Below are positions 1 through 64,000 of a DNA stretch of 64,000 nucleotides, in pieces (within the stretch, counting starts at the first letter, position 1; each line of letters starts with the position of its first letter). Below the pieces are notes generated by a model. That model did no database searches, had not been told where the DNA came from, and saw only the letters and a list, made by a program, of their open reading frames with translations. The position numbers and the translations under genes were made by a program. Source of the DNA: Halorarum halobium. GTDB lineage: Archaea; Halobacteriota; Halobacteria; Halobacteriales; Haloferacaceae. The stretch lies in contig NZ_CP134949.1 of the NCBI RefSeq assembly GCF_032116555.1, positions 1,736,001 to 1,800,000 of the forward strand, in the 5' to 3' direction.

Positions 1-113
1 CGACACCCCGTCGCACGCGATCCGACCGCGACGTCCTGGATGACGAGACGACACCTGTCAACCGGTGGCACGACGGGCGAGCGTTTTTGCGCGACGGTCC
101 CTACTGCCGAGGT

Positions 114-944
114 ATGAGCGACGATCAGGCCGCCGACCCCGTCGCGGGCGGTCGGCGCTACAGCCCCGACGCCGACCACGCGTTCCCGGACGAGAAGCTG
201 AACGAGGTGCTCGCGGCGCTCCGCGACGACCCGGAGATCCACACCTACCTCCGCGCACAGAACGTCAACGCAGTCACCCGAAAGGGGTACAACGACCACG
301 GCGCGAAACACATCGAGATCGTCCGCAACCACGCGCTCCGGCTGTACGACCTGCTGAAACGGGGTGGCGTCGAGTTCAACGGCGCCGCCGAGCAGGGGCT
401 CGCGGAGGCCGACGAGGCCGTTATCATCGCGCTCGCCGCGACCCTCCACGACATCGGCCACGTCGTCCACCGCGACGAGCACGCCTACTACTCCATCCCG
501 CTCGCGGCCGACGTGCTCGACAGGTTCCTCGCCGACTTCTACGACACCTCCGAGGCGGTGCGGATGAAGGGCGAGGTGCTCCACGCCATCCTCTGTCACC
601 ACACCGAGGAGGACCCCCTGACCCGCGAGGCCGGCGTCATCCGCGTCGCCGACGGACTCGACATGGAGCAGGGACGCTCGCGCATGCCCTACGAGAAGGG
701 CGGGCGCGGCATCAACACGCTCTCCTCGCAGGCGATCCGTCGCGTCGAACTGAAACCGGGGTCGGCCGCCGGCGAGGACGCGCCGGTGCTCGTCGACATC
801 GAGATGGTCAACGCCGCCGGCGTCTACCAGGTCGACAACCTCCTGAAGGCGAAGCTCCGGGACTCGCTCATCGACGAGTACGTCCGCATCGTCGCCATCA
901 ACAGCAAGGCGGACGACCAGCTCGTCGAGCGCATCGAACTCTAG
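114..944 (+). CDS. HD-domain metal-dependent phosphohydrolase
   Basis: Motifs NDHG..H, LHDIGH, H..H and VADGLD; acidic haloarchaeal composition; ATG at 114 chosen over the upstream TTG. Confidence 0.9.
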   Translation: MSDDQAADPVAGGRRYSPDADHAFPDEKLNEVLAALRDDPEIHTYLRAQNVNAVTRKGYNDHGAKHIEIVRNHALRLYDLLKRGGVEFNGAAEQGLAEADEAVIIALAATLHDIGHVVHRDEHAYYSIPLAADVLDRFLADFYDTSEAVRMKGEVLHAILCHHTEEDPLTREAGVIRVADGLDMEQGRSRMPYEKGGRGINTLSSQAIRRVELKPGSAAGEDAPVLVDIEMVNAAGVYQVDNLLKAKLRDSLIDEYVRIVAINSKADDQLVERIEL

Positions 945-1019
945 GCGTCCCTCGCTGCCGACTTCGAGACGCTTTTGAACGCGGAAGCGGTGTTTCGAAC
1001 CGAAAGGGGATAGCCTCAG

Positions 1020-2324
1020 GTGGCACGCTTTGGCAACTCCGTCGCGCTCCTCCGGGACAGGGAGTTCGCGGCGCTCGCGGGGACCGCGTTCGCGCGCAGT
1101 CAGGCGTACTCGACGATCCTCATCGCGCTCGCGCTGTACGCGGAAACGTTCGGCACGACGGGGTTCATCGAGGGGCTGTTCGGGACCGCGTTCGCGCTGG
1201 TCCAGCTCGCCATCGTGCTCCCGCTCGGGCGGAAGGTGGACACGGGCAACGCGAAGCGCTACCTGCTCGCCGGCTTTCTCGTCAACGTGGCGACGTTCCT
1301 CGGGTTCATGCTCGTCCAGAGCCCCGAGCACGTCATCCTCGTCCGGATGGTCCAGGGGCTCGGCGCGTCGATGCTCTGGATCACCGGCGCGACGATCATC
1401 GGCGAGATCAGCCCGGACGGGGAGCGGGGCCGCTGGCTCGGCTCGTACAACCAGTTCGCGTCGTTCTCGTCGCTCGCGGGCGACCTGCTCGGCGGCTACC
1501 TGCTGTACGCGTACGGCTTCACCGAGACGTACCTGGTCCTCACGCTCATCACGCTCGGAACGTTCGTCCTCGTCTACGCGTTCCTCCGCGACAACCCCGG
1601 CGGGCGAAAGGACCCGGAGGAGGCGGGCGGACTGGAGACGTTCCGCTCGCTCATCGACCTCGGCATGTTGCGCGCGCTCGTCACGTTCCGATTCACCTTC
1701 AGCGTCGGGAAGATGGCGGTGATCATCTTTCTCCCCATCTACGCGAGGACGGAGTTCGGCATCTCCGCGTTCGCCATCGGCTGGATCATGGCCGGCGGGA
1801 AGCTGACGAAGGCGCTCACCCAGGGGTTCGTCGGCAACCTCACCGACCGACTCGGGCGGAAACACTACTTCGTCGCCGTCGGCGCGCTGCTGTACGGGCT
1901 GGGAACGGCCGCCATCCCGCTCGCGAGCTACTTCGAGGGGTCGGTCGCGCCGGTCGAGATCTCGTATCTGGGCGACACGCAGGTGCTCGGCGGGGCCTTC
2001 TTCGCGCTGTTCGGGGCGTACTCGATCCTCGGCATCGCCGACTCCATCCGCCTACCCGCGAGCATGGCGCTGTTCGTCGAGGAGGGCGAACAGTACGACT
2101 CCGTGGCGAGCGCGATGTCGCTCCGCTCCATCTCCTGGAAGGTGGGCCAGGTGGTCGGCCCGGTCCTCGTGGGCACCGTGATGGACTTCGTCTCGACGGA
2201 GGCGGGGTTCCTGCTCGCCGCGGGGTTCATCGCGTTCGCCACCGCGTCGTTCGTCGTGCAGTCGCGGTTCGCTGCGCGTGCGGCGGCGGCCGAATCGGGA
2301 CGGCCGGCCGCTGGCGACGACTGA
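1020..2324 (+). CDS. MFS transporter
   Basis: About 12 hydrophobic segments; motif-A-like GNLTDRLGRK; ERGRWLG; GTG start. Confidence 0.9.
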   Translation: MARFGNSVALLRDREFAALAGTAFARSQAYSTILIALALYAETFGTTGFIEGLFGTAFALVQLAIVLPLGRKVDTGNAKRYLLAGFLVNVATFLGFMLVQSPEHVILVRMVQGLGASMLWITGATIIGEISPDGERGRWLGSYNQFASFSSLAGDLLGGYLLYAYGFTETYLVLTLITLGTFVLVYAFLRDNPGGRKDPEEAGGLETFRSLIDLGMLRALVTFRFTFSVGKMAVIIFLPIYARTEFGISAFAIGWIMAGGKLTKALTQGFVGNLTDRLGRKHYFVAVGALLYGLGTAAIPLASYFEGSVAPVEISYLGDTQVLGGAFFALFGAYSILGIADSIRLPASMALFVEEGEQYDSVASAMSLRSISWKVGQVVGPVLVGTVMDFVSTEAGFLLAAGFIAFATASFVVQSRFAARAAAAESGRPAAGDD

Positions 2325-2496
2325 ACCACGTCTGTGTCACCGGGCACGAGGTGAGACGGTAACGGTATTGCATCGACGGCGAGCGCCGCGACATGGTCCG
2401 CGAGCACCGCGACCCGGTCCAGTACGGGCTGCTCCGGCAGGAGTGGCGTGAGGAGTTCACCGCCCCGACATCGCGAACGCACCCGGCTTCCACCGT

Positions 2497-3081
2497 TCAG
2501 AGCCGTCGCTCGTTGTGCTCGTCGTAGGCCGACAGGTTCCGGTCCGCGAGTTCCACGGTCCGCTGGATCCGGTGGTCCCTCGTTTCGTCCGTCTTCGCGT
2601 CGGTCACCAGCGCGATGAACGCGTGCTGGTCCGTGTTGGAGAACGCCTGGAAGTTCTCCCAGGCCTTCTCGTTGGCCTGCAGCGCGCGTTTCAGTTCGGG
2701 CGGAACCTCGTGGTCGTCGCCGAGCCGATACGCGTCCGCCCACGCTCCCGACTCCCTGGCCGCCTCGACCAGTTCCATCCCGGCCGGGGTCATCTTCCCG
2801 GCCTCGATCATCCGCTCGACGCGCTCCGTGTTGTTCTTCGACCACTTGCTGTCGGGCTTGCGGGGGGTGAACCGCCGTTTGTACGTCTCGTCGTCGATCC
2901 CGTTGACGAGGCCGTCGATCCAGCCGAAACAGATCGCCTCCTCGACCGATTCGCCGTAGCCGATGCCGCTCCGGTCGGCGTCCGCCTTGTAGTACCCGAC
3001 CCACAGTTCGTCGGTCGAACCGTGGTTCGCTTCGAGCCAGTCGCGGAACTCCGTTCGGGAGCTGAAGAATACGGGGTCCAT
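2497..3081 (-). CDS. YdeI/OmpD-associated family protein
   Basis: FRDWLEANH, EAICFGWIDG, FTPRKPDSKWS, GKMTPAG, VPPELKRAL motifs. Confidence 0.85.
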   Translation of the reverse strand: MDPVFFSSRTEFRDWLEANHGSTDELWVGYYKADADRSGIGYGESVEEAICFGWIDGLVNGIDDETYKRRFTPRKPDSKWSKNNTERVERMIEAGKMTPAGMELVEAARESGAWADAYRLGDDHEVPPELKRALQANEKAWENFQAFSNTDQHAFIALVTDAKTDETRDHRIQRTVELADRNLSAYDEHNERRL

Positions 3082-3124
3082 CGTCGGAGTACCGTATCGA
3101 ACGGCCGGGTGATAATCGTGCGGG

Positions 3125-3520
3125 TCAGGGGAACGGATCACGTCGTCCGTGCGTCCCGTCGCTCCGCCGGTGGAGCATGATCGGGTTGTCGTCGGGGTCG
3201 GCGACCATCGCCATCGCGCACGTGGGGAACTCCTGTGGCTCCATCAGGACGGCCATCCCCTCGTCCCGAAGCCGTTCGACGGCCGACTCGACGTCGTCGA
3301 CAGCCATCGAGACGCCGACGCCGCCCGCACCCGGAGACAGGGGAACCGCGGGGTTCACCTCGCCCAGCGCGAGCGTGGTCGGCGGCAGGGCGAACTCCGC
3401 CCAGCCCGACTCCTCGTCCAGCGATTCGAGGGCGAGTCCGAGCGTGTCCCGGTAGAACGAGACGGACTGCTCGATATCGCTGACGGTGTGAAACACGAAG
3501 TCCGCTGCTTTGGCGTTCAT
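3125..3520 (-). CDS. VOC/glyoxalase family protein
   Basis: VSDIEQSVSFYRDTLGL and DPDDNPIML motifs. Confidence 0.85.
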   Translation of the reverse strand: MNAKAADFVFHTVSDIEQSVSFYRDTLGLALESLDEESGWAEFALPPTTLALGEVNPAVPLSPGAGGVGVSMAVDDVESAVERLRDEGMAVLMEPQEFPTCAMAMVADPDDNPIMLHRRSDGTHGRRDPFP

Positions 3521-3626
3521 GCGACGTCCCTACGACGACCACTGCCCAGTTAATTTCTCACCCCGGAGCGAATGTAAACAGGTGTCGACTCGTACGGCCC
3601 GCCGGAACGAACTCGCCCGCGCGTCG

Positions 3627-4184
3627 TCAATCCCAGCGTTTCGAGGGTGTCAGCGCCGCCTGTCGTGACCGCCGCCACCACAACCCGGCGTTGAGGAGCA
3701 CGCCGGCGAGGAGGAGCCCCCAGTTGAACCACGGGTCGTCGTACCAGACGAGGTCGATTCCGAGCGACTGCGAGTAGAGCGGCCAGAACGGCTCGACGGC
3801 CTGGGCGACGTCAGGTGCCGAGAGCATGTCCGCGAACAGGTGTGAGAGCCCGGGAATCCACACGACGAGGAACCAGAACGCGAACCCCGGCCATTCGGCG
3901 GGCTTCGAGGACTCGTCGACCGTGTCGGCGACCCGCCGGTACGCCAACGAGAGAACGGGCCCGAGAACCGCCGCCGCGACGGTGACGAACAGCACGGTGT
4001 GGAGGACGCCGTGGTGTTCGATCGTCCCGACGACGGTCTTGAGTGGCAGATCGACGTCCGGCAGCATCCCGAATAGGACGCCCACAGCGACGAACGTCCC
4101 GACCGGCGTCGACCGACCGGCGAGTAGCCACGCCGGCGCGAGCCACAGCAGCGCCATCCCGAGGTGTCCGGCAACGTCGACCAC
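3627..4184 (-). CDS. Membrane-bound metal-dependent hydrolase (YdjM/LexA-regulated-like family)
   Basis: GH, LPDVD, HHGVLHT and SHLFADML motifs; hydrophobic. Confidence 0.85.
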   Translation of the reverse strand: MVDVAGHLGMALLWLAPAWLLAGRSTPVGTFVAVGVLFGMLPDVDLPLKTVVGTIEHHGVLHTVLFVTVAAAVLGPVLSLAYRRVADTVDESSKPAEWPGFAFWFLVVWIPGLSHLFADMLSAPDVAQAVEPFWPLYSQSLGIDLVWYDDPWFNWGLLLAGVLLNAGLWWRRSRQAALTPSKRWD

Positions 4185-4260
4185 GGTGTCGGTTCCACGT
4201 CCGTCCCTAAACCGTTGCTGGCGGCTTCTCGTGTCCTGCCCGTTGCCGGTCGGCAGAACA

Positions 4261-4344
4261 TGCGTCGGCCGGGATCTGGACCGAGCCGAGCCTGGCTACT
4301 CGCTTCGCTCGGAACTGCGACTCGTCGGGTTCAGAATCCCGACG
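4261..4344. repeat. Degenerate copy of the tRNA-Gly 3' end extended into an imperfect hairpin
   Basis: 4261-4282 tgcgtcggccgggatctggacc matches 4382-4403 tgcgccggccgggatttgaacc at 19/22 positions; 4271-4290 is imperfectly complementary to 4321-4340. Confidence 0.6.
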
Positions 4345-4381
4345 AAGCGATCACGTCTCTCACAGGCGTTCGAGGCGACAC

Positions 4382-4453
4382 TGCGCCGGCCGGGATTTGA
4401 ACCCGGGTCGTTGGCTTGGAAGGCCAAAGTCATACCAGCTAGACCACCGGCGC
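4382..4453 (-). tRNA. tRNA-Gly (anticodon TCC)
   Basis: Reverse complement folds as a cloverleaf: acceptor GCGCCGG/CCGGCGC, anticodon stem TTGGC/GCCAA with loop CTTCCAA, T-loop GGTTCAAATCC; CCA not encoded. Confidence 0.97.
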
Positions 4454-4502
4454 GCCGTGGTAGTTGCTATCGGCAGCAGGAATAAGGGCCTTCCCCTTTC
4501 AG

Positions 4503-5591
4503 TCAGTCGTCGGCAGCCGCCTCCTCGTCGGGTTCCGCCGCTCGCGGTCCCGCCGCGTGGCCCTCGTGTGTGACCGCAGTCGCCAGCAACTCGGGCGAGA
4601 TGGCGGGTACGTCGGCGGCCTCGACCGGACCCAGCGCGTCGACGTCCTCCGTCGAACGCGGGAACGGCCGCAGGTCCATGTGGATGGCGATGCCGGCTTT
4701 CGCGCCCTCTCCCATCGCGACCGGGATCTGGTTGTACCCCGGCGTGAGATCGCCGACGGCGTACACCCCGTCCCGACTCGTGCGCCCGTGGTCGTCGACG
4801 TCGACCGTGCCGTCGTCGGTGCGTTCCAGGTCGAGCGCGTCGGCGAGTTCCGCGTTGTAGTTCGAGCCGTACATCGGGAAGCCGCCGCGGTACTCGCGGG
4901 TCGTCCCGTCCGCGAACTCGAACGACTCCAGCCAGCCGTCCTCGTCCTTGTTCATGCCCGTGATCTCCTCGTGGATCACGTCTACGGGGTGGTTCTCCAA
5001 CATCGTCGCCGTCGCCTCGCTCCACTCCGGGTTCGCGCCGCGGGTGAGCACGTCCACCTCGTCGGTGAAGTTGAGCATGATCATCCCGACGTGTGCCGCG
5101 GCGTCGCCGGCGCCCATCACGTACACCGGCTCGTCGACGAACATGTACGCGTCACAGTGGAGACAGTAGTGCAGTCCCCGACCGGTCGGCGGGAGGGGCG
5201 GATCGGGCCGCTCGTCGGAGAATCCGGTCGCCAGGACGAGCCGTCTGGTGGCGTACTCCTCCCCGCCGGCGACGAGTCGATAGCCGGTCGCGTCCTCCGA
5301 CGCCTCCCCACCCGATTCCGAAGACGGCGGCCGGACGTCCTCCACGAACGTCCGCTCGTAGTCGGCACCGTAGGACTCGACTTGCTCCCGGGCCGTCCGG
5401 AGGAACTCGGCGCCGCTCGTCTCCTCGGTGACGCCGATGACGTTGTGCGTGTCCTGCATCATCGCCGCGCGGCCGCCGCCGCGGTCGAAGACCGCCGTCC
5501 CCAGCCCGAGTCGCGTCGTGTACAGCGCGGCCGTCAGCCCGGCCGGTCCGCCGCCGACGACCACCACGTCGTAGTCGAACTCGTCGCTCAT
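4503..5591 (-). CDS. Thioredoxin reductase-like FAD/NAD(P)-dependent oxidoreductase
   Basis: GGGPAGLTAA, LATG, CLHCD (CxxC), GVYAVGD motifs. Confidence 0.9.
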   Translation of the reverse strand: MSDEFDYDVVVVGGGPAGLTAALYTTRLGLGTAVFDRGGGRAAMMQDTHNVIGVTEETSGAEFLRTAREQVESYGADYERTFVEDVRPPSSESGGEASEDATGYRLVAGGEEYATRRLVLATGFSDERPDPPLPPTGRGLHYCLHCDAYMFVDEPVYVMGAGDAAAHVGMIMLNFTDEVDVLTRGANPEWSEATATMLENHPVDVIHEEITGMNKDEDGWLESFEFADGTTREYRGGFPMYGSNYNAELADALDLERTDDGTVDVDDHGRTSRDGVYAVGDLTPGYNQIPVAMGEGAKAGIAIHMDLRPFPRSTEDVDALGPVEAADVPAISPELLATAVTHEGHAAGPRAAEPDEEAAADD

Positions 5592-5752
5592 GGGGAACCG
5601 TTCGGGTGCGCACAGTTAAAGTCGCCTTCCGGCTGTGCGCGGTCGACGACGGACCGACCCGCGCGGGAGCGGCAGGGATCGACTCGCTCCGGAGCGACCG
5701 GGAACGGTCCGCGCGGCCGACTCCCCGCCGGGAAGCGTTCGAGCGCGCGGAA

Positions 5753-6433
5753 TCAGTCGGCCGCGACGACCGCGTAGCAGTTTCCGCTGGAGACGAACGC
5801 CTCCACCGTCCGCACGCCGCTCGCGTCCAGATCCGCGCGGAACTCGTCGGGGTCGTAGATGTGGTAGAAGCGCGGGACGGTCCGACCGCCCGGGAGGGTC
5901 CAGTCGACCTCGGTGTCGAACCCCTCCTCCGCGTCGAACCGGTCGCTCTCGGTGCTCCACGCGCTGACGAGCGCGCGGCCGCCGGGCGCTAGCGACCGAC
6001 CGAGTTCGGAGAGGGACGCGACCCGGCGCGCGCGGGGGCGGAGGTGGTGGACGGCGGCGACGTACACCGCCACGTCGACGACGTCGTCCCGGACGGGCAG
6101 CGCCGCCGCGTCGCCGAGAACCGGGGCGAACGCGTCCCGATAGCCACGTTCTCCGGCCCGATCGACGGCCTCGCGGATGAGTTCCTCGCTCACGTCGACG
6201 CCGACCACCCGCTCGGCGCGTTCGGCGAGCGACTCGGAGTGGCGGCCGTTCCCACAGCCGACGTCGAGCGCGACCTGTCCCGATCGCCCGTCGAGGAACG
6301 ACTCCACCTCGGGCCAGGCGTACCGCCTGGTTCGCGCGAAGTGGGACGCGATCCGATCGTACGTCTCGGCAACCTCCCGACGTTCAGCCGGTCGTGCGGG
6401 CTCGTCGCCGCGTCCCGATCGATCGCCCGTCAT
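5753..6433 (-). CDS. Class I SAM-dependent methyltransferase (Trm9/ALKBH8-like)
   Basis: YDRIASHFARTR..WPEV, LDVGCGNGR, AAVHHL, RFYHIY motifs; its ATG overlaps the upstream gene's TGA (ATGA). Confidence 0.85.
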   Translation of the reverse strand: MTGDRSGRGDEPARPAERREVAETYDRIASHFARTRRYAWPEVESFLDGRSGQVALDVGCGNGRHSESLAERAERVVGVDVSEELIREAVDRAGERGYRDAFAPVLGDAAALPVRDDVVDVAVYVAAVHHLRPRARRVASLSELGRSLAPGGRALVSAWSTESDRFDAEEGFDTEVDWTLPGGRTVPRFYHIYDPDEFRADLDASGVRTVEAFVSSGNCYAVVAAD

Positions 6434-8550
6434 GTTCCGATGAACGCGAATGCGACGTACGTGGACAGCAGCATCAGGCTGGCGTGTTTGACGCCGTCCG
6501 CCATGCGACCCTCCCCGAGTTGGCCGGCGATGACGCCCGAACAGACCGCCTGAATCGCCGAGGCGTGATAGAACAGCAGGACGTACTTCTCGGTCGAAAC
6601 GTCCCCGAAGCCGCCGAACACGCCCGAGACACCCGACACGCCGGTTCCGGAAACGCCGTCGTTCGTGCCGGCGATCGCCGCGTTCTCGATCGCCGGCACG
6701 AACGACACCGAGAGCGCGCCGACGATGCCGAGGAACACGGCGAAGGAGACGTAGATGACCAGCAGGTACGTCACCATCACCTGCCGTCGCTCGCGGCGGA
6801 GCCGCTGGGTCGCCCGCGTCTCGTCGGCGGCGATCTCGAGCACCGGCGCGACCTCCCCGCTGGCCGAGATCGCGTTCGTGACGAGCGCGACCGCCCGCGA
6901 GACCATCGGCGAGTCGACCCGGTCCTCCATCCGTTCGAGCGCCGTCGCCGCGTCCGCACCCCACCGGATGTCCCGCCAGGTGCGCTCGATCTCGGGCGTC
7001 AGCTTGCCCAGATCCGAGCGGGTGAGCCGGCGGATGCTCTCCACGACCGTCAGCCCGGCCTCGTTGATGCTCGCCATCCGATCGAGAAAGTCGGGCACGG
7101 CACGCTCGATGGCCCGCGTTCGGCGCTTGTCGAGTTCGTACACGAGCCCGTAGCCCACGAGCGCGAGCAGCGTCGCCTCGATGACGGGCGTGTCGAGCGC
7201 TCGGAGCGCCGGCAGCGGTGCGAGCGGGAACGCGTCGACCCGAAACCGGATCCACCAGAGTCCGGCGGGAACCGTGACGAGCATCGTCGCGGCCGGGCGG
7301 GCGAGGATCGCCCGACGTGGCCGCCTCAGCCAGCCCAGCAGTCGGTCGAACGTCTCGTACGCCGCGAGCCGTTCCCGGCTGGCCGCCCAGCGGTCCGACG
7401 CACCGCCGACGCCGCCGTCCGCGCGCGTGTCCTCCTCGGACGCGGTGCTGATCGCGGCGGCGCTCCGCCGTCGCGGGTCGGCCGCTATCCCGGTCCGCCG
7501 TGTCTCCTGGCTCGTGTTCGTGATGGAGTCGACGTAGACGGCGAACCCGGCGGTTCCGAGCGGGACGGCGACGTAGACGACCACTCGCAACAGCGCCGTC
7601 GTGTCCTGTAGCACCATCCCGATGACGACGAGGATGGTGATGAAAAACAGCGGCCCGGCGACGAGCACCGTCACGTACGCCTCCGCGAACGCCGAGAGGA
7701 CCTCGAGATACTGCTCCTGCTGGGACTCGGCCTCCGCCTGATAGCGCTCGTACTGGCCCTTCAGGTACTCGGAGATGTTCTGCCCGCTGGCGAGCACCGA
7801 GGCGACGTTCTCGCCGAACTCGGCCATGTTCTCCGAGGGCGTCCGCCGGCCAAGTCGCTCCATCGCCGTCAGCACGTCCGTCCCGAAGTTGTTCATGTCG
7901 CGGACGCCGACGCCGAGTTCCCGCGCCGCCTCCCCGTACACGCCCTCGTTCTCGGTGAGCGTGTTCAACACGTTCGGGAACGCCATCCCGGACCGCGAGA
8001 GCGCGTAGACGAACGCGACCGTCCGGGGCAGCGTCGCCTCGATCTGTCCCGCGCGGGCGTTCGCGCGCTGGTCCAGAAGCTCCCACCGGATGGCGTACGT
8101 CGCCAGCGCCGCCCCCGCGCCGAGCGTCGCCGAGGACGCCAGCAGCAGCGGGAACAGGTCGCCGACCCCCAGTTCGCCGACGCGCGTGAGGTCGGCGAGA
8201 AACGAGAGCGCGGCCGGCAGCCGCGCCCGGAGCGTCTCGCCGTTCACCCGGAGCGCCGCCAGCAGGAACCCCATCCCGTACACCCCGAGGAGGCTGCCGG
8301 CGACGCCCGCGATCCCCGAGTACATGAGCGTCTTCGAGGCGTACACGCGGTGGGTCACGCCGAGGTGTGCGGCGCGGATCCGCGTCCGCTGGTTCCGCTT
8401 CCGTGGGTTCTCCTGGGCAACGTAGTCGCCGAAGAACACGAGCGCCGTCCGCGTCACCGCGAGGTTGACCCGACGGCTGAACGGGGCCGCCGCGACCGGC
8501 GCGAGCAACGCCACGAGCAGGAGGATCGAGACGAGTGCGACCCCGAGCAT
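6430..8550 (-). CDS. pilC: Type IV pilus / T2SS F-family membrane platform protein (PilC/TadC-like)
   Basis: Two T2SSF repeats (IEATLPRTVAFVYALSRSG; IERAVPDFLDRMASINEAG); directly downstream of a secretion ATPase. Confidence 0.88.
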   Translation of the reverse strand: MLGVALVSILLLVALLAPVAAAPFSRRVNLAVTRTALVFFGDYVAQENPRKRNQRTRIRAAHLGVTHRVYASKTLMYSGIAGVAGSLLGVYGMGFLLAALRVNGETLRARLPAALSFLADLTRVGELGVGDLFPLLLASSATLGAGAALATYAIRWELLDQRANARAGQIEATLPRTVAFVYALSRSGMAFPNVLNTLTENEGVYGEAARELGVGVRDMNNFGTDVLTAMERLGRRTPSENMAEFGENVASVLASGQNISEYLKGQYERYQAEAESQQEQYLEVLSAFAEAYVTVLVAGPLFFITILVVIGMVLQDTTALLRVVVYVAVPLGTAGFAVYVDSITNTSQETRRTGIAADPRRRSAAAISTASEEDTRADGGVGGASDRWAASRERLAAYETFDRLLGWLRRPRRAILARPAATMLVTVPAGLWWIRFRVDAFPLAPLPALRALDTPVIEATLLALVGYGLVYELDKRRTRAIERAVPDFLDRMASINEAGLTVVESIRRLTRSDLGKLTPEIERTWRDIRWGADAATALERMEDRVDSPMVSRAVALVTNAISASGEVAPVLEIAADETRATQRLRRERRQVMVTYLLVIYVSFAVFLGIVGALSVSFVPAIENAAIAGTNDGVSGTGVSGVSGVFGGFGDVSTEKYVLLFYHASAIQAVCSGVIAGQLGEGRMADGVKHASLMLLSTYVAFAFIGT

Positions 8551-8553
8551 CGG

Positions 8554-10365
8554 CTACGGCTCCGCCCTTCCGGACCCGTCCCCCTCGTCGGGGACGGCGT
8601 CGTCCGCCGTGCCGTTCTCCGGTCCCTCGGCGTCTTGGGATCCGTGTTCGTCCGGTGACCCGTGCTCGTCCGGTGACCCGTGCTCGTCCGGTGATCCACG
8701 CTCGTCCGGTGATCCATCGTCGTCGGTCGGTCCCGTCGTCGATCGCGCCTCCGTCGTCGCCGCGATCCGGTCCATCACCCGGTCGGGGTTCGAGTAGTAC
8801 TCGTTGACCAGCGCCGTGAACCGGCGGTAATCGGAGATCCCCCGTTCGCGGAGGTGTTCGAGGAACGTCCGCCTGTTCCGGAGCTCCGAGAGGAGTTCCG
8901 ACCGCGACCAGCCGCGCTCCTCCTGGATCTCCTCGAGCAGGTCCGAGTCGCTCCGGCGGAACGAGTCGTCCTCCGGGTCCCACGAGAACGACGACGAGTA
9001 GTCGAGTTCGCCGGTCCGCTGGTCGATGCCGCCGATCTCGCCGACCGTCCGCGCGCGGCGAACCCGCTCGTTCCCGAATCGGGTGAGCGTCTGGATGGAG
9101 AGCAGATCGAGGCTCTGGACCATCGCGCGGGGCACGTTGATCGGCTCGTTCTCCAGCCGGTTGATCACCGTCTCGATGGAGTCGGCGTGCATCGTGGAGA
9201 ACGTCGTGTGCCCGGTGTTCATCGCCTGGAACAGCGTCACCGCCTCCGCGCCGCGCACCTCGCCGACGATGATGTACTCCGGCCGGTGGCGCAGCGCCGA
9301 CCGCAGCAGGTCGTACATGTCGATGTCCGTGCCCTCGTGGAGCCGCTCGCGCGTGACCGAGGAGAGCCAGTTGTCGTGATACAGCGACAGTTCGCGGGTG
9401 TCCTCGATGGTGAGCACCTTCGAGCGCGGGGGGATGAACATCGAGACGGCGTTCATCGAGGTGGTCTTGCCCGACGCCGTCCCGCCCGCGAAAATGAGGC
9501 TCTTGTTGTGCTCGATGCAGAGCCAGAAGTACGCCATCTGCTCGACGCTGAACGTGCCGTACTCGATCAGGTCGATGGGCGTGAACGGCTCGTCGGCGTA
9601 CTGTCGGATGGTGAACGCCGAGCCGCGCGGGGTCACCTCCTCGCCGAGCGCGAGTTCGGCACGCGAGCCGTCGGGAAGCGTCGTCTCGACGATGGGGTCC
9701 CCGACCGAGATGTGCCGGCCGGACCGCTGGGCGAGCCTGATGACGTAGTCGTCCAGTTCGTCCCGCCCGAAGGCGACGTTCGTCTCGATGTCCGTGTACT
9801 CGTCGTGGTAGACGAACAGCGGGAGGTCGTAGCCGTCACACGAGACGTCCTCGATGTGGCGGTCGTTGAGCAGCGGGTCGACCTTGCCGTACCCCCGAAA
9901 GTCCCGCCTGAGGTAGTAGAACAGCGTGTGGTAGGTCGCCATGTCCGCGTCGACGCCGTACTGTTCGAGCAGCGTCTCCAGTTCCTCCCGGAGCGTCTCC
10001 TCGTCCGCCCGCTCCGAGTCGCTTCGGAACAGCAGCGGGTCCCTGATGTCGTCGACGACGCGTTCGAGGAGCGTTCGCTGGAACCCGTCGAGTTCGGGTT
10101 CGACGACATGGTACCGGCGTTCGCTCTCCTCGGGGTCGCGGCTGATGACGACGTAGGCGTAGGGGGCGTTCACCCAGTAGCGGTCGATCTCCTCGTGGCC
10201 GTCCGGGACCGAAAACGACGCCAGCGGGCCGTCCTCGCCGGGCCGGAACGGCCTCACCTCGAGATCCGTTCCACGGAGCATCTCGATGGTGCGGGCGATG
10301 CGGCGGCGGAGCGCCCCCAGCCGCCCATCAGCCCCCCCATCGGCGTCCGCGAGTTCCCCCGACAT
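8554..10365 (-). CDS. pilB: Type II/IV secretion ATPase (PilB/VirB11-like)
   Basis: Walker A GGTASGKTT, IEDTREL, LRHRPEYIIVGEVRG, TGH..STMHA; ATG at 10365 fits the TATA spacing. Confidence 0.92.
   Translation of the reverse strand: MSGELADADGGADGRLGALRRRIARTIEMLRGTDLEVRPFRPGEDGPLASFSVPDGHEEIDRYWVNAPYAYVVISRDPEESERRYHVVEPELDGFQRTLLERVVDDIRDPLLFRSDSERADEETLREELETLLEQYGVDADMATYHTLFYYLRRDFRGYGKVDPLLNDRHIEDVSCDGYDLPLFVYHDEYTDIETNVAFGRDELDDYVIRLAQRSGRHISVGDPIVETTLPDGSRAELALGEEVTPRGSAFTIRQYADEPFTPIDLIEYGTFSVEQMAYFWLCIEHNKSLIFAGGTASGKTTSMNAVSMFIPPRSKVLTIEDTRELSLYHDNWLSSVTRERLHEGTDIDMYDLLRSALRHRPEYIIVGEVRGAEAVTLFQAMNTGHTTFSTMHADSIETVINRLENEPINVPRAMVQSLDLLSIQTLTRFGNERVRRARTVGEIGGIDQRTGELDYSSSFSWDPEDDSFRRSDSDLLEEIQEERGWSRSELLSELRNRRTFLEHLRERGISDYRRFTALVNEYYSNPDRVMDRIAATTEARSTTGPTDDDGSPDERGSPDEHGSPDEHGSPDEHGSQDAEGPENGTADDAVPDEGDGSGRAEP
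8638..8716 (-). repeat. 18-bp tandem repeat encoding (GSPDE[R/H]) x4 in the PilB C-terminal tail
   Basis: Units such as cgtgctcgtccggtgacc repeated; protein reads GSPDERGSPDEHGSPDEHGSPDEHGSQD. Confidence 0.85.
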
Positions 10366-10395
10366 GCCGTGATCGTCGGTCGTTTGGCGCACCCG

Positions 10396-10403
10396 TACTT
10401 AAA
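10396..10403 (-). promoter_or_regulatory. TATA box for pilB-pilC
   Basis: TTTAAGTA on the minus strand about 30 nt upstream of ATG 10365. Confidence 0.55.
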
Positions 10404-10490
10404 TCCGGCACCGCCGGTTAGCGGAATTGATACTCGCCGGCTCGGCGGTCTCGTGGGCCGACGGAGGCCTCCCCGACGTCGAACCGAGCG

Positions 10491-11024
10491 TCACTCCACA
10501 CGGTCCGCCCGGAGCAACAGCACGCCGAAGGCGAGGTAGAACGGAACGCCGAGCGGGATCGAGGTCCCCGCCAGCCCGCCGCCGACGCCGAGGTCGACGC
10601 CGAAGAGCCCGCCCGTCAGCAGGACCGAGGCGACCCCGAAGACGACCCCCGTCGCGGTCAGCAGGCTGCCGAGCAGACGGACGGGATCGACCGACCAGGA
10701 TTCGGCTCGCGCTTCCTCGCGGTAGTAGTGGACGGAGACCGCGACTGCGACGAGCAGCACCCCGGCCCCCACGAGCCACGCCGCGTACGCGCCGGCGACC
10801 GACTGGCCCGCCTGCAGCTGGTAGGCGGAGAGCGGATCCCGGAGGCTGGTCGCGCGTGCCAGCGGGACGCCGAACGCGTACTGGATCTCCAGCAGCGGGA
10901 AGCGGACGAGGAGGATGCTCCCGCCGCCGACGCTGCCGTGGAACACGTTCCACGGGATGAGCACGGAGAGCCACGTCGAGAGCACCGCCAGTTCGGGCGC
11001 GTACTCCGAGCGGACCCAGACCAT
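10491..11024 (-). CDS. Conserved haloarchaeal membrane protein
   Basis: Starts MVWVRSEYAPELAVLSTWL; 4-5 hydrophobic segments. Confidence 0.75.
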   Translation of the reverse strand: MVWVRSEYAPELAVLSTWLSVLIPWNVFHGSVGGGSILLVRFPLLEIQYAFGVPLARATSLRDPLSAYQLQAGQSVAGAYAAWLVGAGVLLVAVAVSVHYYREEARAESWSVDPVRLLGSLLTATGVVFGVASVLLTGGLFGVDLGVGGGLAGTSIPLGVPFYLAFGVLLLRADRVE

Positions 11025-11227
11025 ACGCGGCGACCGGCACGGGACGACATAAAACCGAGTGAACTGGCCGTGGCCGTGAATCCGGTCGAGACTGGACCGA
11101 GCGGCGAGGCCCGAGAGCCGACGAGCCGGCCGATGCGACACGCAGACGCGACCGGCCGAGTTGGCCGAACCGCACCATCACTCTGCGTTACGTTCATACT
11201 CGTGTGCCACCACGGCTCCAGTACGGA

Positions 11228-11701
11228 ATGAGGCGCGACTACTTCGAACTGGCCGTCGAGCAGATCGGATGGGTGGATTCTGACGGAGACCCGCGGAAAC
11301 CACACGTGTACATCGATTTCCACGGACCGGACGGTCTGCTTCGAGAGCGCCTCACGGGCACCGAGGACGGCCTGCTGGACGGCGAGGAGATCGACGTCGC
11401 GTTCCGGCTCCAGACGTCCCACGAGGAGGACCCGGACGCGGCCGGCGTCGTCGGCGTCACGAACCGCATCACCGGCGACTTCGTGCTGGAACTGAACCAG
11501 GCCGCGGCCGACGTCCTCCAGTTCATCCGCGCGGCCCGCGAGTACGGCCAGCAGAACGACGGCGACGGGGGTTACCGCGTCGAGATCACGGTCGAAGGGG
11601 AGCCGCTCGTCTCCTACGAGAAGGAGACGTTCCTCGTCTACGACCCCGAGGGGAACCTCCTCCGGCGCGAGAGCCTCATCCCCTCGGGCGTCGAACTGTG
11701 A
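11228..11701 (+). CDS. Conserved haloarchaeal protein (DUF5793-like)
   Basis: Starts MRRDYFEL, ends SLIPSGVEL; family recalled, not searched. Confidence 0.75.
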   Translation: MRRDYFELAVEQIGWVDSDGDPRKPHVYIDFHGPDGLLRERLTGTEDGLLDGEEIDVAFRLQTSHEEDPDAAGVVGVTNRITGDFVLELNQAAADVLQFIRAAREYGQQNDGDGGYRVEITVEGEPLVSYEKETFLVYDPEGNLLRRESLIPSGVEL

Positions 11702-11792
11702 GGGCGAGTCTGCCTCAACCCCGACTCCGAACCATCTCGACCGGGCGCCCGAACCGGAACGTCCATGCCCCGGTCGGTCCCACCTGGTTCCA

Positions 11793-12422
11793 GTGAAGAA
11801 CGTCACCGACCGCGTCTCGAACCCGTTCGGGATGGAGCCGGACTGTGACCGGTTCGTCCCCGGGTACGGCGACGCAAACGCCGACTTCCACGTCGTCGGC
11901 GACCACCCGGGCGTCCACGGCGGCGTCGACGCCGGCGTCCCGTTCACCGGCACTCCCGCGGCCGAGCGGTTCCAGGCCGCCCTGGTCGAAGCGGGCCTGC
12001 TGGAAGCGGCCGGGGATGCACCCGACGTGAACTCGACGTTCCTCTCGTATCTCCACATGTGCGTTCCCGACGGCGAGCCGTCGGCCGGCGAGTACGCCGA
12101 CATGGAGCGGTTCTTCGACGCGGAACTGCGCGCCATCGCGGCCCACGTCCTGCTTCCGGTCGGTGCCCGCGCGACCGAGCACGTGCTGGAGACGTACACG
12201 GCCCAGGCCTGGAAGACCGAGATCGACATGCGGGGGCTCCACGGGGCTGAACTCCGGGGGTCAGGGTGGCTGGTCCTCCCGATCCTCGACCCGGTCGAGT
12301 GGGAGGAAGGAGACGCCGCCGACCTCGTCGAAGCCATCGAGACGATGCGCTCGACCGACTATCGCAGGGAGTCCGATCTGGGTCGGTTCATCGCTGGCGA
12401 GGACCCGTACCTCGTCCGCTGA
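11793..12422 (+). CDS. Uracil-DNA glycosylase superfamily protein
   Basis: VPGYGDANADFHVVGDHPG..GVPFTG and AHVLLPVG resemble family-4/5 UDG motifs; GTG start. Confidence 0.75.
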   Translation: MKNVTDRVSNPFGMEPDCDRFVPGYGDANADFHVVGDHPGVHGGVDAGVPFTGTPAAERFQAALVEAGLLEAAGDAPDVNSTFLSYLHMCVPDGEPSAGEYADMERFFDAELRAIAAHVLLPVGARATEHVLETYTAQAWKTEIDMRGLHGAELRGSGWLVLPILDPVEWEEGDAADLVEAIETMRSTDYRRESDLGRFIAGEDPYLVR

Positions 12423-12649
12423 GACGCCAAGTATTGACGGTCGACCCCGGTTTTTTGTGGGTTGGTAGCATCCGTGTCACCGGCGGCCATCCGAACGCGT
12501 CTGACTGTCAGACCGCACGCGTCTCGGCGACGTCCGCCGTCTATGATTGGTGCTCGCCGGCCGTGGCATGCGGCCGGCAACGCGCTTTCTCGCCGCGAAC
12601 CGACCGCTCGACAGCGCGACGCTCGCCACCGGTGCGGCGCCGGCTCGTC

Positions 12650-12720
12650 GGACCGACGGGACCCTCCCGAGTTCGGGACCGACGGGAGCCTTCCGAGTTC
12701 GGGACCGATGGAACCTCCTG
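12650..12720. repeat. 26-bp imperfect tandem repeat (about 2.7 copies), intergenic
   Basis: ggaccgacgggaccctcccgagttcg / ggaccgacgggagccttccgagttcg / ggaccgatggaacctcctg. Confidence 0.8.
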
Positions 12721-12773
12721 CGGCTTGACGGCCGATGGGAACTCTCTTGGGTCCCGACGGCCCACTCGGGTGC

Positions 12774-13772
12774 GTGAAGCGCATCCGCCTGCACAACACC
12801 GTCTTCGAGGGGTTGAACGACGTGTATCTCCTCGACGGCGAGGAGACGGTGCTCGTCGATACCGGCGTCGCCCTCCCCGAGGTGCGCTCGGAACTTGAGG
12901 AGGGCCTGTCGGCCCACGGCGTCGCGCTGGCCGACGTCGACCGCGTGTTCCTCACCCACTGGCACCTCGACCACGCCGGCCTCGCCGGCGAGATCCAGGC
13001 AGAATCCGGCGCGAGCGTCCACGTCCACGAGGCCGACGCGCCGCTCGTCTCCGGCGAGGAACCCTCCCTGCTCGAGGACCACCCCGGACAGCGCGAGACG
13101 TTCGCGGAGTGGGGCATTCCGCGCGGGAAGCGGACGGAACTCATGGCATTCCTCGAGGAGCAGATGGACCTGGGCGGCGACCCCGCCGACGTGACGCCCT
13201 TTGCTGACGGCGACACGTTCGACGTGAACGGCCGGACGCTGGAGGCGGTTCACCTGCCCGGCCACGCCGCCGGACTCTCGGCGTTCGCGGACGAGGCCGC
13301 CGGCGAGGCGTTCGTCGGCGACGCGATCCTCCCGAAGTACACGCCGAACGTGGGCGGCGCGGACGTCCGTGTCGACTCCCCCCTCGCCAGGTACGTCGAC
13401 AGCCTCGTCGAGATCGTCGGGCGCGACTGGGACGTCGCGTGGCCGGGCCACCGCGACCGCATCGACGACCCGGCCGGCCGCGCGGCGACGATCCTCCAGC
13501 ACCACCGCGACAGGACGGGGAACGTCGTCGACGTGCTCGACGCGCGCGGGGCGTCGACGCCGTGGGAGGTCAGCGCGGAACTGTTCGGCTCCCTCGAGGC
13601 GATCCACGTGCTCCACGGCCCCGGCGAGGCGTTCGCACACCTCGATCACCTCGCGGACGCCGGCGTCGTCGAGCGCGACGGCGGGCGCTACCGTCTCGTC
13701 GACCCTGCGGTCGACGTCGACGCGCTGTTCCCGGACGTGGGCATCGAGCGCGTGGTCGAGTTCGAGGAATGA
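12774..13772 (+). CDS. MBL-fold metallo-hydrolase
   Basis: LVDTG, THWHLDHAG, PGHAAG, VGDAIL, PGH motifs; C-terminal winged-helix-like region; GTG start. Confidence 0.9.
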   Translation: MKRIRLHNTVFEGLNDVYLLDGEETVLVDTGVALPEVRSELEEGLSAHGVALADVDRVFLTHWHLDHAGLAGEIQAESGASVHVHEADAPLVSGEEPSLLEDHPGQRETFAEWGIPRGKRTELMAFLEEQMDLGGDPADVTPFADGDTFDVNGRTLEAVHLPGHAAGLSAFADEAAGEAFVGDAILPKYTPNVGGADVRVDSPLARYVDSLVEIVGRDWDVAWPGHRDRIDDPAGRAATILQHHRDRTGNVVDVLDARGASTPWEVSAELFGSLEAIHVLHGPGEAFAHLDHLADAGVVERDGGRYRLVDPAVDVDALFPDVGIERVVEFEE

Positions 13773-14036
13773 GCGGCCGGATCCAGCCGGTCCACGGAGG
13801 GTTCGATCTTCAAGCACTGGCGCGCGGCGACGGCCGCGGGAGCCGACAGGCGGGGGCGTTCGGGGCGGCCGACGTGACGGCGAAACGGGGACCGTAGCCG
13901 ACGGCCGTGGGGCTGTTACGGCCGCCACGGAACCGGAGAACGCGACCGGACGGACCGTTCCACGGCCCGCGACCGACGCGACGTCCGAAGACGCAGGAAC
14001 ACAACACTAAAACACGCCCTCGGCCAAGAATCCCCC

Positions 14037-14333
14037 ATGGAACTCCGCGTTTTGGACAAGACGGACGAGGAACTCCGCATCGAGGTCGCGGGCGAGGACC
14101 ACACGTTCATGAACGTGCTCAAGGGCGCACTGCTGGAGTCCGACGGCGTCACCGCGGCGACCTACGACATGAACCCCGAGCAGTCCGGCGGTCAGACCGA
14201 GCCGATCCTCTCGATCAAGACCGAGGCGGGCGTCGACCCGCTCGACGCGCTGGAGGACGCCTCCGACGCAGTGAGCGACCGGATGGGAACGCTGTACGAG
14301 GACATCGAGGACGCGTTCGCCTCGGCCGCCTGA
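14037..14333 (+). CDS. rpoL: DNA-directed RNA polymerase subunit L (Rpo11)
   Basis: [34 protein letters not shown]. Confidence 0.95.
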
Positions 14334-14370
14334 ACCGGACTCGAACGCCGGACGGATCGCTCGCGCCGAC

Positions 14371-14919
14371 TCAGTTCTCACGGACTCGCTCGCCCGCCCG
14401 CACCGGAACGTCCAGCCAGTTCGCCGTCGGGATCAGCGGACACTCGTAGGCCCCCGAGTACGCGCAGTACGGGCTGTACGCGCCGTTGAAGTCGAGCACC
14501 CACTCGCCGTCGTCGGTGCGGTCGTCCGGGTCCTCCAGGTCGAGGTACCTGCCGGCCGGATACGTCTCCTCGCCGCTCGTCGCGTCGCGGAACGGCACCC
14601 AGAGGCGACCCTCGTCGCCCGGTGACCGGTAGGCCTGCAGCGTCACCGACTCGCCGGCCAGTTCGAACCGGAACTCGCCGACCGCGAGGTAGCGCCGCTC
14701 GCCGTCCTGCGTCGTCTCGACGGTGATCTCCTCCGGGTCGTCGTGCTCGTGCAGGGTCGTGACGATCCGGTAGTCGGGATCCGGGTCGAAGTAGTCGAGG
14801 CCATCGAACTCGTCGCGGTCCGCTTGCGGTATGGGGGACTGCGGGTGCTCCGCGAAGAACTCGTCCTTGTGTCGACGCTGCTCGCGGACCGCCTCGACGT
14901 ACTCCTCCTCGGTGCTCAT
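14371..14919 (-). CDS. DUF1684 family protein
   Basis: PFRDATSGEETYPAGRYL and LDFNGAYSPYCAYS..CPL motifs. Confidence 0.88.
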   Translation of the reverse strand: MSTEEEYVEAVREQRRHKDEFFAEHPQSPIPQADRDEFDGLDYFDPDPDYRIVTTLHEHDDPEEITVETTQDGERRYLAVGEFRFELAGESVTLQAYRSPGDEGRLWVPFRDATSGEETYPAGRYLDLEDPDDRTDDGEWVLDFNGAYSPYCAYSGAYECPLIPTANWLDVPVRAGERVREN

Positions 14920-15023
14920 GGACGGTATTCGGTTCTCGAACGGGAAGAAGCTACGTCGCTCGTGTGCAACCCCGATCCGAGACGTTCCCGGAAACGTCGC
15001 AGGGGTGGGCCTCCGGTCGCGTC

Positions 15024-15839
15024 TCAGCGTCTGATCGGCAGGGCACGCTCGTCGAGGTACCGCTTCACCTCGTCGATGCCGTACTCCTCGAAGTGGAAGA
15101 TCGACGCCGCGAGGCCCGCGTCCGCGCCGGCCTCGGTGAACACCTCGTACATGTCATCGGGACCGCCACAGCCCGACGAGGCGATGACGGGCGTCGAGAC
15201 GGTCTCACAGACCGCCTTCGTGAGTGGGATGTCGTAGCCGTCCCTGGTCCCGTCGGCGTCGATGGAGTTGACGAACAGTTCGCCCGCGCCGCGCTCCTCG
15301 GCCTCCGCGGCCCACGCGATCACGTCGAGGCCGGTCCCCTCGCTTCCCCCCTTCACGGTACACTCGAACCAGCAGGACTCGCCGTCCACCTCGACGTAGT
15401 GCTCGCCGCGCTCGTCGAACCGGCGCTTCGCGTCGACCGAGATGACGATACACTGGCTGCCGAACGACTCGGCCCCCCTCGTGATGAGCTCCGGGTTCGC
15501 GATGGCTCCCGAGTTGATCGACACCTTGTCCGCGCCGGCCCGGAGCGTCTCCTTGATGTCCTCCCGAGTCCGGATGCCGCCCCCGACGGTCAGCGGGATG
15601 AAGCACTCGTCCGCGACCGCCGAGACCGTATCGAGCATCGTCTCGCGGCCGTCCGAGGTGGCGGTGATGTCGAGGAAGACGAACTCGTCGGCGCCCGCCT
15701 CGTTGTACTTTTTCGCCAGTTCGACCGGGTCGCCGGTGTACTGCAGGTCCTCGAAGTTGACCCCGGTGTAGACGGCCGCCTCCCCGTCGTCGTCGAGGGC
15801 AACGTCGATGCAGGGGATGATGCGTTTCGTGAGGGGCAC
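15024..15839 (-). CDS. hisF: Imidazole glycerol phosphate synthase cyclase subunit
   Basis: KRIIPCIDV, GADEFVFLDIT, PLTVGGGI, NSIDADGTRDGYD, AASIFH. Confidence 0.97.
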   Translation of the reverse strand: MPLTKRIIPCIDVALDDDGEAAVYTGVNFEDLQYTGDPVELAKKYNEAGADEFVFLDITATSDGRETMLDTVSAVADECFIPLTVGGGIRTREDIKETLRAGADKVSINSGAIANPELITRGAESFGSQCIVISVDAKRRFDERGEHYVEVDGESCWFECTVKGGSEGTGLDVIAWAAEAEERGAGELFVNSIDADGTRDGYDIPLTKAVCETVSTPVIASSGCGGPDDMYEVFTEAGADAGLAASIFHFEEYGIDEVKRYLDERALPIRR

Positions 15840-15936
15840 TGTCCCGACGTTCGGTCCTGGGGCGTTTCACCGTTTCGACAGCGACAGTCGGAGCTCGGTC
15901 AGGACGATTAAGTACCGAGGCGTCGGAGGCTGGGGT

Positions 15937-16095
15937 ATGGCCGACCACCACGAGCACGAACACTATCGGGAGTTCGACGACGAGCGGATCACCTCGCCGA
16001 TGCAGTCGTTCGCGACGGGGCAGGTGCTCACGGGCGCGCTGATCGCGCTCGTCGGCATCGCGGTCGCGTTCGGCGTCCCGCTGCTTCTCGCCTGA
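15937..16095 (+). CDS. Small (52 aa) single-TM haloarchaeal protein
   Basis: MADHHEHEH..ERITSPMQSF followed by a C-terminal TM helix; TTAAGTA TATA-like box at 15908-15914. Confidence 0.7.
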   Translation: MADHHEHEHYREFDDERITSPMQSFATGQVLTGALIALVGIAVAFGVPLLLA

Positions 16096-16133
16096 ACGGC
16101 CGGATCGGGTGCCGCATCGGCCGACCGATCGCT

Positions 16134-17441
16134 TCAGGTCGACCCGTCTTCGACGCTCACCGTCACCGTTCCAGCCCCCTGGCTGGCGTCCGCCGATTCG
16201 ACGAACGACTCGTCGCCGAGGTACGCGACGACCGTCTCCGCGCCGACCCGCTCCGTCCTGATCGGTCCCTCGCCGGGTCGGGCCTTCCGCCACTCCGCGA
16301 ACGCCGCCTCGAACTCCGTCGCGTTCGCCCGGTCCTCGAACGTCAGCGCCCAGGCGTAGCCGACGGTCCGGCCGCTCGCGGACGTGTCCCTGAACGCGAC
16401 GCGGCGGTCGCCGGCCCAGCCGTCGGCGCCCCACGCGGCGACGGATTCGTTCATCGGGCTCCCGAGCACGACGCGGACGAACAGTTCGCCGAACGAATCC
16501 CGACTCCCCGGAACGACCTCCCAGCCGTCACCGTCCCTCGAGGCCACGTCCGGGTTCTCGACCGGCTCGCTGCCCGGCTCCGCGCCGTGGATCAGCTCCT
16601 CGGTCGTCCGGGGCGGATCGCGGTAGATCTCCCGGGTCTCCGCGGGCGAGTCGACGCGGCGGTCCGCGTAGCGAGCGCCGAAGTAGTAGGGAGCGAGGCC
16701 GAACCGAACCGCGCCGCTGCCGTTCCGGTAGCGCTCGCCCATCGTTCGGATCGGCATCGCGTTGTCGGAGCCGTACCGCTCGGCGTAGGCCGACTCCGTG
16801 TACGTGGCGATCCCCTCGGTGATGCTGCGCTGGACCAGCGAGTCGTCGGTCGTGGGCCGGCCCGCGAGGACGCCTTCGGACGTCCGTCGGAACGCCCCGG
16901 TCCGGTACTGGACGACGTGGACCGACTCGTGGGCGAGCGTCCGCTCGGTGTCGCCGGTCCGGTTGAGGATGAGCCGGTTCACCGTCACCGTCTCGGGGCC
17001 GGAAACGTAGGCGGCGGCCGTCAGTGCGCGGTCCCGGTCCTCGGGAATCCTGATGCCGAGGAGCCGGTAGAACTCGGGGTAGCGGCTCGTCCCGATCCCC
17101 ATCCGCGCGTTCGGCTCGATCACCACTTCCTCGGGCGGGGCGGTGTCCGTCCGGTTCACCATGACCGTCACCCGCGCGTGGACGAGCGAGTAGTCCACCG
17201 GAAGCACACCGCCCTCAGTCTCGATGTCGTATGTGTCCGCGAGCGACCGGGGTGCCGGGGTCGCGTCCGGCTTCGTCGGCGTCGTCACCGTGGTCGCGTT
17301 CGGGGCTGGCGTTTCCGTCCGGTCGACGCCCGACGGGGCCCCGGCGCCGTCGGCGAGCGGTCCCGACGGACCGACCGAGCCGCCCGCGCCACAGCCCGCC
17401 AGGACGAGGAGAAGCGCGACGAGGACCGTGGTCGATCGCAT
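16134..17441 (-). CDS. Surface lipoprotein with a gluzincin-type metallopeptidase motif
   Basis: Signal peptide with lipobox LAGC, Thr/Pro linker, LAHESVH followed by ITEGIATY. Confidence 0.75.
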   Translation of the reverse strand: MRSTTVLVALLLVLAGCGAGGSVGPSGPLADGAGAPSGVDRTETPAPNATTVTTPTKPDATPAPRSLADTYDIETEGGVLPVDYSLVHARVTVMVNRTDTAPPEEVVIEPNARMGIGTSRYPEFYRLLGIRIPEDRDRALTAAAYVSGPETVTVNRLILNRTGDTERTLAHESVHVVQYRTGAFRRTSEGVLAGRPTTDDSLVQRSITEGIATYTESAYAERYGSDNAMPIRTMGERYRNGSGAVRFGLAPYYFGARYADRRVDSPAETREIYRDPPRTTEELIHGAEPGSEPVENPDVASRDGDGWEVVPGSRDSFGELFVRVVLGSPMNESVAAWGADGWAGDRRVAFRDTSASGRTVGYAWALTFEDRANATEFEAAFAEWRKARPGEGPIRTERVGAETVVAYLGDESFVESADASQGAGTVTVSVEDGST

Positions 17442-17512
17442 ACGAACCGATTGACGGCGAACTCCCTAAGCCTACTCCCGGCCCGTAACGGGGGTACTGC
17501 TGCTGGAGGGAG

Positions 17513-19717
17513 CTAGTCGAGTTCCCGCTCGATGACGCTCCGGAGTTCGCGTATCTCGTCGACGTCGTACTCGATTCGCTCGTCGCCGACCGTGAGCGAG
17601 AGCGTCGAGTCGCCGGTCGCGGTCCCGAGCCGTTCGACCGGCGCGAGTCCCTCGAACGCCGAGACGACAGCGTCGGCGTCGGTCGTCTCCACGACCGCGC
17701 GCCCCGGCGTCTCGTCGAACAGCGAGGGGGCGTCAGCGACGGTCGCCTCGACGCCCGCGTCCGCACCGACCAGTTCAGCGAGCGCGACCGCGAGGCCGCC
17801 GTGGCTCACGTCGTGGACCGCGAGCGTGGCTTCCCGTGTTGTGACGTCGGCCAGCGCCTCGAGGACGGCCGTCGGGTCGTCCGGCAGGGCCGGGAACCGG
17901 TCGGTCCCGCCCACCTGCGCGAGGTACTCCGAGCCGCCGAGCGCGTCGCCCGCCTCGCCGACGAGCAGCAGTTCGCCCTCGCCCGTGACCGACGCGGGCG
18001 GGGCCGAGTACTGGCCCGTCGTGCCGATCATCGCAAGCGTGGGCGTCGGCGGGATCGGGCCCGCAGCGGAGTCGTTGTACAGGGAGACGTTCCCCCCGAC
18101 GACCGGGACCGACAGCTGTGAGCACATGTCCGCCAGCCCGTCGACCGCCTCCGCGAACGCGCCGTACACCTCCGGTTTCTCCGGGTTTCCGCCGTTCAGG
18201 CAGTCGACCGCCGCGAGCGGGCTCGCCCCCTTCGCGGTGAGGTTCGTGGCGTTTTCGAGCGCGACCGCCCGTGCGCCCTCGTACGGGGCCGCGTCGGTCC
18301 AGCGCGGCTCCGCGCCCGCCGAGAGCGCGACGCCTACGTCCGCCTCGCGGACGGCGATCACGGCCGCGTCGTCGCCCGGTCCGACGGCGGTTCGGGTCCC
18401 GACCTCGTGGTCGTACTGGCGGTACACCCAGCGCTTGCTCGCCGTGCTCGGGGTTCCGACGACCGCCTCGAACGCGTCGGCGAGGTCGCTCGTCGGGAGG
18501 TCCCGATCCGGCTGGCTCGGCTCCGCTCGCGGGAGGTCGTTCATCGGCGCGCCGTCGGCGAGGTACTCGGCGGGAACGTCGACGACCGTCTCGCGGTCAC
18601 CGTCCGGACCGTCCGAGGCGCTCCGTGCCCCGCTCCCGGCGAACGTGCAGACGTAGTTCCCGTCGGTCACCTCCCCGATGACCGAGCAGCCGAGGTCGAA
18701 CCGGTCGGCGATCTCGCGGACGCGGTCGACGTCGCCGGGGCGAACCTCATAGCACATCCGCTCCTGGGACTCGGCGAGCAGGATCTCGAGCGCATTCATG
18801 TTCGGCTCCCGCTGGTGAACGGCGTCGAGGTCGATCCGGGCGCCGAGTTCACCCTTCGCCACCAGTTCCGAGGAGGCACCGCCCAGCCCGGCGGCACCGA
18901 GGTCGCGCGCGGAGACGAGCAGGCGCTCGTCGAGGAACGCCTCGTTCGCCTCGATGAGCCGCTTTTCGGCGTATGGATCGCCGACCTGCACCGCGGGTCG
19001 GTCCTCCGTCTCCGCGTCCTCCGCGAGGTCCTCGGAGGCGAACGACGCGCCGCCGAGGCCGTCCCTGCCGGTACCGTTGCCGACGAGGACGAGCTTGTTG
19101 CCAGGTTCCTGCGCCACCGCCGTCACGAGTCGGTCCGCGGAGGTGAGTCCGAGGCAGGCGACGTTGACGAGCGGGTTGCCCTCGTACCCCTCGTGGAAGG
19201 CGACGGAGCCGCCCACGGTCGGCACGCCGATGCAGTTGCCGTAGTGGCTGATTCCCTCGACGACGCCCTCGAACAGATAGCGGGAGTGCTCCCGGTCGAA
19301 CGGGCCGAAGTAGAGCGAGTCGGTCAGCGCGATGGGGTACGCGCCCATGCTCATCGTGTCGCGCACGATGCCGCCGACGCCCGTGGCCGCGCCGTCGAAC
19401 GGGTCGACGTAGGAGGGGTGGTTGTGGCTCTCGATGCCCAGCGTGACGTAGGTGTCCCCGTCAGTCGCGTCGCTGGCGGCATCGTCGTCGGCCGCCGTGT
19501 CGGCGTCGGGCGACGGCAGCGCGACGACCGCGGCGTCGTCGCCCGGGCCGACGACGACCTGCTCGCCCTCGCTCTCGAACGCGCCGAGCAGGGGGCGCGA
19601 GGAGCGGTACGCGCAGTGTTCGCTCCAGAGGTTCTCGAACAGCGCTGCCTCCGCAGGCGTGGGGTCGCGGCCGAGTTCCGCGGTCACGAGTTCGCGGTCC
19701 GCGTCGGGGAGACTCAT
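17513..19717 (-). CDS. purL: Phosphoribosylformylglycinamidine synthase subunit PurL
   Basis: [45 protein letters not shown]. Confidence 0.97.
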
Positions 19718-19834
19718 CCACATGTACGGCTACCCTCGGCGGTCAAATGGCTTTTCATGTGCACGGACGTGCCCATTCGTCGCCGGAACGGTCGGACCGC
19801 GTATCTTTTTTACCGGCCGCCACAAGCGCCGGAC

Positions 19835-20518
19835 GTGCTATCGGTCGAGCTGCACTGTCACTCGGAGCTCTCACACGACGGGCGCGACCCCGTCGACATG
19901 CTGCTCGAACAGGCGGCCGCCGTCGGGATGGACGCGCTGGCCGTCACGGACCACGACGAACTCGACGCGAGCCTGGAGGCCGCCGACCGGGCCGACGAGT
20001 ACGGCCTCGTCGGCATCACCGGGATGGAGGTCACGAGCGCCGCCGGCCACGTGCTCGCGCTCGGCATCGAGGAGCCGATCCCGGCCGGGCTCCCGTTCGA
20101 CGACACGCTCGACCGCATCGCGGACCAGGGCGGGCTCTCGGTCATCCCGCACCCGTTCCAGAAGTCCAGACACGGCGTCGAGCCGCACGTCACCGACGAA
20201 CAGCTCGCCCGCGCCGACGCCATCGAGGTGTACAACTCCCGGCTGCTCACCGGCCGCGCGAACCGGAAGGCCGAGGCGTTCGCGCTCGACCACGGCGTGC
20301 CGATGACCGCCGGCAGCGACGCCCACATCGCGGAGATGGTCGGCCAGGCCGTCACCGAGGTCGGGGCCGACGACCGGACGCAAACGGCCGTGCTGGACGC
20401 GATCCGCGAGGGTCGGACCAGCGTCGTCGGCCAGCGAACGCCCTGGCACATCTCCTTCCGGCAGGCCGCCGGCGGGGCGAAGCGCCGCGTCCGGCGACGG
20501 ATGGCCCAGTTCCTCTGA
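19835..20518 (+). CDS. PHP-domain phosphoesterase
   Basis: ELHCHS..SHDG, VTDHD, GHVL, PHP, GSDAH motifs; GTG start. Confidence 0.9.
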   Translation: MLSVELHCHSELSHDGRDPVDMLLEQAAAVGMDALAVTDHDELDASLEAADRADEYGLVGITGMEVTSAAGHVLALGIEEPIPAGLPFDDTLDRIADQGGLSVIPHPFQKSRHGVEPHVTDEQLARADAIEVYNSRLLTGRANRKAEAFALDHGVPMTAGSDAHIAEMVGQAVTEVGADDRTQTAVLDAIREGRTSVVGQRTPWHISFRQAAGGAKRRVRRRMAQFL

Positions 20519-20519
20519 C

Positions 20520-21602
20520 GTGACGCGGATCGACGGCGCTCCGGCGGAACTGGTCCGCGACGCGCTCGCCGACGGCGACCCGCTCCCGGGCGGGACGGGC
20601 TTTGCCGGCGAACTCGACGGCGCGCTCGTCCGGGACGTGCTCGGCCGCCGGCCGGTGTTTTCCGAAGCCGACGAGCCGGGAGCCTGGAGCTTCGACCCGA
20701 CGACGCTTCGGGCGCCGACCCCGGTTCCCGCGGGCCACGTGCGGACGGAGGACGGCGACCGGCGAGTCTGGACGCTTCCGGACCCGGAGCCGACGGCCGG
20801 CCTCGAGGCGCAGCGGTCCGTCACCGACGCTGTCGTGGACTCCGCCACTGCGGTCGATCCGGACGGGCTCGCGGTGGCGTTCTCCGGCGGCGTCGACTCC
20901 GCGCTCGTGGCCGCCGGGGTTCCGGACGCGCCGCTGTACGTCGCGGGGTTCGAGGGGAGCCACGACGTCGCCGCCGCCCGGGACGCCGCCGACGAGACGG
21001 GCCGGGAGCTCACCGTGGTCGAACTGTCCCACGACGACCTTCGACGCGTCGTCCCCGAGATCGTCGCGGCGACGGGTCGGAGCAACCCGATGGACGTGGG
21101 GATCGCGCTCCCGCTGTACCTCGTCGCCGAGCGCGCGGCCGCGGACGGTCACGGTCGGCTCGCGGTCGGGCAGGGCGCGGACGAACTGTTCGGCGGCTAC
21201 GCGAAGGTGGTCTCGCCCGGCTCCGACCACCGGGTCGAGGCCGACACGGTCCGGGGCGCGCGCCGCGAGACGGTGCTCACGCTCCCCGATCAGTTAGAAC
21301 GCGACGTGCTCGCGCTCCGGGCCGCGGGGGTCGAGCCCGTCGCGCCGTTCCTCCGGGACTCGGTCGTCGAGGCGGCGCTTCGGCTTCCCGGCGACCGGAT
21401 CGCCACGGGGGACGAACGGAAGGTCGCGCTCCGGGCGGCCGCGACGGATCTGGTCCCCGAGTCGGTACGGACCGCGGACAAGAAGGCCGTCCAGTACGGG
21501 ACGTACGTCTCCCGGGAACTCGACCGGCTCGCCCGTCGGGCCGGGTTCAAGCGACGGATGGAGAACCACGTCGGGCGGTACATCGAGTCGCTGCTGGAGT
21601 GA
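20520..21602 (+). CDS. Asparagine synthase C-terminal-domain protein (degenerate glutaminase domain)
   Basis: RDVLGRRP, AFSGGVDS, GQGADELFGGY, RKVALR, KKAVQYG. Confidence 0.85.
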   Translation: MTRIDGAPAELVRDALADGDPLPGGTGFAGELDGALVRDVLGRRPVFSEADEPGAWSFDPTTLRAPTPVPAGHVRTEDGDRRVWTLPDPEPTAGLEAQRSVTDAVVDSATAVDPDGLAVAFSGGVDSALVAAGVPDAPLYVAGFEGSHDVAAARDAADETGRELTVVELSHDDLRRVVPEIVAATGRSNPMDVGIALPLYLVAERAAADGHGRLAVGQGADELFGGYAKVVSPGSDHRVEADTVRGARRETVLTLPDQLERDVLALRAAGVEPVAPFLRDSVVEAALRLPGDRIATGDERKVALRAAATDLVPESVRTADKKAVQYGTYVSRELDRLARRAGFKRRMENHVGRYIESLLE

Positions 21603-21648
21603 GTAGCCAGAACAAGGGGGAGTCACGGCCACCCCGTCGGAGCCGCGT

Positions 21649-22632
21649 TCAGCGGAAGTCGGCCCGCCCCTCGGCCTCCAGCAGTTCGTGGTACCGGTTT
21701 CGGATGGTGACCTCCGAGATGTTCGCGACCTCGCTCACCTCGCCCTGTGTCACCTTCTCGTTCGTGAGCAGCGACGCGGCGTACACGGCCGCGGCGGCGA
21801 GCCCGACCGGCGACTTGCCCGAGTGGATGCCAGCTTCCTTCGCGCTCTGGAGCAGGGTTCGGGCGCGGCGCTCCGCCTCGTCCGAGAGCCCGAGATCGGA
21901 GGCGAACCGGGGGACGTAGCTCTCGGGGTCGGCCGGCTGGATCTCCAGTTTCAGCTCCCGGACGACGTAGCGGTAGGTGCGGGCGACCTCGTCCTTCTCG
22001 ACGCGGGAAACGTTCGAGATCTCGTCGAGCGAGCGGGGGGTGCCGGCCTGGCGGGCGGCAGCGTAGAGGCTCGCGGTGGCGACGCCCTCGATCGACCGGC
22101 CGGGCAGGAGGTCGTCCGCGAGCGCGCGCCGGTAGATGACCGACGCCGTCTCGCGGACGTTCTCGGGCAGGCCGAGCGCGCTGGCCATCCGGTCGATCTC
22201 CCCCAGCGCCTGTTTGAGGTTCCGCTCCTTCGAATCCCGCGTCCGGAACCGCTCGTTCCACGTGCGCAGTCGCTGCATCTTCTCCCGCTGGCGACCCGAG
22301 AGCTGGTTGCCGTAGGCGTCCTTGTCCTGCCAGCCGATGTTCGTCGAGAGCCCCTTGTCGTGCATCATGTTCGTCGTCGGCGCGCCCACGCGGCTCTTCT
22401 CGTCCTTCTCGGCCGAGTCGAACGCACGCCACTCGGGCCCGCGGTCGATCTCGTCCTCCTCGACCACCAGCCCACAGTCCCGGCACACCGTCTCGCCCCG
22501 TTCGGAGTCGGCGACGAGGTCGCCGCCGCACTCGGGACACTGGAGGTCTTCACGCTCCCGTTCTGATTCGAGCTCGTCGGCCTCTCGCTGCTCGGAACGC
22601 TCGTCCGTGTAGTCGCGGACGTTTTCACTCAT
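21649..22632 (-). CDS. tfb: Transcription initiation factor IIB (TFB)
   Basis: Zn ribbon CPEC..C..CG, GPEWRAF, HDKGLST, two cyclin repeats. Confidence 0.97.
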   Translation of the reverse strand: MSENVRDYTDERSEQREADELESEREREDLQCPECGGDLVADSERGETVCRDCGLVVEEDEIDRGPEWRAFDSAEKDEKSRVGAPTTNMMHDKGLSTNIGWQDKDAYGNQLSGRQREKMQRLRTWNERFRTRDSKERNLKQALGEIDRMASALGLPENVRETASVIYRRALADDLLPGRSIEGVATASLYAAARQAGTPRSLDEISNVSRVEKDEVARTYRYVVRELKLEIQPADPESYVPRFASDLGLSDEAERRARTLLQSAKEAGIHSGKSPVGLAAAAVYAASLLTNEKVTQGEVSEVANISEVTIRNRYHELLEAEGRADFR

Positions 22633-22837
22633 TATCTGGTGGGGTGGGACCGGGGAGATGGCTCTCCGAGTTGTTCAACGTAATATACTATTGGGCGTGA
22701 AGCGGGTTAAACGTGGTGGCGACGTACGGGCGTGTAGCGACCCGAACGCGCCCCGAGGATCCGGTTCGAGCGCCGAGTCGGGCGAGGGAGTACGTGCTAT
22801 CGAAACCCTTACTCCCGGTCCGGGCCAGCCATCGACC

Positions 22838-23149
22838 ATGACTGACACCTCCGACGCGGACGGGACCGCCGGCGCCGGGGACGGCGTCGACTCCGCCGAG
22901 GTCCGCCACGTGGCCGAACTCGCCAGGGTGGACCTGAGCGACGAGGAGGCCGCGTCGTTCGCGGCGCAGTTCTCGGACGTGCTCTCGTACTTCGAGGCGC
23001 TCGACGAGGTTCCTGCCGTCGAGGACGAACCGGAGCTCGTCAACGTGATGCGAACCGACGAGGCCCGCGAGGGACTCGACCAGGAGGCGGCGCTCTCGAA
23101 CGCTCCCGAGTCGGAGGAAGGGTTCTTCAAGGGGCCGCGGGTGTCGTAG
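22838..23149 (+). CDS. gatC: Asp/Glu-tRNA amidotransferase subunit C
   Basis: EVRHVAELARVDL and ALSNAPESEEGFFKGPRV; abuts gatA. Confidence 0.93.
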   Translation: MTDTSDADGTAGAGDGVDSAEVRHVAELARVDLSDEEAASFAAQFSDVLSYFEALDEVPAVEDEPELVNVMRTDEAREGLDQEAALSNAPESEEGFFKGPRVS

Positions 23150-24421
23150 ATGACCGACTACAACGCCATCGTCACCGAGGCGACCATCGAGGGAGCCGAC
23201 GAGGGCCCGCTGGCCGAGAAAACCATCGCCGTCAAGGACAACATCTCGACGGAGGGCGTCCGGACGACGTGCGGATCCGCGATGCTCGAGGGGTACGTGC
23301 CGCCCTACGACGCGACGGTCGTCGAGCGCGTGCGGGACGCCGGCGCCACCGTCGTCGGCAAGGCGAACATGGACGAGTTCGGGATGGGCGGCACGACCGA
23401 GACGTCCGCCTGGGGCGCGACGAAGAACCCGGTCGACCCGGAGCGGGTCCCCGGCGGTTCCTCGGGCGGGTCAGCGGCGGCGGTCGCTGCCGGCCGGGCT
23501 GACCTCGCGCTCGGCTCCGACACCGGCGGCTCGGTCCGGAACCCCGCGGCGTTCTGTGGCGTCGTCGGCATCAAGCCGACGTACGGGCTGGTCTCGCGCT
23601 ACGGCCTCGTCGCCTACGCGAACTCGCTCGAACAGATCGGTCCGCTCGCGCCGACGGTCGAGGAGGCCGCGGAGCTGTTGAGCGTCATCGCCGGCCCGGA
23701 CGAGAACGACGGGACGACGAGGGACGCGGGCGCGGACGCCGACTACGCGGCGGCCGCCGACGGCGACGTCGACGGCCTCACGGTCGGCGTCCCGACGGAA
23801 CTGGTCGAGGGTGCCCACGGGGCGGTCGTGACCGTGTTCGAGTCTGCGCTCGCGGACCTCGAATCGCGGGGCGTCGACACCGTCGAGGTGTCCCTGCCGT
23901 CGGTCGACCACGCGGTCCAGGCGTACTACGTCATCGCCATGTCGGAGGCGTCCTCGAACCTCGCGCGGTTCGACGGGGTTCGGTACGGCGTTTCCGGCGG
24001 CGAGGGCGACTGGAACGAGTCGTTCGCCCGCGCCCGCGAGGACGGATTCGGCCCCGAGGTGAAACGTCGGATCCTGCTGGGCACGTACGCGCTCTCCGCC
24101 GGCTATCACGACAAGTACTACAAGAAGGCGCAGGACGCCCGCGCCTGGGTGAAACGGGACTTCGACGAGGCGCTCGCGGAGGCCGACGTGCTCGCGACCC
24201 CGACGATGCCAGTCCTTCCCCCGAAACGCGGCGAGAGCCTCGAGGACCCGCTCTCGCTCTACCTGATGGACGCCAACACCGTCCCCGTCAACCTCGCGAA
24301 CCTCCCGGCGATCTCCGTTCCCGCCGGCGAGGCCGACGGGCTCCCGGTGGGCATGCAGTTCGTCGGACCGAAGTTCGGCGAGGAGACGATCGTGCGGGCG
24401 GCGAGCGCGGTCGAGGAATAA
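23150..24421 (+). CDS. gatA: Asp/Glu-tRNA amidotransferase subunit A
   Basis: Amidase signature GGSSGGS, GSDTGGSVRNPA, SSNLARFDG, EVKRRILLG. Confidence 0.96.
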   Translation: MTDYNAIVTEATIEGADEGPLAEKTIAVKDNISTEGVRTTCGSAMLEGYVPPYDATVVERVRDAGATVVGKANMDEFGMGGTTETSAWGATKNPVDPERVPGGSSGGSAAAVAAGRADLALGSDTGGSVRNPAAFCGVVGIKPTYGLVSRYGLVAYANSLEQIGPLAPTVEEAAELLSVIAGPDENDGTTRDAGADADYAAAADGDVDGLTVGVPTELVEGAHGAVVTVFESALADLESRGVDTVEVSLPSVDHAVQAYYVIAMSEASSNLARFDGVRYGVSGGEGDWNESFARAREDGFGPEVKRRILLGTYALSAGYHDKYYKKAQDARAWVKRDFDEALAEADVLATPTMPVLPPKRGESLEDPLSLYLMDANTVPVNLANLPAISVPAGEADGLPVGMQFVGPKFGEETIVRAASAVEE

Positions 24422-24517
24422 GAGCCGACCGGCCAGTTCGACGCCATATGTCGGGCGATTTCCGGCTTCGTGATCGGAACGATGGCTTTTCGGAGTCCCC
24501 TCGTTCAGTCCGAGGAC

Positions 24518-25231
24518 ATGTACGTGGTCATCGTCGGTGCCGGCAACATCGGCACGCCGCTCATCGAACTCGCGGTCGACGGCGGGAACGAGGTCGTCGT
24601 CGTCGAACGGGACCAGGAAAAGGCGGAGGCCGCCGCCGCCGAGTTCGACTGTCTGGTCATCAACGACGACGCGACGACGCGGGACGTCCTCGAGGACGCG
24701 GGCGCGGAGCGTGCCGATGCGCTGGTCTCCACGACCGACCACGACGCTACGAACATCATGGTGTGCCTGCTCGGGAAGGAACTCGAGGTGCCCGAGATCG
24801 TCTCGGTCGTCCACGACGAACGACACATGGCGCTGTTCCGTCGGATCGGCGTGAACACCATGGAGAACCCGCAGCGACTCATCGCGGAGTACCTCTACCG
24901 GGCGGTCAAGCGTCCCTCCATCGTCGACTACATGCGGGTCGGACAGGAGGCCGAGGTGTTCGAGATCCGCGTGGCCGAGGACGCTCCGATCGCGGGCGAA
25001 ACGATGGAGGAGGCCCGGGACGCCGGCCACATCACGGACGACATGCTCGTCGTCGCCATCGAGCGCGACGGCGGTGCAGATCCCATCACCCCCCGGGGAG
25101 GAACGAGGGCGCTTCCCGGCGACCTCTGTACGGTGTTCTCCGGACGGGGAGCCACCCCGGAGGTGACGGACGTGTTCGGCCACTTCGAGGCGAACGCCGA
25201 TCGTGGCCCCAACGGCGGCGGGGCGACGTGA
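24518..25231 (+). CDS. trkA: Trk/Ktr potassium-uptake NAD-binding subunit (short, one RCK-N/RCK-C pair)
   Basis: VIVGAGNIG, DAGAERAD; TrkA-C domain; directly upstream of a trkH. Confidence 0.9.
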   Translation: MYVVIVGAGNIGTPLIELAVDGGNEVVVVERDQEKAEAAAAEFDCLVINDDATTRDVLEDAGAERADALVSTTDHDATNIMVCLLGKELEVPEIVSVVHDERHMALFRRIGVNTMENPQRLIAEYLYRAVKRPSIVDYMRVGQEAEVFEIRVAEDAPIAGETMEEARDAGHITDDMLVVAIERDGGADPITPRGGTRALPGDLCTVFSGRGATPEVTDVFGHFEANADRGPNGGGAT

Positions 25232-25232
25232 G

Positions 25233-26885
25233 ATGAGTCGCCGTCGGACGGTCGCGGGAGTGCCGGCGGACCTCGCGATCGTCGCCAGGGACGTGGGCTC
25301 GCTGCTGGTGATGCAGGCGACGATGATGACGGTCACCGTCGTCCTGGCGCTCGCGTTCCGCGAGTTCTACCAGGCGTTCGCGTTCCTGCTGGCCGGCGGA
25401 CTGACGGTCACCGTCGGGTTCGGGGCGCGCATGACCTTCGCCGACGCCCCGGCACCGCGGATGAAACACGGCATGGTCATCGCCGCCACGGGGTGGTTCT
25501 GTACGGCCCTGTTCGGCGCGCTCCCGTTCCTGCTTTCGGCGTTCGTCACGCCGTCGGCCGTCGCCGCGTCGTTCGTTCCCCAGGGGGCCCAGTACGCGGA
25601 GTCGAGCCTCCGCTACTTTCGAGACCCGCTCCACGCGCTGTTCGAGTCGATGTCGGGGTGGACGGGGTCCGGCCTCACGATGGCAATCCACGAACCGTCG
25701 CTCCCGCGGACGCTGCTCTGGTGGCGGTCGTTCATCCAGTGGGTCGGCGGCGTGGGCGTCATCGTCCTCACGGTGTCCGTCCTCGCTCGACCGGGGAGCG
25801 GGAGCTACGCGCTCTACAGGAGCGAGGCCCGCGAGAAGCGGATCCACCCGAGCATCATCTCGACCGTCAGGACGCTCTGGAAGATATTCCTCGGGTACAC
25901 GTTCGTCTCGGTCCTCGCCCTGTTCGTCGCCATCAGGACGAGCGACTACGGCTCGTCGCTCCCCCTCGTCGAGGCGGCATGGCAGGCGCTCAACCACGCC
26001 ATGACCGGGCTCTCCACCGGCGGCTTCTCCGTCACGGACGACTCCATCGCCACGTACGACTCCCCGCTCATCGAGGCCGTCCTGCTGCCGGTGATGACGG
26101 TCGGTGCAATCGCGTTTCCGGTCCACTACGGCGTCCTCCGGAACCGGGACCTCACCCGCCTGGCCGACGACCTACAGACTCGCTGGCTGTTCCTCCTGCT
26201 CGGAGCGGGATCGGCGCTCCTCGTCGCTCAAAACGTCTCGGCGCTCGAGTACGCGAGCGGGGCGTTCGGCGCGACCGACTGGCTCGGCATCGGGTCGCTG
26301 ATCGGCCCGACCGCCGCGGACGCTGCCAGGGACAGCGCGTTCCAGTTCGTCAGCGCGCTCACCTGTACGGGGTTCCAGTCGTCTTCGATCGGCGAGTGGA
26401 GCGCTGGCGGCAAGCTCGTCGTCTCCTGTGCGATGGTCGTCGGCGGCGCGGCGGGGTCGACGGTCGGCGGCATCAAGATCATCCGCGCGTACACAATCGG
26501 CCGCGGCATCGTCTGGCAGTTCGGGCGCGTGTTCCTCCCCGCGAACGCGGTGGTCACCGCCGACATCGGTGACCGGACCCTCGACCGGAACGAGATGAAC
26601 CGCGAGTTCGCCGAGGCGGCCATCGTCTCGCTCCTCTGGGTGATTCTGCTCGTCGTCTCGTCGTTCGTCCTGACGAACGTCGTTGGCCCCTCCTTCGGCT
26701 ACGAGGACGCGCTGTTTGAGGTCGCCTCCGCGCAGGGGAACGTCGGCCTCTCGACGGGTATCACCGGTCCGGCGATGCCACCGCTCGCCGAAGCCATGTT
26801 CCTGTTGAACATGTGGGTCGGTCGCCTGGAGATCATCCCGGTGCTCGTGTTCGGGCGCTCGCTACTGTTCGGGATGGACCCGTAA
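25233..26885 (+). CDS. trkH: Trk potassium-uptake membrane subunit
   Basis: Pore motifs FESMSGWTGSG, STGGF, TCTGF, GGAAGSTVGGIK, SAQGNVG, GRLEI. Confidence 0.92.
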   Translation: MSRRRTVAGVPADLAIVARDVGSLLVMQATMMTVTVVLALAFREFYQAFAFLLAGGLTVTVGFGARMTFADAPAPRMKHGMVIAATGWFCTALFGALPFLLSAFVTPSAVAASFVPQGAQYAESSLRYFRDPLHALFESMSGWTGSGLTMAIHEPSLPRTLLWWRSFIQWVGGVGVIVLTVSVLARPGSGSYALYRSEAREKRIHPSIISTVRTLWKIFLGYTFVSVLALFVAIRTSDYGSSLPLVEAAWQALNHAMTGLSTGGFSVTDDSIATYDSPLIEAVLLPVMTVGAIAFPVHYGVLRNRDLTRLADDLQTRWLFLLLGAGSALLVAQNVSALEYASGAFGATDWLGIGSLIGPTAADAARDSAFQFVSALTCTGFQSSSIGEWSAGGKLVVSCAMVVGGAAGSTVGGIKIIRAYTIGRGIVWQFGRVFLPANAVVTADIGDRTLDRNEMNREFAEAAIVSLLWVILLVVSSFVLTNVVGPSFGYEDALFEVASAQGNVGLSTGITGPAMPPLAEAMFLLNMWVGRLEIIPVLVFGRSLLFGMDP

Positions 26886-26889
26886 CCCG

Positions 26890-27079
26890 AACTGACTGGA
26901 CGGTTTCACATCACTTATGTACTCCCGCTACCCGAAGTGAGAATAGTGTATAGAGAGTCGTTATTCGGTGTTTTCTGACTACATCCAGTTCGAGCGAAGT
27001 TTTCAATTTCATTCACCGTTCGAATTTACAGGAACATTTAGGTAAATATTCATCGCAATCGCACCGGGAATGAAACGTC
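26890..27079 (+). promoter_or_regulatory. AT-rich putative promoter region of the small peptide gene
   Basis: Markedly lower GC than the flanks; A/T-rich tttaggtaaatatt about 30-45 nt upstream of ATG 27080. Confidence 0.5.
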
Positions 27080-27211
27080 ATGTCCGACAACCCGGTCAAG
27101 ACGTACCTCGCACAGCACCCGAAAGCCTGCGGCGCAGTGTTCATGATGACGATGCTGCTCGCCAGCGCCGGTAACGGCGCGGCGACCGCGGCGGCGATCA
27201 ACGGTCCGTAA
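27080..27211 (+). CDS. 43-aa signal-peptide-like small protein MSDNPVKTYLAQHPKACGAVFMMTMLLASAGNGAATAAAINGP
   Basis: Translated by hand (ATG 27080, TAA 27209-27211); GC-rich third codon positions; hydrophobic core; resembles a recalled family of short haloarchaeal YL..HP.....LF...LLL...GP peptides. Confidence 0.75.
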   Translation: MSDNPVKTYLAQHPKACGAVFMMTMLLASAGNGAATAAAINGP

Positions 27212-29278
27212 TCAGAGTTCTTCGAAGTTCAGTTCGTCGGACCACACCAGTTCGAAATCGACCAGCAGCGGCGTCCGCTGTTGTGTGGTCGCCTCCTCGA
27301 GTCGCTCGCGTGAGATGGTCAGCGACGGCGGGACGCTTCCCGCGAGATAGTGGGTACCTTCGTCGGTGAAGAAGTCGACGAACAGGCTCCCGACCCCGTA
27401 GTTCCGCGTCGTGTAGGCCCGATGTACGATCCGGAACGAGTCGGCTCCGGGCTTTTCCCTGGACTTGAGTTCGACGAGCGTCGGCGTGCCGCTCCCTGCC
27501 TGACACAGCGTCACCCCCGCGTCGCCCACGACCGAGTACGCGCCGCCGACGACGTGGACCTTTCGTACCACGTCGAGCACGCCGTGGAGGTCGAAGCCGT
27601 AGTCGAGCAGGCGCGCCATCGTCCGGCCGGCGTTGGTCGCCATGATGTTCCCGACGTCGGTGGTCGTCACGAGCCCGCCGATGCTGCCCGCGCGGACGAG
27701 CTCCATCCCCTGTGCGTAGGAGGTGCAGGCGTTCAGGAGGAACGCCTTCACGCCCGTCGTCTCCAGGGTGTGGAGGTCGAGGTAGCCGTCCGCACACTTC
27801 ATGCCGTCCGCGTCGACGTGGCCGACGAAGTGGAAGAAGTCGTGATCGTCCGCGAGCAGGGAGCGGAGCTGTTCGCGCGAGCGGTCGTAGGCGATGTCGA
27901 TGTCGAACTCGAGGTAGTCGCGGAAGCCGTACAGCTGCTCGGTCTCCTCGCGCATCTCGTCCTCGTTGCAGACCACCTGAACGTCGATGACGTGTGACTC
28001 GGAGGCGGGCTGGTCGATGCGCCGTCGATACGAGCCCACCGTGGGCTTGGACGCCCCGACCGGATAGCCGTCCCCGACCCAGGTGTGACCGACCGTGTCG
28101 ACCGGCTCCGGGGTGACGACCGTCTCGTCCTCGAACGCCGACGCCGGAGTCTCGCCGCCGCAGGAAGCCGCTTCGTTCTCGTCGGACCGGTAGAGCCCAC
28201 CCAGCGATTCCGCGCCGTCCGCCCCGGCGGCCGACGCTGTCGCCGGGTCCCTGATCGCGGACAGGTCGTTGACCACGAACGGGAGCAGTTCGGCGCTCCC
28301 GGGCTCGGCGGCGACGTCGGCGGTCAGGTGCCAGTCGAGCACTCCCGAGAGCGGGTCGGTCGGGACATCGAAATACCGGGCGAGCCGCTCGTCGACCGGC
28401 AACTCGTACAGCGCGGCCGCGTCGATGTCGACCCGGGACTCGACCGTGGCGCGCTCGTGCAGGTCGACGTCGTAGAACCCTTCGGTGCGGACCGCACAGT
28501 CGAGGAGGAACACGTGTTCGAGGAGCGCCTGAGCGGCGTCGGCGAGCCGCCCGTCCGCAAGCGAGTGGGACGCCCCGGCCGCGGTGACCCGCGGCCGGTC
28601 GCCGGGCACCACGGTCGCACCGAGGTAGTAGGCCAGCGTCGACACGGTGTAGACCGACCCCCACTCCGCCGGCACCTCGATGGTGACGCCCGTGTCGGGC
28701 GGACCGGCGAACGAGGGGACCTCGCGCTCGTCGTCGAACGCGACCAGCGGCGGGTGGCCACGAAGCGTCGGGAACGACCGCTCCGGGGAGGTCGTCGCCA
28801 GCGCCGACCCGAACGTCGAAACCGCGTCCATCAGCCCGCGGGGGGATTCGGGGACGGTGACCGTGCCCGCCGGCCGGCCGTGGAACGAGCGCGCGCCGAC
28901 CCGGACGGTCCGATGCTCCTCGAAGCGAAGGCTGGTCCTCCCGGCCTCGCTACCCACCTCGAACGGGCCGTCGAGCCGGAGGTACAGCTTCATCGGCGCG
29001 GAGGACACCTCTAGCTCGTACTCGCCCGCCCCCACCGACGTCTCCCCGCCCGGCGGACAGGAGTCGACGAGTTCGTCGTCGCGCCGGACGTAGACGGCGA
29101 CCGGTTTCCGGAACGCGACGTGGTCGGTTCCGAAGGAGACGGCCGAATCGACCGGGAAGACGAACCCGTCGGTCCCGACGCCGTCGGTTGCCGCGCCCGC
29201 GGTGTCGACGCGAAACACGACGTCCTCGATGTCGTCACGAACGAGGAGGTCGTCCCCGTCGCGCGCGAATCGGATCAC
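27212..29278 (-). CDS. Large (~690 aa) uncharacterised protein with a C-terminal CHAT/caspase-like (clan CD) domain
   Basis: Long acidic ORF; FFHFVGHVDADG and AFLLNACTSY resemble the CHAT HxxGH/xLxAC dyad motifs; start uncertain (GTG 29278 or ATG 29341). Confidence 0.7.
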   Translation of the reverse strand: MIRFARDGDDLLVRDDIEDVVFRVDTAGAATDGVGTDGFVFPVDSAVSFGTDHVAFRKPVAVYVRRDDELVDSCPPGGETSVGAGEYELEVSSAPMKLYLRLDGPFEVGSEAGRTSLRFEEHRTVRVGARSFHGRPAGTVTVPESPRGLMDAVSTFGSALATTSPERSFPTLRGHPPLVAFDDEREVPSFAGPPDTGVTIEVPAEWGSVYTVSTLAYYLGATVVPGDRPRVTAAGASHSLADGRLADAAQALLEHVFLLDCAVRTEGFYDVDLHERATVESRVDIDAAALYELPVDERLARYFDVPTDPLSGVLDWHLTADVAAEPGSAELLPFVVNDLSAIRDPATASAAGADGAESLGGLYRSDENEAASCGGETPASAFEDETVVTPEPVDTVGHTWVGDGYPVGASKPTVGSYRRRIDQPASESHVIDVQVVCNEDEMREETEQLYGFRDYLEFDIDIAYDRSREQLRSLLADDHDFFHFVGHVDADGMKCADGYLDLHTLETTGVKAFLLNACTSYAQGMELVRAGSIGGLVTTTDVGNIMATNAGRTMARLLDYGFDLHGVLDVVRKVHVVGGAYSVVGDAGVTLCQAGSGTPTLVELKSREKPGADSFRIVHRAYTTRNYGVGSLFVDFFTDEGTHYLAGSVPPSLTISRERLEEATTQQRTPLLVDFELVWSDELNFEEL

Positions 29279-29430
29279 CCGCTCGGCTCCCCTTCCGCAG
29301 GGCACGTTCGGCCGGCGTCCGGAGAACCATCGTCCCCCCATCGTCGGTTCATTTTCGCGTCTTTCCCTTTCCGAGACCCGACTAAAGCATTACGTGCCAG
29401 CTATCAGACCGGGGAGTTCGCCGATTCTCC

Positions 29431-31071
29431 TCAGCGACGCCAGAACTCCGGGGTGAGACAGGCCAGCACCGGGATGATCTCGAGCCGACCGATCCACATC
29501 AACGCGACCATCAACACCTTCCCGAACTCCGAGAAGGACCGATAGCTTCCCATCGGCCCCAGGACGCCAAAGCCCGGCCCGACGTTGCCGAGCGTCGCGG
29601 CGACCGCGCTCATCGCCTCCAGCACCGTCAGCCCCTGCCCGACCCGGACGGTGTCGAAAAACAGCACTAGCGTCCCGACGAAGAACAGCACGACGTACAG
29701 CAGCGTGAACGAGAAGATGCCCCGGATCGCCCGCTCGTCGAGCGGCTGCCCGTTCAGCCGGACCGGCCTGACGGCTTGCGGGTGGGCGGTCGTGAACAGC
29801 TCACGGCGGACGGTCTTCAGGATGACGTACCAGCGGACGACCTTCACGGCCCCGCCGGTCGACCCCGCGGAGCCGCCGATGAACATCCCGAACAACAGCG
29901 TGTACTGGAGGGGCTGGCTCCAGGTGTTGAAGTCGATGCTCGCGTAGCCGGTCGTGGTGACGATGGAAACCACCTGAAACAGCGCGTGCCGGATCGCCGG
30001 TTCGACGCTGCCGTCGACGGTACCGACGGTGTTCTGCAGGTACGCCGCCCCGTAGGTGGCACTCGCCGGCGAGGTCCCGACGAAGCCGGCACCGGCGAAC
30101 AGCAGTCCCGCGACGATCGCGGTCAGCGCACCCATGACGCCGAGGTAGACGTGCCACTCCTGGTCGTCGAGGAGTCGGTCGAAGTCGCCGGTCAGCGCGT
30201 GCCAGAACAGCGCGAAGTTCGTCCCCGCCGCGACCATGAACGGGATGATGACCCACTGGACCGCGGCCGAGAACGCCTCGATCGATCGCGCCTCCGGCGA
30301 GAACCCGCCGGTCGGCATCGTCGTGAGCCCGTGGGCGACGGCGTTGTACAGGCCCATGTTCGGCGCGAGGCCGGGGGTCCCGAATAGGGGGCCGGCAACG
30401 TGGAGCCCGTAGAGCAGACAGATCTCCAGCAGCGTGAACCCCATGTACGCGCCCCAGAGCGCCCGCGCGGTCTCGGCGATTCGCGGGGTCAGCTTCTCGA
30501 TCCCCGGACCGGGCGCCTCCGCGTCCATCAGCTGTGCGCCGCCGACGGACAGTTCCGGGAGGATCGCCACCGCGAGCACGACGATGCCCATCCCGCCGAG
30601 CCACTGGGTCAGCTGCCGCCAGAGCATGATCCCGCGGGTGTGCGTCTCGAAGGAGATGTCGCCGAGGACGGTCGCACCGGTGGTGGTGAACCCGGACATC
30701 GACTCGAACAGCGCGTTCACCGGGTTGGCGAGCGTCGAGTCGGGGTTGATCGGCGCGACGAGCCCCGGGACGCCGTAGGCCTCCACGAGATACGGCACCG
30801 CGCCCACGACGGCGACCGTGAGCCAGGTGAGCGCGACCATCAACAGCCCCTCGCGCGCGCCGATGTCGGGGTCTGGGTCGAGCCGTTCGAGCGCCGTCCC
30901 GAGCGTCGCCGCGAGGAGAATCGTGACGACGAACGGCGCGACCGGCTCGTCGTAGTAGACCGAAACGAACAGCGGCACGAGCAGCGGGATCGAGAGGTAG
31001 CGGAGAACCGTGCCCAGGAGGCTCAGGCTGGCCCGGTACCGAACCGTGAGCGACCACCCGTTTCGGGACAT
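29431..31071 (-). CDS. trkH: Trk potassium-uptake membrane subunit
   Basis: FESMSGFTTTGAT, QWLGGMG, TGGFS, TTTGY, GGSAGSTGG, GNVGPG, GRLEI. Confidence 0.93.
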   Translation of the reverse strand: MSRNGWSLTVRYRASLSLLGTVLRYLSIPLLVPLFVSVYYDEPVAPFVVTILLAATLGTALERLDPDPDIGAREGLLMVALTWLTVAVVGAVPYLVEAYGVPGLVAPINPDSTLANPVNALFESMSGFTTTGATVLGDISFETHTRGIMLWRQLTQWLGGMGIVVLAVAILPELSVGGAQLMDAEAPGPGIEKLTPRIAETARALWGAYMGFTLLEICLLYGLHVAGPLFGTPGLAPNMGLYNAVAHGLTTMPTGGFSPEARSIEAFSAAVQWVIIPFMVAAGTNFALFWHALTGDFDRLLDDQEWHVYLGVMGALTAIVAGLLFAGAGFVGTSPASATYGAAYLQNTVGTVDGSVEPAIRHALFQVVSIVTTTGYASIDFNTWSQPLQYTLLFGMFIGGSAGSTGGAVKVVRWYVILKTVRRELFTTAHPQAVRPVRLNGQPLDERAIRGIFSFTLLYVVLFFVGTLVLFFDTVRVGQGLTVLEAMSAVAATLGNVGPGFGVLGPMGSYRSFSEFGKVLMVALMWIGRLEIIPVLACLTPEFWRR

Positions 31072-31170
31072 ACACGCTGGCACTCCAGTCGACCGTAAGA
31101 AGGCCTCGCTTTCGGGACAGCGGCCCCGTGTGTCCCGGTTTCCGTGCTCGAACCCGAACCAGTCGGCCGA

Positions 31171-32673
31171 TCAGGACCGCCAGTACGCCGGCGTGAGCAG
31201 CACGAGCACCGGGACGATCTCCAGCCGGCCGACCCACATCAGGACCGTCATCAGCAGCTTCGACGACCGGGGGAACGGGGCGTAGCTGTCGAACGGGCCC
31301 GCCAGGCCGAACGCCGGCCCGATGTTGAGGAACGTCGAGGCGGCGGCACCGAGCGCCTCGAACTCCGAGAGCGCGAGGCCGACGCGGGCCGCGTCGACGA
31401 CGAGCAGTACCGCCCCCAGGAAGAAGCCGACGATCACCAGCAGCGTGTACGCGTAGATGTCCTGGACGGCCTCCTCGTCGACCGGCCGCCCGCTCAGCCT
31501 GACCGGCCGGACCGCTTCCGGGTGGACGGTCGTGTAGAGGTCACGACGGAACGCGCGGAGGATGACGAGCCAGCGGAGCGCCTTCACCGAGCAGGTCGTG
31601 CTGCCGGCCATCCCGCCGACGAACATCAGCATGAAGAGGACGTGCTTGGCCGAGGCGGGCCAGACGGTGTAATCGAGCGTCGCGTAGCCGGTCGTGGTGA
31701 CGATCGAGACCACCTGGAACGCGGAGTGGCGGAGCGTCTCCTCCCCGAGCGGGCCGTTCCCGGGCGTGACGAGCAGCAACGCGAACACCAGCGCTGACGC
31801 GCCCGCGAGCACGGCGACGTAGAAGCGGAACTCGTCGCTTCGTCGGATCCGGGAGCGGTCGCCACCGAGCAGGTGATACAGCAGGACGAAGTTCGTCGCA
31901 CCGACGGTCATCACCAGCACGAACGCCCACTGGACGGCCGGCGAGAACGCGCCGGCGCTGTCGGGCCGCGGCGAGAACCCGCTGGTCGAGATGGAGGTGA
32001 ACGCGTGTGCGACCGCGTCGTAGGGGGTCATCTCGGGTGCCAGCCCCGAGACCCGCAACGCGAGCAACAGCCCGACGGTACCGACGGTGAGCAGGACGTA
32101 TAGCCCCCAGATGATGCGGGCGGTGTCGATGAGTCTCGGCGTGAGCTTGTTGACGTCCTCGAGCTGGGATTCGGTCTCCATGAGCTGTGCGCCGCCGACG
32201 CCGAGCGTCGCCAGCACCGCCGTCGCGAGCGCGAGGATGCCCAGCCCGCCGAGCCACTGGAGGAGCGAACGCCAGAGCAGCAGCGACCGCGGCTGTGCGC
32301 CGAAGTCGACGACGACCGTCGCGCCCGTCGTCGTGATGCCGCTCATCGACTCGAACAGCGCGTACTCGGGCCGTGCGATCGCTCCCGCGCCGCCGAGCAC
32401 GAACGGGACCGCGCCGACCAGCGCGATGGCGAGCCACACGAGCGACACCGCGAGGTACGCCTCGCGGGGCCCGACGTTCTCCGCGTCCCAGCGACCGATT
32501 CGCTCCAGGGACAGCCCGACGGCGAGCGAAACGGCGGCGGCCGCGAGGAACGGCCCGAGCGCCTCGTCGTACCAGAGCGCCGCGACGACCGGAACGGCCA
32601 GCGCGAGCGTGAGCCAGCGGAGCACGCGGCCCAGGATGCCGGCGCTGACCCGCCAGTCGACGCGGAGACTCAC
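31171..32673 (-). CDS. trkH: Trk potassium-uptake membrane subunit
   Basis: FESMSGITTTGAT, STSGFS, TTTGY, NIGP, GRLEI; GTG start overlaps the trkA stop. Confidence 0.92.
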   Translation of the reverse strand: MSLRVDWRVSAGILGRVLRWLTLALAVPVVAALWYDEALGPFLAAAAVSLAVGLSLERIGRWDAENVGPREAYLAVSLVWLAIALVGAVPFVLGGAGAIARPEYALFESMSGITTTGATVVVDFGAQPRSLLLWRSLLQWLGGLGILALATAVLATLGVGGAQLMETESQLEDVNKLTPRLIDTARIIWGLYVLLTVGTVGLLLALRVSGLAPEMTPYDAVAHAFTSISTSGFSPRPDSAGAFSPAVQWAFVLVMTVGATNFVLLYHLLGGDRSRIRRSDEFRFYVAVLAGASALVFALLLVTPGNGPLGEETLRHSAFQVVSIVTTTGYATLDYTVWPASAKHVLFMLMFVGGMAGSTTCSVKALRWLVILRAFRRDLYTTVHPEAVRPVRLSGRPVDEEAVQDIYAYTLLVIVGFFLGAVLLVVDAARVGLALSEFEALGAAASTFLNIGPAFGLAGPFDSYAPFPRSSKLLMTVLMWVGRLEIVPVLVLLTPAYWRS

Positions 32674-34007
32674 AGCCGGGCGGTCAGCCCTTCGGCGACG
32701 TCCGCGGGGGCGAAGGCGACGACGTGGTCGCCCGCCTCGATGACGGTGTCACCGCGGGGGGTGACGAACGCCCCGTTTCGCGTGATCGCCCCGAACACCA
32801 CCCGCTCGGGGAGGTCCGCGACCGAATCGAGGATCGTCCGTCCCGCGAGGGGGCTGTCCTCGCCCACCTCGATCTCGATGACCTCGGCCTTGTCCGACTC
32901 GATGAGCGCGACGTTCTCCGCGGTCCCCTCGCGGGTGAACCGCGTGATCTCCTCGGCGACGACCGCCCGCGGGCTGATGGCGACGTCGACGCCGACCGTC
33001 TCGAACAGGTCGATGTACGGGTCGCTGTCGACGATCGACACCGTTCGCCCGACGCCGAGTCGCTTCGAGAGCAGGCAGGCGAGCAGGTTCTTCTCGTCGG
33101 AGTCGAGGGTGCTGACGAGCACGTCGGCGTCCGCGATGTGCTCCCGTTCCAGAAAGTCCACGTCGGTCGCGTCCGACTGGAGCACGACCGCGTTCGGCAG
33201 GTCCTCGGCGAGTTCCCGCGCCCTGTCGGCGTCCTGCTCGATGTACCGGACCGAGACGTCCCGCTCCTCGAACAGCCGCGCGACGTGGTAGCCGACCTCC
33301 GAGCCCCCGACGACGACCACCTCGTTCACCTCGTCCTGCTCGTCGATGCTGGCGACCGTCGAGGCGAACTCGCGGACGCTTCCGGGGCTCCCGATGACGA
33401 CGAGGCGGTCCTCGCCCTCGATCACCGTCTCGCCGGTCGGGATGATGACCGCGTCCTCACGCAACAGCGCCGCGAAGGTGAGCGAGTCGAAGCGGTCCGC
33501 CTCCGCGACCGTCTGGCCGGCGACGTCGCTGTCGGGCGCGACCTCGAACTCGGCCATCTGCACCTTCCCGCCCGCGAAGGGGTCGACGTCGAGCGCGCCC
33601 GGCAGGCCGACGACCCGGACGATCGACTGGGCCGTCAGCAGGTTCGTACAGACCATGAAGTCGATGCCGAACGCCGTGTTCGACCGCCGCCAGGTCTTCA
33701 GGTACTCGGTCTTCTTCACGCGCGCGATGGTGAACGCCTCGCTGATCGCTTTCACCGTCGAACAGGCGACGATGTTCGTCTCGTCGTCGTCGGTCGAGGC
33801 GATCACCATGTCCGCGTCGGCCACGCCCGCCTCCTCGAGCGTGTCGACGGAGGTGCCGTCCCCGTTGATGGTCAACACGTCGAGGCCGTAGGTGAGTTCC
33901 TCACAGCGCTCCGGGTCCTCCTCGACGACGATGACCTCGTTGGACTCGTCGAGATCAGCCGCGATGGACTCGCCGACCTGCCCCGCGCCGATGATGACGA
34001 CCCGCAC
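32670..34007 (-). CDS. trkA: Trk potassium-uptake protein TrkA (full length, two RCK pairs)
   Basis: Two Rossmann motifs (IIGAGQVG, VVGGSEVG) each followed by a TrkA-C domain; GTG start chosen. Confidence 0.93.
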   Translation of the reverse strand: MRVVIIGAGQVGESIAADLDESNEVIVVEEDPERCEELTYGLDVLTINGDGTSVDTLEEAGVADADMVIASTDDDETNIVACSTVKAISEAFTIARVKKTEYLKTWRRSNTAFGIDFMVCTNLLTAQSIVRVVGLPGALDVDPFAGGKVQMAEFEVAPDSDVAGQTVAEADRFDSLTFAALLREDAVIIPTGETVIEGEDRLVVIGSPGSVREFASTVASIDEQDEVNEVVVVGGSEVGYHVARLFEERDVSVRYIEQDADRARELAEDLPNAVVLQSDATDVDFLEREHIADADVLVSTLDSDEKNLLACLLSKRLGVGRTVSIVDSDPYIDLFETVGVDVAISPRAVVAEEITRFTREGTAENVALIESDKAEVIEIEVGEDSPLAGRTILDSVADLPERVVFGAITRNGAFVTPRGDTVIEAGDHVVAFAPADVAEGLTARL

Positions 34008-34112
34008 TAGGCGCACACCCCGTTCATTGTGTGGCCCCACAGTCGGGGGCGGTATGAGGGTTCCGACCGACCGCGTGCCCGTGTGGCCCTCACCCGGCCG
34101 GTCACGTCGCCC

Positions 34113-34655
34113 TCAGAACGCCTGCCCGTCGCTCCGCACGTCCAGTCGCACGTCGCGGTTACGTCCTTCGAGTTCGCGCACGGCCCGCTCGATGATGCGC
34201 TCTGCCTCCTCGCGGATGAGCGGCTTCACCCGATCGAGCACCCAGTCGAACGAGACGAACGCGGGGAGCGACACGGCGGAGGCGTCCGCCGAGTCCGCAT
34301 CGAACCGAACCTCGAAGGTCACCCGACAGCCCTCGGTCGCGTCGGCAGGCGCCTCCTCGGGGAGTTCCTCGAACGGTTCGATCCGCCAGTGGCCGCGGGC
34401 GTCGATGTCCTTTCTCACCCGCCAGTCGATGCGCGTCGGCGGGTCGACGTCGGTGACCTCCGATCGTGCGGTGTAGGTGAGCTTCCACCAGGAGAAGCGA
34501 AGCGCGTAGCGGCTTCCCGCGCCGCCGTCGCCGTGGGTCCGCGAGACGCGGTCGAGGTACTCGGTGTAGCGCGAGTAGCCTTCGAAGTCCAGCAGGAACT
34601 CGTAGGCCGCCGCGGGCGGCACGTACACGTCGGTCGAGACGACGAGTTCGTCCAC
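34113..34655 (-). CDS. SRPBCC/START-like (polyketide cyclase) family protein
   Basis: YEFLLDFEGYSRY, PPTRIDW and GHWRIEP patterns. Confidence 0.8.
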   Translation of the reverse strand: MDELVVSTDVYVPPAAAYEFLLDFEGYSRYTEYLDRVSRTHGDGGAGSRYALRFSWWKLTYTARSEVTDVDPPTRIDWRVRKDIDARGHWRIEPFEELPEEAPADATEGCRVTFEVRFDADSADASAVSLPAFVSFDWVLDRVKPLIREEAERIIERAVRELEGRNRDVRLDVRSDGQAF

Positions 34656-34773
34656 GCCCCATCCTGTCCGGGAGTTCAGGTAAGGGTTCCGGGGGACAGG
34701 ACGGGTCAGGCGAGGCGTCCGAGGGTACCGGATGCCTCACGTCCAGGGCGCCGTGTGTGACCGTGGCTCGTTG

Positions 34774-34823
34774 TTAGGTCGGCCAAAAGATCGCAGGGCT
34801 TACTTACCTTTAGGCAAACCAAA
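34774..34823. promoter_or_regulatory. Two imperfect TTAGG-N4-CCTAA operator-like sites (DtxR/Idr-type)
   Basis: ttaggtcggccaaa (34774-34787) and ttaggcaaaccaaa (34810-34823), directly upstream of the siderophore-binding protein ATG. Confidence 0.7.
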
Positions 34824-34828
34824 AACCG

Positions 34829-35989
34829 ATGCGACGACGAGACTTCATCGGCGCGGGTGCCGGTGCGCTCACGACGGGACTGGTCGGCTGTCTGAACTCG
34901 AACGATTCGGGGGCCGGAACGCCGACGGACGAAGCGACGGACGCGCCGACCGTAGAACCGACCGAGGAACCGACCGACGCCGCCACGCCGGAATCGGCGA
35001 GCTACACGGTGTCGATGGCTCCGGTCGGCGACGTGACGTTCGACGCGGTGCCCGAGACGTGGGTTGCCAACAACGGGAGTTGGGCCGACATGGGCATCGC
35101 GCTCGGCATGGAACCGCCGAAGGGCGTCTGGCTCACGGGCCGCTATCACACCCAGTACTACGACGGCATTGACGGCGTCTCCGTCGACAAGAGCGGGATG
35201 GTCGACCTGTCCCAGGACGGCGTCAGCAAGGAACTGTTCTACGAACTCGAGGGCGACTTCCACGCCATCGACCCGAACTTCCTGATGAACCGGTTCGACG
35301 GCTGGGAGCAGGCCGACATCGACGAGGTCGAGGCGAACATCGGGCCGTTCTTCGGCAACAGCATCTTCTCGCGTGGCTACACCTGGCACGAGGATTACCA
35401 GTACTACGGCCTCATGGAGGCGTTCGAGAAGCTCGCCCGGGTGTTCCAGCGGACGGATCGCTACGAGGCGTTCGCCTCGCTCCACGAGGAGTTTCAGGCG
35501 TCGATCTCCGAGATCGTCCCGCCGGAGGGCGAACGCCCCGCGGCCGCCGTCCTCTGGGCGGGCGGCGACCAGCCCGAGGCGTTCTTCCCGTACGTCATGA
35601 GCGAGGGAACGAGCTTCAAGCAGTGGAACGACCTCCGGGTCCGGGACGCACTTGCCGAGACGGACGTGAAGGACTTCCACAGCAACCGCGGCCAGATCGA
35701 CTACGAGACGCTGCTCGAAGTCGACCCCGAAATCATCCTGCTCCGCGGTCAGGAGGCCAAGACCGGCGAGGAGTTCCGGAACACCGTCCTCTCCTTCATG
35801 GAGGACCACGACGTGGCGAGTTCGCTCACCGCGGTCCAGCGCGACGACGTCTACCGCGGCGGCCCGCTGTATCAGGGGCCGATCACGAACCTCGTCGTCA
35901 CCGAACGCGCCGCCTCCCAGGTGTACGACGTCGAAGACGAACTGTTCGACCGGAGCCGAGTGGCCGACATCGTGAACGGCGACGCCTGA
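34829..35989 (+). CDS. Iron-siderophore ABC substrate-binding lipoprotein (Tat-exported)
   Basis: MRRRDFI twin-arginine motif, LVGC lipobox, IDYETLLEVDPE; FecCD permease downstream. Confidence 0.88.
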   Translation: MRRRDFIGAGAGALTTGLVGCLNSNDSGAGTPTDEATDAPTVEPTEEPTDAATPESASYTVSMAPVGDVTFDAVPETWVANNGSWADMGIALGMEPPKGVWLTGRYHTQYYDGIDGVSVDKSGMVDLSQDGVSKELFYELEGDFHAIDPNFLMNRFDGWEQADIDEVEANIGPFFGNSIFSRGYTWHEDYQYYGLMEAFEKLARVFQRTDRYEAFASLHEEFQASISEIVPPEGERPAAAVLWAGGDQPEAFFPYVMSEGTSFKQWNDLRVRDALAETDVKDFHSNRGQIDYETLLEVDPEIILLRGQEAKTGEEFRNTVLSFMEDHDVASSLTAVQRDDVYRGGPLYQGPITNLVVTERAASQVYDVEDELFDRSRVADIVNGDA

Positions 35990-36062
35990 GACGGGCGACG
36001 ACGACGGGCCACCCGTCGATACCTCCCCCGCGGGAGGGACGGACCGAAGGCCTTTTGCTGAA

Positions 36063-36076
36063 TTAGGGCGGCCTAA
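36063..36076. promoter_or_regulatory. Perfect TTAGG-N4-CCTAA operator-like palindrome
   Basis: ttagggcggcctaa, 35 nt upstream of the permease ATG at 36111. Confidence 0.75.
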
Positions 36077-36110
36077 ATGACATGCACTGTCGGATCGGGG
36101 GCGGTCGGTG

Positions 36111-37262
36111 ATGGCCGGCGAGACGCGGACCCCGCGCGTGGGTGGACTGCGGAGTCGGGTCTCGTGGATCGACGGGCCGCTCGTCACCGTCATCCTCGCG
36201 AGCCTCGGCGTGATCTTCGTCTCCGGCCTGATTCAGGTGAGCTTCGGCGATTACACGATGACGCTCCCGACGACGTGGCGGGCGGTGTTCGACCCGGTCG
36301 TCTGGACGAATCCGCAACTGTTCCTCCGCCTGTTTCTCGGTGAGGGGCTCGGGACCGACGTGGCTCGCACGCTCGGCATCTCGACCGCGGAGGTCTCGCT
36401 GTCACGCGAATCACTGGTCGTCTGGCGGATCAGGATGCCCCGCGTCATCGTCGCGATGTTCGTCGGCGCGAACCTCGCCGTCTCGGGGGCGGTCTTCCAG
36501 GCGGTCACGCGAAACGAACTCGCCTCCCCGTACATCCTCGGCGTCTCCTCGGGCGCGGGGCTGGCCATCCTGCTCACGCTCGTGGTGTACACCGGCCTCT
36601 CACAGCTCCTCCCCGTCATCGCCGCGCTCGGCGGCGCTGCCGCGTTCCTCCTCGTGTACGCGATCGCCTGGCAGGGAGGAACCAGCCCGGTCAGGCTCGT
36701 GCTCGCCGGCGTCATCGTCAGCACGGTGTTCCAGTCGCTCCAGACTGGGCTGTTCCTCGTCGCCGACGACCTCGGCGTCGTCCAGACTGCCATCGCGTGG
36801 ACGACCGGCTCGCTGACCGGCGTCAACTGGGAGGAGGTCCGGACCGCGTTCCCGTGGACGATCCTCGCGCTGACCCTCTCGCTGATCGGGTCGCGGCAGT
36901 TGAACATCCTGCTGCTGGGTGAACGAACCGCCCGGTCGCTCGGGATGCGGGTCGAACGGACCAGGTTTCTCCTCTCGGGGGTCGCCATCCTGGCGGCCGC
37001 GACCGCCATCGCGGTCGGCGGCATCATCAGCTTCGCGGGACTCATCGTCCCGCACATGGTACGGCAGCTCGTCGGCAGCGACTACAAGCGCCTCATGGTC
37101 GGCTGCCTGTTCGTCGGGCCGGCGCTGTTGACCGTCGCGGACGTCGGTGCGAGGCTCGGCCTGCCGTCCGGACAGGTGCCGGTCGGCATCGTCACGGGGC
37201 TCATCGGCGGGCCGTACTTCCTGTATCTGATGCGCCGCAAGAGCGCGCTGGGGGACCTATGA
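36111..37262 (+). CDS. FecCD-family iron ABC permease
   Basis: RMPRV, RNELASPYILGVSSGA, ARSLG, GLIVPH, GGPYF. Confidence 0.93.
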   Translation: MAGETRTPRVGGLRSRVSWIDGPLVTVILASLGVIFVSGLIQVSFGDYTMTLPTTWRAVFDPVVWTNPQLFLRLFLGEGLGTDVARTLGISTAEVSLSRESLVVWRIRMPRVIVAMFVGANLAVSGAVFQAVTRNELASPYILGVSSGAGLAILLTLVVYTGLSQLLPVIAALGGAAAFLLVYAIAWQGGTSPVRLVLAGVIVSTVFQSLQTGLFLVADDLGVVQTAIAWTTGSLTGVNWEEVRTAFPWTILALTLSLIGSRQLNILLLGERTARSLGMRVERTRFLLSGVAILAAATAIAVGGIISFAGLIVPHMVRQLVGSDYKRLMVGCLFVGPALLTVADVGARLGLPSGQVPVGIVTGLIGGPYFLYLMRRKSALGDL

Positions 37263-38164
37263 GCTCGTTCGACGACGCGGAGCCGGACGCGACGTCCGGC
37301 GGAGCCGAGGAGACGAGCGACGTGGCGGCCGGTCGGGCCGGGGACTCGGCGGCCGGACCCGCCGACGACAGCCCGGAGCTGTTCGTGGACGACGTCGCGC
37401 TCTCCTACGGCGACGGCGAGCCCGTCGTCGAGGCCGAGACGCTGGTCGTCCCGGCCGGCGAGGTGACGGCGCTGGTCGGTCCCAACGGCAGCGGGAAGTC
37501 GACGCTGTTGCGCTCGATGGCCGCGGAGATGGGTCCCGACAGGGGCTCGGTGCTGCTCGACGGCACCGACGTCCAGTCGTACGACGCAAAGCAGCTCGCC
37601 AGGGAACTCGGAATGTTGTCCCAGGAGAACGTCGCGCCCGACTCGACGACGGTCCGCGAGCTGGCGATGCACGGTCGCTACCCGCACCGCGGGTTCTTCG
37701 AGCCCGTCGGCGACGAGGACAAGCGGGCGGTGGACCGCGCGCTGTCGCTCGTGGGCGTCGAGGACCTGGCCGGGCGGCCGGTCGGCGACCTCTCGGGCGG
37801 ACAAAAGCAGCTCGCCTGGCTCTCGATGGTGCTCGCCCAGGAGACGGACGTGCTGTTGCTCGACGAGCCGACGACGTATCTCGACCTCCACCACCAGCTT
37901 CGGGTGCTCGACGCGGTCACGCAGCTCAACGCCGAACGAGGCGTGACCGTCGCGGTCGTGCTCCACGACATCGGCCAGGCGGCCCGCTTCGCGGACAACC
38001 TCGTCGCGCTCAAGGACGGCGAGCCGTTCGACTGGGGACCGCCCGACGAGGTGGTGACGGGCGAACTGGTTCGCGAGGTGTTCGGCGTCGAAGCCGACGT
38101 CGGCTTCGGCCCGGACGGCCCGACCGTGACGCCGCGGCGCGCGCTCGACGAGGAGTCGGACTGA
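37259..38164 (+). CDS. Iron-siderophore ABC ATP-binding protein
   Basis: GPNGSGKST, LSGGQKQ, LLLDEPTTYLD, VLHD. Confidence 0.93.
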   Translation: MSSFDDAEPDATSGGAEETSDVAAGRAGDSAAGPADDSPELFVDDVALSYGDGEPVVEAETLVVPAGEVTALVGPNGSGKSTLLRSMAAEMGPDRGSVLLDGTDVQSYDAKQLARELGMLSQENVAPDSTTVRELAMHGRYPHRGFFEPVGDEDKRAVDRALSLVGVEDLAGRPVGDLSGGQKQLAWLSMVLAQETDVLLLDEPTTYLDLHHQLRVLDAVTQLNAERGVTVAVVLHDIGQAARFADNLVALKDGEPFDWGPPDEVVTGELVREVFGVEADVGFGPDGPTVTPRRALDEESD

Positions 38165-38294
38165 GCGGTCGGAGGGCCTCCCTGCACGAGTGTCGAGTCA
38201 CCGCTTCGACGATGAGGCTCGCGGACCGTTCGCCCGCCGGCGAACCCGAACCCGGGAGACATAAGGCGGTCCGTCGGGTTTCGATTCGTAACGA

Positions 38295-40322
38295 ATGAGC
38301 GGAGCGGAGGAGAGCGTCTTCGACGTCTACCGGGACCGCGTCGAGCGGCCGCTCTACCGACTGTTTACGGAGTACGGCACGCGGGAGTGGCGCTGGCTGG
38401 TGCTCGGGATGACCGCGAACGTCATCGCTCGGGCGGCGAGCCTGCTCCCGCCGGTCGTGCTCGGCGCGGCCATCGACAGCGCGTTCGACGGCGACGCCCC
38501 CTACTCGTTGCCGCTGATCCCGGCCTCGCTGCTGCCGACGGCCGCGCCGGACCCGGTGCAGTTCCGGTTCTCCGCGGCGGTCATCGTCGGGGCGTTCGTC
38601 GTGACCGCGGTCCTGACGTGGGTGTACGGCGTTGCCGCGAACAACTTCGCCCACAGCGTGATGCACGCGGTCAGGACCGACTCGTACGCGAAGATGCAGG
38701 ACCTGGACATGTGGTTCTTCGACGACAAGCAGACGGGCGAGGTGATGTCGGTGCTCAACAACGACGCGACGAACCTCGAGCGGTTCCTCGACGACGCGCT
38801 CCAGAACTCGGTCCGCATCGGCGTCATGCTGCTGGGCATCGGCGTCGTGCTGTTCCTCGAGAACGCACAGCTGGCGTTTCTCACCCTCGTCGCCGTCCCC
38901 GCAATGGTCGGCTTTACCTACTGGTTCATGAAAGCTGTCGAGCCGCGTTACGCCGCCCAGCGGGAGGCGGTCGCGGACCTGAACACCCGGCTGGAGAACG
39001 CGCTGGGCGGCATCCAGCTCGTGAAGACCTCGGGGACGGAGGAGTACGAGACGGGGCGGGTCCGGCGGACCTCCCACGCGTACTACCGGAAGACGCTCGC
39101 CATGCTCCGGCTCAACTACATCTACCGGCCGGGCATGGAGCTGCTCGCGGGCGTTTCTTTCGCCGTGACGTTCGTGGTCGGCGGGCTCTGGCTCATCGAC
39201 GGCACCGCCCCCGGCCCGCTCACCGGCGAACTCTCCTCGGGGGCGTTCGTCACGTTCATCCTGCTCTCCCAGCGCTTCGTCACGCCGCTCTCGGAGGTCT
39301 CGAACATCGTCTCCCAGTACGAGAACGCGAAGGCCTCCTGCGAGCGCGTGTTCGGGCTCCAGGACATCCCCCGGCGGGTGACCGACGAGCCCGGCGCCAT
39401 CGAACTCGACGACGTCGACGGCGCGGTCGAGTACGACGACGTCTCCTTCCGTTACGCCCAGGGCGACCCGGATGCCGCTGGGGGCGACGCGGACGGCGGT
39501 CACCCCGTCCCCGACTCCGCCAACCTGATCCTCGACGGGATCGACTTCTCCGTCGAGCCGGGCGAGACGGTCGCGCTCGTCGGCCCGACCGGCGCGGGCA
39601 AGTCCACGCTGCTGAAACTCCTGCTCAGGCTGTACGACGTGGACGAGGGGGCGGTCCGGATCGACGGCCACGACGTCCGCGAGGTGACCGCCAGGAGCCT
39701 CCGGCGGTCGATCGGCTACGTCAGCCAGGACACGGTCCTCTTCGACGGCACCGTCGCGGAGAACATCCGCTACGGGCGGTTCGACGTCGACGTGGCCCGA
39801 GGCGACGGGGGCGACGGCGACGACGAGGTACACGAGGACATCGTCGAGGCCGCCGAGGCCGCCGAGGCCCACGAGTTCATCACCAACCTCCCGGACGGCT
39901 ACGGGACTGGCATCGGCGAGCGCGGCGTGAAGCTCTCGGGCGGGCAGCGCCAGCGGCTCTCCATCGCCCGCACGGTGCTCCAGGACCCCGACATCCTGGT
40001 GCTCGACGAGGCGACGTCGGCGGTCGACACGGAGACGGAGATGCTCATCCAGCGCTCGCTCGACAGGCTCGCGGCCGACCGCACGACGTTCCTCATCGCC
40101 CACCGGCTCTCGACGGTGAAGGACGCCGACGAGATCCTCGTGCTGGAGGGCGGCGAGGTCGTCGAGCGCGGCGGCCACGAGGAACTGCTCGAGGCTGACG
40201 GCCTGTACGCCAAGCTCTGGGGCGTCCAGGCCGGCGAGATCGAATCGCTGCCCGAGGAGTTCGTCGAGCGCGCCAGGCGGAGACAGGCCGAAACCGTGCT
40301 GTCCACGGAGGACGGCGAGTAG
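38295..40322 (+). CDS. Fused ABC transporter (TMD+NBD, exporter fold)
   Basis: Six-TM N-terminal domain; GPTGAGKST, LSGGQRQR, LDEATS, IAHRLST. Confidence 0.92.
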   Translation: MSGAEESVFDVYRDRVERPLYRLFTEYGTREWRWLVLGMTANVIARAASLLPPVVLGAAIDSAFDGDAPYSLPLIPASLLPTAAPDPVQFRFSAAVIVGAFVVTAVLTWVYGVAANNFAHSVMHAVRTDSYAKMQDLDMWFFDDKQTGEVMSVLNNDATNLERFLDDALQNSVRIGVMLLGIGVVLFLENAQLAFLTLVAVPAMVGFTYWFMKAVEPRYAAQREAVADLNTRLENALGGIQLVKTSGTEEYETGRVRRTSHAYYRKTLAMLRLNYIYRPGMELLAGVSFAVTFVVGGLWLIDGTAPGPLTGELSSGAFVTFILLSQRFVTPLSEVSNIVSQYENAKASCERVFGLQDIPRRVTDEPGAIELDDVDGAVEYDDVSFRYAQGDPDAAGGDADGGHPVPDSANLILDGIDFSVEPGETVALVGPTGAGKSTLLKLLLRLYDVDEGAVRIDGHDVREVTARSLRRSIGYVSQDTVLFDGTVAENIRYGRFDVDVARGDGGDGDDEVHEDIVEAAEAAEAHEFITNLPDGYGTGIGERGVKLSGGQRQRLSIARTVLQDPDILVLDEATSAVDTETEMLIQRSLDRLAADRTTFLIAHRLSTVKDADEILVLEGGEVVERGGHEELLEADGLYAKLWGVQAGEIESLPEEFVERARRRQAETVLSTEDGE

Positions 40323-40395
40323 CCCGTTCCGACGGCCCACGACGAGCGCAGCGTGTGCCCCCGCGCTTTTCCTGTTTCCGGACGACCGATCCGAC

Positions 40396-41184
40396 GTGAC
40401 GGTCGCGCCTGACCCGTCGGAGATCTACGAGCGCGCGGTGGCGGAGGGCGACCGCCGACTCGGCCAGTCGACGCTCGAACTCGCGTCGACCGGGTTCATC
40501 GCCGGCTTCACGGTCGTCTTCGGCATCGTCGCGCTCGGCATCGTCGAGGGGATCCTCGAACCCGCCATCGGCGACGTCGCCACGATCGCCGGAGCGCTCG
40601 CCTTCGGTCCGGGGGTCGTGTTTCTGGTCGTCGGGCGCGCCGAACTGTTCAACGAGAACTTCTTCGACCCGGTCGCGAGCGCGGTCGAGGCGTCCGGGAC
40701 ATGGCTGGTCGGGCCGCTGGTCCGCCTCTGGACGGTGACGTTCGCGTTCAACCTCGCCGGCGGCGCGCTCGTGATCGGGGTGTTCTCCGTGGAGGGGGCG
40801 CTCCCGCCCGGGACCGGCGAGGCGTTCGTCCGGGCCGCCGAGGAGATCGTCCACCGTCGGACGCCGGCGAAGTTCGCGGACGCGTTCGCGGGCGGCGTCC
40901 TGGTGACCCTGCTCTCGTTCCTGCTGCACGCGGCCAACGCCGTCGGGACGCGAGCGTTCCTCGCGTACCTGGTCGGCTTCCTGCTGGCGCTGGGAGCGTT
41001 CGACCACGTCGTGGTGACCATGCTCCACGTGCTGTTCGGGGTCGTCTTCGGGGCCGGGATCGGCCTCGCGGGCGTGGCGACGACGACCGCGGTCGTCACG
41101 TTCGGAAACCTCGTCGGGGGGCTCGGGCTGGTGACGCTCACCCACGTCGCGCAGGCGAAGGGGGCCGAGGACTCCGACGGTTGA
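40396..41184 (+). CDS. Formate/nitrite transporter family protein
   Basis: AELFNEN, FNLAGG, FDHVVV, GNLVGG motifs. Confidence 0.85.
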   Translation: MTVAPDPSEIYERAVAEGDRRLGQSTLELASTGFIAGFTVVFGIVALGIVEGILEPAIGDVATIAGALAFGPGVVFLVVGRAELFNENFFDPVASAVEASGTWLVGPLVRLWTVTFAFNLAGGALVIGVFSVEGALPPGTGEAFVRAAEEIVHRRTPAKFADAFAGGVLVTLLSFLLHAANAVGTRAFLAYLVGFLLALGAFDHVVVTMLHVLFGVVFGAGIGLAGVATTTAVVTFGNLVGGLGLVTLTHVAQAKGAEDSDG

Positions 41185-41185
41185 C

Positions 41186-41473
41186 TCAGACGTCCTCGAC
41201 GATCTCGCCCATCCGCTCGACCGGGATGGCTCGCATCGTCTCCGTGTCCAGCCCGTGACGCTCGATGACGATCGCGATCTGCATGGCCGCGTCCTCGTCA
41301 TCGACCTGGAACGTGACGAGGAAGTCGTAGCCACCCATGAGCGCGTAGCTCTCGAGCAGTTCCCCGCCGAGCCGTTCGACGTCCTCCCGGATCTCGCCCC
41401 AGATGCTCACCAGCTCCTGCGGGTTCTGGAACTCCCGTTCGTCGACGTTCGCGAGGACCGTGTACGTCGCCAT
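41186..41473 (-). CDS. GYD-domain protein
   Basis: 95 aa; LGGELLESYALMGGYD and TETMRA. Confidence 0.8.
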   Translation of the reverse strand: MATYTVLANVDEREFQNPQELVSIWGEIREDVERLGGELLESYALMGGYDFLVTFQVDDEDAAMQIAIVIERHGLDTETMRAIPVERMGEIVEDV

Positions 41474-41583
41474 GGCCCGACGTTCGGGTCCCGGTCCCAA
41501 ATGCCTTCTTGCGCCCCGGTTCCGTCCACGACGCCGCTCGCGGGAACCACGACGCTCAAGCCGGAGGGGCGGGACTACCCCGC

Positions 41584-42378
41584 ATGACGGAGACGGCACT
41601 CGAGACCGACGCGGAGTACGACGTGCTCGTCGCCGGCGGCGGCGTCGCGGGGCTGACCGCGGCGACGTACACGGCGCGGGCGGGCCTCCGAACGCTCGTC
41701 GTCGCCGACGGTGAGTCGATCCTCGGGCGCAACGCCCACCTGGAGAACGTCCCGGGTTTTCCCGCCGGCGTGAACCCGCGCCTCTTTGCCGACATGCTCC
41801 GCGAGCAGGCCGAGCGGAACGGCGCGGAGCGCGTGGCGGGCCGGGTCGAGGAACTAGCGGGCGTCGAGGACGAGTTCCGGGCCGATCTGGCGGACGGCGG
41901 GACGGTCACCGCCGCCCGCGTCGTCGCGGCGTCGTGGTCGGATGCCGACTACCTCGACGCGCTCGACGTGGCGGTCAGGGACGCCGGCAGCAAACGCTAC
42001 GTCGAGGTGGACGACTCGGGGCGAACGTCGGTCTCCGGGGTCTACGCCGCCGGGCGGCTCGCCGAGAAATACCACCAGACGGCCGTCGCCGCGGGCCACG
42101 GTGCCGAAACCGCCATCACGCTGGTCCACGACGCGGACGTGCCGTTCTACCACGACTGGGTCGTGCCGGAGGGCTACTTCACCGACCGCGGGCGGGAGGT
42201 CCCGCCGGGCTGTGAGGAGATCGACGCGGGAGAGCAGGCCCGCCGACAGGCCGAATCCAGGGGGACGATGCGCGAGTACTTCGCGGAGCCCCACGCGGAC
42301 CGCCAGCGCACCCACCCGAGCCTCGTCGACGACGACCGCGGCCGCGTCGACCCCGACTGGGAGTCGGACGACGACTGA
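41584..42378 (+). CDS. Short TrxB-like FAD-dependent oxidoreductase
   Basis: GGGVAGLTAA, ENVPGFP, TSVSGVYAAG; lacks the central CxxC/NADPH domain. Confidence 0.8.
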   Translation: MTETALETDAEYDVLVAGGGVAGLTAATYTARAGLRTLVVADGESILGRNAHLENVPGFPAGVNPRLFADMLREQAERNGAERVAGRVEELAGVEDEFRADLADGGTVTAARVVAASWSDADYLDALDVAVRDAGSKRYVEVDDSGRTSVSGVYAAGRLAEKYHQTAVAAGHGAETAITLVHDADVPFYHDWVVPEGYFTDRGREVPPGCEEIDAGEQARRQAESRGTMREYFAEPHADRQRTHPSLVDDDRGRVDPDWESDDD

Positions 42379-42644
42379 TCGTCCGCCCCACATCGTCGAC
42401 CCATCCAACCGCCTCGGCGACGCACCGATCCCCCGACGGAACGCGCTCCACTGACCAACCGCCGGGCGACGCTTCTCCGGCCAACCGCTGGACGGCGATT
42501 GCCCGACTAGCCCTCGGGTGGGACTGAAAGGGGCCGCGGGGGCTTTCGCGGTCCGCACTACGATACCGACCACGCAGAAACCACCACCGACCTGGACTCG
42601 GTGGACAACAACGATTTATCACCCGGTCGGGAGAACACCGCACC

Positions 42645-43823
42645 ATGACCGACCTCCTCGCGGACACGAACGTCGCGCTCGGCGTCTCCGGGAGCATCGC
42701 GGCGGTGCGCGTCGTGGAACTCGCCCACGAGCTCCGCCGGCACGGGGCCTCGGTCCGGGCGGTGATGTCCGAGGCGTCCCGCGGTATCCTCCACCCGTGG
42801 GCCGTCGAGTTCGCCACCGAGCACGAGGTGGTCACCGAGATCACTGGCGGGGTCGAACACGTCGAGCTCTGCGGCCGGGACGGCTGGGCGGACGTGCTGT
42901 TGCTCGCGCCGGCGACCGCGAACACCGTCGGGAAGGTGGCCGCCGCGGTCGACGACACGCCGGTCACGACCTGTGCGACGACCGCGCTGGGTGCCGGACT
43001 CCCGGTCGTCGTCGCGCCGGCGATGCACGAGCCGATGTACGACCATCCCGGCGTGCTCGAGGCCATCGAGCGCGTCGAATCGTGGGGCGCCGACTTCGTC
43101 GACCCCCGCGTCGAGGAGGGGAAGGCGAAGATCGCGACCGAGGAAGCGATCGTCACCCAGACGGCGCGCGCGGCCGGGAACCGGCCGCTGGCGGGCCGGC
43201 ACGTCGTCGTCACCTCGGGGGCGACGACCGAGCAGGTGGACCCGATCCGCGTGCTGACGAACCGATCCTCGGGTCGGACCGGCCGCGCCGCCGCACGCGC
43301 CTGCTACGCCCGCGGCGCTGACGTGACCCTCGTCCACGACGGCGACGAGGTGCCGTACGTCGACGTGATCGCGGTCGAGACCGGCGAAGAGATGACCGAC
43401 GCGACCGTCGCGGCCTGCGAGGACGCGGACGCGCTCGTCTCCGCCGCGGCCATCTCGGATTACACGGTCGAGGGGGTCGACGAGAAGATCCGGTCGGGAA
43501 AGGAGTCGCTCACGCTCGATCTGGTTCCCACGCCGAAGCTCATCGATGCCGTGCGCGAGACGTACCCCGACCTCGCCGTCGTCGGGTTCAAGGCGGAGTC
43601 CGAGGGCGACGACGACGCGCTGGTCGGGAGGGCACGGGAGCTCCTCGACCGCGCGATGCTGTCCTTCGTCGTCGCCAACGACGCCTCCGTGATGGGCGCG
43701 GACGCGACGCGGGCGCTCGTCGTTCGGGCGGACGAAGTCTCCGCGTTCGAGGGCTCGAAGCTCGGGCTCGGGCTCAGAATCGCCGACGAACTGGCGGAAG
43801 AGTTCGGGACCGTCGGCGAGTGA
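42645..43823 (+). CDS. coaBC: Bifunctional phosphopantothenoylcysteine decarboxylase/synthetase
   Basis: GVSGSIAA, APATANT, PAMHEPMY, DPIRVLTNRSSG, AAAISD, GFKAE, VAND. Confidence 0.95.
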   Translation: MTDLLADTNVALGVSGSIAAVRVVELAHELRRHGASVRAVMSEASRGILHPWAVEFATEHEVVTEITGGVEHVELCGRDGWADVLLLAPATANTVGKVAAAVDDTPVTTCATTALGAGLPVVVAPAMHEPMYDHPGVLEAIERVESWGADFVDPRVEEGKAKIATEEAIVTQTARAAGNRPLAGRHVVVTSGATTEQVDPIRVLTNRSSGRTGRAAARACYARGADVTLVHDGDEVPYVDVIAVETGEEMTDATVAACEDADALVSAAAISDYTVEGVDEKIRSGKESLTLDLVPTPKLIDAVRETYPDLAVVGFKAESEGDDDALVGRARELLDRAMLSFVVANDASVMGADATRALVVRADEVSAFEGSKLGLGLRIADELAEEFGTVGE

Positions 43824-43883
43824 CCCGTCTGTGAACGGACTCGGACTCGGACTCGTCGGGAGAAGGCTGCCGAGCGGGGACGG

Positions 43884-44273
43884 CTACTCGTTCTCGCCGG
43901 CCCGCTCCGTTTCCGCGCCCGTCCGGCTGGGCCACGTGACCCCCTCCTCGAACTCGACGCCCATCCGCTGGGCGGCCCGCGAGATCATGTGGCTGCCCGT
44001 CGGTGCGGTGAGGAACAGGAACAGGATCGTGACCAGCGCCTTCAGTCCCTGACCGGCCGGGCCGAAGTACACCCAGGCGGCCAGCGCGATGCCGGAGACG
44101 CCCAGCGTCGTCGCCTTCGTGGTGGCGTGGAGCCGGTTGTACACGTTCGGCAGGCGGAACAGGCCGACCGTCCCCACGACGAGGAAGAACGACCCCACGA
44201 GCACTAGCAGGACGACCAGCGCGGCCCCGACCGGTCCGACGGTCGTGCCGGCGGCGGATTCTGCGGCGATCAT
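43884..44273 (-). CDS. mnhG: Mrp/Mnh antiporter subunit G
   Basis: RLPNVYNRLHATTKATTLG, TAPTGSH. Confidence 0.92.
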   Translation of the reverse strand: MIAAESAAGTTVGPVGAALVVLLVLVGSFFLVVGTVGLFRLPNVYNRLHATTKATTLGVSGIALAAWVYFGPAGQGLKALVTILFLFLTAPTGSHMISRAAQRMGVEFEEGVTWPSRTGAETERAGENE

Positions 44274-44560
44274 TCGATGATGTCCCCCTCGGTCACGTAC
44301 CGTGCGACGGTGACCGTGCTGATGAATCCGATGATCGCGAGCACGATGCTCACGTCGAGGAAGAACCCCTGCGCGGACGCCATCGCGTACAGCAGCGCGA
44401 TGGCGACGACGTTCGTCCCGATGACGTCGAGCGCGACGACCCTGTCTGGCGTCGTCGGCCCGGTGATGACGCGGTAGCCCACCGCGAGCGTCGCGGCCGC
44501 CGCGAGCGCGAGCGCACCCGAGAGGAACAGCGGCAGCAGATCGACGAGGGGGCTACTCAT
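44270..44560 (-). CDS. mnhF: Mrp/Mnh antiporter subunit F
   Basis: GPTTPDRVVALD, FISTVTVARY. Confidence 0.92.
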   Translation of the reverse strand: MSSPLVDLLPLFLSGALALAAAATLAVGYRVITGPTTPDRVVALDVIGTNVVAIALLYAMASAQGFFLDVSIVLAIIGFISTVTVARYVTEGDIIE

Positions 44561-45116
44561 CGTCCACCCCGCCGTCGGTCGCCGGGTCGCCGGGGACCGG
44601 ATCGCCCGGGGACAGGTCCTCCCGGAAGATGACCAGCGCGTAGTCCTCCCAGTTCCGGATCGGTCCGAGCACGTCGGCGGCGTCCTCGGCCGAGATGCTG
44701 TGCACGTACAGGGCGTTCGCGTCGGCGTCGTAATCCATCGTCAGGGTACCGGGCGTGAGCGTGATGCTGTTCGCGATCGTCGTCACCGCCGCGTCCGACT
44801 GAACGCGGAGGGGGACCTCCACGACGGCCGGTTCGATCGGCATCGACGGCGAGAGGACGACCCGCGCGACGGCCAGGTTCGCCACGAGCAGTTCCTTCAG
44901 GAACGTCAGCACGTAGAGGGCCGCGTACGGGAGGACCCGGAGCGTTCGGGCAGTCGGCGGTCCAGCGTAGAACCGCCGGAGGGCGAACGCGACGGGGAGG
45001 CTCACCGCGAGGCCGATCAGTCCCTCCTCCGCGATACGCGTCGCCTCGAGTGGCACCCCGCGCACGAACAGCCAGAGCACCGCGAACACGACCGCGTTCA
45101 CCAGCCAGCGCCGCAT
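44553..45116 (-). CDS. mnhE: Mrp/Mnh antiporter subunit E
   Basis: ANSITLTPGT, LYVH. Confidence 0.92.
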   Translation of the reverse strand: MRRWLVNAVVFAVLWLFVRGVPLEATRIAEEGLIGLAVSLPVAFALRRFYAGPPTARTLRVLPYAALYVLTFLKELLVANLAVARVVLSPSMPIEPAVVEVPLRVQSDAAVTTIANSITLTPGTLTMDYDADANALYVHSISAEDAADVLGPIRNWEDYALVIFREDLSPGDPVPGDPATDGGVDDE

Positions 45117-46840
45117 CAGGACTCACCCCCCTGGGTCAGCACCGGCTCGGGCGCGACCGCGTCGACGTAGCCCGCGGTGTCCGTCGCGGCCTCGGCCGCG
45201 CGGGTCGCGGCCTCGACGACGAACTCCACGCCGACGCCGAAGCCGACCAGACACAGCGCCAGCGCGACGACGGCCGTCAGTTGCACGGCCAGCGATCCGA
45301 CGATCACGTCCGTCGCACCCTCGCCCTGAGCGGCGCCGTCGGGGGCGCCGCCGTCCGCGGCCACTCCCGAGGACCGCTTGCTCCAGCGACTCGGCAGCGC
45401 CGCGAGCACCGTCTCGGTCGGCTCGCCCCAGAACACCTGGTTCCAGAGCCGCGTGACGTACGCGATTGTCAGCACCGCCCCGCCCAGCGCCGCGGCCAGC
45501 GCGAGCCCGCCCGCGAGGGGGGCTACCGCGAGGGCTTCGACGCCCGCACGGAACACGAGGAGCTTGCCGAAGAAGCCGACCAGCGGCGGGACGCCGACGA
45601 GCGAGAGCCCGCCGAGCAGGAACGCGCCTGCGAGCAGCGGCGCGCGCGAGGCCAGCCCGCCGAGCCGGTCGAAGTCGGTCGTGCCGACCGCGGAGTAGAC
45701 GGTGCCCGACGCGAGGAACAGGAGCCCCTTGGCGAGCCCGTGGTTGAGCGCGTACACGAGCGCCGCCGCGACGCCGAGCGTCGCCAGCGTTCCCCCGGCG
45801 CCGGGGCCGCCGAAGTCGACCGCGAGCGCGGGCGCGGCCATCGCCACGGCGAGCGGGAGCACGATGAACCCGACCTGCGCGATCGAGGAGAACGCCAGCA
45901 TGCCGTCGACGTCCTCGCGCCCGACCGCGGCAGCGCCGCCGTAGAGGATCGAGAGCACCGCACCCACGAACAGCGCCGGGCCGACGTAGGCGAACGTGCC
46001 GGTGTTCGCGTACGCGGCGCCGGCGAAGACGGTGAAGAACAGCCGAATGATCGCGTAGACCCCGACCTTCTTCACCACGCCCGCGAGCACGGCCGTCACC
46101 GGCGCGGGCGCGGCACGGTACGCCGACGGCACCCAGAAGTGGAACGGGACGAGTCCGGCCTTCAACGCGAACACCGAGAGCAGCAGCGAGGCCAGCCCCA
46201 GCGTGGGCGCGAGTTCGACGCCGTAGGCCGCCGGGTTCGCGAGCCTGCGGGCCATGTCCGCCATGTTGAGCGTGCCGACCGTGGCGTACAGCCCGCCGAT
46301 GGCGACGAGCATCAGCGCGCTCGCCAGCAGGTTGAGGACGACGTATCCCAGCGCCGCGCGGGTGTGTTCGCGGCCCGAGTAGAACAGCACGAGGATGTAG
46401 CTCGCCATGAGCATCACCTCGAACCAGACGAAGAGATTGAACACGTCGGCCGTGAGGAACGCCCCCGTCACGCCGGCGAGCATGAAGTGGAACAGCGGCG
46501 TGAACGAGAGCCGCCGTGCGAACTCGTCGACGTAGACGGAGGCGAACGCGAGCGCGGGCAGGAAGACGACGGCCGCGAGCCCGAGCATGAACGCCGACAG
46601 CGAGTCCGCGACGAGCGTGATGCCGAACGGCGCGGGCCAGTTCGACACGTAGTACGGGACGACGCGGGGGCCGCCCGTCGCGAACACGACCGAATCGAAC
46701 AGCGCCGCCACGGCACCGAGGTAGGCGACGCCGCCGAGCAGGCTGATCGCCCGCCGGAGGCGTCCGTCGAACCGGACGAGCAGCGTGAGGATGCCGGTCC
46801 CGAGCGCGACGAGCAACGGCGCGACGACGAGCGCCGACAT
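45116..46840 (-). CDS. mnhD: Mrp/Mnh antiporter subunit D
   Basis: DVFNLFVWFEVML, KAGLVPFHFW, GVPPLVGFFGK. Confidence 0.93.
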   Translation of the reverse strand: MSALVVAPLLVALGTGILTLLVRFDGRLRRAISLLGGVAYLGAVAALFDSVVFATGGPRVVPYYVSNWPAPFGITLVADSLSAFMLGLAAVVFLPALAFASVYVDEFARRLSFTPLFHFMLAGVTGAFLTADVFNLFVWFEVMLMASYILVLFYSGREHTRAALGYVVLNLLASALMLVAIGGLYATVGTLNMADMARRLANPAAYGVELAPTLGLASLLLSVFALKAGLVPFHFWVPSAYRAAPAPVTAVLAGVVKKVGVYAIIRLFFTVFAGAAYANTGTFAYVGPALFVGAVLSILYGGAAAVGREDVDGMLAFSSIAQVGFIVLPLAVAMAAPALAVDFGGPGAGGTLATLGVAAALVYALNHGLAKGLLFLASGTVYSAVGTTDFDRLGGLASRAPLLAGAFLLGGLSLVGVPPLVGFFGKLLVFRAGVEALAVAPLAGGLALAAALGGAVLTIAYVTRLWNQVFWGEPTETVLAALPSRWSKRSSGVAADGGAPDGAAQGEGATDVIVGSLAVQLTAVVALALCLVGFGVGVEFVVEAATRAAEAATDTAGYVDAVAPEPVLTQGGES

Positions 46841-47325
46841 CAGTCGTCACCCCCGTCGTCGAACCCGAAATCGTCGGCGGGACCACCATCGGCGGCGGCC
46901 CCGACCTCGCCCTCGATACCACCGTCCGTCGCGGCGGCCGCTGCGCCGCTCGCCGCGGCCCCGTCGTCGCCGGCCGCCGGTCGGGGGCCGTTCCGCCCGA
47001 GTTCGTACACGTCGATGGTGCCGTGCTCCTCGTACACCCGATAGGTGAGCACGAGCGCGAGCGCGGTCGTCCCGAACCCGATGACGATGGCGGTCAACAC
47101 GAGCGCCTGCACGAGCGGGTCGGTCGGAAGCGCGGCGTCCTCGGCGACGAAGTTTCCGATGGGCGCGCCGCCCGCGAACCCGCCCATCGTGACGAGGTAG
47201 ACGTTCGCGGCCTGTGCGATGATGGTGACGCCCCAGACGACCCGGACCACGTCGCGGCGGAGCACGAGGAACGTCCCGAGCGCGAACAGGGTTCCCAGCA
47301 CGCCCGCGAGGATCCACTGGGTCAT
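46840..47325 (-). CDS. mnhC: Mrp/Mnh antiporter subunit C
   Basis: DPLVQALVLTAIVIG; ATG at 47325. Confidence 0.92.
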   Translation of the reverse strand: MTQWILAGVLGTLFALGTFLVLRRDVVRVVWGVTIIAQAANVYLVTMGGFAGGAPIGNFVAEDAALPTDPLVQALVLTAIVIGFGTTALALVLTYRVYEEHGTIDVYELGRNGPRPAAGDDGAAASGAAAAATDGGIEGEVGAAADGGPADDFGFDDGGDD

Positions 47326-47894
47326 TCGCTCCCCGCCTCCCCGAGGACCGTGAGCAGGCCCCCCACGACCGTGAGGTAGACGCCGACGTCGAACGCGAGC
47401 GCCGACGCCACCTCGAGTTCGTGATACAGCGGGACCCCCTCCAGGAACAGGACGGCCTGGGTGAGAAACGGCAGGCCGAACAGCATCGGGACCAGCCCGC
47501 TGAGGAACGCGACCGCGAGTCCCCCAGTGAACAACAGCCGGTACAGGCCGATGGTTCGATCGGTCGCTTCGCCGCCCGAGCCCATCTCGAGCAGTTCCGA
47601 CTGGAGGAACTCCATCCCGAACACGACGTAGACGAGCACGAACGCCGTCGTCGTGAGGACGCCGCCGATGAAGCCGCCGCCCGGCTGGTTGTGCCCCTGG
47701 AGCATGAACGCGAGCGCCGTGACGAGGATGATCGGGACGGTCACGCGAACGACGGTTCGCGCGATGACGGTCGTCCGATGTTCGTGCTCGATGCCGGGCG
47801 CGGCCGACCCGGCAGGTCGGGTGTCGGCGGCGTCCGCGCCGTCGGCGCCCTCGCCGGTGGAGAGGTCCGGTTCGGGGCCCGAAGCGTTCGTCAC
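47322..47894 (-). CDS. mnhB: Mrp/Mnh antiporter subunit B
   Basis: GHNQPGGGFIGG, FDVGVYL. Confidence 0.92.
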   Translation of the reverse strand: MTNASGPEPDLSTGEGADGADAADTRPAGSAAPGIEHEHRTTVIARTVVRVTVPIILVTALAFMLQGHNQPGGGFIGGVLTTTAFVLVYVVFGMEFLQSELLEMGSGGEATDRTIGLYRLLFTGGLAVAFLSGLVPMLFGLPFLTQAVLFLEGVPLYHELEVASALAFDVGVYLTVVGGLLTVLGEAGSE

Positions 47895-50275
47895 TGTGCC
47901 TCACCCCGTCCACGCATCCGAACGAGCGTCAACACCGAGAGCGCCGCCATGGCGACCACGGTAATCTCCCCGAGCGTGTCGATCGCGCGGAAGTCCACGA
48001 GCACGACGTTGACGACGTTGTAGCCGCCACCGTAGTCCGTGAACAGCGGCGGGTGCTCGGCCGGGACGCCTGCCAGCCGCGAGAGGTTCCCGCCGATGGC
48101 GTCCGGGCTGCCGGCGGTCGCGAACACGACCGTGAGAAACACCGTCGCGCCGACCAGCACCGAGAGCGCCCCGTCACGCACCGCGACCGAGAACCGGGGG
48201 CTGCCGTAGTAGGCGGGGAGCCTGTCGAGCACGAGCAGGAACAGCACCAGCACGAGCGTCTCGACGACGAGCTGGGTGAGCGCGAGGTCCGGCGCGTCCG
48301 CGAGGATGTAGAAGATGGCGACCATGAACCCCAGGATCGAGAGCGTGAGCACGCCGGCGACGTGTGACGGCGCGCCACCGACCGCCGCGGCGCCGACGAG
48401 CGCGACGAGGAGCACGAGCACCATCGCCGCGGTCATGCCGTCCGCGAGTTCGACCGCCGGGAAGCCGACGCCGGTCGCCAGGTACGCGCCGACGACGAGC
48501 ACCGACGTCGCCGCGAACACCCACGTCGCGTACGTCCGCAGCAGGCCGGTCTGGACCCGGGAGACGAGGGTCTTCGAGCCGGCCGTCAGCCCGTCGACGC
48601 TGCCGTCGTACCACCAGTTCGCGCGGACCGGACCGTGAAGCAGGCCCCGGATTCCGTCGTGGAGACGGTCGTAGCGCGGCCACAGGAGCGCGCCGACGCC
48701 GATGGTGATCGCGCTCATCCACACCGGCGGGGTGAGGTGGGTCGGCAGGCCGACCGAGAACGAGTGCGCGTCGCCGGGCACCGTGCTCGCGTACACTTCC
48801 CCGACGAGCGTGTCGATCGCGAGCTGGGGGTCGACGCTGATGACCGCGACGAGCGCGCCGAGGATCACCGGCGGAACCAGCATCGGCAGGGGCGGCCGGT
48901 GGACGTCCCCGAGGTCGCCGTTCGGGTCGCCGAGGAACAGCGAGAGGAACTTCAGCGAGTAGAGGAACGTGAACACCGAGCCGAACACGGCGACGACCGG
49001 GAACAGCCAGGTCAGCCCGCCCGCGTCCTCGGCCAGCACGAACGTCGCCTCGAACAGGAGTTCCTTCGAGTAGAAGCCGTTGAACGGCGGGATGCCGGCC
49101 ATCGACAGCGACGCCAGTCCGGCAACCAGCGCCGTCACCGGGAGGTCGTGTCGGAGCCCGCGGAGCTTCGATATCTTCCGCGTCCCCGCCTCGTGGGCGA
49201 CGATTCCGGCGACGAGGAACAGCGCCGCCTTGAACGACGCGTGGTTGAGGATGTGGAACGCGCCCGTCTCGGCGCCGTAGGCGTTGGCCGCCCCGAACCC
49301 GGCGACGATGAGGCCGAGGTGGGAGGCCGTCGAGTAGGCGAGCAGCTCCTTGATGTCGGTCGCCGCGACGGCGAGGATCGCCGTGACGGTCATCGTGAGC
49401 AGGCCGAGCGTCACGAACAGGAGCGACCACTCGGGGAGGGACGTCGCCTCCGGGACCGCATCCAGGAAGAACGGCCGGAAGCGACCGACGAGATAGACGC
49501 CCGCCTTCACCATCGTCGCGGAGTGGAGGAACGCCGAGACCGGCGTGGGCGCCTCCATCGCGTTCGGCAGCCAGACGTGGAACGGGACCTGTGCGGACTT
49601 GGTCGCCGCACCGATAGCCAGCAGCAGCAGGCTGGGCAGGAACAGCCCGGCGCTCCGGAGCGTCGCCACGGTCTCGCCGGCGTTCGCCGTGAGCGACCCG
49701 GGCCCGACGATGAGGGTCGTGTCACCCGCCCACGCGAACACCAGGAAGCCGGCGAGCATGAACAGTCCGCCGGCCACGGTGATGAGCATGGACTTGCGTG
49801 CCGCGTACTGGGAGGACTTCTCGCCGGTGTAGTGGCCGATGAGGATGAACGACGAGAGGCTCGTCAGCTCCCAGAACGTGAACAGCGCGAACAGGTCCGC
49901 CGCGAGCGCGACGCCGAGCATCGAGCCCATGAACGCGAGCAGCGTCGCGTAGTACTTCGCCTGTCCCGGTTCGCCGTGCATGTACCCGCCCGAGTAGGTG
50001 AGGGTCAGCACGCCGACACCTGACGCGAGCAGGGAGATGAGCAGCGAGAGCCCGTCGACGTAGAACGCGAGCGAGATGCCCAGCGACGGGACCCACTCCG
50101 TCCCCACGAGGCCGTGTGTGCCTGTCACCGTGAGTCGGGCGACCAGCGCGAAACAGACCGCCGCGACCCCGGCCGCGTAGTAGGCGGTACGCTCGCCCGC
50201 CACCCGATGGACGAGCGGCGTGAGCGCCGCCCCCGCGAACGGGAGAAACACGACGGCGAGAACGATATCGAGCAC
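47891..50275 (-). CDS. mnhA: Mrp/Mnh antiporter subunit A
   Basis: KSAQVPFHVWLPNAMEAPTPVSAFLHSATMVKAG, APDLALTQ, DFRAIDTLGE; GTG start chosen. Confidence 0.93.
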   Translation of the reverse strand: MLDIVLAVVFLPFAGAALTPLVHRVAGERTAYYAAGVAAVCFALVARLTVTGTHGLVGTEWVPSLGISLAFYVDGLSLLISLLASGVGVLTLTYSGGYMHGEPGQAKYYATLLAFMGSMLGVALAADLFALFTFWELTSLSSFILIGHYTGEKSSQYAARKSMLITVAGGLFMLAGFLVFAWAGDTTLIVGPGSLTANAGETVATLRSAGLFLPSLLLLAIGAATKSAQVPFHVWLPNAMEAPTPVSAFLHSATMVKAGVYLVGRFRPFFLDAVPEATSLPEWSLLFVTLGLLTMTVTAILAVAATDIKELLAYSTASHLGLIVAGFGAANAYGAETGAFHILNHASFKAALFLVAGIVAHEAGTRKISKLRGLRHDLPVTALVAGLASLSMAGIPPFNGFYSKELLFEATFVLAEDAGGLTWLFPVVAVFGSVFTFLYSLKFLSLFLGDPNGDLGDVHRPPLPMLVPPVILGALVAVISVDPQLAIDTLVGEVYASTVPGDAHSFSVGLPTHLTPPVWMSAITIGVGALLWPRYDRLHDGIRGLLHGPVRANWWYDGSVDGLTAGSKTLVSRVQTGLLRTYATWVFAATSVLVVGAYLATGVGFPAVELADGMTAAMVLVLLVALVGAAAVGGAPSHVAGVLTLSILGFMVAIFYILADAPDLALTQLVVETLVLVLFLLVLDRLPAYYGSPRFSVAVRDGALSVLVGATVFLTVVFATAGSPDAIGGNLSRLAGVPAEHPPLFTDYGGGYNVVNVVLVDFRAIDTLGEITVVAMAALSVLTLVRMRGRGEAQ

Positions 50276-50529
50276 ACGCGTGGGGTGGGGTGAAGCCGAC
50301 TTAGGTGTTATCAAACCGCTGGCAGCGTCGCCCGCGAGTTCCGGCGACGGTTCGCTCGGCCGTCCGAGCACGAACCCGACGAAGCGTCACCAGCGACGCC
50401 GAATCACGACGGCGAGGAATCGCGAACTCATCGCTGAACCACGATCGCCCCTGAATCTCAGTTCAGTGCCGTCGATTACTGAAATCGGCTTCCGGGAACG
50501 CCTTTTGGCCGTCCCCGAGAGCCGACGGT

Positions 50530-51807
50530 ATGGTCTCGCTCGTCCGCCGGTACTACCTCTACCGTGCGACCCTCTCGAACGGCTTCTACATTCCCGTCTC
50601 CGTCATCTACATGGAGGCACAGGGACTCGGCCTCGCGGACATCGGCCTCGTACAGGGGGCGTTCCTGTTCGGGATGGTCACCTTCGAACTTCCCACCGGC
50701 TATCTGGGTGACCGGCTCGGACGTCGAACCGCGCTCGCCCTGGGAAACTGCATCCTCGTCGCGGTGATGGTCGGGTTCACCGTCGCCGACTCGACCGCCG
50801 GCTTCGCGGCCGTCTACGTCCTCTGGTCTGCGGGCTGGACGTTCCGAACCGGCACCGCCGACGCATGGCTCTACGAACTGCTCGCCGGACGCGACGCGGA
50901 GGACGAGTACGCCAGGATCGGCGGTCGGGCCGAGTCGACGCTGCTGCTCGTCTCCGGGGCCACGGCGCTCGTCGCGGGGCTGCTCTACACCGTCGACCCC
51001 GCCGTTCCGTTCCTCGCCAACGCCGGGCTGGCCGCGCTCGGGCTCCCGCTGTTGTTCACGCTGCCGAAAACGAAGCACGTCGAAGGTGGCAGTGATCGCG
51101 GTGCAGCCGATGACGGTGCGGCTCCCGACGACGTGAACGGCGACAGTGCGGGCAAGAAAGCCGACCGCGCGGAAGCGACCGGAGCCGAGCCGGCGATGGG
51201 CGTCCGTGAGGCAGCACGGGTGCTGTGGACGCAGCTCTCGCGCCCGGCGCTCCGCTGGATCGTCGTCTACGCGGCGCTGTTCAACCTCGCCTTCTCGGTG
51301 ACGCGGGTGTTCGAACAGCCCGCGATGCGGGCGGTGGGCGTACCGATCGCCGGGCTCGGCGTCCTCTATGCCGGGTTCAAACTCGTGTCGGCGGTCGCGG
51401 CGAGCGCGACCGGTGCCATCCAGGACCGGCTCGGAACCGGGGGCGTCCTCCTGCTCCTCGTTCCCGTCGTCGGCGTCGCGTACGCCAGCTTCGCGGTGGT
51501 TCCGATCCTGCTGCTGCCGGCGCTGTTCTGTCGGCGCGCGCTACAGCAGATCACCCGACCCGTCCGTAACGAGTACGTCAACGACCGATTGGAGGACGTC
51601 GGCCGCGCGACGGTGCTCTCGGGGGTGTCGATGGCGCTCACGCTCGCGTCCGGCACCGCGAACGTCCTCGGCGGCCGGGTCGCGGCGGCGGTCGGTCCGC
51701 TGGCGTTCCTCTCGGTGACCGGCGTCACGGTGGCTCTCCTCGGGGGGTTGCTCTGGGTCGCCGCACGGCCCGTTCGGGACGCCACGGCCCGCGCCGCACC
51801 GTCGTGA
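50530..51807 (+). CDS. MFS transporter
   Basis: ELPTGYLGDRLGRR motif A; about 12 TM segments; RATVLS. Confidence 0.88.
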   Translation: MVSLVRRYYLYRATLSNGFYIPVSVIYMEAQGLGLADIGLVQGAFLFGMVTFELPTGYLGDRLGRRTALALGNCILVAVMVGFTVADSTAGFAAVYVLWSAGWTFRTGTADAWLYELLAGRDAEDEYARIGGRAESTLLLVSGATALVAGLLYTVDPAVPFLANAGLAALGLPLLFTLPKTKHVEGGSDRGAADDGAAPDDVNGDSAGKKADRAEATGAEPAMGVREAARVLWTQLSRPALRWIVVYAALFNLAFSVTRVFEQPAMRAVGVPIAGLGVLYAGFKLVSAVAASATGAIQDRLGTGGVLLLLVPVVGVAYASFAVVPILLLPALFCRRALQQITRPVRNEYVNDRLEDVGRATVLSGVSMALTLASGTANVLGGRVAAAVGPLAFLSVTGVTVALLGGLLWVAARPVRDATARAAPS

Positions 51808-51926
51808 CGCGGCCGGCCGTCCCCCGCCGTTCCACCGTCGCCTGCCCACTAGGTCCCGTTCGACTCCCGTCGACCGCGACGCGCGGAATCCGCAGTCTTT
51901 TACAGCGCCCCTGAAGTACCGGCGAC

Positions 51927-52493
51927 ATGGACCAACTGCGGCAGTCCTTGCTCGACGCGCCCATCATCGAGAAGGGCGACTACCAGTACTTCGTCCACCC
52001 GATCAGCGACGGCGTCCCGATGCTGGAGCCGGAGCTGTTGCGCGAGATCGTCATCCGCATCATCCGCAAGGCGGAGATCGAGGACGTGGACAAGATCGTG
52101 ACGCCCGCGGCGATGGGCATCCACATCTCGACGGCGCTGTCGCTGATGACGGACATCCCGCTCGTCGTCATTCGGAAGCGCGAGTACGGCCTCGACGGCG
52201 AGGTGTCGCTCTCCCAGGAGACGGGCTACTCGGAGTCGGAGATGTACATCAACGACGTGTACGAGGGCGACAAGGTGCTCGTGCTCGACGACGTGCTCTC
52301 GACCGGCGGCACGATGAAGGGGATCCTCGACGCGCTCGTCCACATCGACGCGAACATCGTCGACGTCGTCGCCGTCATCAAGAAGGCCGGCTCGAACAAG
52401 CTCGACGACACCGACTACGACGTGAAGACCCTGGTCAACGTCTCCGTGGAGGACGGCGAGGTCGTCATCGTCGACGAGTTCGGCGACAGCTGA
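51927..52493 (+). CDS. hpt: Archaeal hypoxanthine/guanine (purine) phosphoribosyltransferase
   Basis: [15 protein letters not shown]-binding motif [13 protein letters not shown]. Confidence 0.88.
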
Positions 52494-52604
52494 GGCACCG
52501 ACCGGCTCGCGCGACCGGGTCGACTCGTTGACTGCTCCCGACACGCCGGGGCCGACCGGGACGGTGACGAGGGACTTTTCACGTCGCCGGCCGGAGGTTC
52601 GGCA

Positions 52605-53036
52605 ATGCCTTCGACGCGGTTCTACGGAACGGTCAGCACGGCGCTGCTCGTCGTCGGCGCGCTCGCCGTCGGCCAGGCGCTCCATCTGACCGTCGTGACC
52701 GGAGAGGTGTCCTACACCTCTCCCGCGTTCGTGATCTTGAGCCTCCTCGGGCTCGTGCTCATCGTGCTCGGCTACCGCGCACGTCGCCCGGTCGCCGAGG
52801 CGTGGGACCTCACGAGCGACGAGGGGGACGGCGGCACCGACGGCTCCGGCGGCGGCTCGTCGGGAGAGTCGTCGACCGCCTCCGTGACGGACGAGGCCGA
52901 GTTCGACCCCAGCATGAGCCCGCTGGGCGAGGCGGCTCCGGGCGATGCCGAACGGGACCGGGAGCGTGACGGGACCGGGGACGGATCCGGTTCGACCGCC
53001 GACCGGCGCGGGGATGGGCTGGAAGGCGACCGCTGA
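52605..53036 (+). CDS. Hypothetical two-TM protein with an acidic tail
   Basis: Two hydrophobic helices followed by an acidic low-complexity region. Confidence 0.65.
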   Translation: MPSTRFYGTVSTALLVVGALAVGQALHLTVVTGEVSYTSPAFVILSLLGLVLIVLGYRARRPVAEAWDLTSDEGDGGTDGSGGGSSGESSTASVTDEAEFDPSMSPLGEAAPGDAERDRERDGTGDGSGSTADRRGDGLEGDR

Positions 53037-53084
53037 ACGCGAACGGGAGATATATTACTCCGGCTGTCCGTGAATCCCACATAG

Positions 53085-53330
53085 ATGTCCGTGGAACAGC
53101 GTATCCCGCAGCGGTTCATCGGCCCTCTGGGGGTCCTCTCGCTCTTCGTGGGACTCGCCAGCATCGTGATGGGCTTCATCTTCAGTGTCATCGGGTTGAC
53201 CGTCTTCTTCGGCCTGAACGGCCTCCAGGGCGCGACCAGCACCGACGGCGTGATCGTCATGGTGACCGGGATCGCCCTCGTGGGCGTCTCGTATCTGGGG
53301 TACAAGGGCTTCATGCGGTTTGCAACCTGA
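53085..53330 (+). CDS. Hypothetical small two-TM protein
   Basis: 81 aa; two hydrophobic helices; tatatta TATA-like sequence upstream. Confidence 0.7.
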   Translation: MSVEQRIPQRFIGPLGVLSLFVGLASIVMGFIFSVIGLTVFFGLNGLQGATSTDGVIVMVTGIALVGVSYLGYKGFMRFAT

Positions 53331-53872
53331 TGCCGGTCGACATTCGAGACCACCCCGACGCGCCGTCCCTCGAGGAGCTCCACGAGTTCACGCTCGTCCC
53401 CGTGGCGCGCTCGGAGATCGAATCCCGCATCGAGGCCGGCGAGGAGCTCCGGGAGCTGAACCTGCGCGAGGAGCGCAACGACGTGTTCGTCCAGTTGACG
53501 CCCGACCCCGAGGAGGGGGGCGGCGACGTCGACATCGGCATGGTGCTCTACCGGCTGGTTCAGCTGTTCGGGACGCCCGAGATGCCCGGCTACGAGGCCG
53601 GGACCGACATCAGCGATCGCGAGGACACGACGTTCAAGTACCTGTTCCGACTCGTCCGCGAGGGGGAACTCGAGGACGGCACGCTGCCCGAGGAGTGGCT
53701 CATCACGGTGTTCGACACCCACGTCGACTTCGGCGTCGGTCTCGCCGGCTGGAGCGGCGACGGCGTCGACCCGAGCGAGTACGACGACGACGTCGTGCTC
53801 GTCTCGCTGGCGCTGGCAACCAACGTGGTCACCGAACCGGTCACCTGCGAGTACAAGGACAAGTGGTACTGA
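53330..53872 (+). CDS. Hypothetical acidic soluble protein
   Basis: 180 aa with haloarchaeal composition; TGATG overlap with the previous gene. Confidence 0.75.
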   Translation: MPVDIRDHPDAPSLEELHEFTLVPVARSEIESRIEAGEELRELNLREERNDVFVQLTPDPEEGGGDVDIGMVLYRLVQLFGTPEMPGYEAGTDISDREDTTFKYLFRLVREGELEDGTLPEEWLITVFDTHVDFGVGLAGWSGDGVDPSEYDDDVVLVSLALATNVVTEPVTCEYKDKWY

Positions 53873-53959
53873 AGCGCGGCGAGGACTGAATCCGGCATAC
53901 GTCGAACGGACGGTTCCCACCTTCAGCGTCTCGAGGCGTTCCGCGTGAACCTCGGCCGG

Positions 53960-54220
53960 TCAGCGACCGGTGAGCACGTGCATCAGTGCGAACACGACCA
54001 CGAGCGACGCGACGAGCAGCCCCGCGAACGCCGGAACGACGGTGGACTCGGGATACAGTCCCTGCCAGTAGCCGACGTACGCGAGCACGATGAACGTCGG
54101 CACCGAGAGAAGGAAGTAGAGCGAGGAGGCGTACGAGGCGAGCGTCGGGTCGTCGCCGTGTTTCGCGTACGTCCCCCGCTCGCGGACCGAGCCCTCCTCG
54201 GTCGGGAGATCCTTGGCCAT
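53960..54220 (-). CDS. Hypothetical two-TM protein
   Basis: Starts MAKDLPTEEG; two hydrophobic helices. Confidence 0.6.
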   Translation of the reverse strand: MAKDLPTEEGSVRERGTYAKHGDDPTLASYASSLYFLLSVPTFIVLAYVGYWQGLYPESTVVPAFAGLLVASLVVVFALMHVLTGR

Positions 54221-54312
54221 ACCGTCACCTGACACCCCGAACCCAAAAGGGCTACCGTCCGACCCCACCGGGCGTCCAAGCGCCGGAACCGGAGGGCCGC
54301 CGTCGCCGGCGG

Positions 54313-54777
54313 TCAGGCCGTCATTCCGTGATAGATGACGCCCAGGATGTAGCCGAGAAACTGAAGCGGGAACTGCTCGCCGACGTACGCGAGCGACGCT
54401 TGCGCGATGGGCTGGACGAGCGCATACCCTCCGATGGTGTCGATGTCGAGGAGGTAGTAGGGCGCGATTTCGAAGCCGACCGAGAAGCCGAGCCCAGCGA
54501 GACAGGCGACGATGATCGCGGCCGCGCTGGTCCGCATCTGCTCGGCGAGGAGCTTGGTCACGAGCCCGGTGACGACGACGAGCACGAACCCCGGCGTCCG
54601 CGACACCCAGGCCGGCGCGAGCGCCATGTGGAGCGTCGCGTAGTGGGCCATCGCCCCGATCAGGCCGGTGAGGACGCCGACGTACGCGACGACGAGGACC
54701 CGTTCGCGCGTCGACCCGTACGAGGCTTCCGCTGGGTCCGCCAGCGCCGTTCGGAGCGCGGACGCGTCACTCGACAT
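54313..54777 (-). CDS. Hypothetical four-TM membrane protein at the end of the dpp operon
   Basis: Hydrophobic; overlaps the upstream gene. Confidence 0.7.
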   Translation of the reverse strand: MSSDASALRTALADPAEASYGSTRERVLVVAYVGVLTGLIGAMAHYATLHMALAPAWVSRTPGFVLVVVTGLVTKLLAEQMRTSAAAIIVACLAGLGFSVGFEIAPYYLLDIDTIGGYALVQPIAQASLAYVGEQFPLQFLGYILGVIYHGMTA

Positions 54778-55246
54778 CGACGGTGAACGGCTTTTCGATC
54801 ATTGTCAGTTCGAGCAGTCCCTGCGTGTTCGCCGTTCCGTCCTCCAGTGCGGCCCGGAGGCGGTCCGCGTCTCCGGGCCGAACGTCCGCCCGAACACGCA
54901 CGGAGACGGTCTCGCCGGCCGAAACCGTCACCCGGTCGATGCTCGCCGATCGGGGGACGCTCAGCCGGTCCTCCTGGTCGGGCGGTTTCGGCCCGTCGAA
55001 CACCAGCAGGCGGACGCCGTTCACCTGGACCCGCCTGTCGAGCGGGTTTTCGACCGAGAGCGAGCCACGTACAGCGGGGCCGTCCTCGCTCGAGTTCGAG
55101 ACGGTGAGGTCCGTCACGGTCGCGGAGACGGCGTCGCGCTCCTGCCACTCGAGTTGAGCGGCGAACGTGAGTCCGAACGCCGTGCCGGACGCGACCAACA
55201 GGCCCGCGAGTAGCAGCGGGAGGAGGGGCAGCGAGCGGGCGGACAC
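54767..55246 (-). CDS. Membrane-anchored beta-rich (LEA14/WHy-like) protein
   Basis: N-terminal TM helix then LSVENPLDRRVQVNGVRLLV; GTG start 7 nt after the dppF stop. Confidence 0.6.
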   Translation of the reverse strand: MSARSLPLLPLLLAGLLVASGTAFGLTFAAQLEWQERDAVSATVTDLTVSNSSEDGPAVRGSLSVENPLDRRVQVNGVRLLVFDGPKPPDQEDRLSVPRSASIDRVTVSAGETVSVRVRADVRPGDADRLRAALEDGTANTQGLLELTMIEKPFTVDVE

Positions 55247-55253
55247 GCCGCGA

Positions 55254-56636
55254 TCAGTCCTCTGTCGCCATCGGACTGGTCGACGGTCCGGCGGCCGCGT
55301 CCGCGCCGTCGTCGCCGTACAGGTGGCACGCGACGTCCCTCGTTCCGGACGGCCGGCGGTCCGGGTGCTCCCGCTCACAGACCGTCGCGAGCACGTCGTC
55401 GAGGCCGTCGGCGGCAGCGACGGCGTCGCCGTCCATCGCGGTTTCCGCCGCCTCGAACATGGCGTCGCGGGCCGCCGTCGGGAGGTCGAGTTCCCGCAGC
55501 GAGACGTGGTGACCCCCCGTGCGTCGTTCGGTCTCCGTCTGGAACTCGTCCGGGACGTCCAGTGTCAGTCCGTGTTCGACGATCCGACGGGTCGGGTCGT
55601 CGGTCTCGGCCGCGAGCGTCTCCGCGTCGATGTCGCCACGGCGGAGCTTCAGCTTGAACTTGTGGGCCCGGCGGAACGCCTCCTGGCTGCCGGTCCAGTC
55701 GTCGGGCGGGATGACGTGTGCACACCGGGGGTTGTACCGGCAGGCGGACGGCGGGTTGCGGGGCGAGGGGACCTCGCCGGTCGCGTTCGCACGGCGGCGC
55801 TCGTCGCCGAGTTCCACGTCCGGGACGGCGTCGAACAGCGCCTCCGTGTACGGGTGTTTCGGGTCGTCGATGATGTCGTTCGTCGGCCCCTTCTCGACCA
55901 TGTCGCCCAGATACATGATGCCGGCGCGGTCGCACATGTAGCGGATGAGCGAGAGGTCGTGGCTGATGAACAGGTAGGTGAGGTCGTACTCGTCCTGCAG
56001 TTCCTTCATCAGGTTCAGGACGCCGGCGCGGATCGAGACGTCGAGCATCGACACCGGCTCGTCACAGACGATGAACTCGGGGTCGACGACGAGCGCACGG
56101 GCGATGGCGACCCGCTGGCGCTCGCCGCCGGAAAGTTCGTCCGGGAATGCGTCGAGGTACACCTCCGCGGGCGCGAGCCCAACGTCGTTGAGCACGTTCC
56201 GTACCCGCTCGCGTCGCTCCTCGTAGTCGTCGATGGTCCCGTTGATCTTCAGCGGCTCGGCGACCGTGTCGAAGACGGACATCCGCGGGTTGAGCGACTC
56301 GAACGGGTCCTGAAAGATCATCTGGACGCGCTCGCGGAACTCGGACTCCTCCCGGTTCGACATCTCCGTGATGTCGGTCCCGTCGAACCTGATCGAGCCC
56401 TCGTTCGGTTCGTACAGCTTCACCAGCAGCTTGCCGAGCGTCGTCTTGCCACAGCCCGACTCGCCGGCGATGCCGACGACGTCGCCCCGGTTGATGGTGA
56501 ACGACACGTTCTCGACCGCGCGAACCGGCCGTGGCTCGCGCCCCAGGATGGTGTCGACGACGCCCTGGGAGGTGTCGAACAGCTTGCTGACGTTCTCTAC
56601 TTCGACTAGCGGCTCTCGATCTCCTGCTCGGTCCAT
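55254..56636 (-). CDS. dppF: Peptide ABC transporter ATP-binding subunit
   Basis: GESGCGKTT, LSGGERQR, DEPVSMLD, HPYT, CRYNPRC..VACHL. Confidence 0.9.
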   Translation of the reverse strand: MDRAGDREPLVEVENVSKLFDTSQGVVDTILGREPRPVRAVENVSFTINRGDVVGIAGESGCGKTTLGKLLVKLYEPNEGSIRFDGTDITEMSNREESEFRERVQMIFQDPFESLNPRMSVFDTVAEPLKINGTIDDYEERRERVRNVLNDVGLAPAEVYLDAFPDELSGGERQRVAIARALVVDPEFIVCDEPVSMLDVSIRAGVLNLMKELQDEYDLTYLFISHDLSLIRYMCDRAGIMYLGDMVEKGPTNDIIDDPKHPYTEALFDAVPDVELGDERRRANATGEVPSPRNPPSACRYNPRCAHVIPPDDWTGSQEAFRRAHKFKLKLRRGDIDAETLAAETDDPTRRIVEHGLTLDVPDEFQTETERRTGGHHVSLRELDLPTAARDAMFEAAETAMDGDAVAAADGLDDVLATVCEREHPDRRPSGTRDVACHLYGDDGADAAAGPSTSPMATED

Positions 56637-57760
56637 GTGTTCTCCTGGGTGGCGTCGGTTCGGATCGTTTCGAGCTCGTCCACGCGGTAACACGCGGACC
56701 GGTGCGCGCGGTGGTCGGCCGCCTCGCGGCGGACGCCCTCCGAGGTCACCGACTCCACGTCGTACATCGGTGGGTGGCTCGTGTGACACTCCTCGACCGC
56801 GAACGGGCAGCGCTCCCGAAACCGACAGCCGTCTTCGGGGTCCCGCAGCGTCGGTGGCGTCCCCGGGATGGAGACGAGCGACTGGCTCTCCTCGGTGATC
56901 GTCGGGAACGAGTTCTTCAGCCCGAGCGTGTACGGGTTCGCGGTGTCGCCGAAGATGTCCGTCTTCGGCCCGCTCTCCATCACCTTCCCGCCGTACATGA
57001 CCGCCATCCGGTCACAGATCTCGGCCATCACCGAGATGTCGTGGCTGATGACGAGGATCGAGACGCCGAACTCCTCCTGCAACTTTTCGAGTTCCTCCAG
57101 GATGCGGTCCTGGATGATGACGTCGAGGGCGGTCGTCGGCTCGTCGGCGATGAGCAGGTCGGGCTCGCAGGCCATCGCCATGGCGATGACCGCCCGCTGT
57201 TTCATGCCGCCCGAGAACTCGTGGGCGTAGTCGTCCGCGCGGTCCGGCTCGATGCCGACCCGTTCGAGCAGGTCGCGGGCCCGCTCGTCAGCCTCGCGTT
57301 TGGACGTCCCCGGCTCGTGTCGGAGGATGGCCTCGACGATCTGATCGCCGACCTTGTAGACGGGGTTCAACGCGTTCATCGCGCTCTGTGGGATGAGCGC
57401 GATGTCGCGCCAGCGGACGTTCCGGATCTGCTCGGTCGTGAGGGCGGCCAGGTCCGTCTTGCCGTCCGCACGGACCGGATAGTCGTCGTCGATGATTTCC
57501 TGGCGCGCGTCGCCGGACTCGTCCTCCCACGAGGGGAGGGTGCCGTCGAACCACACCTCGCCGTTCTCGATGTAGCCGTTCGAATCCAGCAGGTGGACGA
57601 GGCTCTTGGCGAGCGTCGTCTTGCCGCAGCCGGACTCGCCGACCAGCCCGTACGTTTCGCCACGTTCCACGGAGAAGGAGACCTCGTCGGCCGCGTGGAC
57701 CGAGGAGTCCTCCTCCACCGCGTATCGGATCGAGAGATCGTTGACTTCCAGTAGTGTCAT
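56606..57760 (-). CDS. dppD: Peptide ABC transporter ATP-binding subunit
   Basis: GESGCGKTT, FSGGMKQR, DEPTTALD, CRFRERC. Confidence 0.9.
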   Translation of the reverse strand: MTLLEVNDLSIRYAVEEDSSVHAADEVSFSVERGETYGLVGESGCGKTTLAKSLVHLLDSNGYIENGEVWFDGTLPSWEDESGDARQEIIDDDYPVRADGKTDLAALTTEQIRNVRWRDIALIPQSAMNALNPVYKVGDQIVEAILRHEPGTSKREADERARDLLERVGIEPDRADDYAHEFSGGMKQRAVIAMAMACEPDLLIADEPTTALDVIIQDRILEELEKLQEEFGVSILVISHDISVMAEICDRMAVMYGGKVMESGPKTDIFGDTANPYTLGLKNSFPTITEESQSLVSIPGTPPTLRDPEDGCRFRERCPFAVEECHTSHPPMYDVESVTSEGVRREAADHRAHRSACYRVDELETIRTDATQENTWTEQEIESR

Positions 57761-58722
57761 GAGTCACGCTGTGGGTTGGTTACGTCCTCCATCGAGAAGC
57801 CGACGAAGTAGAAGGCGGTCGCCAGCAGCGTGATGGCGAGCCCCGGCGGGATGAGCCACCACCACGCGTCGAAGACGTACCCTTCCGCCTGGATGTTCTG
57901 CAGCATGATCCCCCACGAGTCCGCGGTGAAGTCCGCGAGCCCGAGGTACGCCAGCGACGCCTGCGCGATCACCGCGCCGGCAGCGTCGGAGGCCAGATAG
58001 ACGAACGACAGCGGCAGCACGCTCGGCATGATGTGTCTGAACATGATCCGGGTGTCGCTCGCGCCCGCAACCTTGGCCGACTCGACGAACGACCGCTCGC
58101 GGAGCGAGAGCGTCTCGCCGCGGATGACGATACAGTTGTTCAGCCACGACGTGACCGCGATGCCGATGATGATGTTCGTCGTGTTGATGCCCCGGACCGC
58201 GACCAGCACGATGAGGAACGGCAGGAACGGCAGGCCGTACATCACGTCGACGATGCGCTGGATCGTCTCGTCGATCCAGGTGTCGCCGTAGAAGCCGGAG
58301 ATGAGCCCCAGCGGCACGCCGACGAGACTGGAGAGCAGTCCGGCGGCGAGGCCGATGTACATCGCGGTGCTCGCCGAATGGACGACGAGCGTGAGGATGC
58401 CCTCGCCCGCCTGGTTCGTCCCCAGCGGGGCGAAGAACGGGTCCCCGAACGCCGGCGGGTGGGGGAGCGACCTGATCTGTTCGCCGGTCAGTCGCGCGTT
58501 GTGGGGTGGTTCTCCGAGGTAGGCGACCCACTCCAGCGAGTGGGGCGCGAACACGCCCGGGATGATGGACCACACCGCGTAGACGACGAGGATGACGAGC
58601 CCGATGACGCCCATCTTGTGCTCGGTGAACCGATCCCAGCTCCGTCGAAACCGCTCGATTCGCGGCTCCCATCGTCGCTTGAACGAGTCGAGGTTCGAAG
58701 TGTCCTGATTGTCCGTCGCCAT
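57757..58722 (-). CDS. dppC: Peptide ABC transporter permease
   Basis: PLGT; EAA loop FVESAKVAGA..RHIMP; WWWLIPPG. Confidence 0.9.
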   Translation of the reverse strand: MATDNQDTSNLDSFKRRWEPRIERFRRSWDRFTEHKMGVIGLVILVVYAVWSIIPGVFAPHSLEWVAYLGEPPHNARLTGEQIRSLPHPPAFGDPFFAPLGTNQAGEGILTLVVHSASTAMYIGLAAGLLSSLVGVPLGLISGFYGDTWIDETIQRIVDVMYGLPFLPFLIVLVAVRGINTTNIIIGIAVTSWLNNCIVIRGETLSLRERSFVESAKVAGASDTRIMFRHIMPSVLPLSFVYLASDAAGAVIAQASLAYLGLADFTADSWGIMLQNIQAEGYVFDAWWWLIPPGLAITLLATAFYFVGFSMEDVTNPQRDS

Positions 58723-58723
58723 G

Positions 58724-59713
58724 TTAATTGTTCTCACCGAATTTGATCCGCGGGTCGAGGTACGTGTAGACGACGTCAGTGAGCAGGCGCATGACGACGA
58801 CCAGTACCGCGATCATGAAGAACGCGGCCTGTGCGGTCGGGAAGTCCCGGCTCAACACCGCGCTGATGATGAGCGCTCCCATCCCCGGCCAGCTGAACAC
58901 CTGCTCTACGATCACCGAGCCGTCGATGAGGAACGCCAGGCTGACGATCGCGCCGGTGACGACCGGGATGAGCGCGTTGCGTGCGGCGTGTTTGATCATC
59001 ACCGTGCGCTCCGAGAGCCCCTTCGCGCGTGCGAGAAACACGTAGCCCTCGTCGGTCACATTGTTCATCGTCGGCCGCATCACGAGCATCGAGCCGACCC
59101 AGCCGATGAAGGTGAGACTCAACATCGGCAACGCCATGTGGTACAGCACGTCCCGCATGATCGTGAACGCCGTCCACTCGAACTCCGGATACTGCGTGAA
59201 CATGAACGCGCTCGGGAGCCAGTCGAGTTCGTAGTTGAACACCCAGATGAACAGCCAGGAGATCCAGAACGCGGGCATGGAGTAGACGAACAGCGAGCTA
59301 CTGAAGATGCCCTTGTCCTTGGTGCTCCCGCGCCACCAGCCGAGATACATCCCGACGAGCGGACCGATGACGAACCCGACGATGAACACCGAGCCGAACA
59401 GCACGATCGTCCGTGGCATGCGTCGGACGATGAGGCTCCACACCTCGGTGTTCTGGGTCGGGGACCGACCGAAGTTGCCGGTCTGGTAGTTGACCATGAA
59501 GTTGATGTACTGTTTCCAGAGAGGTTCGTTGAGGCCCCACTCCTGTCGGATTCGCTCGATCTGTTCGGCCGTCATCCCCGGCGTGATCATGCCCTGAATG
59601 AACGACCCGGGCATGCTCCGGAGCAGGACGAACAGCAGCGACATGATGACGAGGAGCGTCAGGTATGAGACGACGATCCGTTTCGCCAAGTACGTTCCAC
59701 TGATTCTAGTCAT
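58724..59713 (-). CDS. dppB: Peptide ABC transporter permease
   Basis: ARAKGLSERTVMIKHAARNA, EQVFSWPGMG, LDPRI. Confidence 0.92.
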   Translation of the reverse strand: MTRISGTYLAKRIVVSYLTLLVIMSLLFVLLRSMPGSFIQGMITPGMTAEQIERIRQEWGLNEPLWKQYINFMVNYQTGNFGRSPTQNTEVWSLIVRRMPRTIVLFGSVFIVGFVIGPLVGMYLGWWRGSTKDKGIFSSSLFVYSMPAFWISWLFIWVFNYELDWLPSAFMFTQYPEFEWTAFTIMRDVLYHMALPMLSLTFIGWVGSMLVMRPTMNNVTDEGYVFLARAKGLSERTVMIKHAARNALIPVVTGAIVSLAFLIDGSVIVEQVFSWPGMGALIISAVLSRDFPTAQAAFFMIAVLVVVMRLLTDVVYTYLDPRIKFGENN

Positions 59714-59820
59714 GCATTGTCAGACCGCGAGTGTGCGCGAACATCACCATGGACCGAATATGAATCTGTTGAATCGATGCCTCGAAAAGTCGAAAACCGG
59801 CCGGAAGCGGGGCTGTGAGG

Positions 59821-61863
59821 CTACTCGGCCTGGTGGACCTGCTGGAACTGCCAGCCGAGGTACGTGGAGCCGGGACCGGGGATGTTGCCGACGAAGCCGC
59901 CCCAGTTCGCGGAGTTGACCGGCCACTTGGTCACGTTGTAGGTCGTGACCATCGTCGGGAAGTCGAGGTAGATCTTCTCGACGGCCTCCCGTGCCAGCTG
60001 GTTGCGCGTGTCGGCGTCCATCTCGCTGCGCGCCTCCTCGATGAGGTCGTCCGCGCCGGCGTCCTCGAACAGCCCGTAGCCCATCGGGTTGTTGAGCGAC
60101 GTCTCGGAGTTACCCTCCGAGTGGTCGTCGGCCTGGGAGCTGTGGAACAGCCCGTACAGCGTGCTGACTGCGAACGGCGAGAGGTTGACCCAGCCCATCG
60201 GAAACAGGTCGAAGTCCTCCTCGACGTACACGCGCGTCAGCATCGTGTTGAACGTGTTGACCTCGCGCTGAACCGGAATCCCGATCTGCTGGAGCTGGTT
60301 GATGAAGTTCTCCATCATCTGGGCGGCCTGGGGCGCGTTGTCCGCCGGGTTGATGTAGAACACGAGCGGGTCGCCGCCGCGAAGTTCGGTCAGCGTCTGC
60401 CCGTCGACGCGGATCTCCTGTTCGGTCTCCGCGTCCGCGAGGATGTCGGACTCGACCGGCCCGAACGAGTAGTCGTATTTCGACTCCGTCTGGCTCGCCG
60501 AGACGTCGGACATGCTGCCGGGGTAGTCCTGGCCGACGAACGTGCCGGACTCGCCGGTGACAGCCTGCCCCTCGGTGAGGAACGAGCGAACGCCTTCGAC
60601 GTCCACGACGCCTGGACCGGACTGACGGAAGGAGAACACCTCCGCGGCCGGGGAGTTGAGCACCTCGACGTCGTCGGCCCCGTCCGGGCGAACCTGCTTG
60701 TAGCCGGGCGGCATGACGAAGTCGCCCGCCTGCGCGTACCCCTGTGCGAGGCGGTCGACCGCGTACACCTCGTCGTACGCGAAGCCGAGCATCTGCCGGA
60801 ACGTGATGTCATCGAGGGGGGCGTTCCGGAGGTTGAACGAGTAGTGGGAGTAGCCCGTGTCGTACCCGTCGACGAGGCTCAGTCCCTCCGCCTCCTCCAC
60901 GTCCGGGATGCGGGAACTCGGCGAGATGCCCTCGTACATCGTGTCGAGTTCGCCGTTGAGGAACGCCTGGTTCAGCGCGCTCTGGCTCCCGTAGACGAAG
61001 ATGCGGATGGCGTCGACGAACGGGCCGCCGTTGATGAGGCCGTTGACGTCCTCGCGCCAGTCGAGACTCGAGAGCGTGTAGTCGCCCTCCCGCTCGGCGT
61101 AGCTGATCTCGATGGTGGTGTCGGGCTCGTAGCGGGTGACGACGCCCGGGCCGAGGCCGAGGAGTTCGCCCTCGTTGCCGGGGCGAGGCTGGTACTGCTG
61201 GTAGTCGGAGACGTCGGACCATTCCTTCTCCGCCAGGATCGGAATGTTACCGAGCTGCGTCGAGTCGTAGGTCCCCAGCGGCTGGGCCAGCGTCATCTCG
61301 ACGTCCCAGTCGCCGTCAGACTCCACGACCTCCGTGATCGGGTCGATGTAGGAGACGAACGCGCCCGGCTCCTGCTCCATGACGTAGTTGTACGAGAACA
61401 CGACGTCCGAGACGGAGAGCTCGCTCCCGTCGTTGAACGTGAGTCCGTCCTGGACGTTGATGCGGACGAGGACGTTCGGCTGGTCGTTCTCGCCGGTTTC
61501 GTCGAGCTCCTCGAACTCCCACTCGGAGAAGACGTTGGGACGGACGGAGGTCGTGACCGGGTCCGTCGCGGTGCCATACTCGAACACCTGATTGAGGATG
61601 ACGCTCGAATAGGCGGAGTTCGTGTTGAGCACGTTGAGCCCGGCCGGGGCCTGGGACATCCCGACGCGGAAGTTCCCGCCCGTGGTGATGTCGCTCTCGT
61701 CGACGTTACTGTCGGTCGGCGTCTGCTCCTCCGTCGGCGTCGGCTCGTCCGTCGGCGTGCTGTCGCCCCCCTGGCTGCACCCTGCGAGGCCCAGCGAGAC
61801 GGCGGCTGCACCGGTTCCCTTGAGGAATCGGCGGCGGTTCGAATCGGTCTGACTGTCGGACAT
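59821..61863 (-). CDS. dppA: Peptide ABC substrate-binding lipoprotein (Tat-exported, family 5)
   Basis: RRRFLK twin-arginine motif, LAGC lipobox, FNDGSELSVSDVVFSY. Confidence 0.9.
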   Translation of the reverse strand: MSDSQTDSNRRRFLKGTGAAAVSLGLAGCSQGGDSTPTDEPTPTEEQTPTDSNVDESDITTGGNFRVGMSQAPAGLNVLNTNSAYSSVILNQVFEYGTATDPVTTSVRPNVFSEWEFEELDETGENDQPNVLVRINVQDGLTFNDGSELSVSDVVFSYNYVMEQEPGAFVSYIDPITEVVESDGDWDVEMTLAQPLGTYDSTQLGNIPILAEKEWSDVSDYQQYQPRPGNEGELLGLGPGVVTRYEPDTTIEISYAEREGDYTLSSLDWREDVNGLINGGPFVDAIRIFVYGSQSALNQAFLNGELDTMYEGISPSSRIPDVEEAEGLSLVDGYDTGYSHYSFNLRNAPLDDITFRQMLGFAYDEVYAVDRLAQGYAQAGDFVMPPGYKQVRPDGADDVEVLNSPAAEVFSFRQSGPGVVDVEGVRSFLTEGQAVTGESGTFVGQDYPGSMSDVSASQTESKYDYSFGPVESDILADAETEQEIRVDGQTLTELRGGDPLVFYINPADNAPQAAQMMENFINQLQQIGIPVQREVNTFNTMLTRVYVEEDFDLFPMGWVNLSPFAVSTLYGLFHSSQADDHSEGNSETSLNNPMGYGLFEDAGADDLIEEARSEMDADTRNQLAREAVEKIYLDFPTMVTTYNVTKWPVNSANWGGFVGNIPGPGSTYLGWQFQQVHQAE

Positions 61864-61887
61864 ACGGAACTCCGTTATTGGATGTCA

Positions 61888-61895
61888 TACTTAAG
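61888..61895 (-). promoter_or_regulatory. TATA box of dppA (probably a leaderless transcript)
   Basis: CTTAAGTA on the minus strand about 25 nt upstream of ATG 61863. Confidence 0.55.
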
Positions 61896-61983
61896 CTTGT
61901 GGATTCCACTCATGAGGAATCAATACATACACATCGCCGCGCAGTATGCCGGTATGTGACTGCTACCGTCGAAGATTCGGGGT

Positions 61984-62259
61984 TCATCGGTCGAACAAGG
62001 TTTCGTGAGTCCGGATTCCAAAATAAAGCGCCAGCGTGACCGCAGCCATCCCCCCGGAAAGGTAGGTCTTTGGCGGCGTCGTTCCGACCCCCTGCTGGGC
62101 CAGTGCCATGCCGAGAAACGCCCAGCCACCCGAAAACACGAACCCGATCGTGAAACAGAGGAGCCCCGATCCGGTCCGATCGTTCGCGTGGAGTCCGATC
62201 CCGAGCAGGAGGAACGTCCCCCCGATGAGGGCAAAGACCGTACGGGTCTCGAGTGCCAT
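61984..62259 (-). CDS. Hypothetical three-TM protein
   Basis: 91 aa; three hydrophobic helices. Confidence 0.6.
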   Translation of the reverse strand: MALETRTVFALIGGTFLLLGIGLHANDRTGSGLLCFTIGFVFSGGWAFLGMALAQQGVGTTPPKTYLSGGMAAVTLALYFGIRTHETLFDR

Positions 62260-62365
62260 CCCGTCGGCGTACGTAACCCGGGGTTAAATCCTCCACGTAT
62301 ACACGTGACCGGCACCCCGGGGAACGCCGATCTCGGCCGAGGCCGTTTCGAGGGGGAAATCCGAA

Positions 62366-62644
62366 TCAGTCGATGGTGAAGGTGGCGTCCGTGAGGCTCT
62401 CGCTCCGGCAGTCCGGACACCGGGACGGCGCGTTCGCCGGGTCATCGAACCCGGAGAACCCGCAGTCACGACACTCGGGGGGCGCGACCAGCAGTTCCTC
62501 CTCGTCCAGCGAGCGGGCGACGTGACGGACGTGATCGTACACCTGTGCCGTGGGAACGGCGAGGCGGGCCGACAGCTCCGGCGCCGTCAGCGCCTCCGCA
62601 CGGAGGTCGTCGGCGATCCGCTCGCGCGTGGTCCGCTCGGGCAT
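62366..62644 (-). CDS. HTH plus Zn-ribbon transcriptional regulator (COG3357-like)
   Basis: TTRERIAD, VYDHVRHVARSL, CRDCGF, CPDCRS. Confidence 0.88.
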   Translation of the reverse strand: MPERTTRERIADDLRAEALTAPELSARLAVPTAQVYDHVRHVARSLDEEELLVAPPECRDCGFSGFDDPANAPSRCPDCRSESLTDATFTID

Positions 62645-62736
62645 ACGAGCGTGGTAGCCGTGGACGACCGTGACGCTTTCGACACCCGGCACGCGAGAGG
62701 AAAAAGACCTTAACCGGCCACGCGGACTTCCAAGTC

Positions 62737-63705
62737 ATGAAGGCAGTGGTACTCGCCGGCGGCTACGCCACGCGTCTCTGGCCGATCACCCGCCATCGGC
62801 CCAAGATGTTCCTCCCGGTCGGTGAGGGTACGGTCATCGACCAGATCTTCGCGGACCTCGAGGCCGACGAGCGGATCGACGAGGTGTTCGTCTCGACCAA
62901 CGAGCGCTTCGCCGAGCGCTTCGAGGAGTACCTCGCCGAGGCCACGTTCGAGAAGCCCACCCTCTCCATCGAGGACACCTCCGAGGAGTCCGAGAAGTTC
63001 GGCGTCGTCGGCGCGCTCGCCCAGCTCGTCGACCGAGAGGGCGTCGACGACGACCTGCTCGTCGTGGCCGGCGACAACCTGCTCTCGTTCGACGTCGCGG
63101 ACTTCGTCGACTACTTCGAGCGGAAGGGCGAGCCGACGATCGCGGCCTACGACGTGGGCTCCCGCGAGCGCGCGAAGGAGTACGGACTCGTCGAACTCGA
63201 CGACGACCGCGTCGTCGACTTCCAGGAGAAGCCCGACGACCCGAACAGCACGCTCGTCTCCATCGCCTGCTACGCCTACCCCCGGGAGACGCTGGACCTG
63301 CTCGAAACGTATCTCGCCGACGGCAACAACCCGGACGAGCCGGGGTGGTTCATCCAGTGGCTCCAGAACCGGACGGACGTGTACGCGTTCACCTTCGACG
63401 GCGCGTGGTTCGACATCGGCACGCCGGAGGCGTACCTCGACTCGGTCGCGTGGAAGCTCGGGGGCGAGAACTTCGTCCACGCCGACGCGACCGTGACGAA
63501 CTCGACGCTCGGGGAGAACGTGTTCGTGATGGCTGACGCGGAGGTCGTCGACTCCTCGCTCGACGAGACCGTCGTGTTCCCCAACGCCACCATCGAGAAC
63601 GCCGACATCCGCCGCTCCATCATCGACGAGGAGACGTCCGTGACCGGGCTCGACCTGGCCGGCGCGCTCATCGGCGCGCACTCACATCTCACAAACGGGA
63701 TCTAG
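62737..63705 (+). CDS. Sugar-phosphate nucleotidyltransferase (NDP-sugar synthase)
   Basis: LAGGYATRLWP..PK, GDN, EKP, WFDIGT; C-terminal hexapeptide repeats. Confidence 0.92.
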   Translation: MKAVVLAGGYATRLWPITRHRPKMFLPVGEGTVIDQIFADLEADERIDEVFVSTNERFAERFEEYLAEATFEKPTLSIEDTSEESEKFGVVGALAQLVDREGVDDDLLVVAGDNLLSFDVADFVDYFERKGEPTIAAYDVGSRERAKEYGLVELDDDRVVDFQEKPDDPNSTLVSIACYAYPRETLDLLETYLADGNNPDEPGWFIQWLQNRTDVYAFTFDGAWFDIGTPEAYLDSVAWKLGGENFVHADATVTNSTLGENVFVMADAEVVDSSLDETVVFPNATIENADIRRSIIDEETSVTGLDLAGALIGAHSHLTNGI

Positions 63706-63762
63706 TCGAACGGCCGCGAAAACGGATCTCGACCGGGAGTTCTCCGATGCCGAACTCGCCGA

Positions 63763-64000
63763 TCAGCGGAGCCTCGCGTCCGTCACACGGATCCGACCGC
63801 GGGTCCCGTCCCACTCCTCGTCGTAGGTCAACTCGATCGGGTTCCTCATGTGTGGACCGTCGGTCACGAACGTCTCGAACTCGCCCCCCTCGCCGAGCAC
63901 GTGGACGCCGTACTCCTCGTTCAACTCCACGAGCTCCGCCAGCGCGTCGCCGTCGAGCGTCCGCCCGAGCCAGGACTCGTCGAGGCCCGCGGCAGCGACC
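63763..64000 (-). CDS. dph6: Diphthine--ammonia ligase, 3' part (gene runs off the window)
   Basis: Hand translation: [41 protein letters not shown]. Confidence 0.85.

What the first reader, a model, noticed from the sequence alone, without database searches (positions are those of the whole stretch)
27080..27211. Unannotated 43-aa prepeptide that is almost all signal sequence, with a short C-terminal core ending in GP
Seen: MSDNPVKTYLAQHPK (n-region with two Lys), ACGAVFMMTMLL (hydrophobic h-region), then ASAGNGAATAAAINGP with several small-residue A-x-A sites. Signal peptidase cleavage would leave only about 5-13 residues. Established: Phr, PapR and SHP quorum-sensing propeptides of Firmicutes have this design and are re-imported by Opp/Dpp systems. 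Inference: a haloarchaeal pheromone-like peptide. A dpp operon lies in the same window, but nothing links it directly. From memory, similar short haloarchaeal ORFs ending in GP exist as a domain of unknown function; this was not verified.
Basis: partly seen in the sequence, partly recalled or inferred. Interest (0 to 1): 0.75.

Follow-up and report, generated by a model that had tools for sequence, protein, structure and literature searches.

The report
Archaeal peptide paired with caspase-like protease
This tiny gene makes a short peptide that, across salt-loving archaea, sits next to and is predicted to bind a caspase-like protease, which suggests a previously undescribed peptide signal that switches a protein-cutting enzyme on or off.

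Summary
The 43-aa ORF is real and is Pfam DUF7503. Its H. volcanii orthologue HVO_1270 is translated. 111 of 113 peptides examined have this gene convergent within 253 bp. 136 of 143 protease-chosen loci have a peptide. The leader and Ala-x-Ala site are conserved. The 7-10-residue core is hypervariable (238 distinct in 255) and mostly ends Gly-Pro; here it is TAAAINGP. One genus replaced the leader with 2-14 tandem core copies, which marks the core as the functional unit. A complex model (0.76, best control 0.00) docks essentially only the core, away from the active site. Pocket residues co-vary with core residues. The His-Cys dyad is intact in 297 of 297 partnered proteins. Best reading: a peptide-gated protease, with Rap-Phr logic but no RRNPP receptor. 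Export, re-import, activation versus inhibition and substrate are untested. No dpp link was found.

The parts
27041..27053 (+). Likely BRE/TATA of a leaderless transcript for the peptide gene
   Evidence: Positional A/T enrichment at -40..-27 in 122 peptide genes; window sequence; HVO_1270 is listed as leaderless in PMC10117724 Supp Table 5B. Inferred for this genome.
27080..27211 (+). DUF7503 prepeptide gene, 43 aa
   Evidence: GC3 0.88
27080..27184 (+). Leader, residues 1-35: n-region with the H-P-K/R motif, hydrophobic h-region, small-x-Ala site (Sec/signal-peptidase-like)
   Evidence: Ala at the -1 position in 231 of 255 single-core precursors, Ala/Gly/Ser in 252 of 255; 0.87 mean identity among 7 close relatives. 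SignalP not run.
27185..27208 (+). Predicted mature core TAAAINGP (residues 36-43)
   Evidence: Family register; same boundary set independently by the multi-core precursors; residues 34-43 (plus residue 15) are the part docked in the complex model; residues 36-41 are 0.50 identical among close relatives, GP 1.0
27212..29278 (-). Partner gene, convergent with 0-bp gap: 688-aa clan CD protease with no apparent signal or TM segment (an upstream ATG at 29341 would give 709 aa). N-terminal beta domain, alpha/beta-helical domain, pseudo-caspase plus caspase domains, C-terminal beta domain
   Evidence: AF2 pLDDT 91.5; VIA Z 19.6 gingipain RgpB (rmsd 3.1, 242 aligned), 17.5 separase, 16.3 SAVED-CHAT, 15.9 DdvA; Foldseek; Atlas 'putative caspase family protein'; no Pfam/NCBIfam hit
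27818..27820 (-). Catalytic His487
   Evidence: Dyad intact in 297 of 297 partnered proteins; role assigned from the clan CD fold
27725..27727 (-). Catalytic Cys518
   Evidence: as above
28763..28783 (-). Residues 166-172, conserved motif predicted to hold the peptide's C-terminal end
   Evidence: Contacts to peptide residues 41-43; Thr171 in 199 of 206 GP-partnered against 6 of 19 non-GP-partnered proteins
27368..27391 (-). Residues 630-637, strand of the C-terminal beta domain predicted to pair with the variable core (specificity surface)
   Evidence: Lowest-error contacts to peptide residues 38-42; covariation of columns 631, 632, 633, 636 with core positions -5, -4, -7, -6

Best explanation
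A two-gene peptide/protease signalling cassette. The 43-aa precursor enters the Sec route and signal peptidase cuts after Ala35, releasing the 8-mer TAAAINGP (inferred). The peptide returns to the cytoplasm, probably through a general Dpp/Opp importer (inferred, no linkage). It binds the neighbouring caspase-fold protease in a pocket between the N-terminal domains and the C-terminal beta domain, away from the His-Cys site (modelled and supported by covariation). The GP end is held by conserved residues and the variable middle gives strain or species specificity. Binding switches protease activity allosterically, and the enzyme cuts an unknown target, probably after Arg/Lys (inferred from invariant acidic residues near the active site). 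Shown: the ORF, translation of an orthologue, gene pairing, conserved/variable anatomy, fold, intact dyad. Modelled: binding and site. Inferred: export, re-import, direction of the switch, substrate. I put 'the core is the protease's cognate ligand' at about 0.85 and 'it acts as an exported cell-cell signal' at about 0.6.
For: Pairing: 3 of 3 paralogues in this genome; 111 of 113 peptides examined (of 162 hits) within 253 bp, the other two within 1.5 kb; 136 of 143 protease-chosen loci with >=400 bp downstream. All 121 of 151 genomes with DUF7503 have the protease and none of the 18 without the protease has DUF7503 (kin not independent). The same convergent design occurs in 4 of 4 genomes of non-haloarchaeal family f20, one with an inserted gene between. 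Core as the unit: 238 distinct cores in 255 pairs. 11 of 14 g14 loci carry 2-14 tandem cores in place of the leader, and the 13 cores of L186 differ in DNA (mean identity 0.85) but encode one peptide. Binding: complex score 0.76, best control 0.00 (mark reached by 116 of 157 solved complexes and 2 of 215 mismatches; counts hold only roughly with my alignments); runs share >=72% of contacts, partner pLDDT >=46. Predicted-interface columns co-vary with core positions more than other variable columns (mean z 0.66 for 24 against -0.02 for 404; against 0.37 for 57 other C-terminal-domain columns). Arg130 is in 206 of 206 GP-partnered but 12 of 19 non-GP-partnered proteins. Activity kept: dyad 297 of 297 with partner, 46 of 68 without. 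Orphan receptors are common and orphan peptides were not seen, as with Rap/Phr (recalled).
Against: No experiment shows export, maturation or activity. 21 multi-core and 7 KR-type precursors have little or no hydrophobic segment (median KD13 -0.34 and 0.93), so they cannot use Sec as modelled. C-terminally FLAG-tagged HVO_1270 was validated by western blot, apparently on cell extracts (legend only), which shows some cell-associated, possibly uncut product. No dpp linkage. The partner's pLDDT in the complex is low (46-54). The covariation test is only partly independent of the model and only roughly corrected for phylogeny, and its top hit for position -3 (column 132) is not in the listed interface. 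In G028, which carries the HVO_1270 sequence, the protease gene is frameshifted while the peptide gene is intact, and HVO_1270 is highly translated in the published Ribo-seq. The H. volcanii disk-forming signal resists proteinase K and extracts into ethyl acetate (PMC12240190 passages), so it is probably something else.
Confidence: 0.6

Rival explanations
1. Cell-autonomous regulator: the peptide is the protease's ligand but acts from inside. It is either a membrane-anchored or cytoplasmic inhibitor/activator (antitoxin-like), or an export monitor that is normally removed by Sec and signal peptidase and reaches the protease only when export or the membrane fails.
For: Leaderless multi-core and KR-type precursors persist at the orthologous position with an intact protease. 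The n-region is near neutral. The FLAG fusion was detected, apparently in extracts. No importer linkage. The complex model was obtained with the uncut precursor.
Against: The small-x-Ala site is held at a fixed distance in 252 of 255 precursors. Core hypervariability with matching pocket covariation fits self/non-self signalling better than a private switch, although toxin-antitoxin pairs also diversify. At least 46 dyad-intact proteases lack a detected adjacent peptide, which is awkward for an obligate inhibitor.
Confidence: 0.25
2. RiPP-like: the protease is the maturation enzyme that cuts or cyclises the precursor (as legumain-type ligases or cyanobactin proteases do), and the product acts elsewhere, for example as a halocin or signal.
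For: Clan CD fold includes ligases and transamidases (rows 13, 15, 29). The dyad is always kept with a partner. Multi-core precursors with xTAD/xNAD spacers resemble RiPP cassettes and caspase sites.
Against: The model puts the core away from His487/Cys518. Single-core precursors have no follower after GP, so transpeptidative cyclisation has no leaving group. P1 is Ala in canonical and Asp in multi-core forms while active-site columns do not differ between them, and the two forms interleave on the protease tree. No tailoring enzymes or exporters recur among neighbours.
Confidence: 0.1
3. The ORF is a small membrane protein whose pairing with the protease reflects shared transcription termination or antisense control, not a protein interaction.
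For: Stops abut or overlap in many loci (gaps -23 to +28 bp are commonest). The hydrophobic leader is the best conserved part.
Against: The leader can be lost while the core is multiplied. Complex model and covariation. Pairing survives an inserted gene (L064, L237).
Confidence: 0.05

Closest known systems
RRNPP peptide quorum sensing (Rap-Phr, PlcR-PapR, NprR-NprX, Rgg-SHP, AimR-AimP)
   Same: Small propeptide with signal-like leader and short C-terminal core, adjacent cytoplasmic receptor, pherotype-like diversity, orphan receptors, duplicated cores (precedent in PMC11343458, abstract seen).
   Different: Receptor is about 690 aa, has a clan CD protease fold and no TPR seen; output would be proteolysis, not DNA binding or phosphatase activity; archaeal; up to 14-16 core copies with loss of the leader.
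Ligand-gated CHAT proteases: Csx29/TPR-CHAT (Craspase), SAVED-CHAT, DdvA
   Same: Pseudo-caspase plus caspase architecture and His-Cys dyad (Z 12.2-16.3), with a sensor domain outside the active site.
   Different: Their triggers are target RNA or cyclic oligoadenylate (search abstracts) and they sit in CRISPR/CBASS loci. Here the predicted ligand is a genetically linked peptide and no defence genes recur nearby. The sensor is neither TPR nor SAVED.
Gingipain RgpB/Kgp (C25) and separase (C50)
   Same: Best structural matches, residues ~316-632 (Z 19.6, 17.7, 17.5). An f20 homologue hits Peptidase_C25 weakly, E 0.003, below cut-off. Both are controlled by a bound polypeptide (prodomain, securin; recalled).
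   Different: 12-13% identity; gingipains are secreted; their inhibitors are large and occupy the active site (recalled), whereas this 8-mer is modelled at a remote site.
Pfam DUF7503 (PF24335), with frequent neighbour DUF7504 (PF24336)
   Same: The window peptide is a member.
   Different: Pfam gives no function. The model misses long-core, multi-core, KR-type and f20 partners.
H. volcanii disk-forming signal (PMC12240190)
   Same: Unidentified, heat-stable, <=3 kDa density signal in a species that expresses this peptide.
   Different: Proteinase K-resistant and ethyl-acetate extractable; answered through a two-component system (PMC13464002, title, abstract start and passages); the protease gene is frameshifted in that strain. 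No link shown.

Membership tests
DUF7503 (PF24335) | Score above gathering threshold | tested here: met
   50.5 bits against 27, profile positions 2-42 of 42
RRNPP systems (criteria from PMC10075063) | Propeptide of 10-100 aa | tested here: met
   43 aa
RRNPP systems | Propeptide exported by Sec/SPI (or PptAB) | tested here: inconclusive
   h-region and conserved small-x-Ala site; SignalP not available; leaderless variants exist
RRNPP systems | Receptor of 250-500 aa | tested here: not met
   688 aa
RRNPP systems | Receptor has TPRs that bind the peptide | tested here: not met
   No Pfam or NCBIfam hit at E<=1; the confident model shows beta and alpha/beta domains, no helical repeat array; peptide docks on a beta strand
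RRNPP systems | Adjacent genes | tested here: met
   0-bp gap, convergent; 111 of 113 within 253 bp
RRNPP systems | Re-import by Opp/Dpp and density-dependent response | not testable with these tools
   SBP_bac_5 present in 5 of 5 genomes checked and in the window; no linkage
Clan CD cysteine proteases (partner) | Caspase/haemoglobinase fold | tested here: met
   pLDDT 91.5; the top 16 VIA rows are all clan CD proteins, Z 10.4-19.6
Clan CD cysteine proteases (partner) | His-Cys dyad | tested here: met
   His487/Cys518; 297 of 297 partnered proteins
Clan CD cysteine proteases (partner) | Proteolytic activity and P1 specificity | not testable with these tools
   Needs enzyme assay; Glu445 and Asp586 conservation suggests basic P1 (inference)
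CHAT (PF12770) / C25 / C14 as named families | Profile match above threshold | tested here: not met
   No hit for the window protein; Atlas CHAT cluster only 0.79, a lead; PDB hmmsearch 0
RiPP with dedicated protease/macrocyclase | Precursor cut by the linked enzyme; follower or tailoring genes | tested here: inconclusive
   No follower after GP; no recurring tailoring genes in 116 loci; core modelled away from active site; cleavage itself not testable

The most novel reading that the evidence does not exclude
A third class of peptide cell-cell signalling, native to archaea: a secreted 7-10-mer pheromone with hundreds of pherotypes is re-imported and allosterically gates a cytoplasmic caspase-fold protease. 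It would give most haloarchaea, and some methanogen-related lineages, kin-specific control of a proteolytic switch for a developmental or death decision. Its effector could be the DUF7504 protein or the regulator TbsP, which binds the HVO_1270 promoter and could close a feedback loop.
Probability: 0.5. Interest if true: 0.95.

Novelty: categorically new. Interest (0 to 1): 0.86.

Why it matters
Archaeal quorum-sensing signals and receptors are largely unidentified (PMC12240190 passages), and haloarchaea were described as lacking clear caspase homologues (PMC3615174 passages). This cassette is in 121-133 of 151 Halobacteria genomes sampled and supplies a candidate signal, a candidate receptor, a predicted binding site and an exact 8-mer to synthesise. 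A short peptide gating a clan CD protease was not found in my searches. The logic resembles Rap-Phr, but the parts are unrelated, so it would be an independent invention. It may have been missed because the protease gene is frameshifted in the common laboratory strain, while other H. volcanii strains encode it whole.

Tried and rejected
dpp link: no dppA/B/C relatives in 414 loci; 3 ATPase hits only. trk context: shared by only 4 loci including this one, so incidental. TbsP motif (from PMC11023807) upstream of peptide genes: 19 of 122 at <=2 mismatches against 7-26 in 30 shuffles, not enriched; the window site has 4 mismatches. 'Catalytically dead partners of long-core peptides': my own regex error, corrected by alignment. 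Protease cutting its own xTAD spacers: active-site columns do not differ in multi-core loci. N-terminal domain fold: single-sequence model failed (pLDDT 38), and the whole-model search covered mainly residues 324-593, so residues 1-315 are untested, not novel. Viral copies: none confirmed among 129 pattern matches in viral contigs; BFVD gave only partial caspase-domain matches. RNA runs: none was listed. PDB sequence searches: nothing significant. f20 leader against DUF7503 profile: 5% probability, so homology of those leaders is not shown; they are grouped by position, design and GP end. Sigma-70 promoter scan uninformative. Earlier findings: four look-ups, nothing. Literature: 'DUF7503' 0 papers; HVO_1268/1269/1270 1 paper; topic searches listed nothing describing this pair. 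Subscription papers and bioRxiv supplements were not searchable, and the PMC10117724 supplement was cut when stored. In one search three of 124 rows (L072, L106, L114) were mis-anchored and kept. The 'no partner' class includes a few loci whose peptide lies beyond 300 bp or was missed by the classifier (L064, L099, L220, L237, L398).

Full report
Observation. The ORF at 27080-27211(+) reads as stated and is Pfam DUF7503. The family is in 121 of 151 Halobacteria genomes sampled. A Haloferax member is identical to UniProt D4GX86, which is HVO_1270 in PMC10117724. I saw supplement rows and the Supp. Fig. 5 legend, not the figure; the main text does not name the gene. It is listed there as a leaderless mRNA, with mean Ribo-seq TE 22, MS detection and a 3xFLAG western from its own promoter. 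So an orthologue is translated. No RNA run was listed for this genome.

Anatomy. In 124 distinct peptides the leader columns are mostly low in entropy, core columns are near 3 bits, and 109 of 124 end in GP (three rows mis-anchored). At a fixed distance from the H-P-R/K motif the residue is Ala in 231 and Ala/Gly/Ser in 252 of 255 precursors. This is the pattern of a signal peptidase I site (established knowledge; SignalP not run). In the window the cut falls after Ala35, leaving TAAAINGP. Among the seven closest sequences, leader identity averages 0.87, residues 36-41 average 0.50 and GP 1.0. There are 238 distinct cores among 255 single-core pairs.

The partner. The next gene ends base-to-base against the peptide's stop on the other strand (27212-29278). 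It has no Pfam, NCBIfam or PDB sequence match. Folded with 107 sequences it gives pLDDT 91.5. Residues ~316-632 match gingipain RgpB (Z 19.6, rmsd 3.1, 242 aligned), separase (17.5), SAVED-CHAT (16.3) and DdvA (15.9) (Foldseek agrees). His487 and Cys518 form the dyad. Residues 1-315 remain untested (one search failed). The family has 700 clusters at 50% identity with E<=1e-30.

Pairing. This genome has three paralogues and each faces a signal-like peptide ending GP, one missed by Pfam. Of 113 peptides examined (of 162 hits), 111 are convergent within 253 bp, one is 992 bp away and one has the gene co-directional upstream. In loci chosen by the protease instead (best 159 loci of 977 confirmed matches, so biased to the main clade), 136 of 143 proteins with enough flank have a partner. 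All 121 DUF7503 genomes have the protease; none of the 18 without it has DUF7503. Of the 12 with protease only, I looked at 7: five have a divergent partner and two showed none. Outside Halobacteria, family f20 (4 of 4 genomes; one peptide labelled Methanocellales archaeon by its source) has full-length protease with a convergent 42-43-aa signal-type peptide ending FRGP. Family f24 (9 of 10) has degenerate homologues in which I saw no peptide. Relatives are not independent, so these are descriptive counts.

A natural experiment. In genus g14, 14 of 16 genomes have the protease. Three face a canonical precursor and eleven face, at the same position (and, in the two compared, behind a recognisably similar upstream region), a leaderless protein with 2-14 copies of a 9-residue GN...SGP core separated by xTAD/xNAD spacers. 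Six more such loci came from metagenomes. The 13 cores of L186 are all different in DNA yet encode one peptide. The repeat boundary falls where the Ala-x-Ala cut is predicted. The two forms interleave on the protease tree (FastTree, midpoint root), so origin and direction are not resolved. Other classes are long acidic cores (12) and hydrophilic ORFs ending KR-[VI]-S-x-Y-x-GP (7). The constant is the C-terminal core. This identifies the functional unit, but it also shows that Sec export can be lost, which is the main result against a pheromone role.

Binding. Window peptide with window protease scored 0.76 against a best control of 0.00. The mark was reached by 116 of 157 solved complexes and 2 of 215 mismatches, and those counts hold only roughly with my alignments. 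Runs share at least 72% of contacts and partner pLDDT is at least 46, so the peptide's own fold is uncertain. Given the whole precursor, the model confidently placed only residues 34-43 (and 15). They lie against residues 41-42, 70, 97, 166-172, 268-269, 596-600 and 619-669, not the catalytic residues. In 255 pairs (effective 160), variable interface columns co-vary with core positions more than other columns (mean z 0.66 for 24, -0.02 for 404; 0.37 for 57 other columns of the same domain). Top pairs are -5 with 598 and 631, -6 with 636, -7 with 600 and 633, and -4 with 632 at third rank. Position -3 pairs best with 132, outside the listed interface. Where the partner lacks GP, conserved residues relax: Arg130 206 of 206 against 12 of 19, Thr171 199 of 206 against 6 of 19. 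Most non-GP cases fall in one part of the tree, so this is few events. The dyad is intact in 297 of 297 partnered and 46 of 68 unpartnered proteins.

Surroundings. DUF7504 is the commonest neighbour (44 neighbour slots in 116 loci, 30 directly upstream on the protease strand), with a lead to KaiC/RecA-like proteins; it is absent at the window locus. tbsP flanks loci of the long-core/KR side of the tree, including this genome's third locus. TbsP has a ChIP peak at the HVO_1270 promoter, with log fold change 1.72 at FDR<0.06 in the deletion (PMC11023807 Table 3 and passages). Its motif is not enriched family-wide. The dpp operon is present but unlinked. In G028, which carries HVO_1270, the protease gene is frameshifted. 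The C-terminal fragment is on record from a second assembly, while other H. volcanii strains encode 681-709 aa.

Mechanism and rivals. Most likely the core is an allosteric ligand of the neighbouring protease (about 0.85). In the canonical form it is probably exported, cut and re-imported as a kin-specific signal (overall 0.6). A cell-internal regulator or export monitor is the main rival (0.25), a RiPP-like substrate role is less likely (0.1), and mere gene adjacency is unlikely (0.05). Activation versus inhibition and the substrate are open; DUF7504 and TbsP are candidates by context only.

Comparison. It works like Rap-Phr but fails two of the five RRNPP criteria of PMC10075063 (passages): receptor length and TPRs. 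The receptor belongs structurally with ligand-gated CHAT proteases, whose described triggers are nucleic-acid signals (abstracts). Duplicated pheromones have precedent in Bacillota (PMC11343458, abstract and outline). My nine literature searches found no description of the pair; paywalled papers and closed supplements could hold one. I rate it categorically new at the level of receptor class, with the caveat that the signalling role is inferred. Interest 0.86.

Noticed in passing
G000:C1:1222057-1224322 (L033) and C1:1598742-1600999 (L034): Two more peptide/protease cassettes in this genome: one with DUF7504 upstream, one with a 61-aa long-core peptide divergent from tbsP and next to glyA.
   Followed up: yes
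L186-L199, L356, L358, L360, L377, L386, L394: Leaderless multi-core precursors with 2-16 repeats; how the cores are released or exported is unexplained. H. volcanii extracts have strong tetrapeptide-Asp cleavage activity (PMC3615174 passages), a possible but untested route.
   Followed up: partly
L137, L163-L165, L225, L251, L252: Hydrophilic 39-61-aa ORFs with unconserved N-termini but a conserved KR-[VI]-S-x-Y-x-GP end facing proteases of one clade; possible cleavage after Arg.
   Followed up: partly
L216:7390-9535 (G028): Protease gene frameshifted while the peptide gene is intact. HVO_1268, probably the N-terminal fragment (inferred from accession order), appears in the PMC12240190 proteomics table.
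   Followed up: partly
L044, L045, L047-L050: Tandem arrays of 1-3 dyad-intact proteases with no adjacent peptide, next to a TRAM-domain gene in genus g24; candidate eavesdropping receptors.
   Followed up: partly
L152, L168-L182, L223, L234, L235: Divergent paralogues that lost the dyad; one subgroup keeps the predicted pocket motif, suggesting non-catalytic peptide binders.
   Followed up: no
G146 (L135-L155): One genome with about ten paralogues, most with their own long-core peptide.
   Followed up: partly
L107 (G015:C1:486534-486796): Two identical peptide genes in tandem; L046 and L096 show duplicated cassettes.
   Followed up: no
L240-L248 (family f24): Degenerate homologues at a conserved locus near dnaG and an rRNA operon, lacking one dyad motif and with no peptide seen.
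   Followed up: partly
window 24470-34040: The cassette interrupts a cluster of three trkH and two trkA genes; only three other loci share this context.
   Followed up: yes
window 55257-61863 (-): Complete dpp/opp ABC operon; the only dppA-like match found in the genome with this query.
   Followed up: yes
window 16134-17441 (-): 435-aa ORF with weak eCIS_core and DUF7537 hits below cut-off.
   Followed up: no
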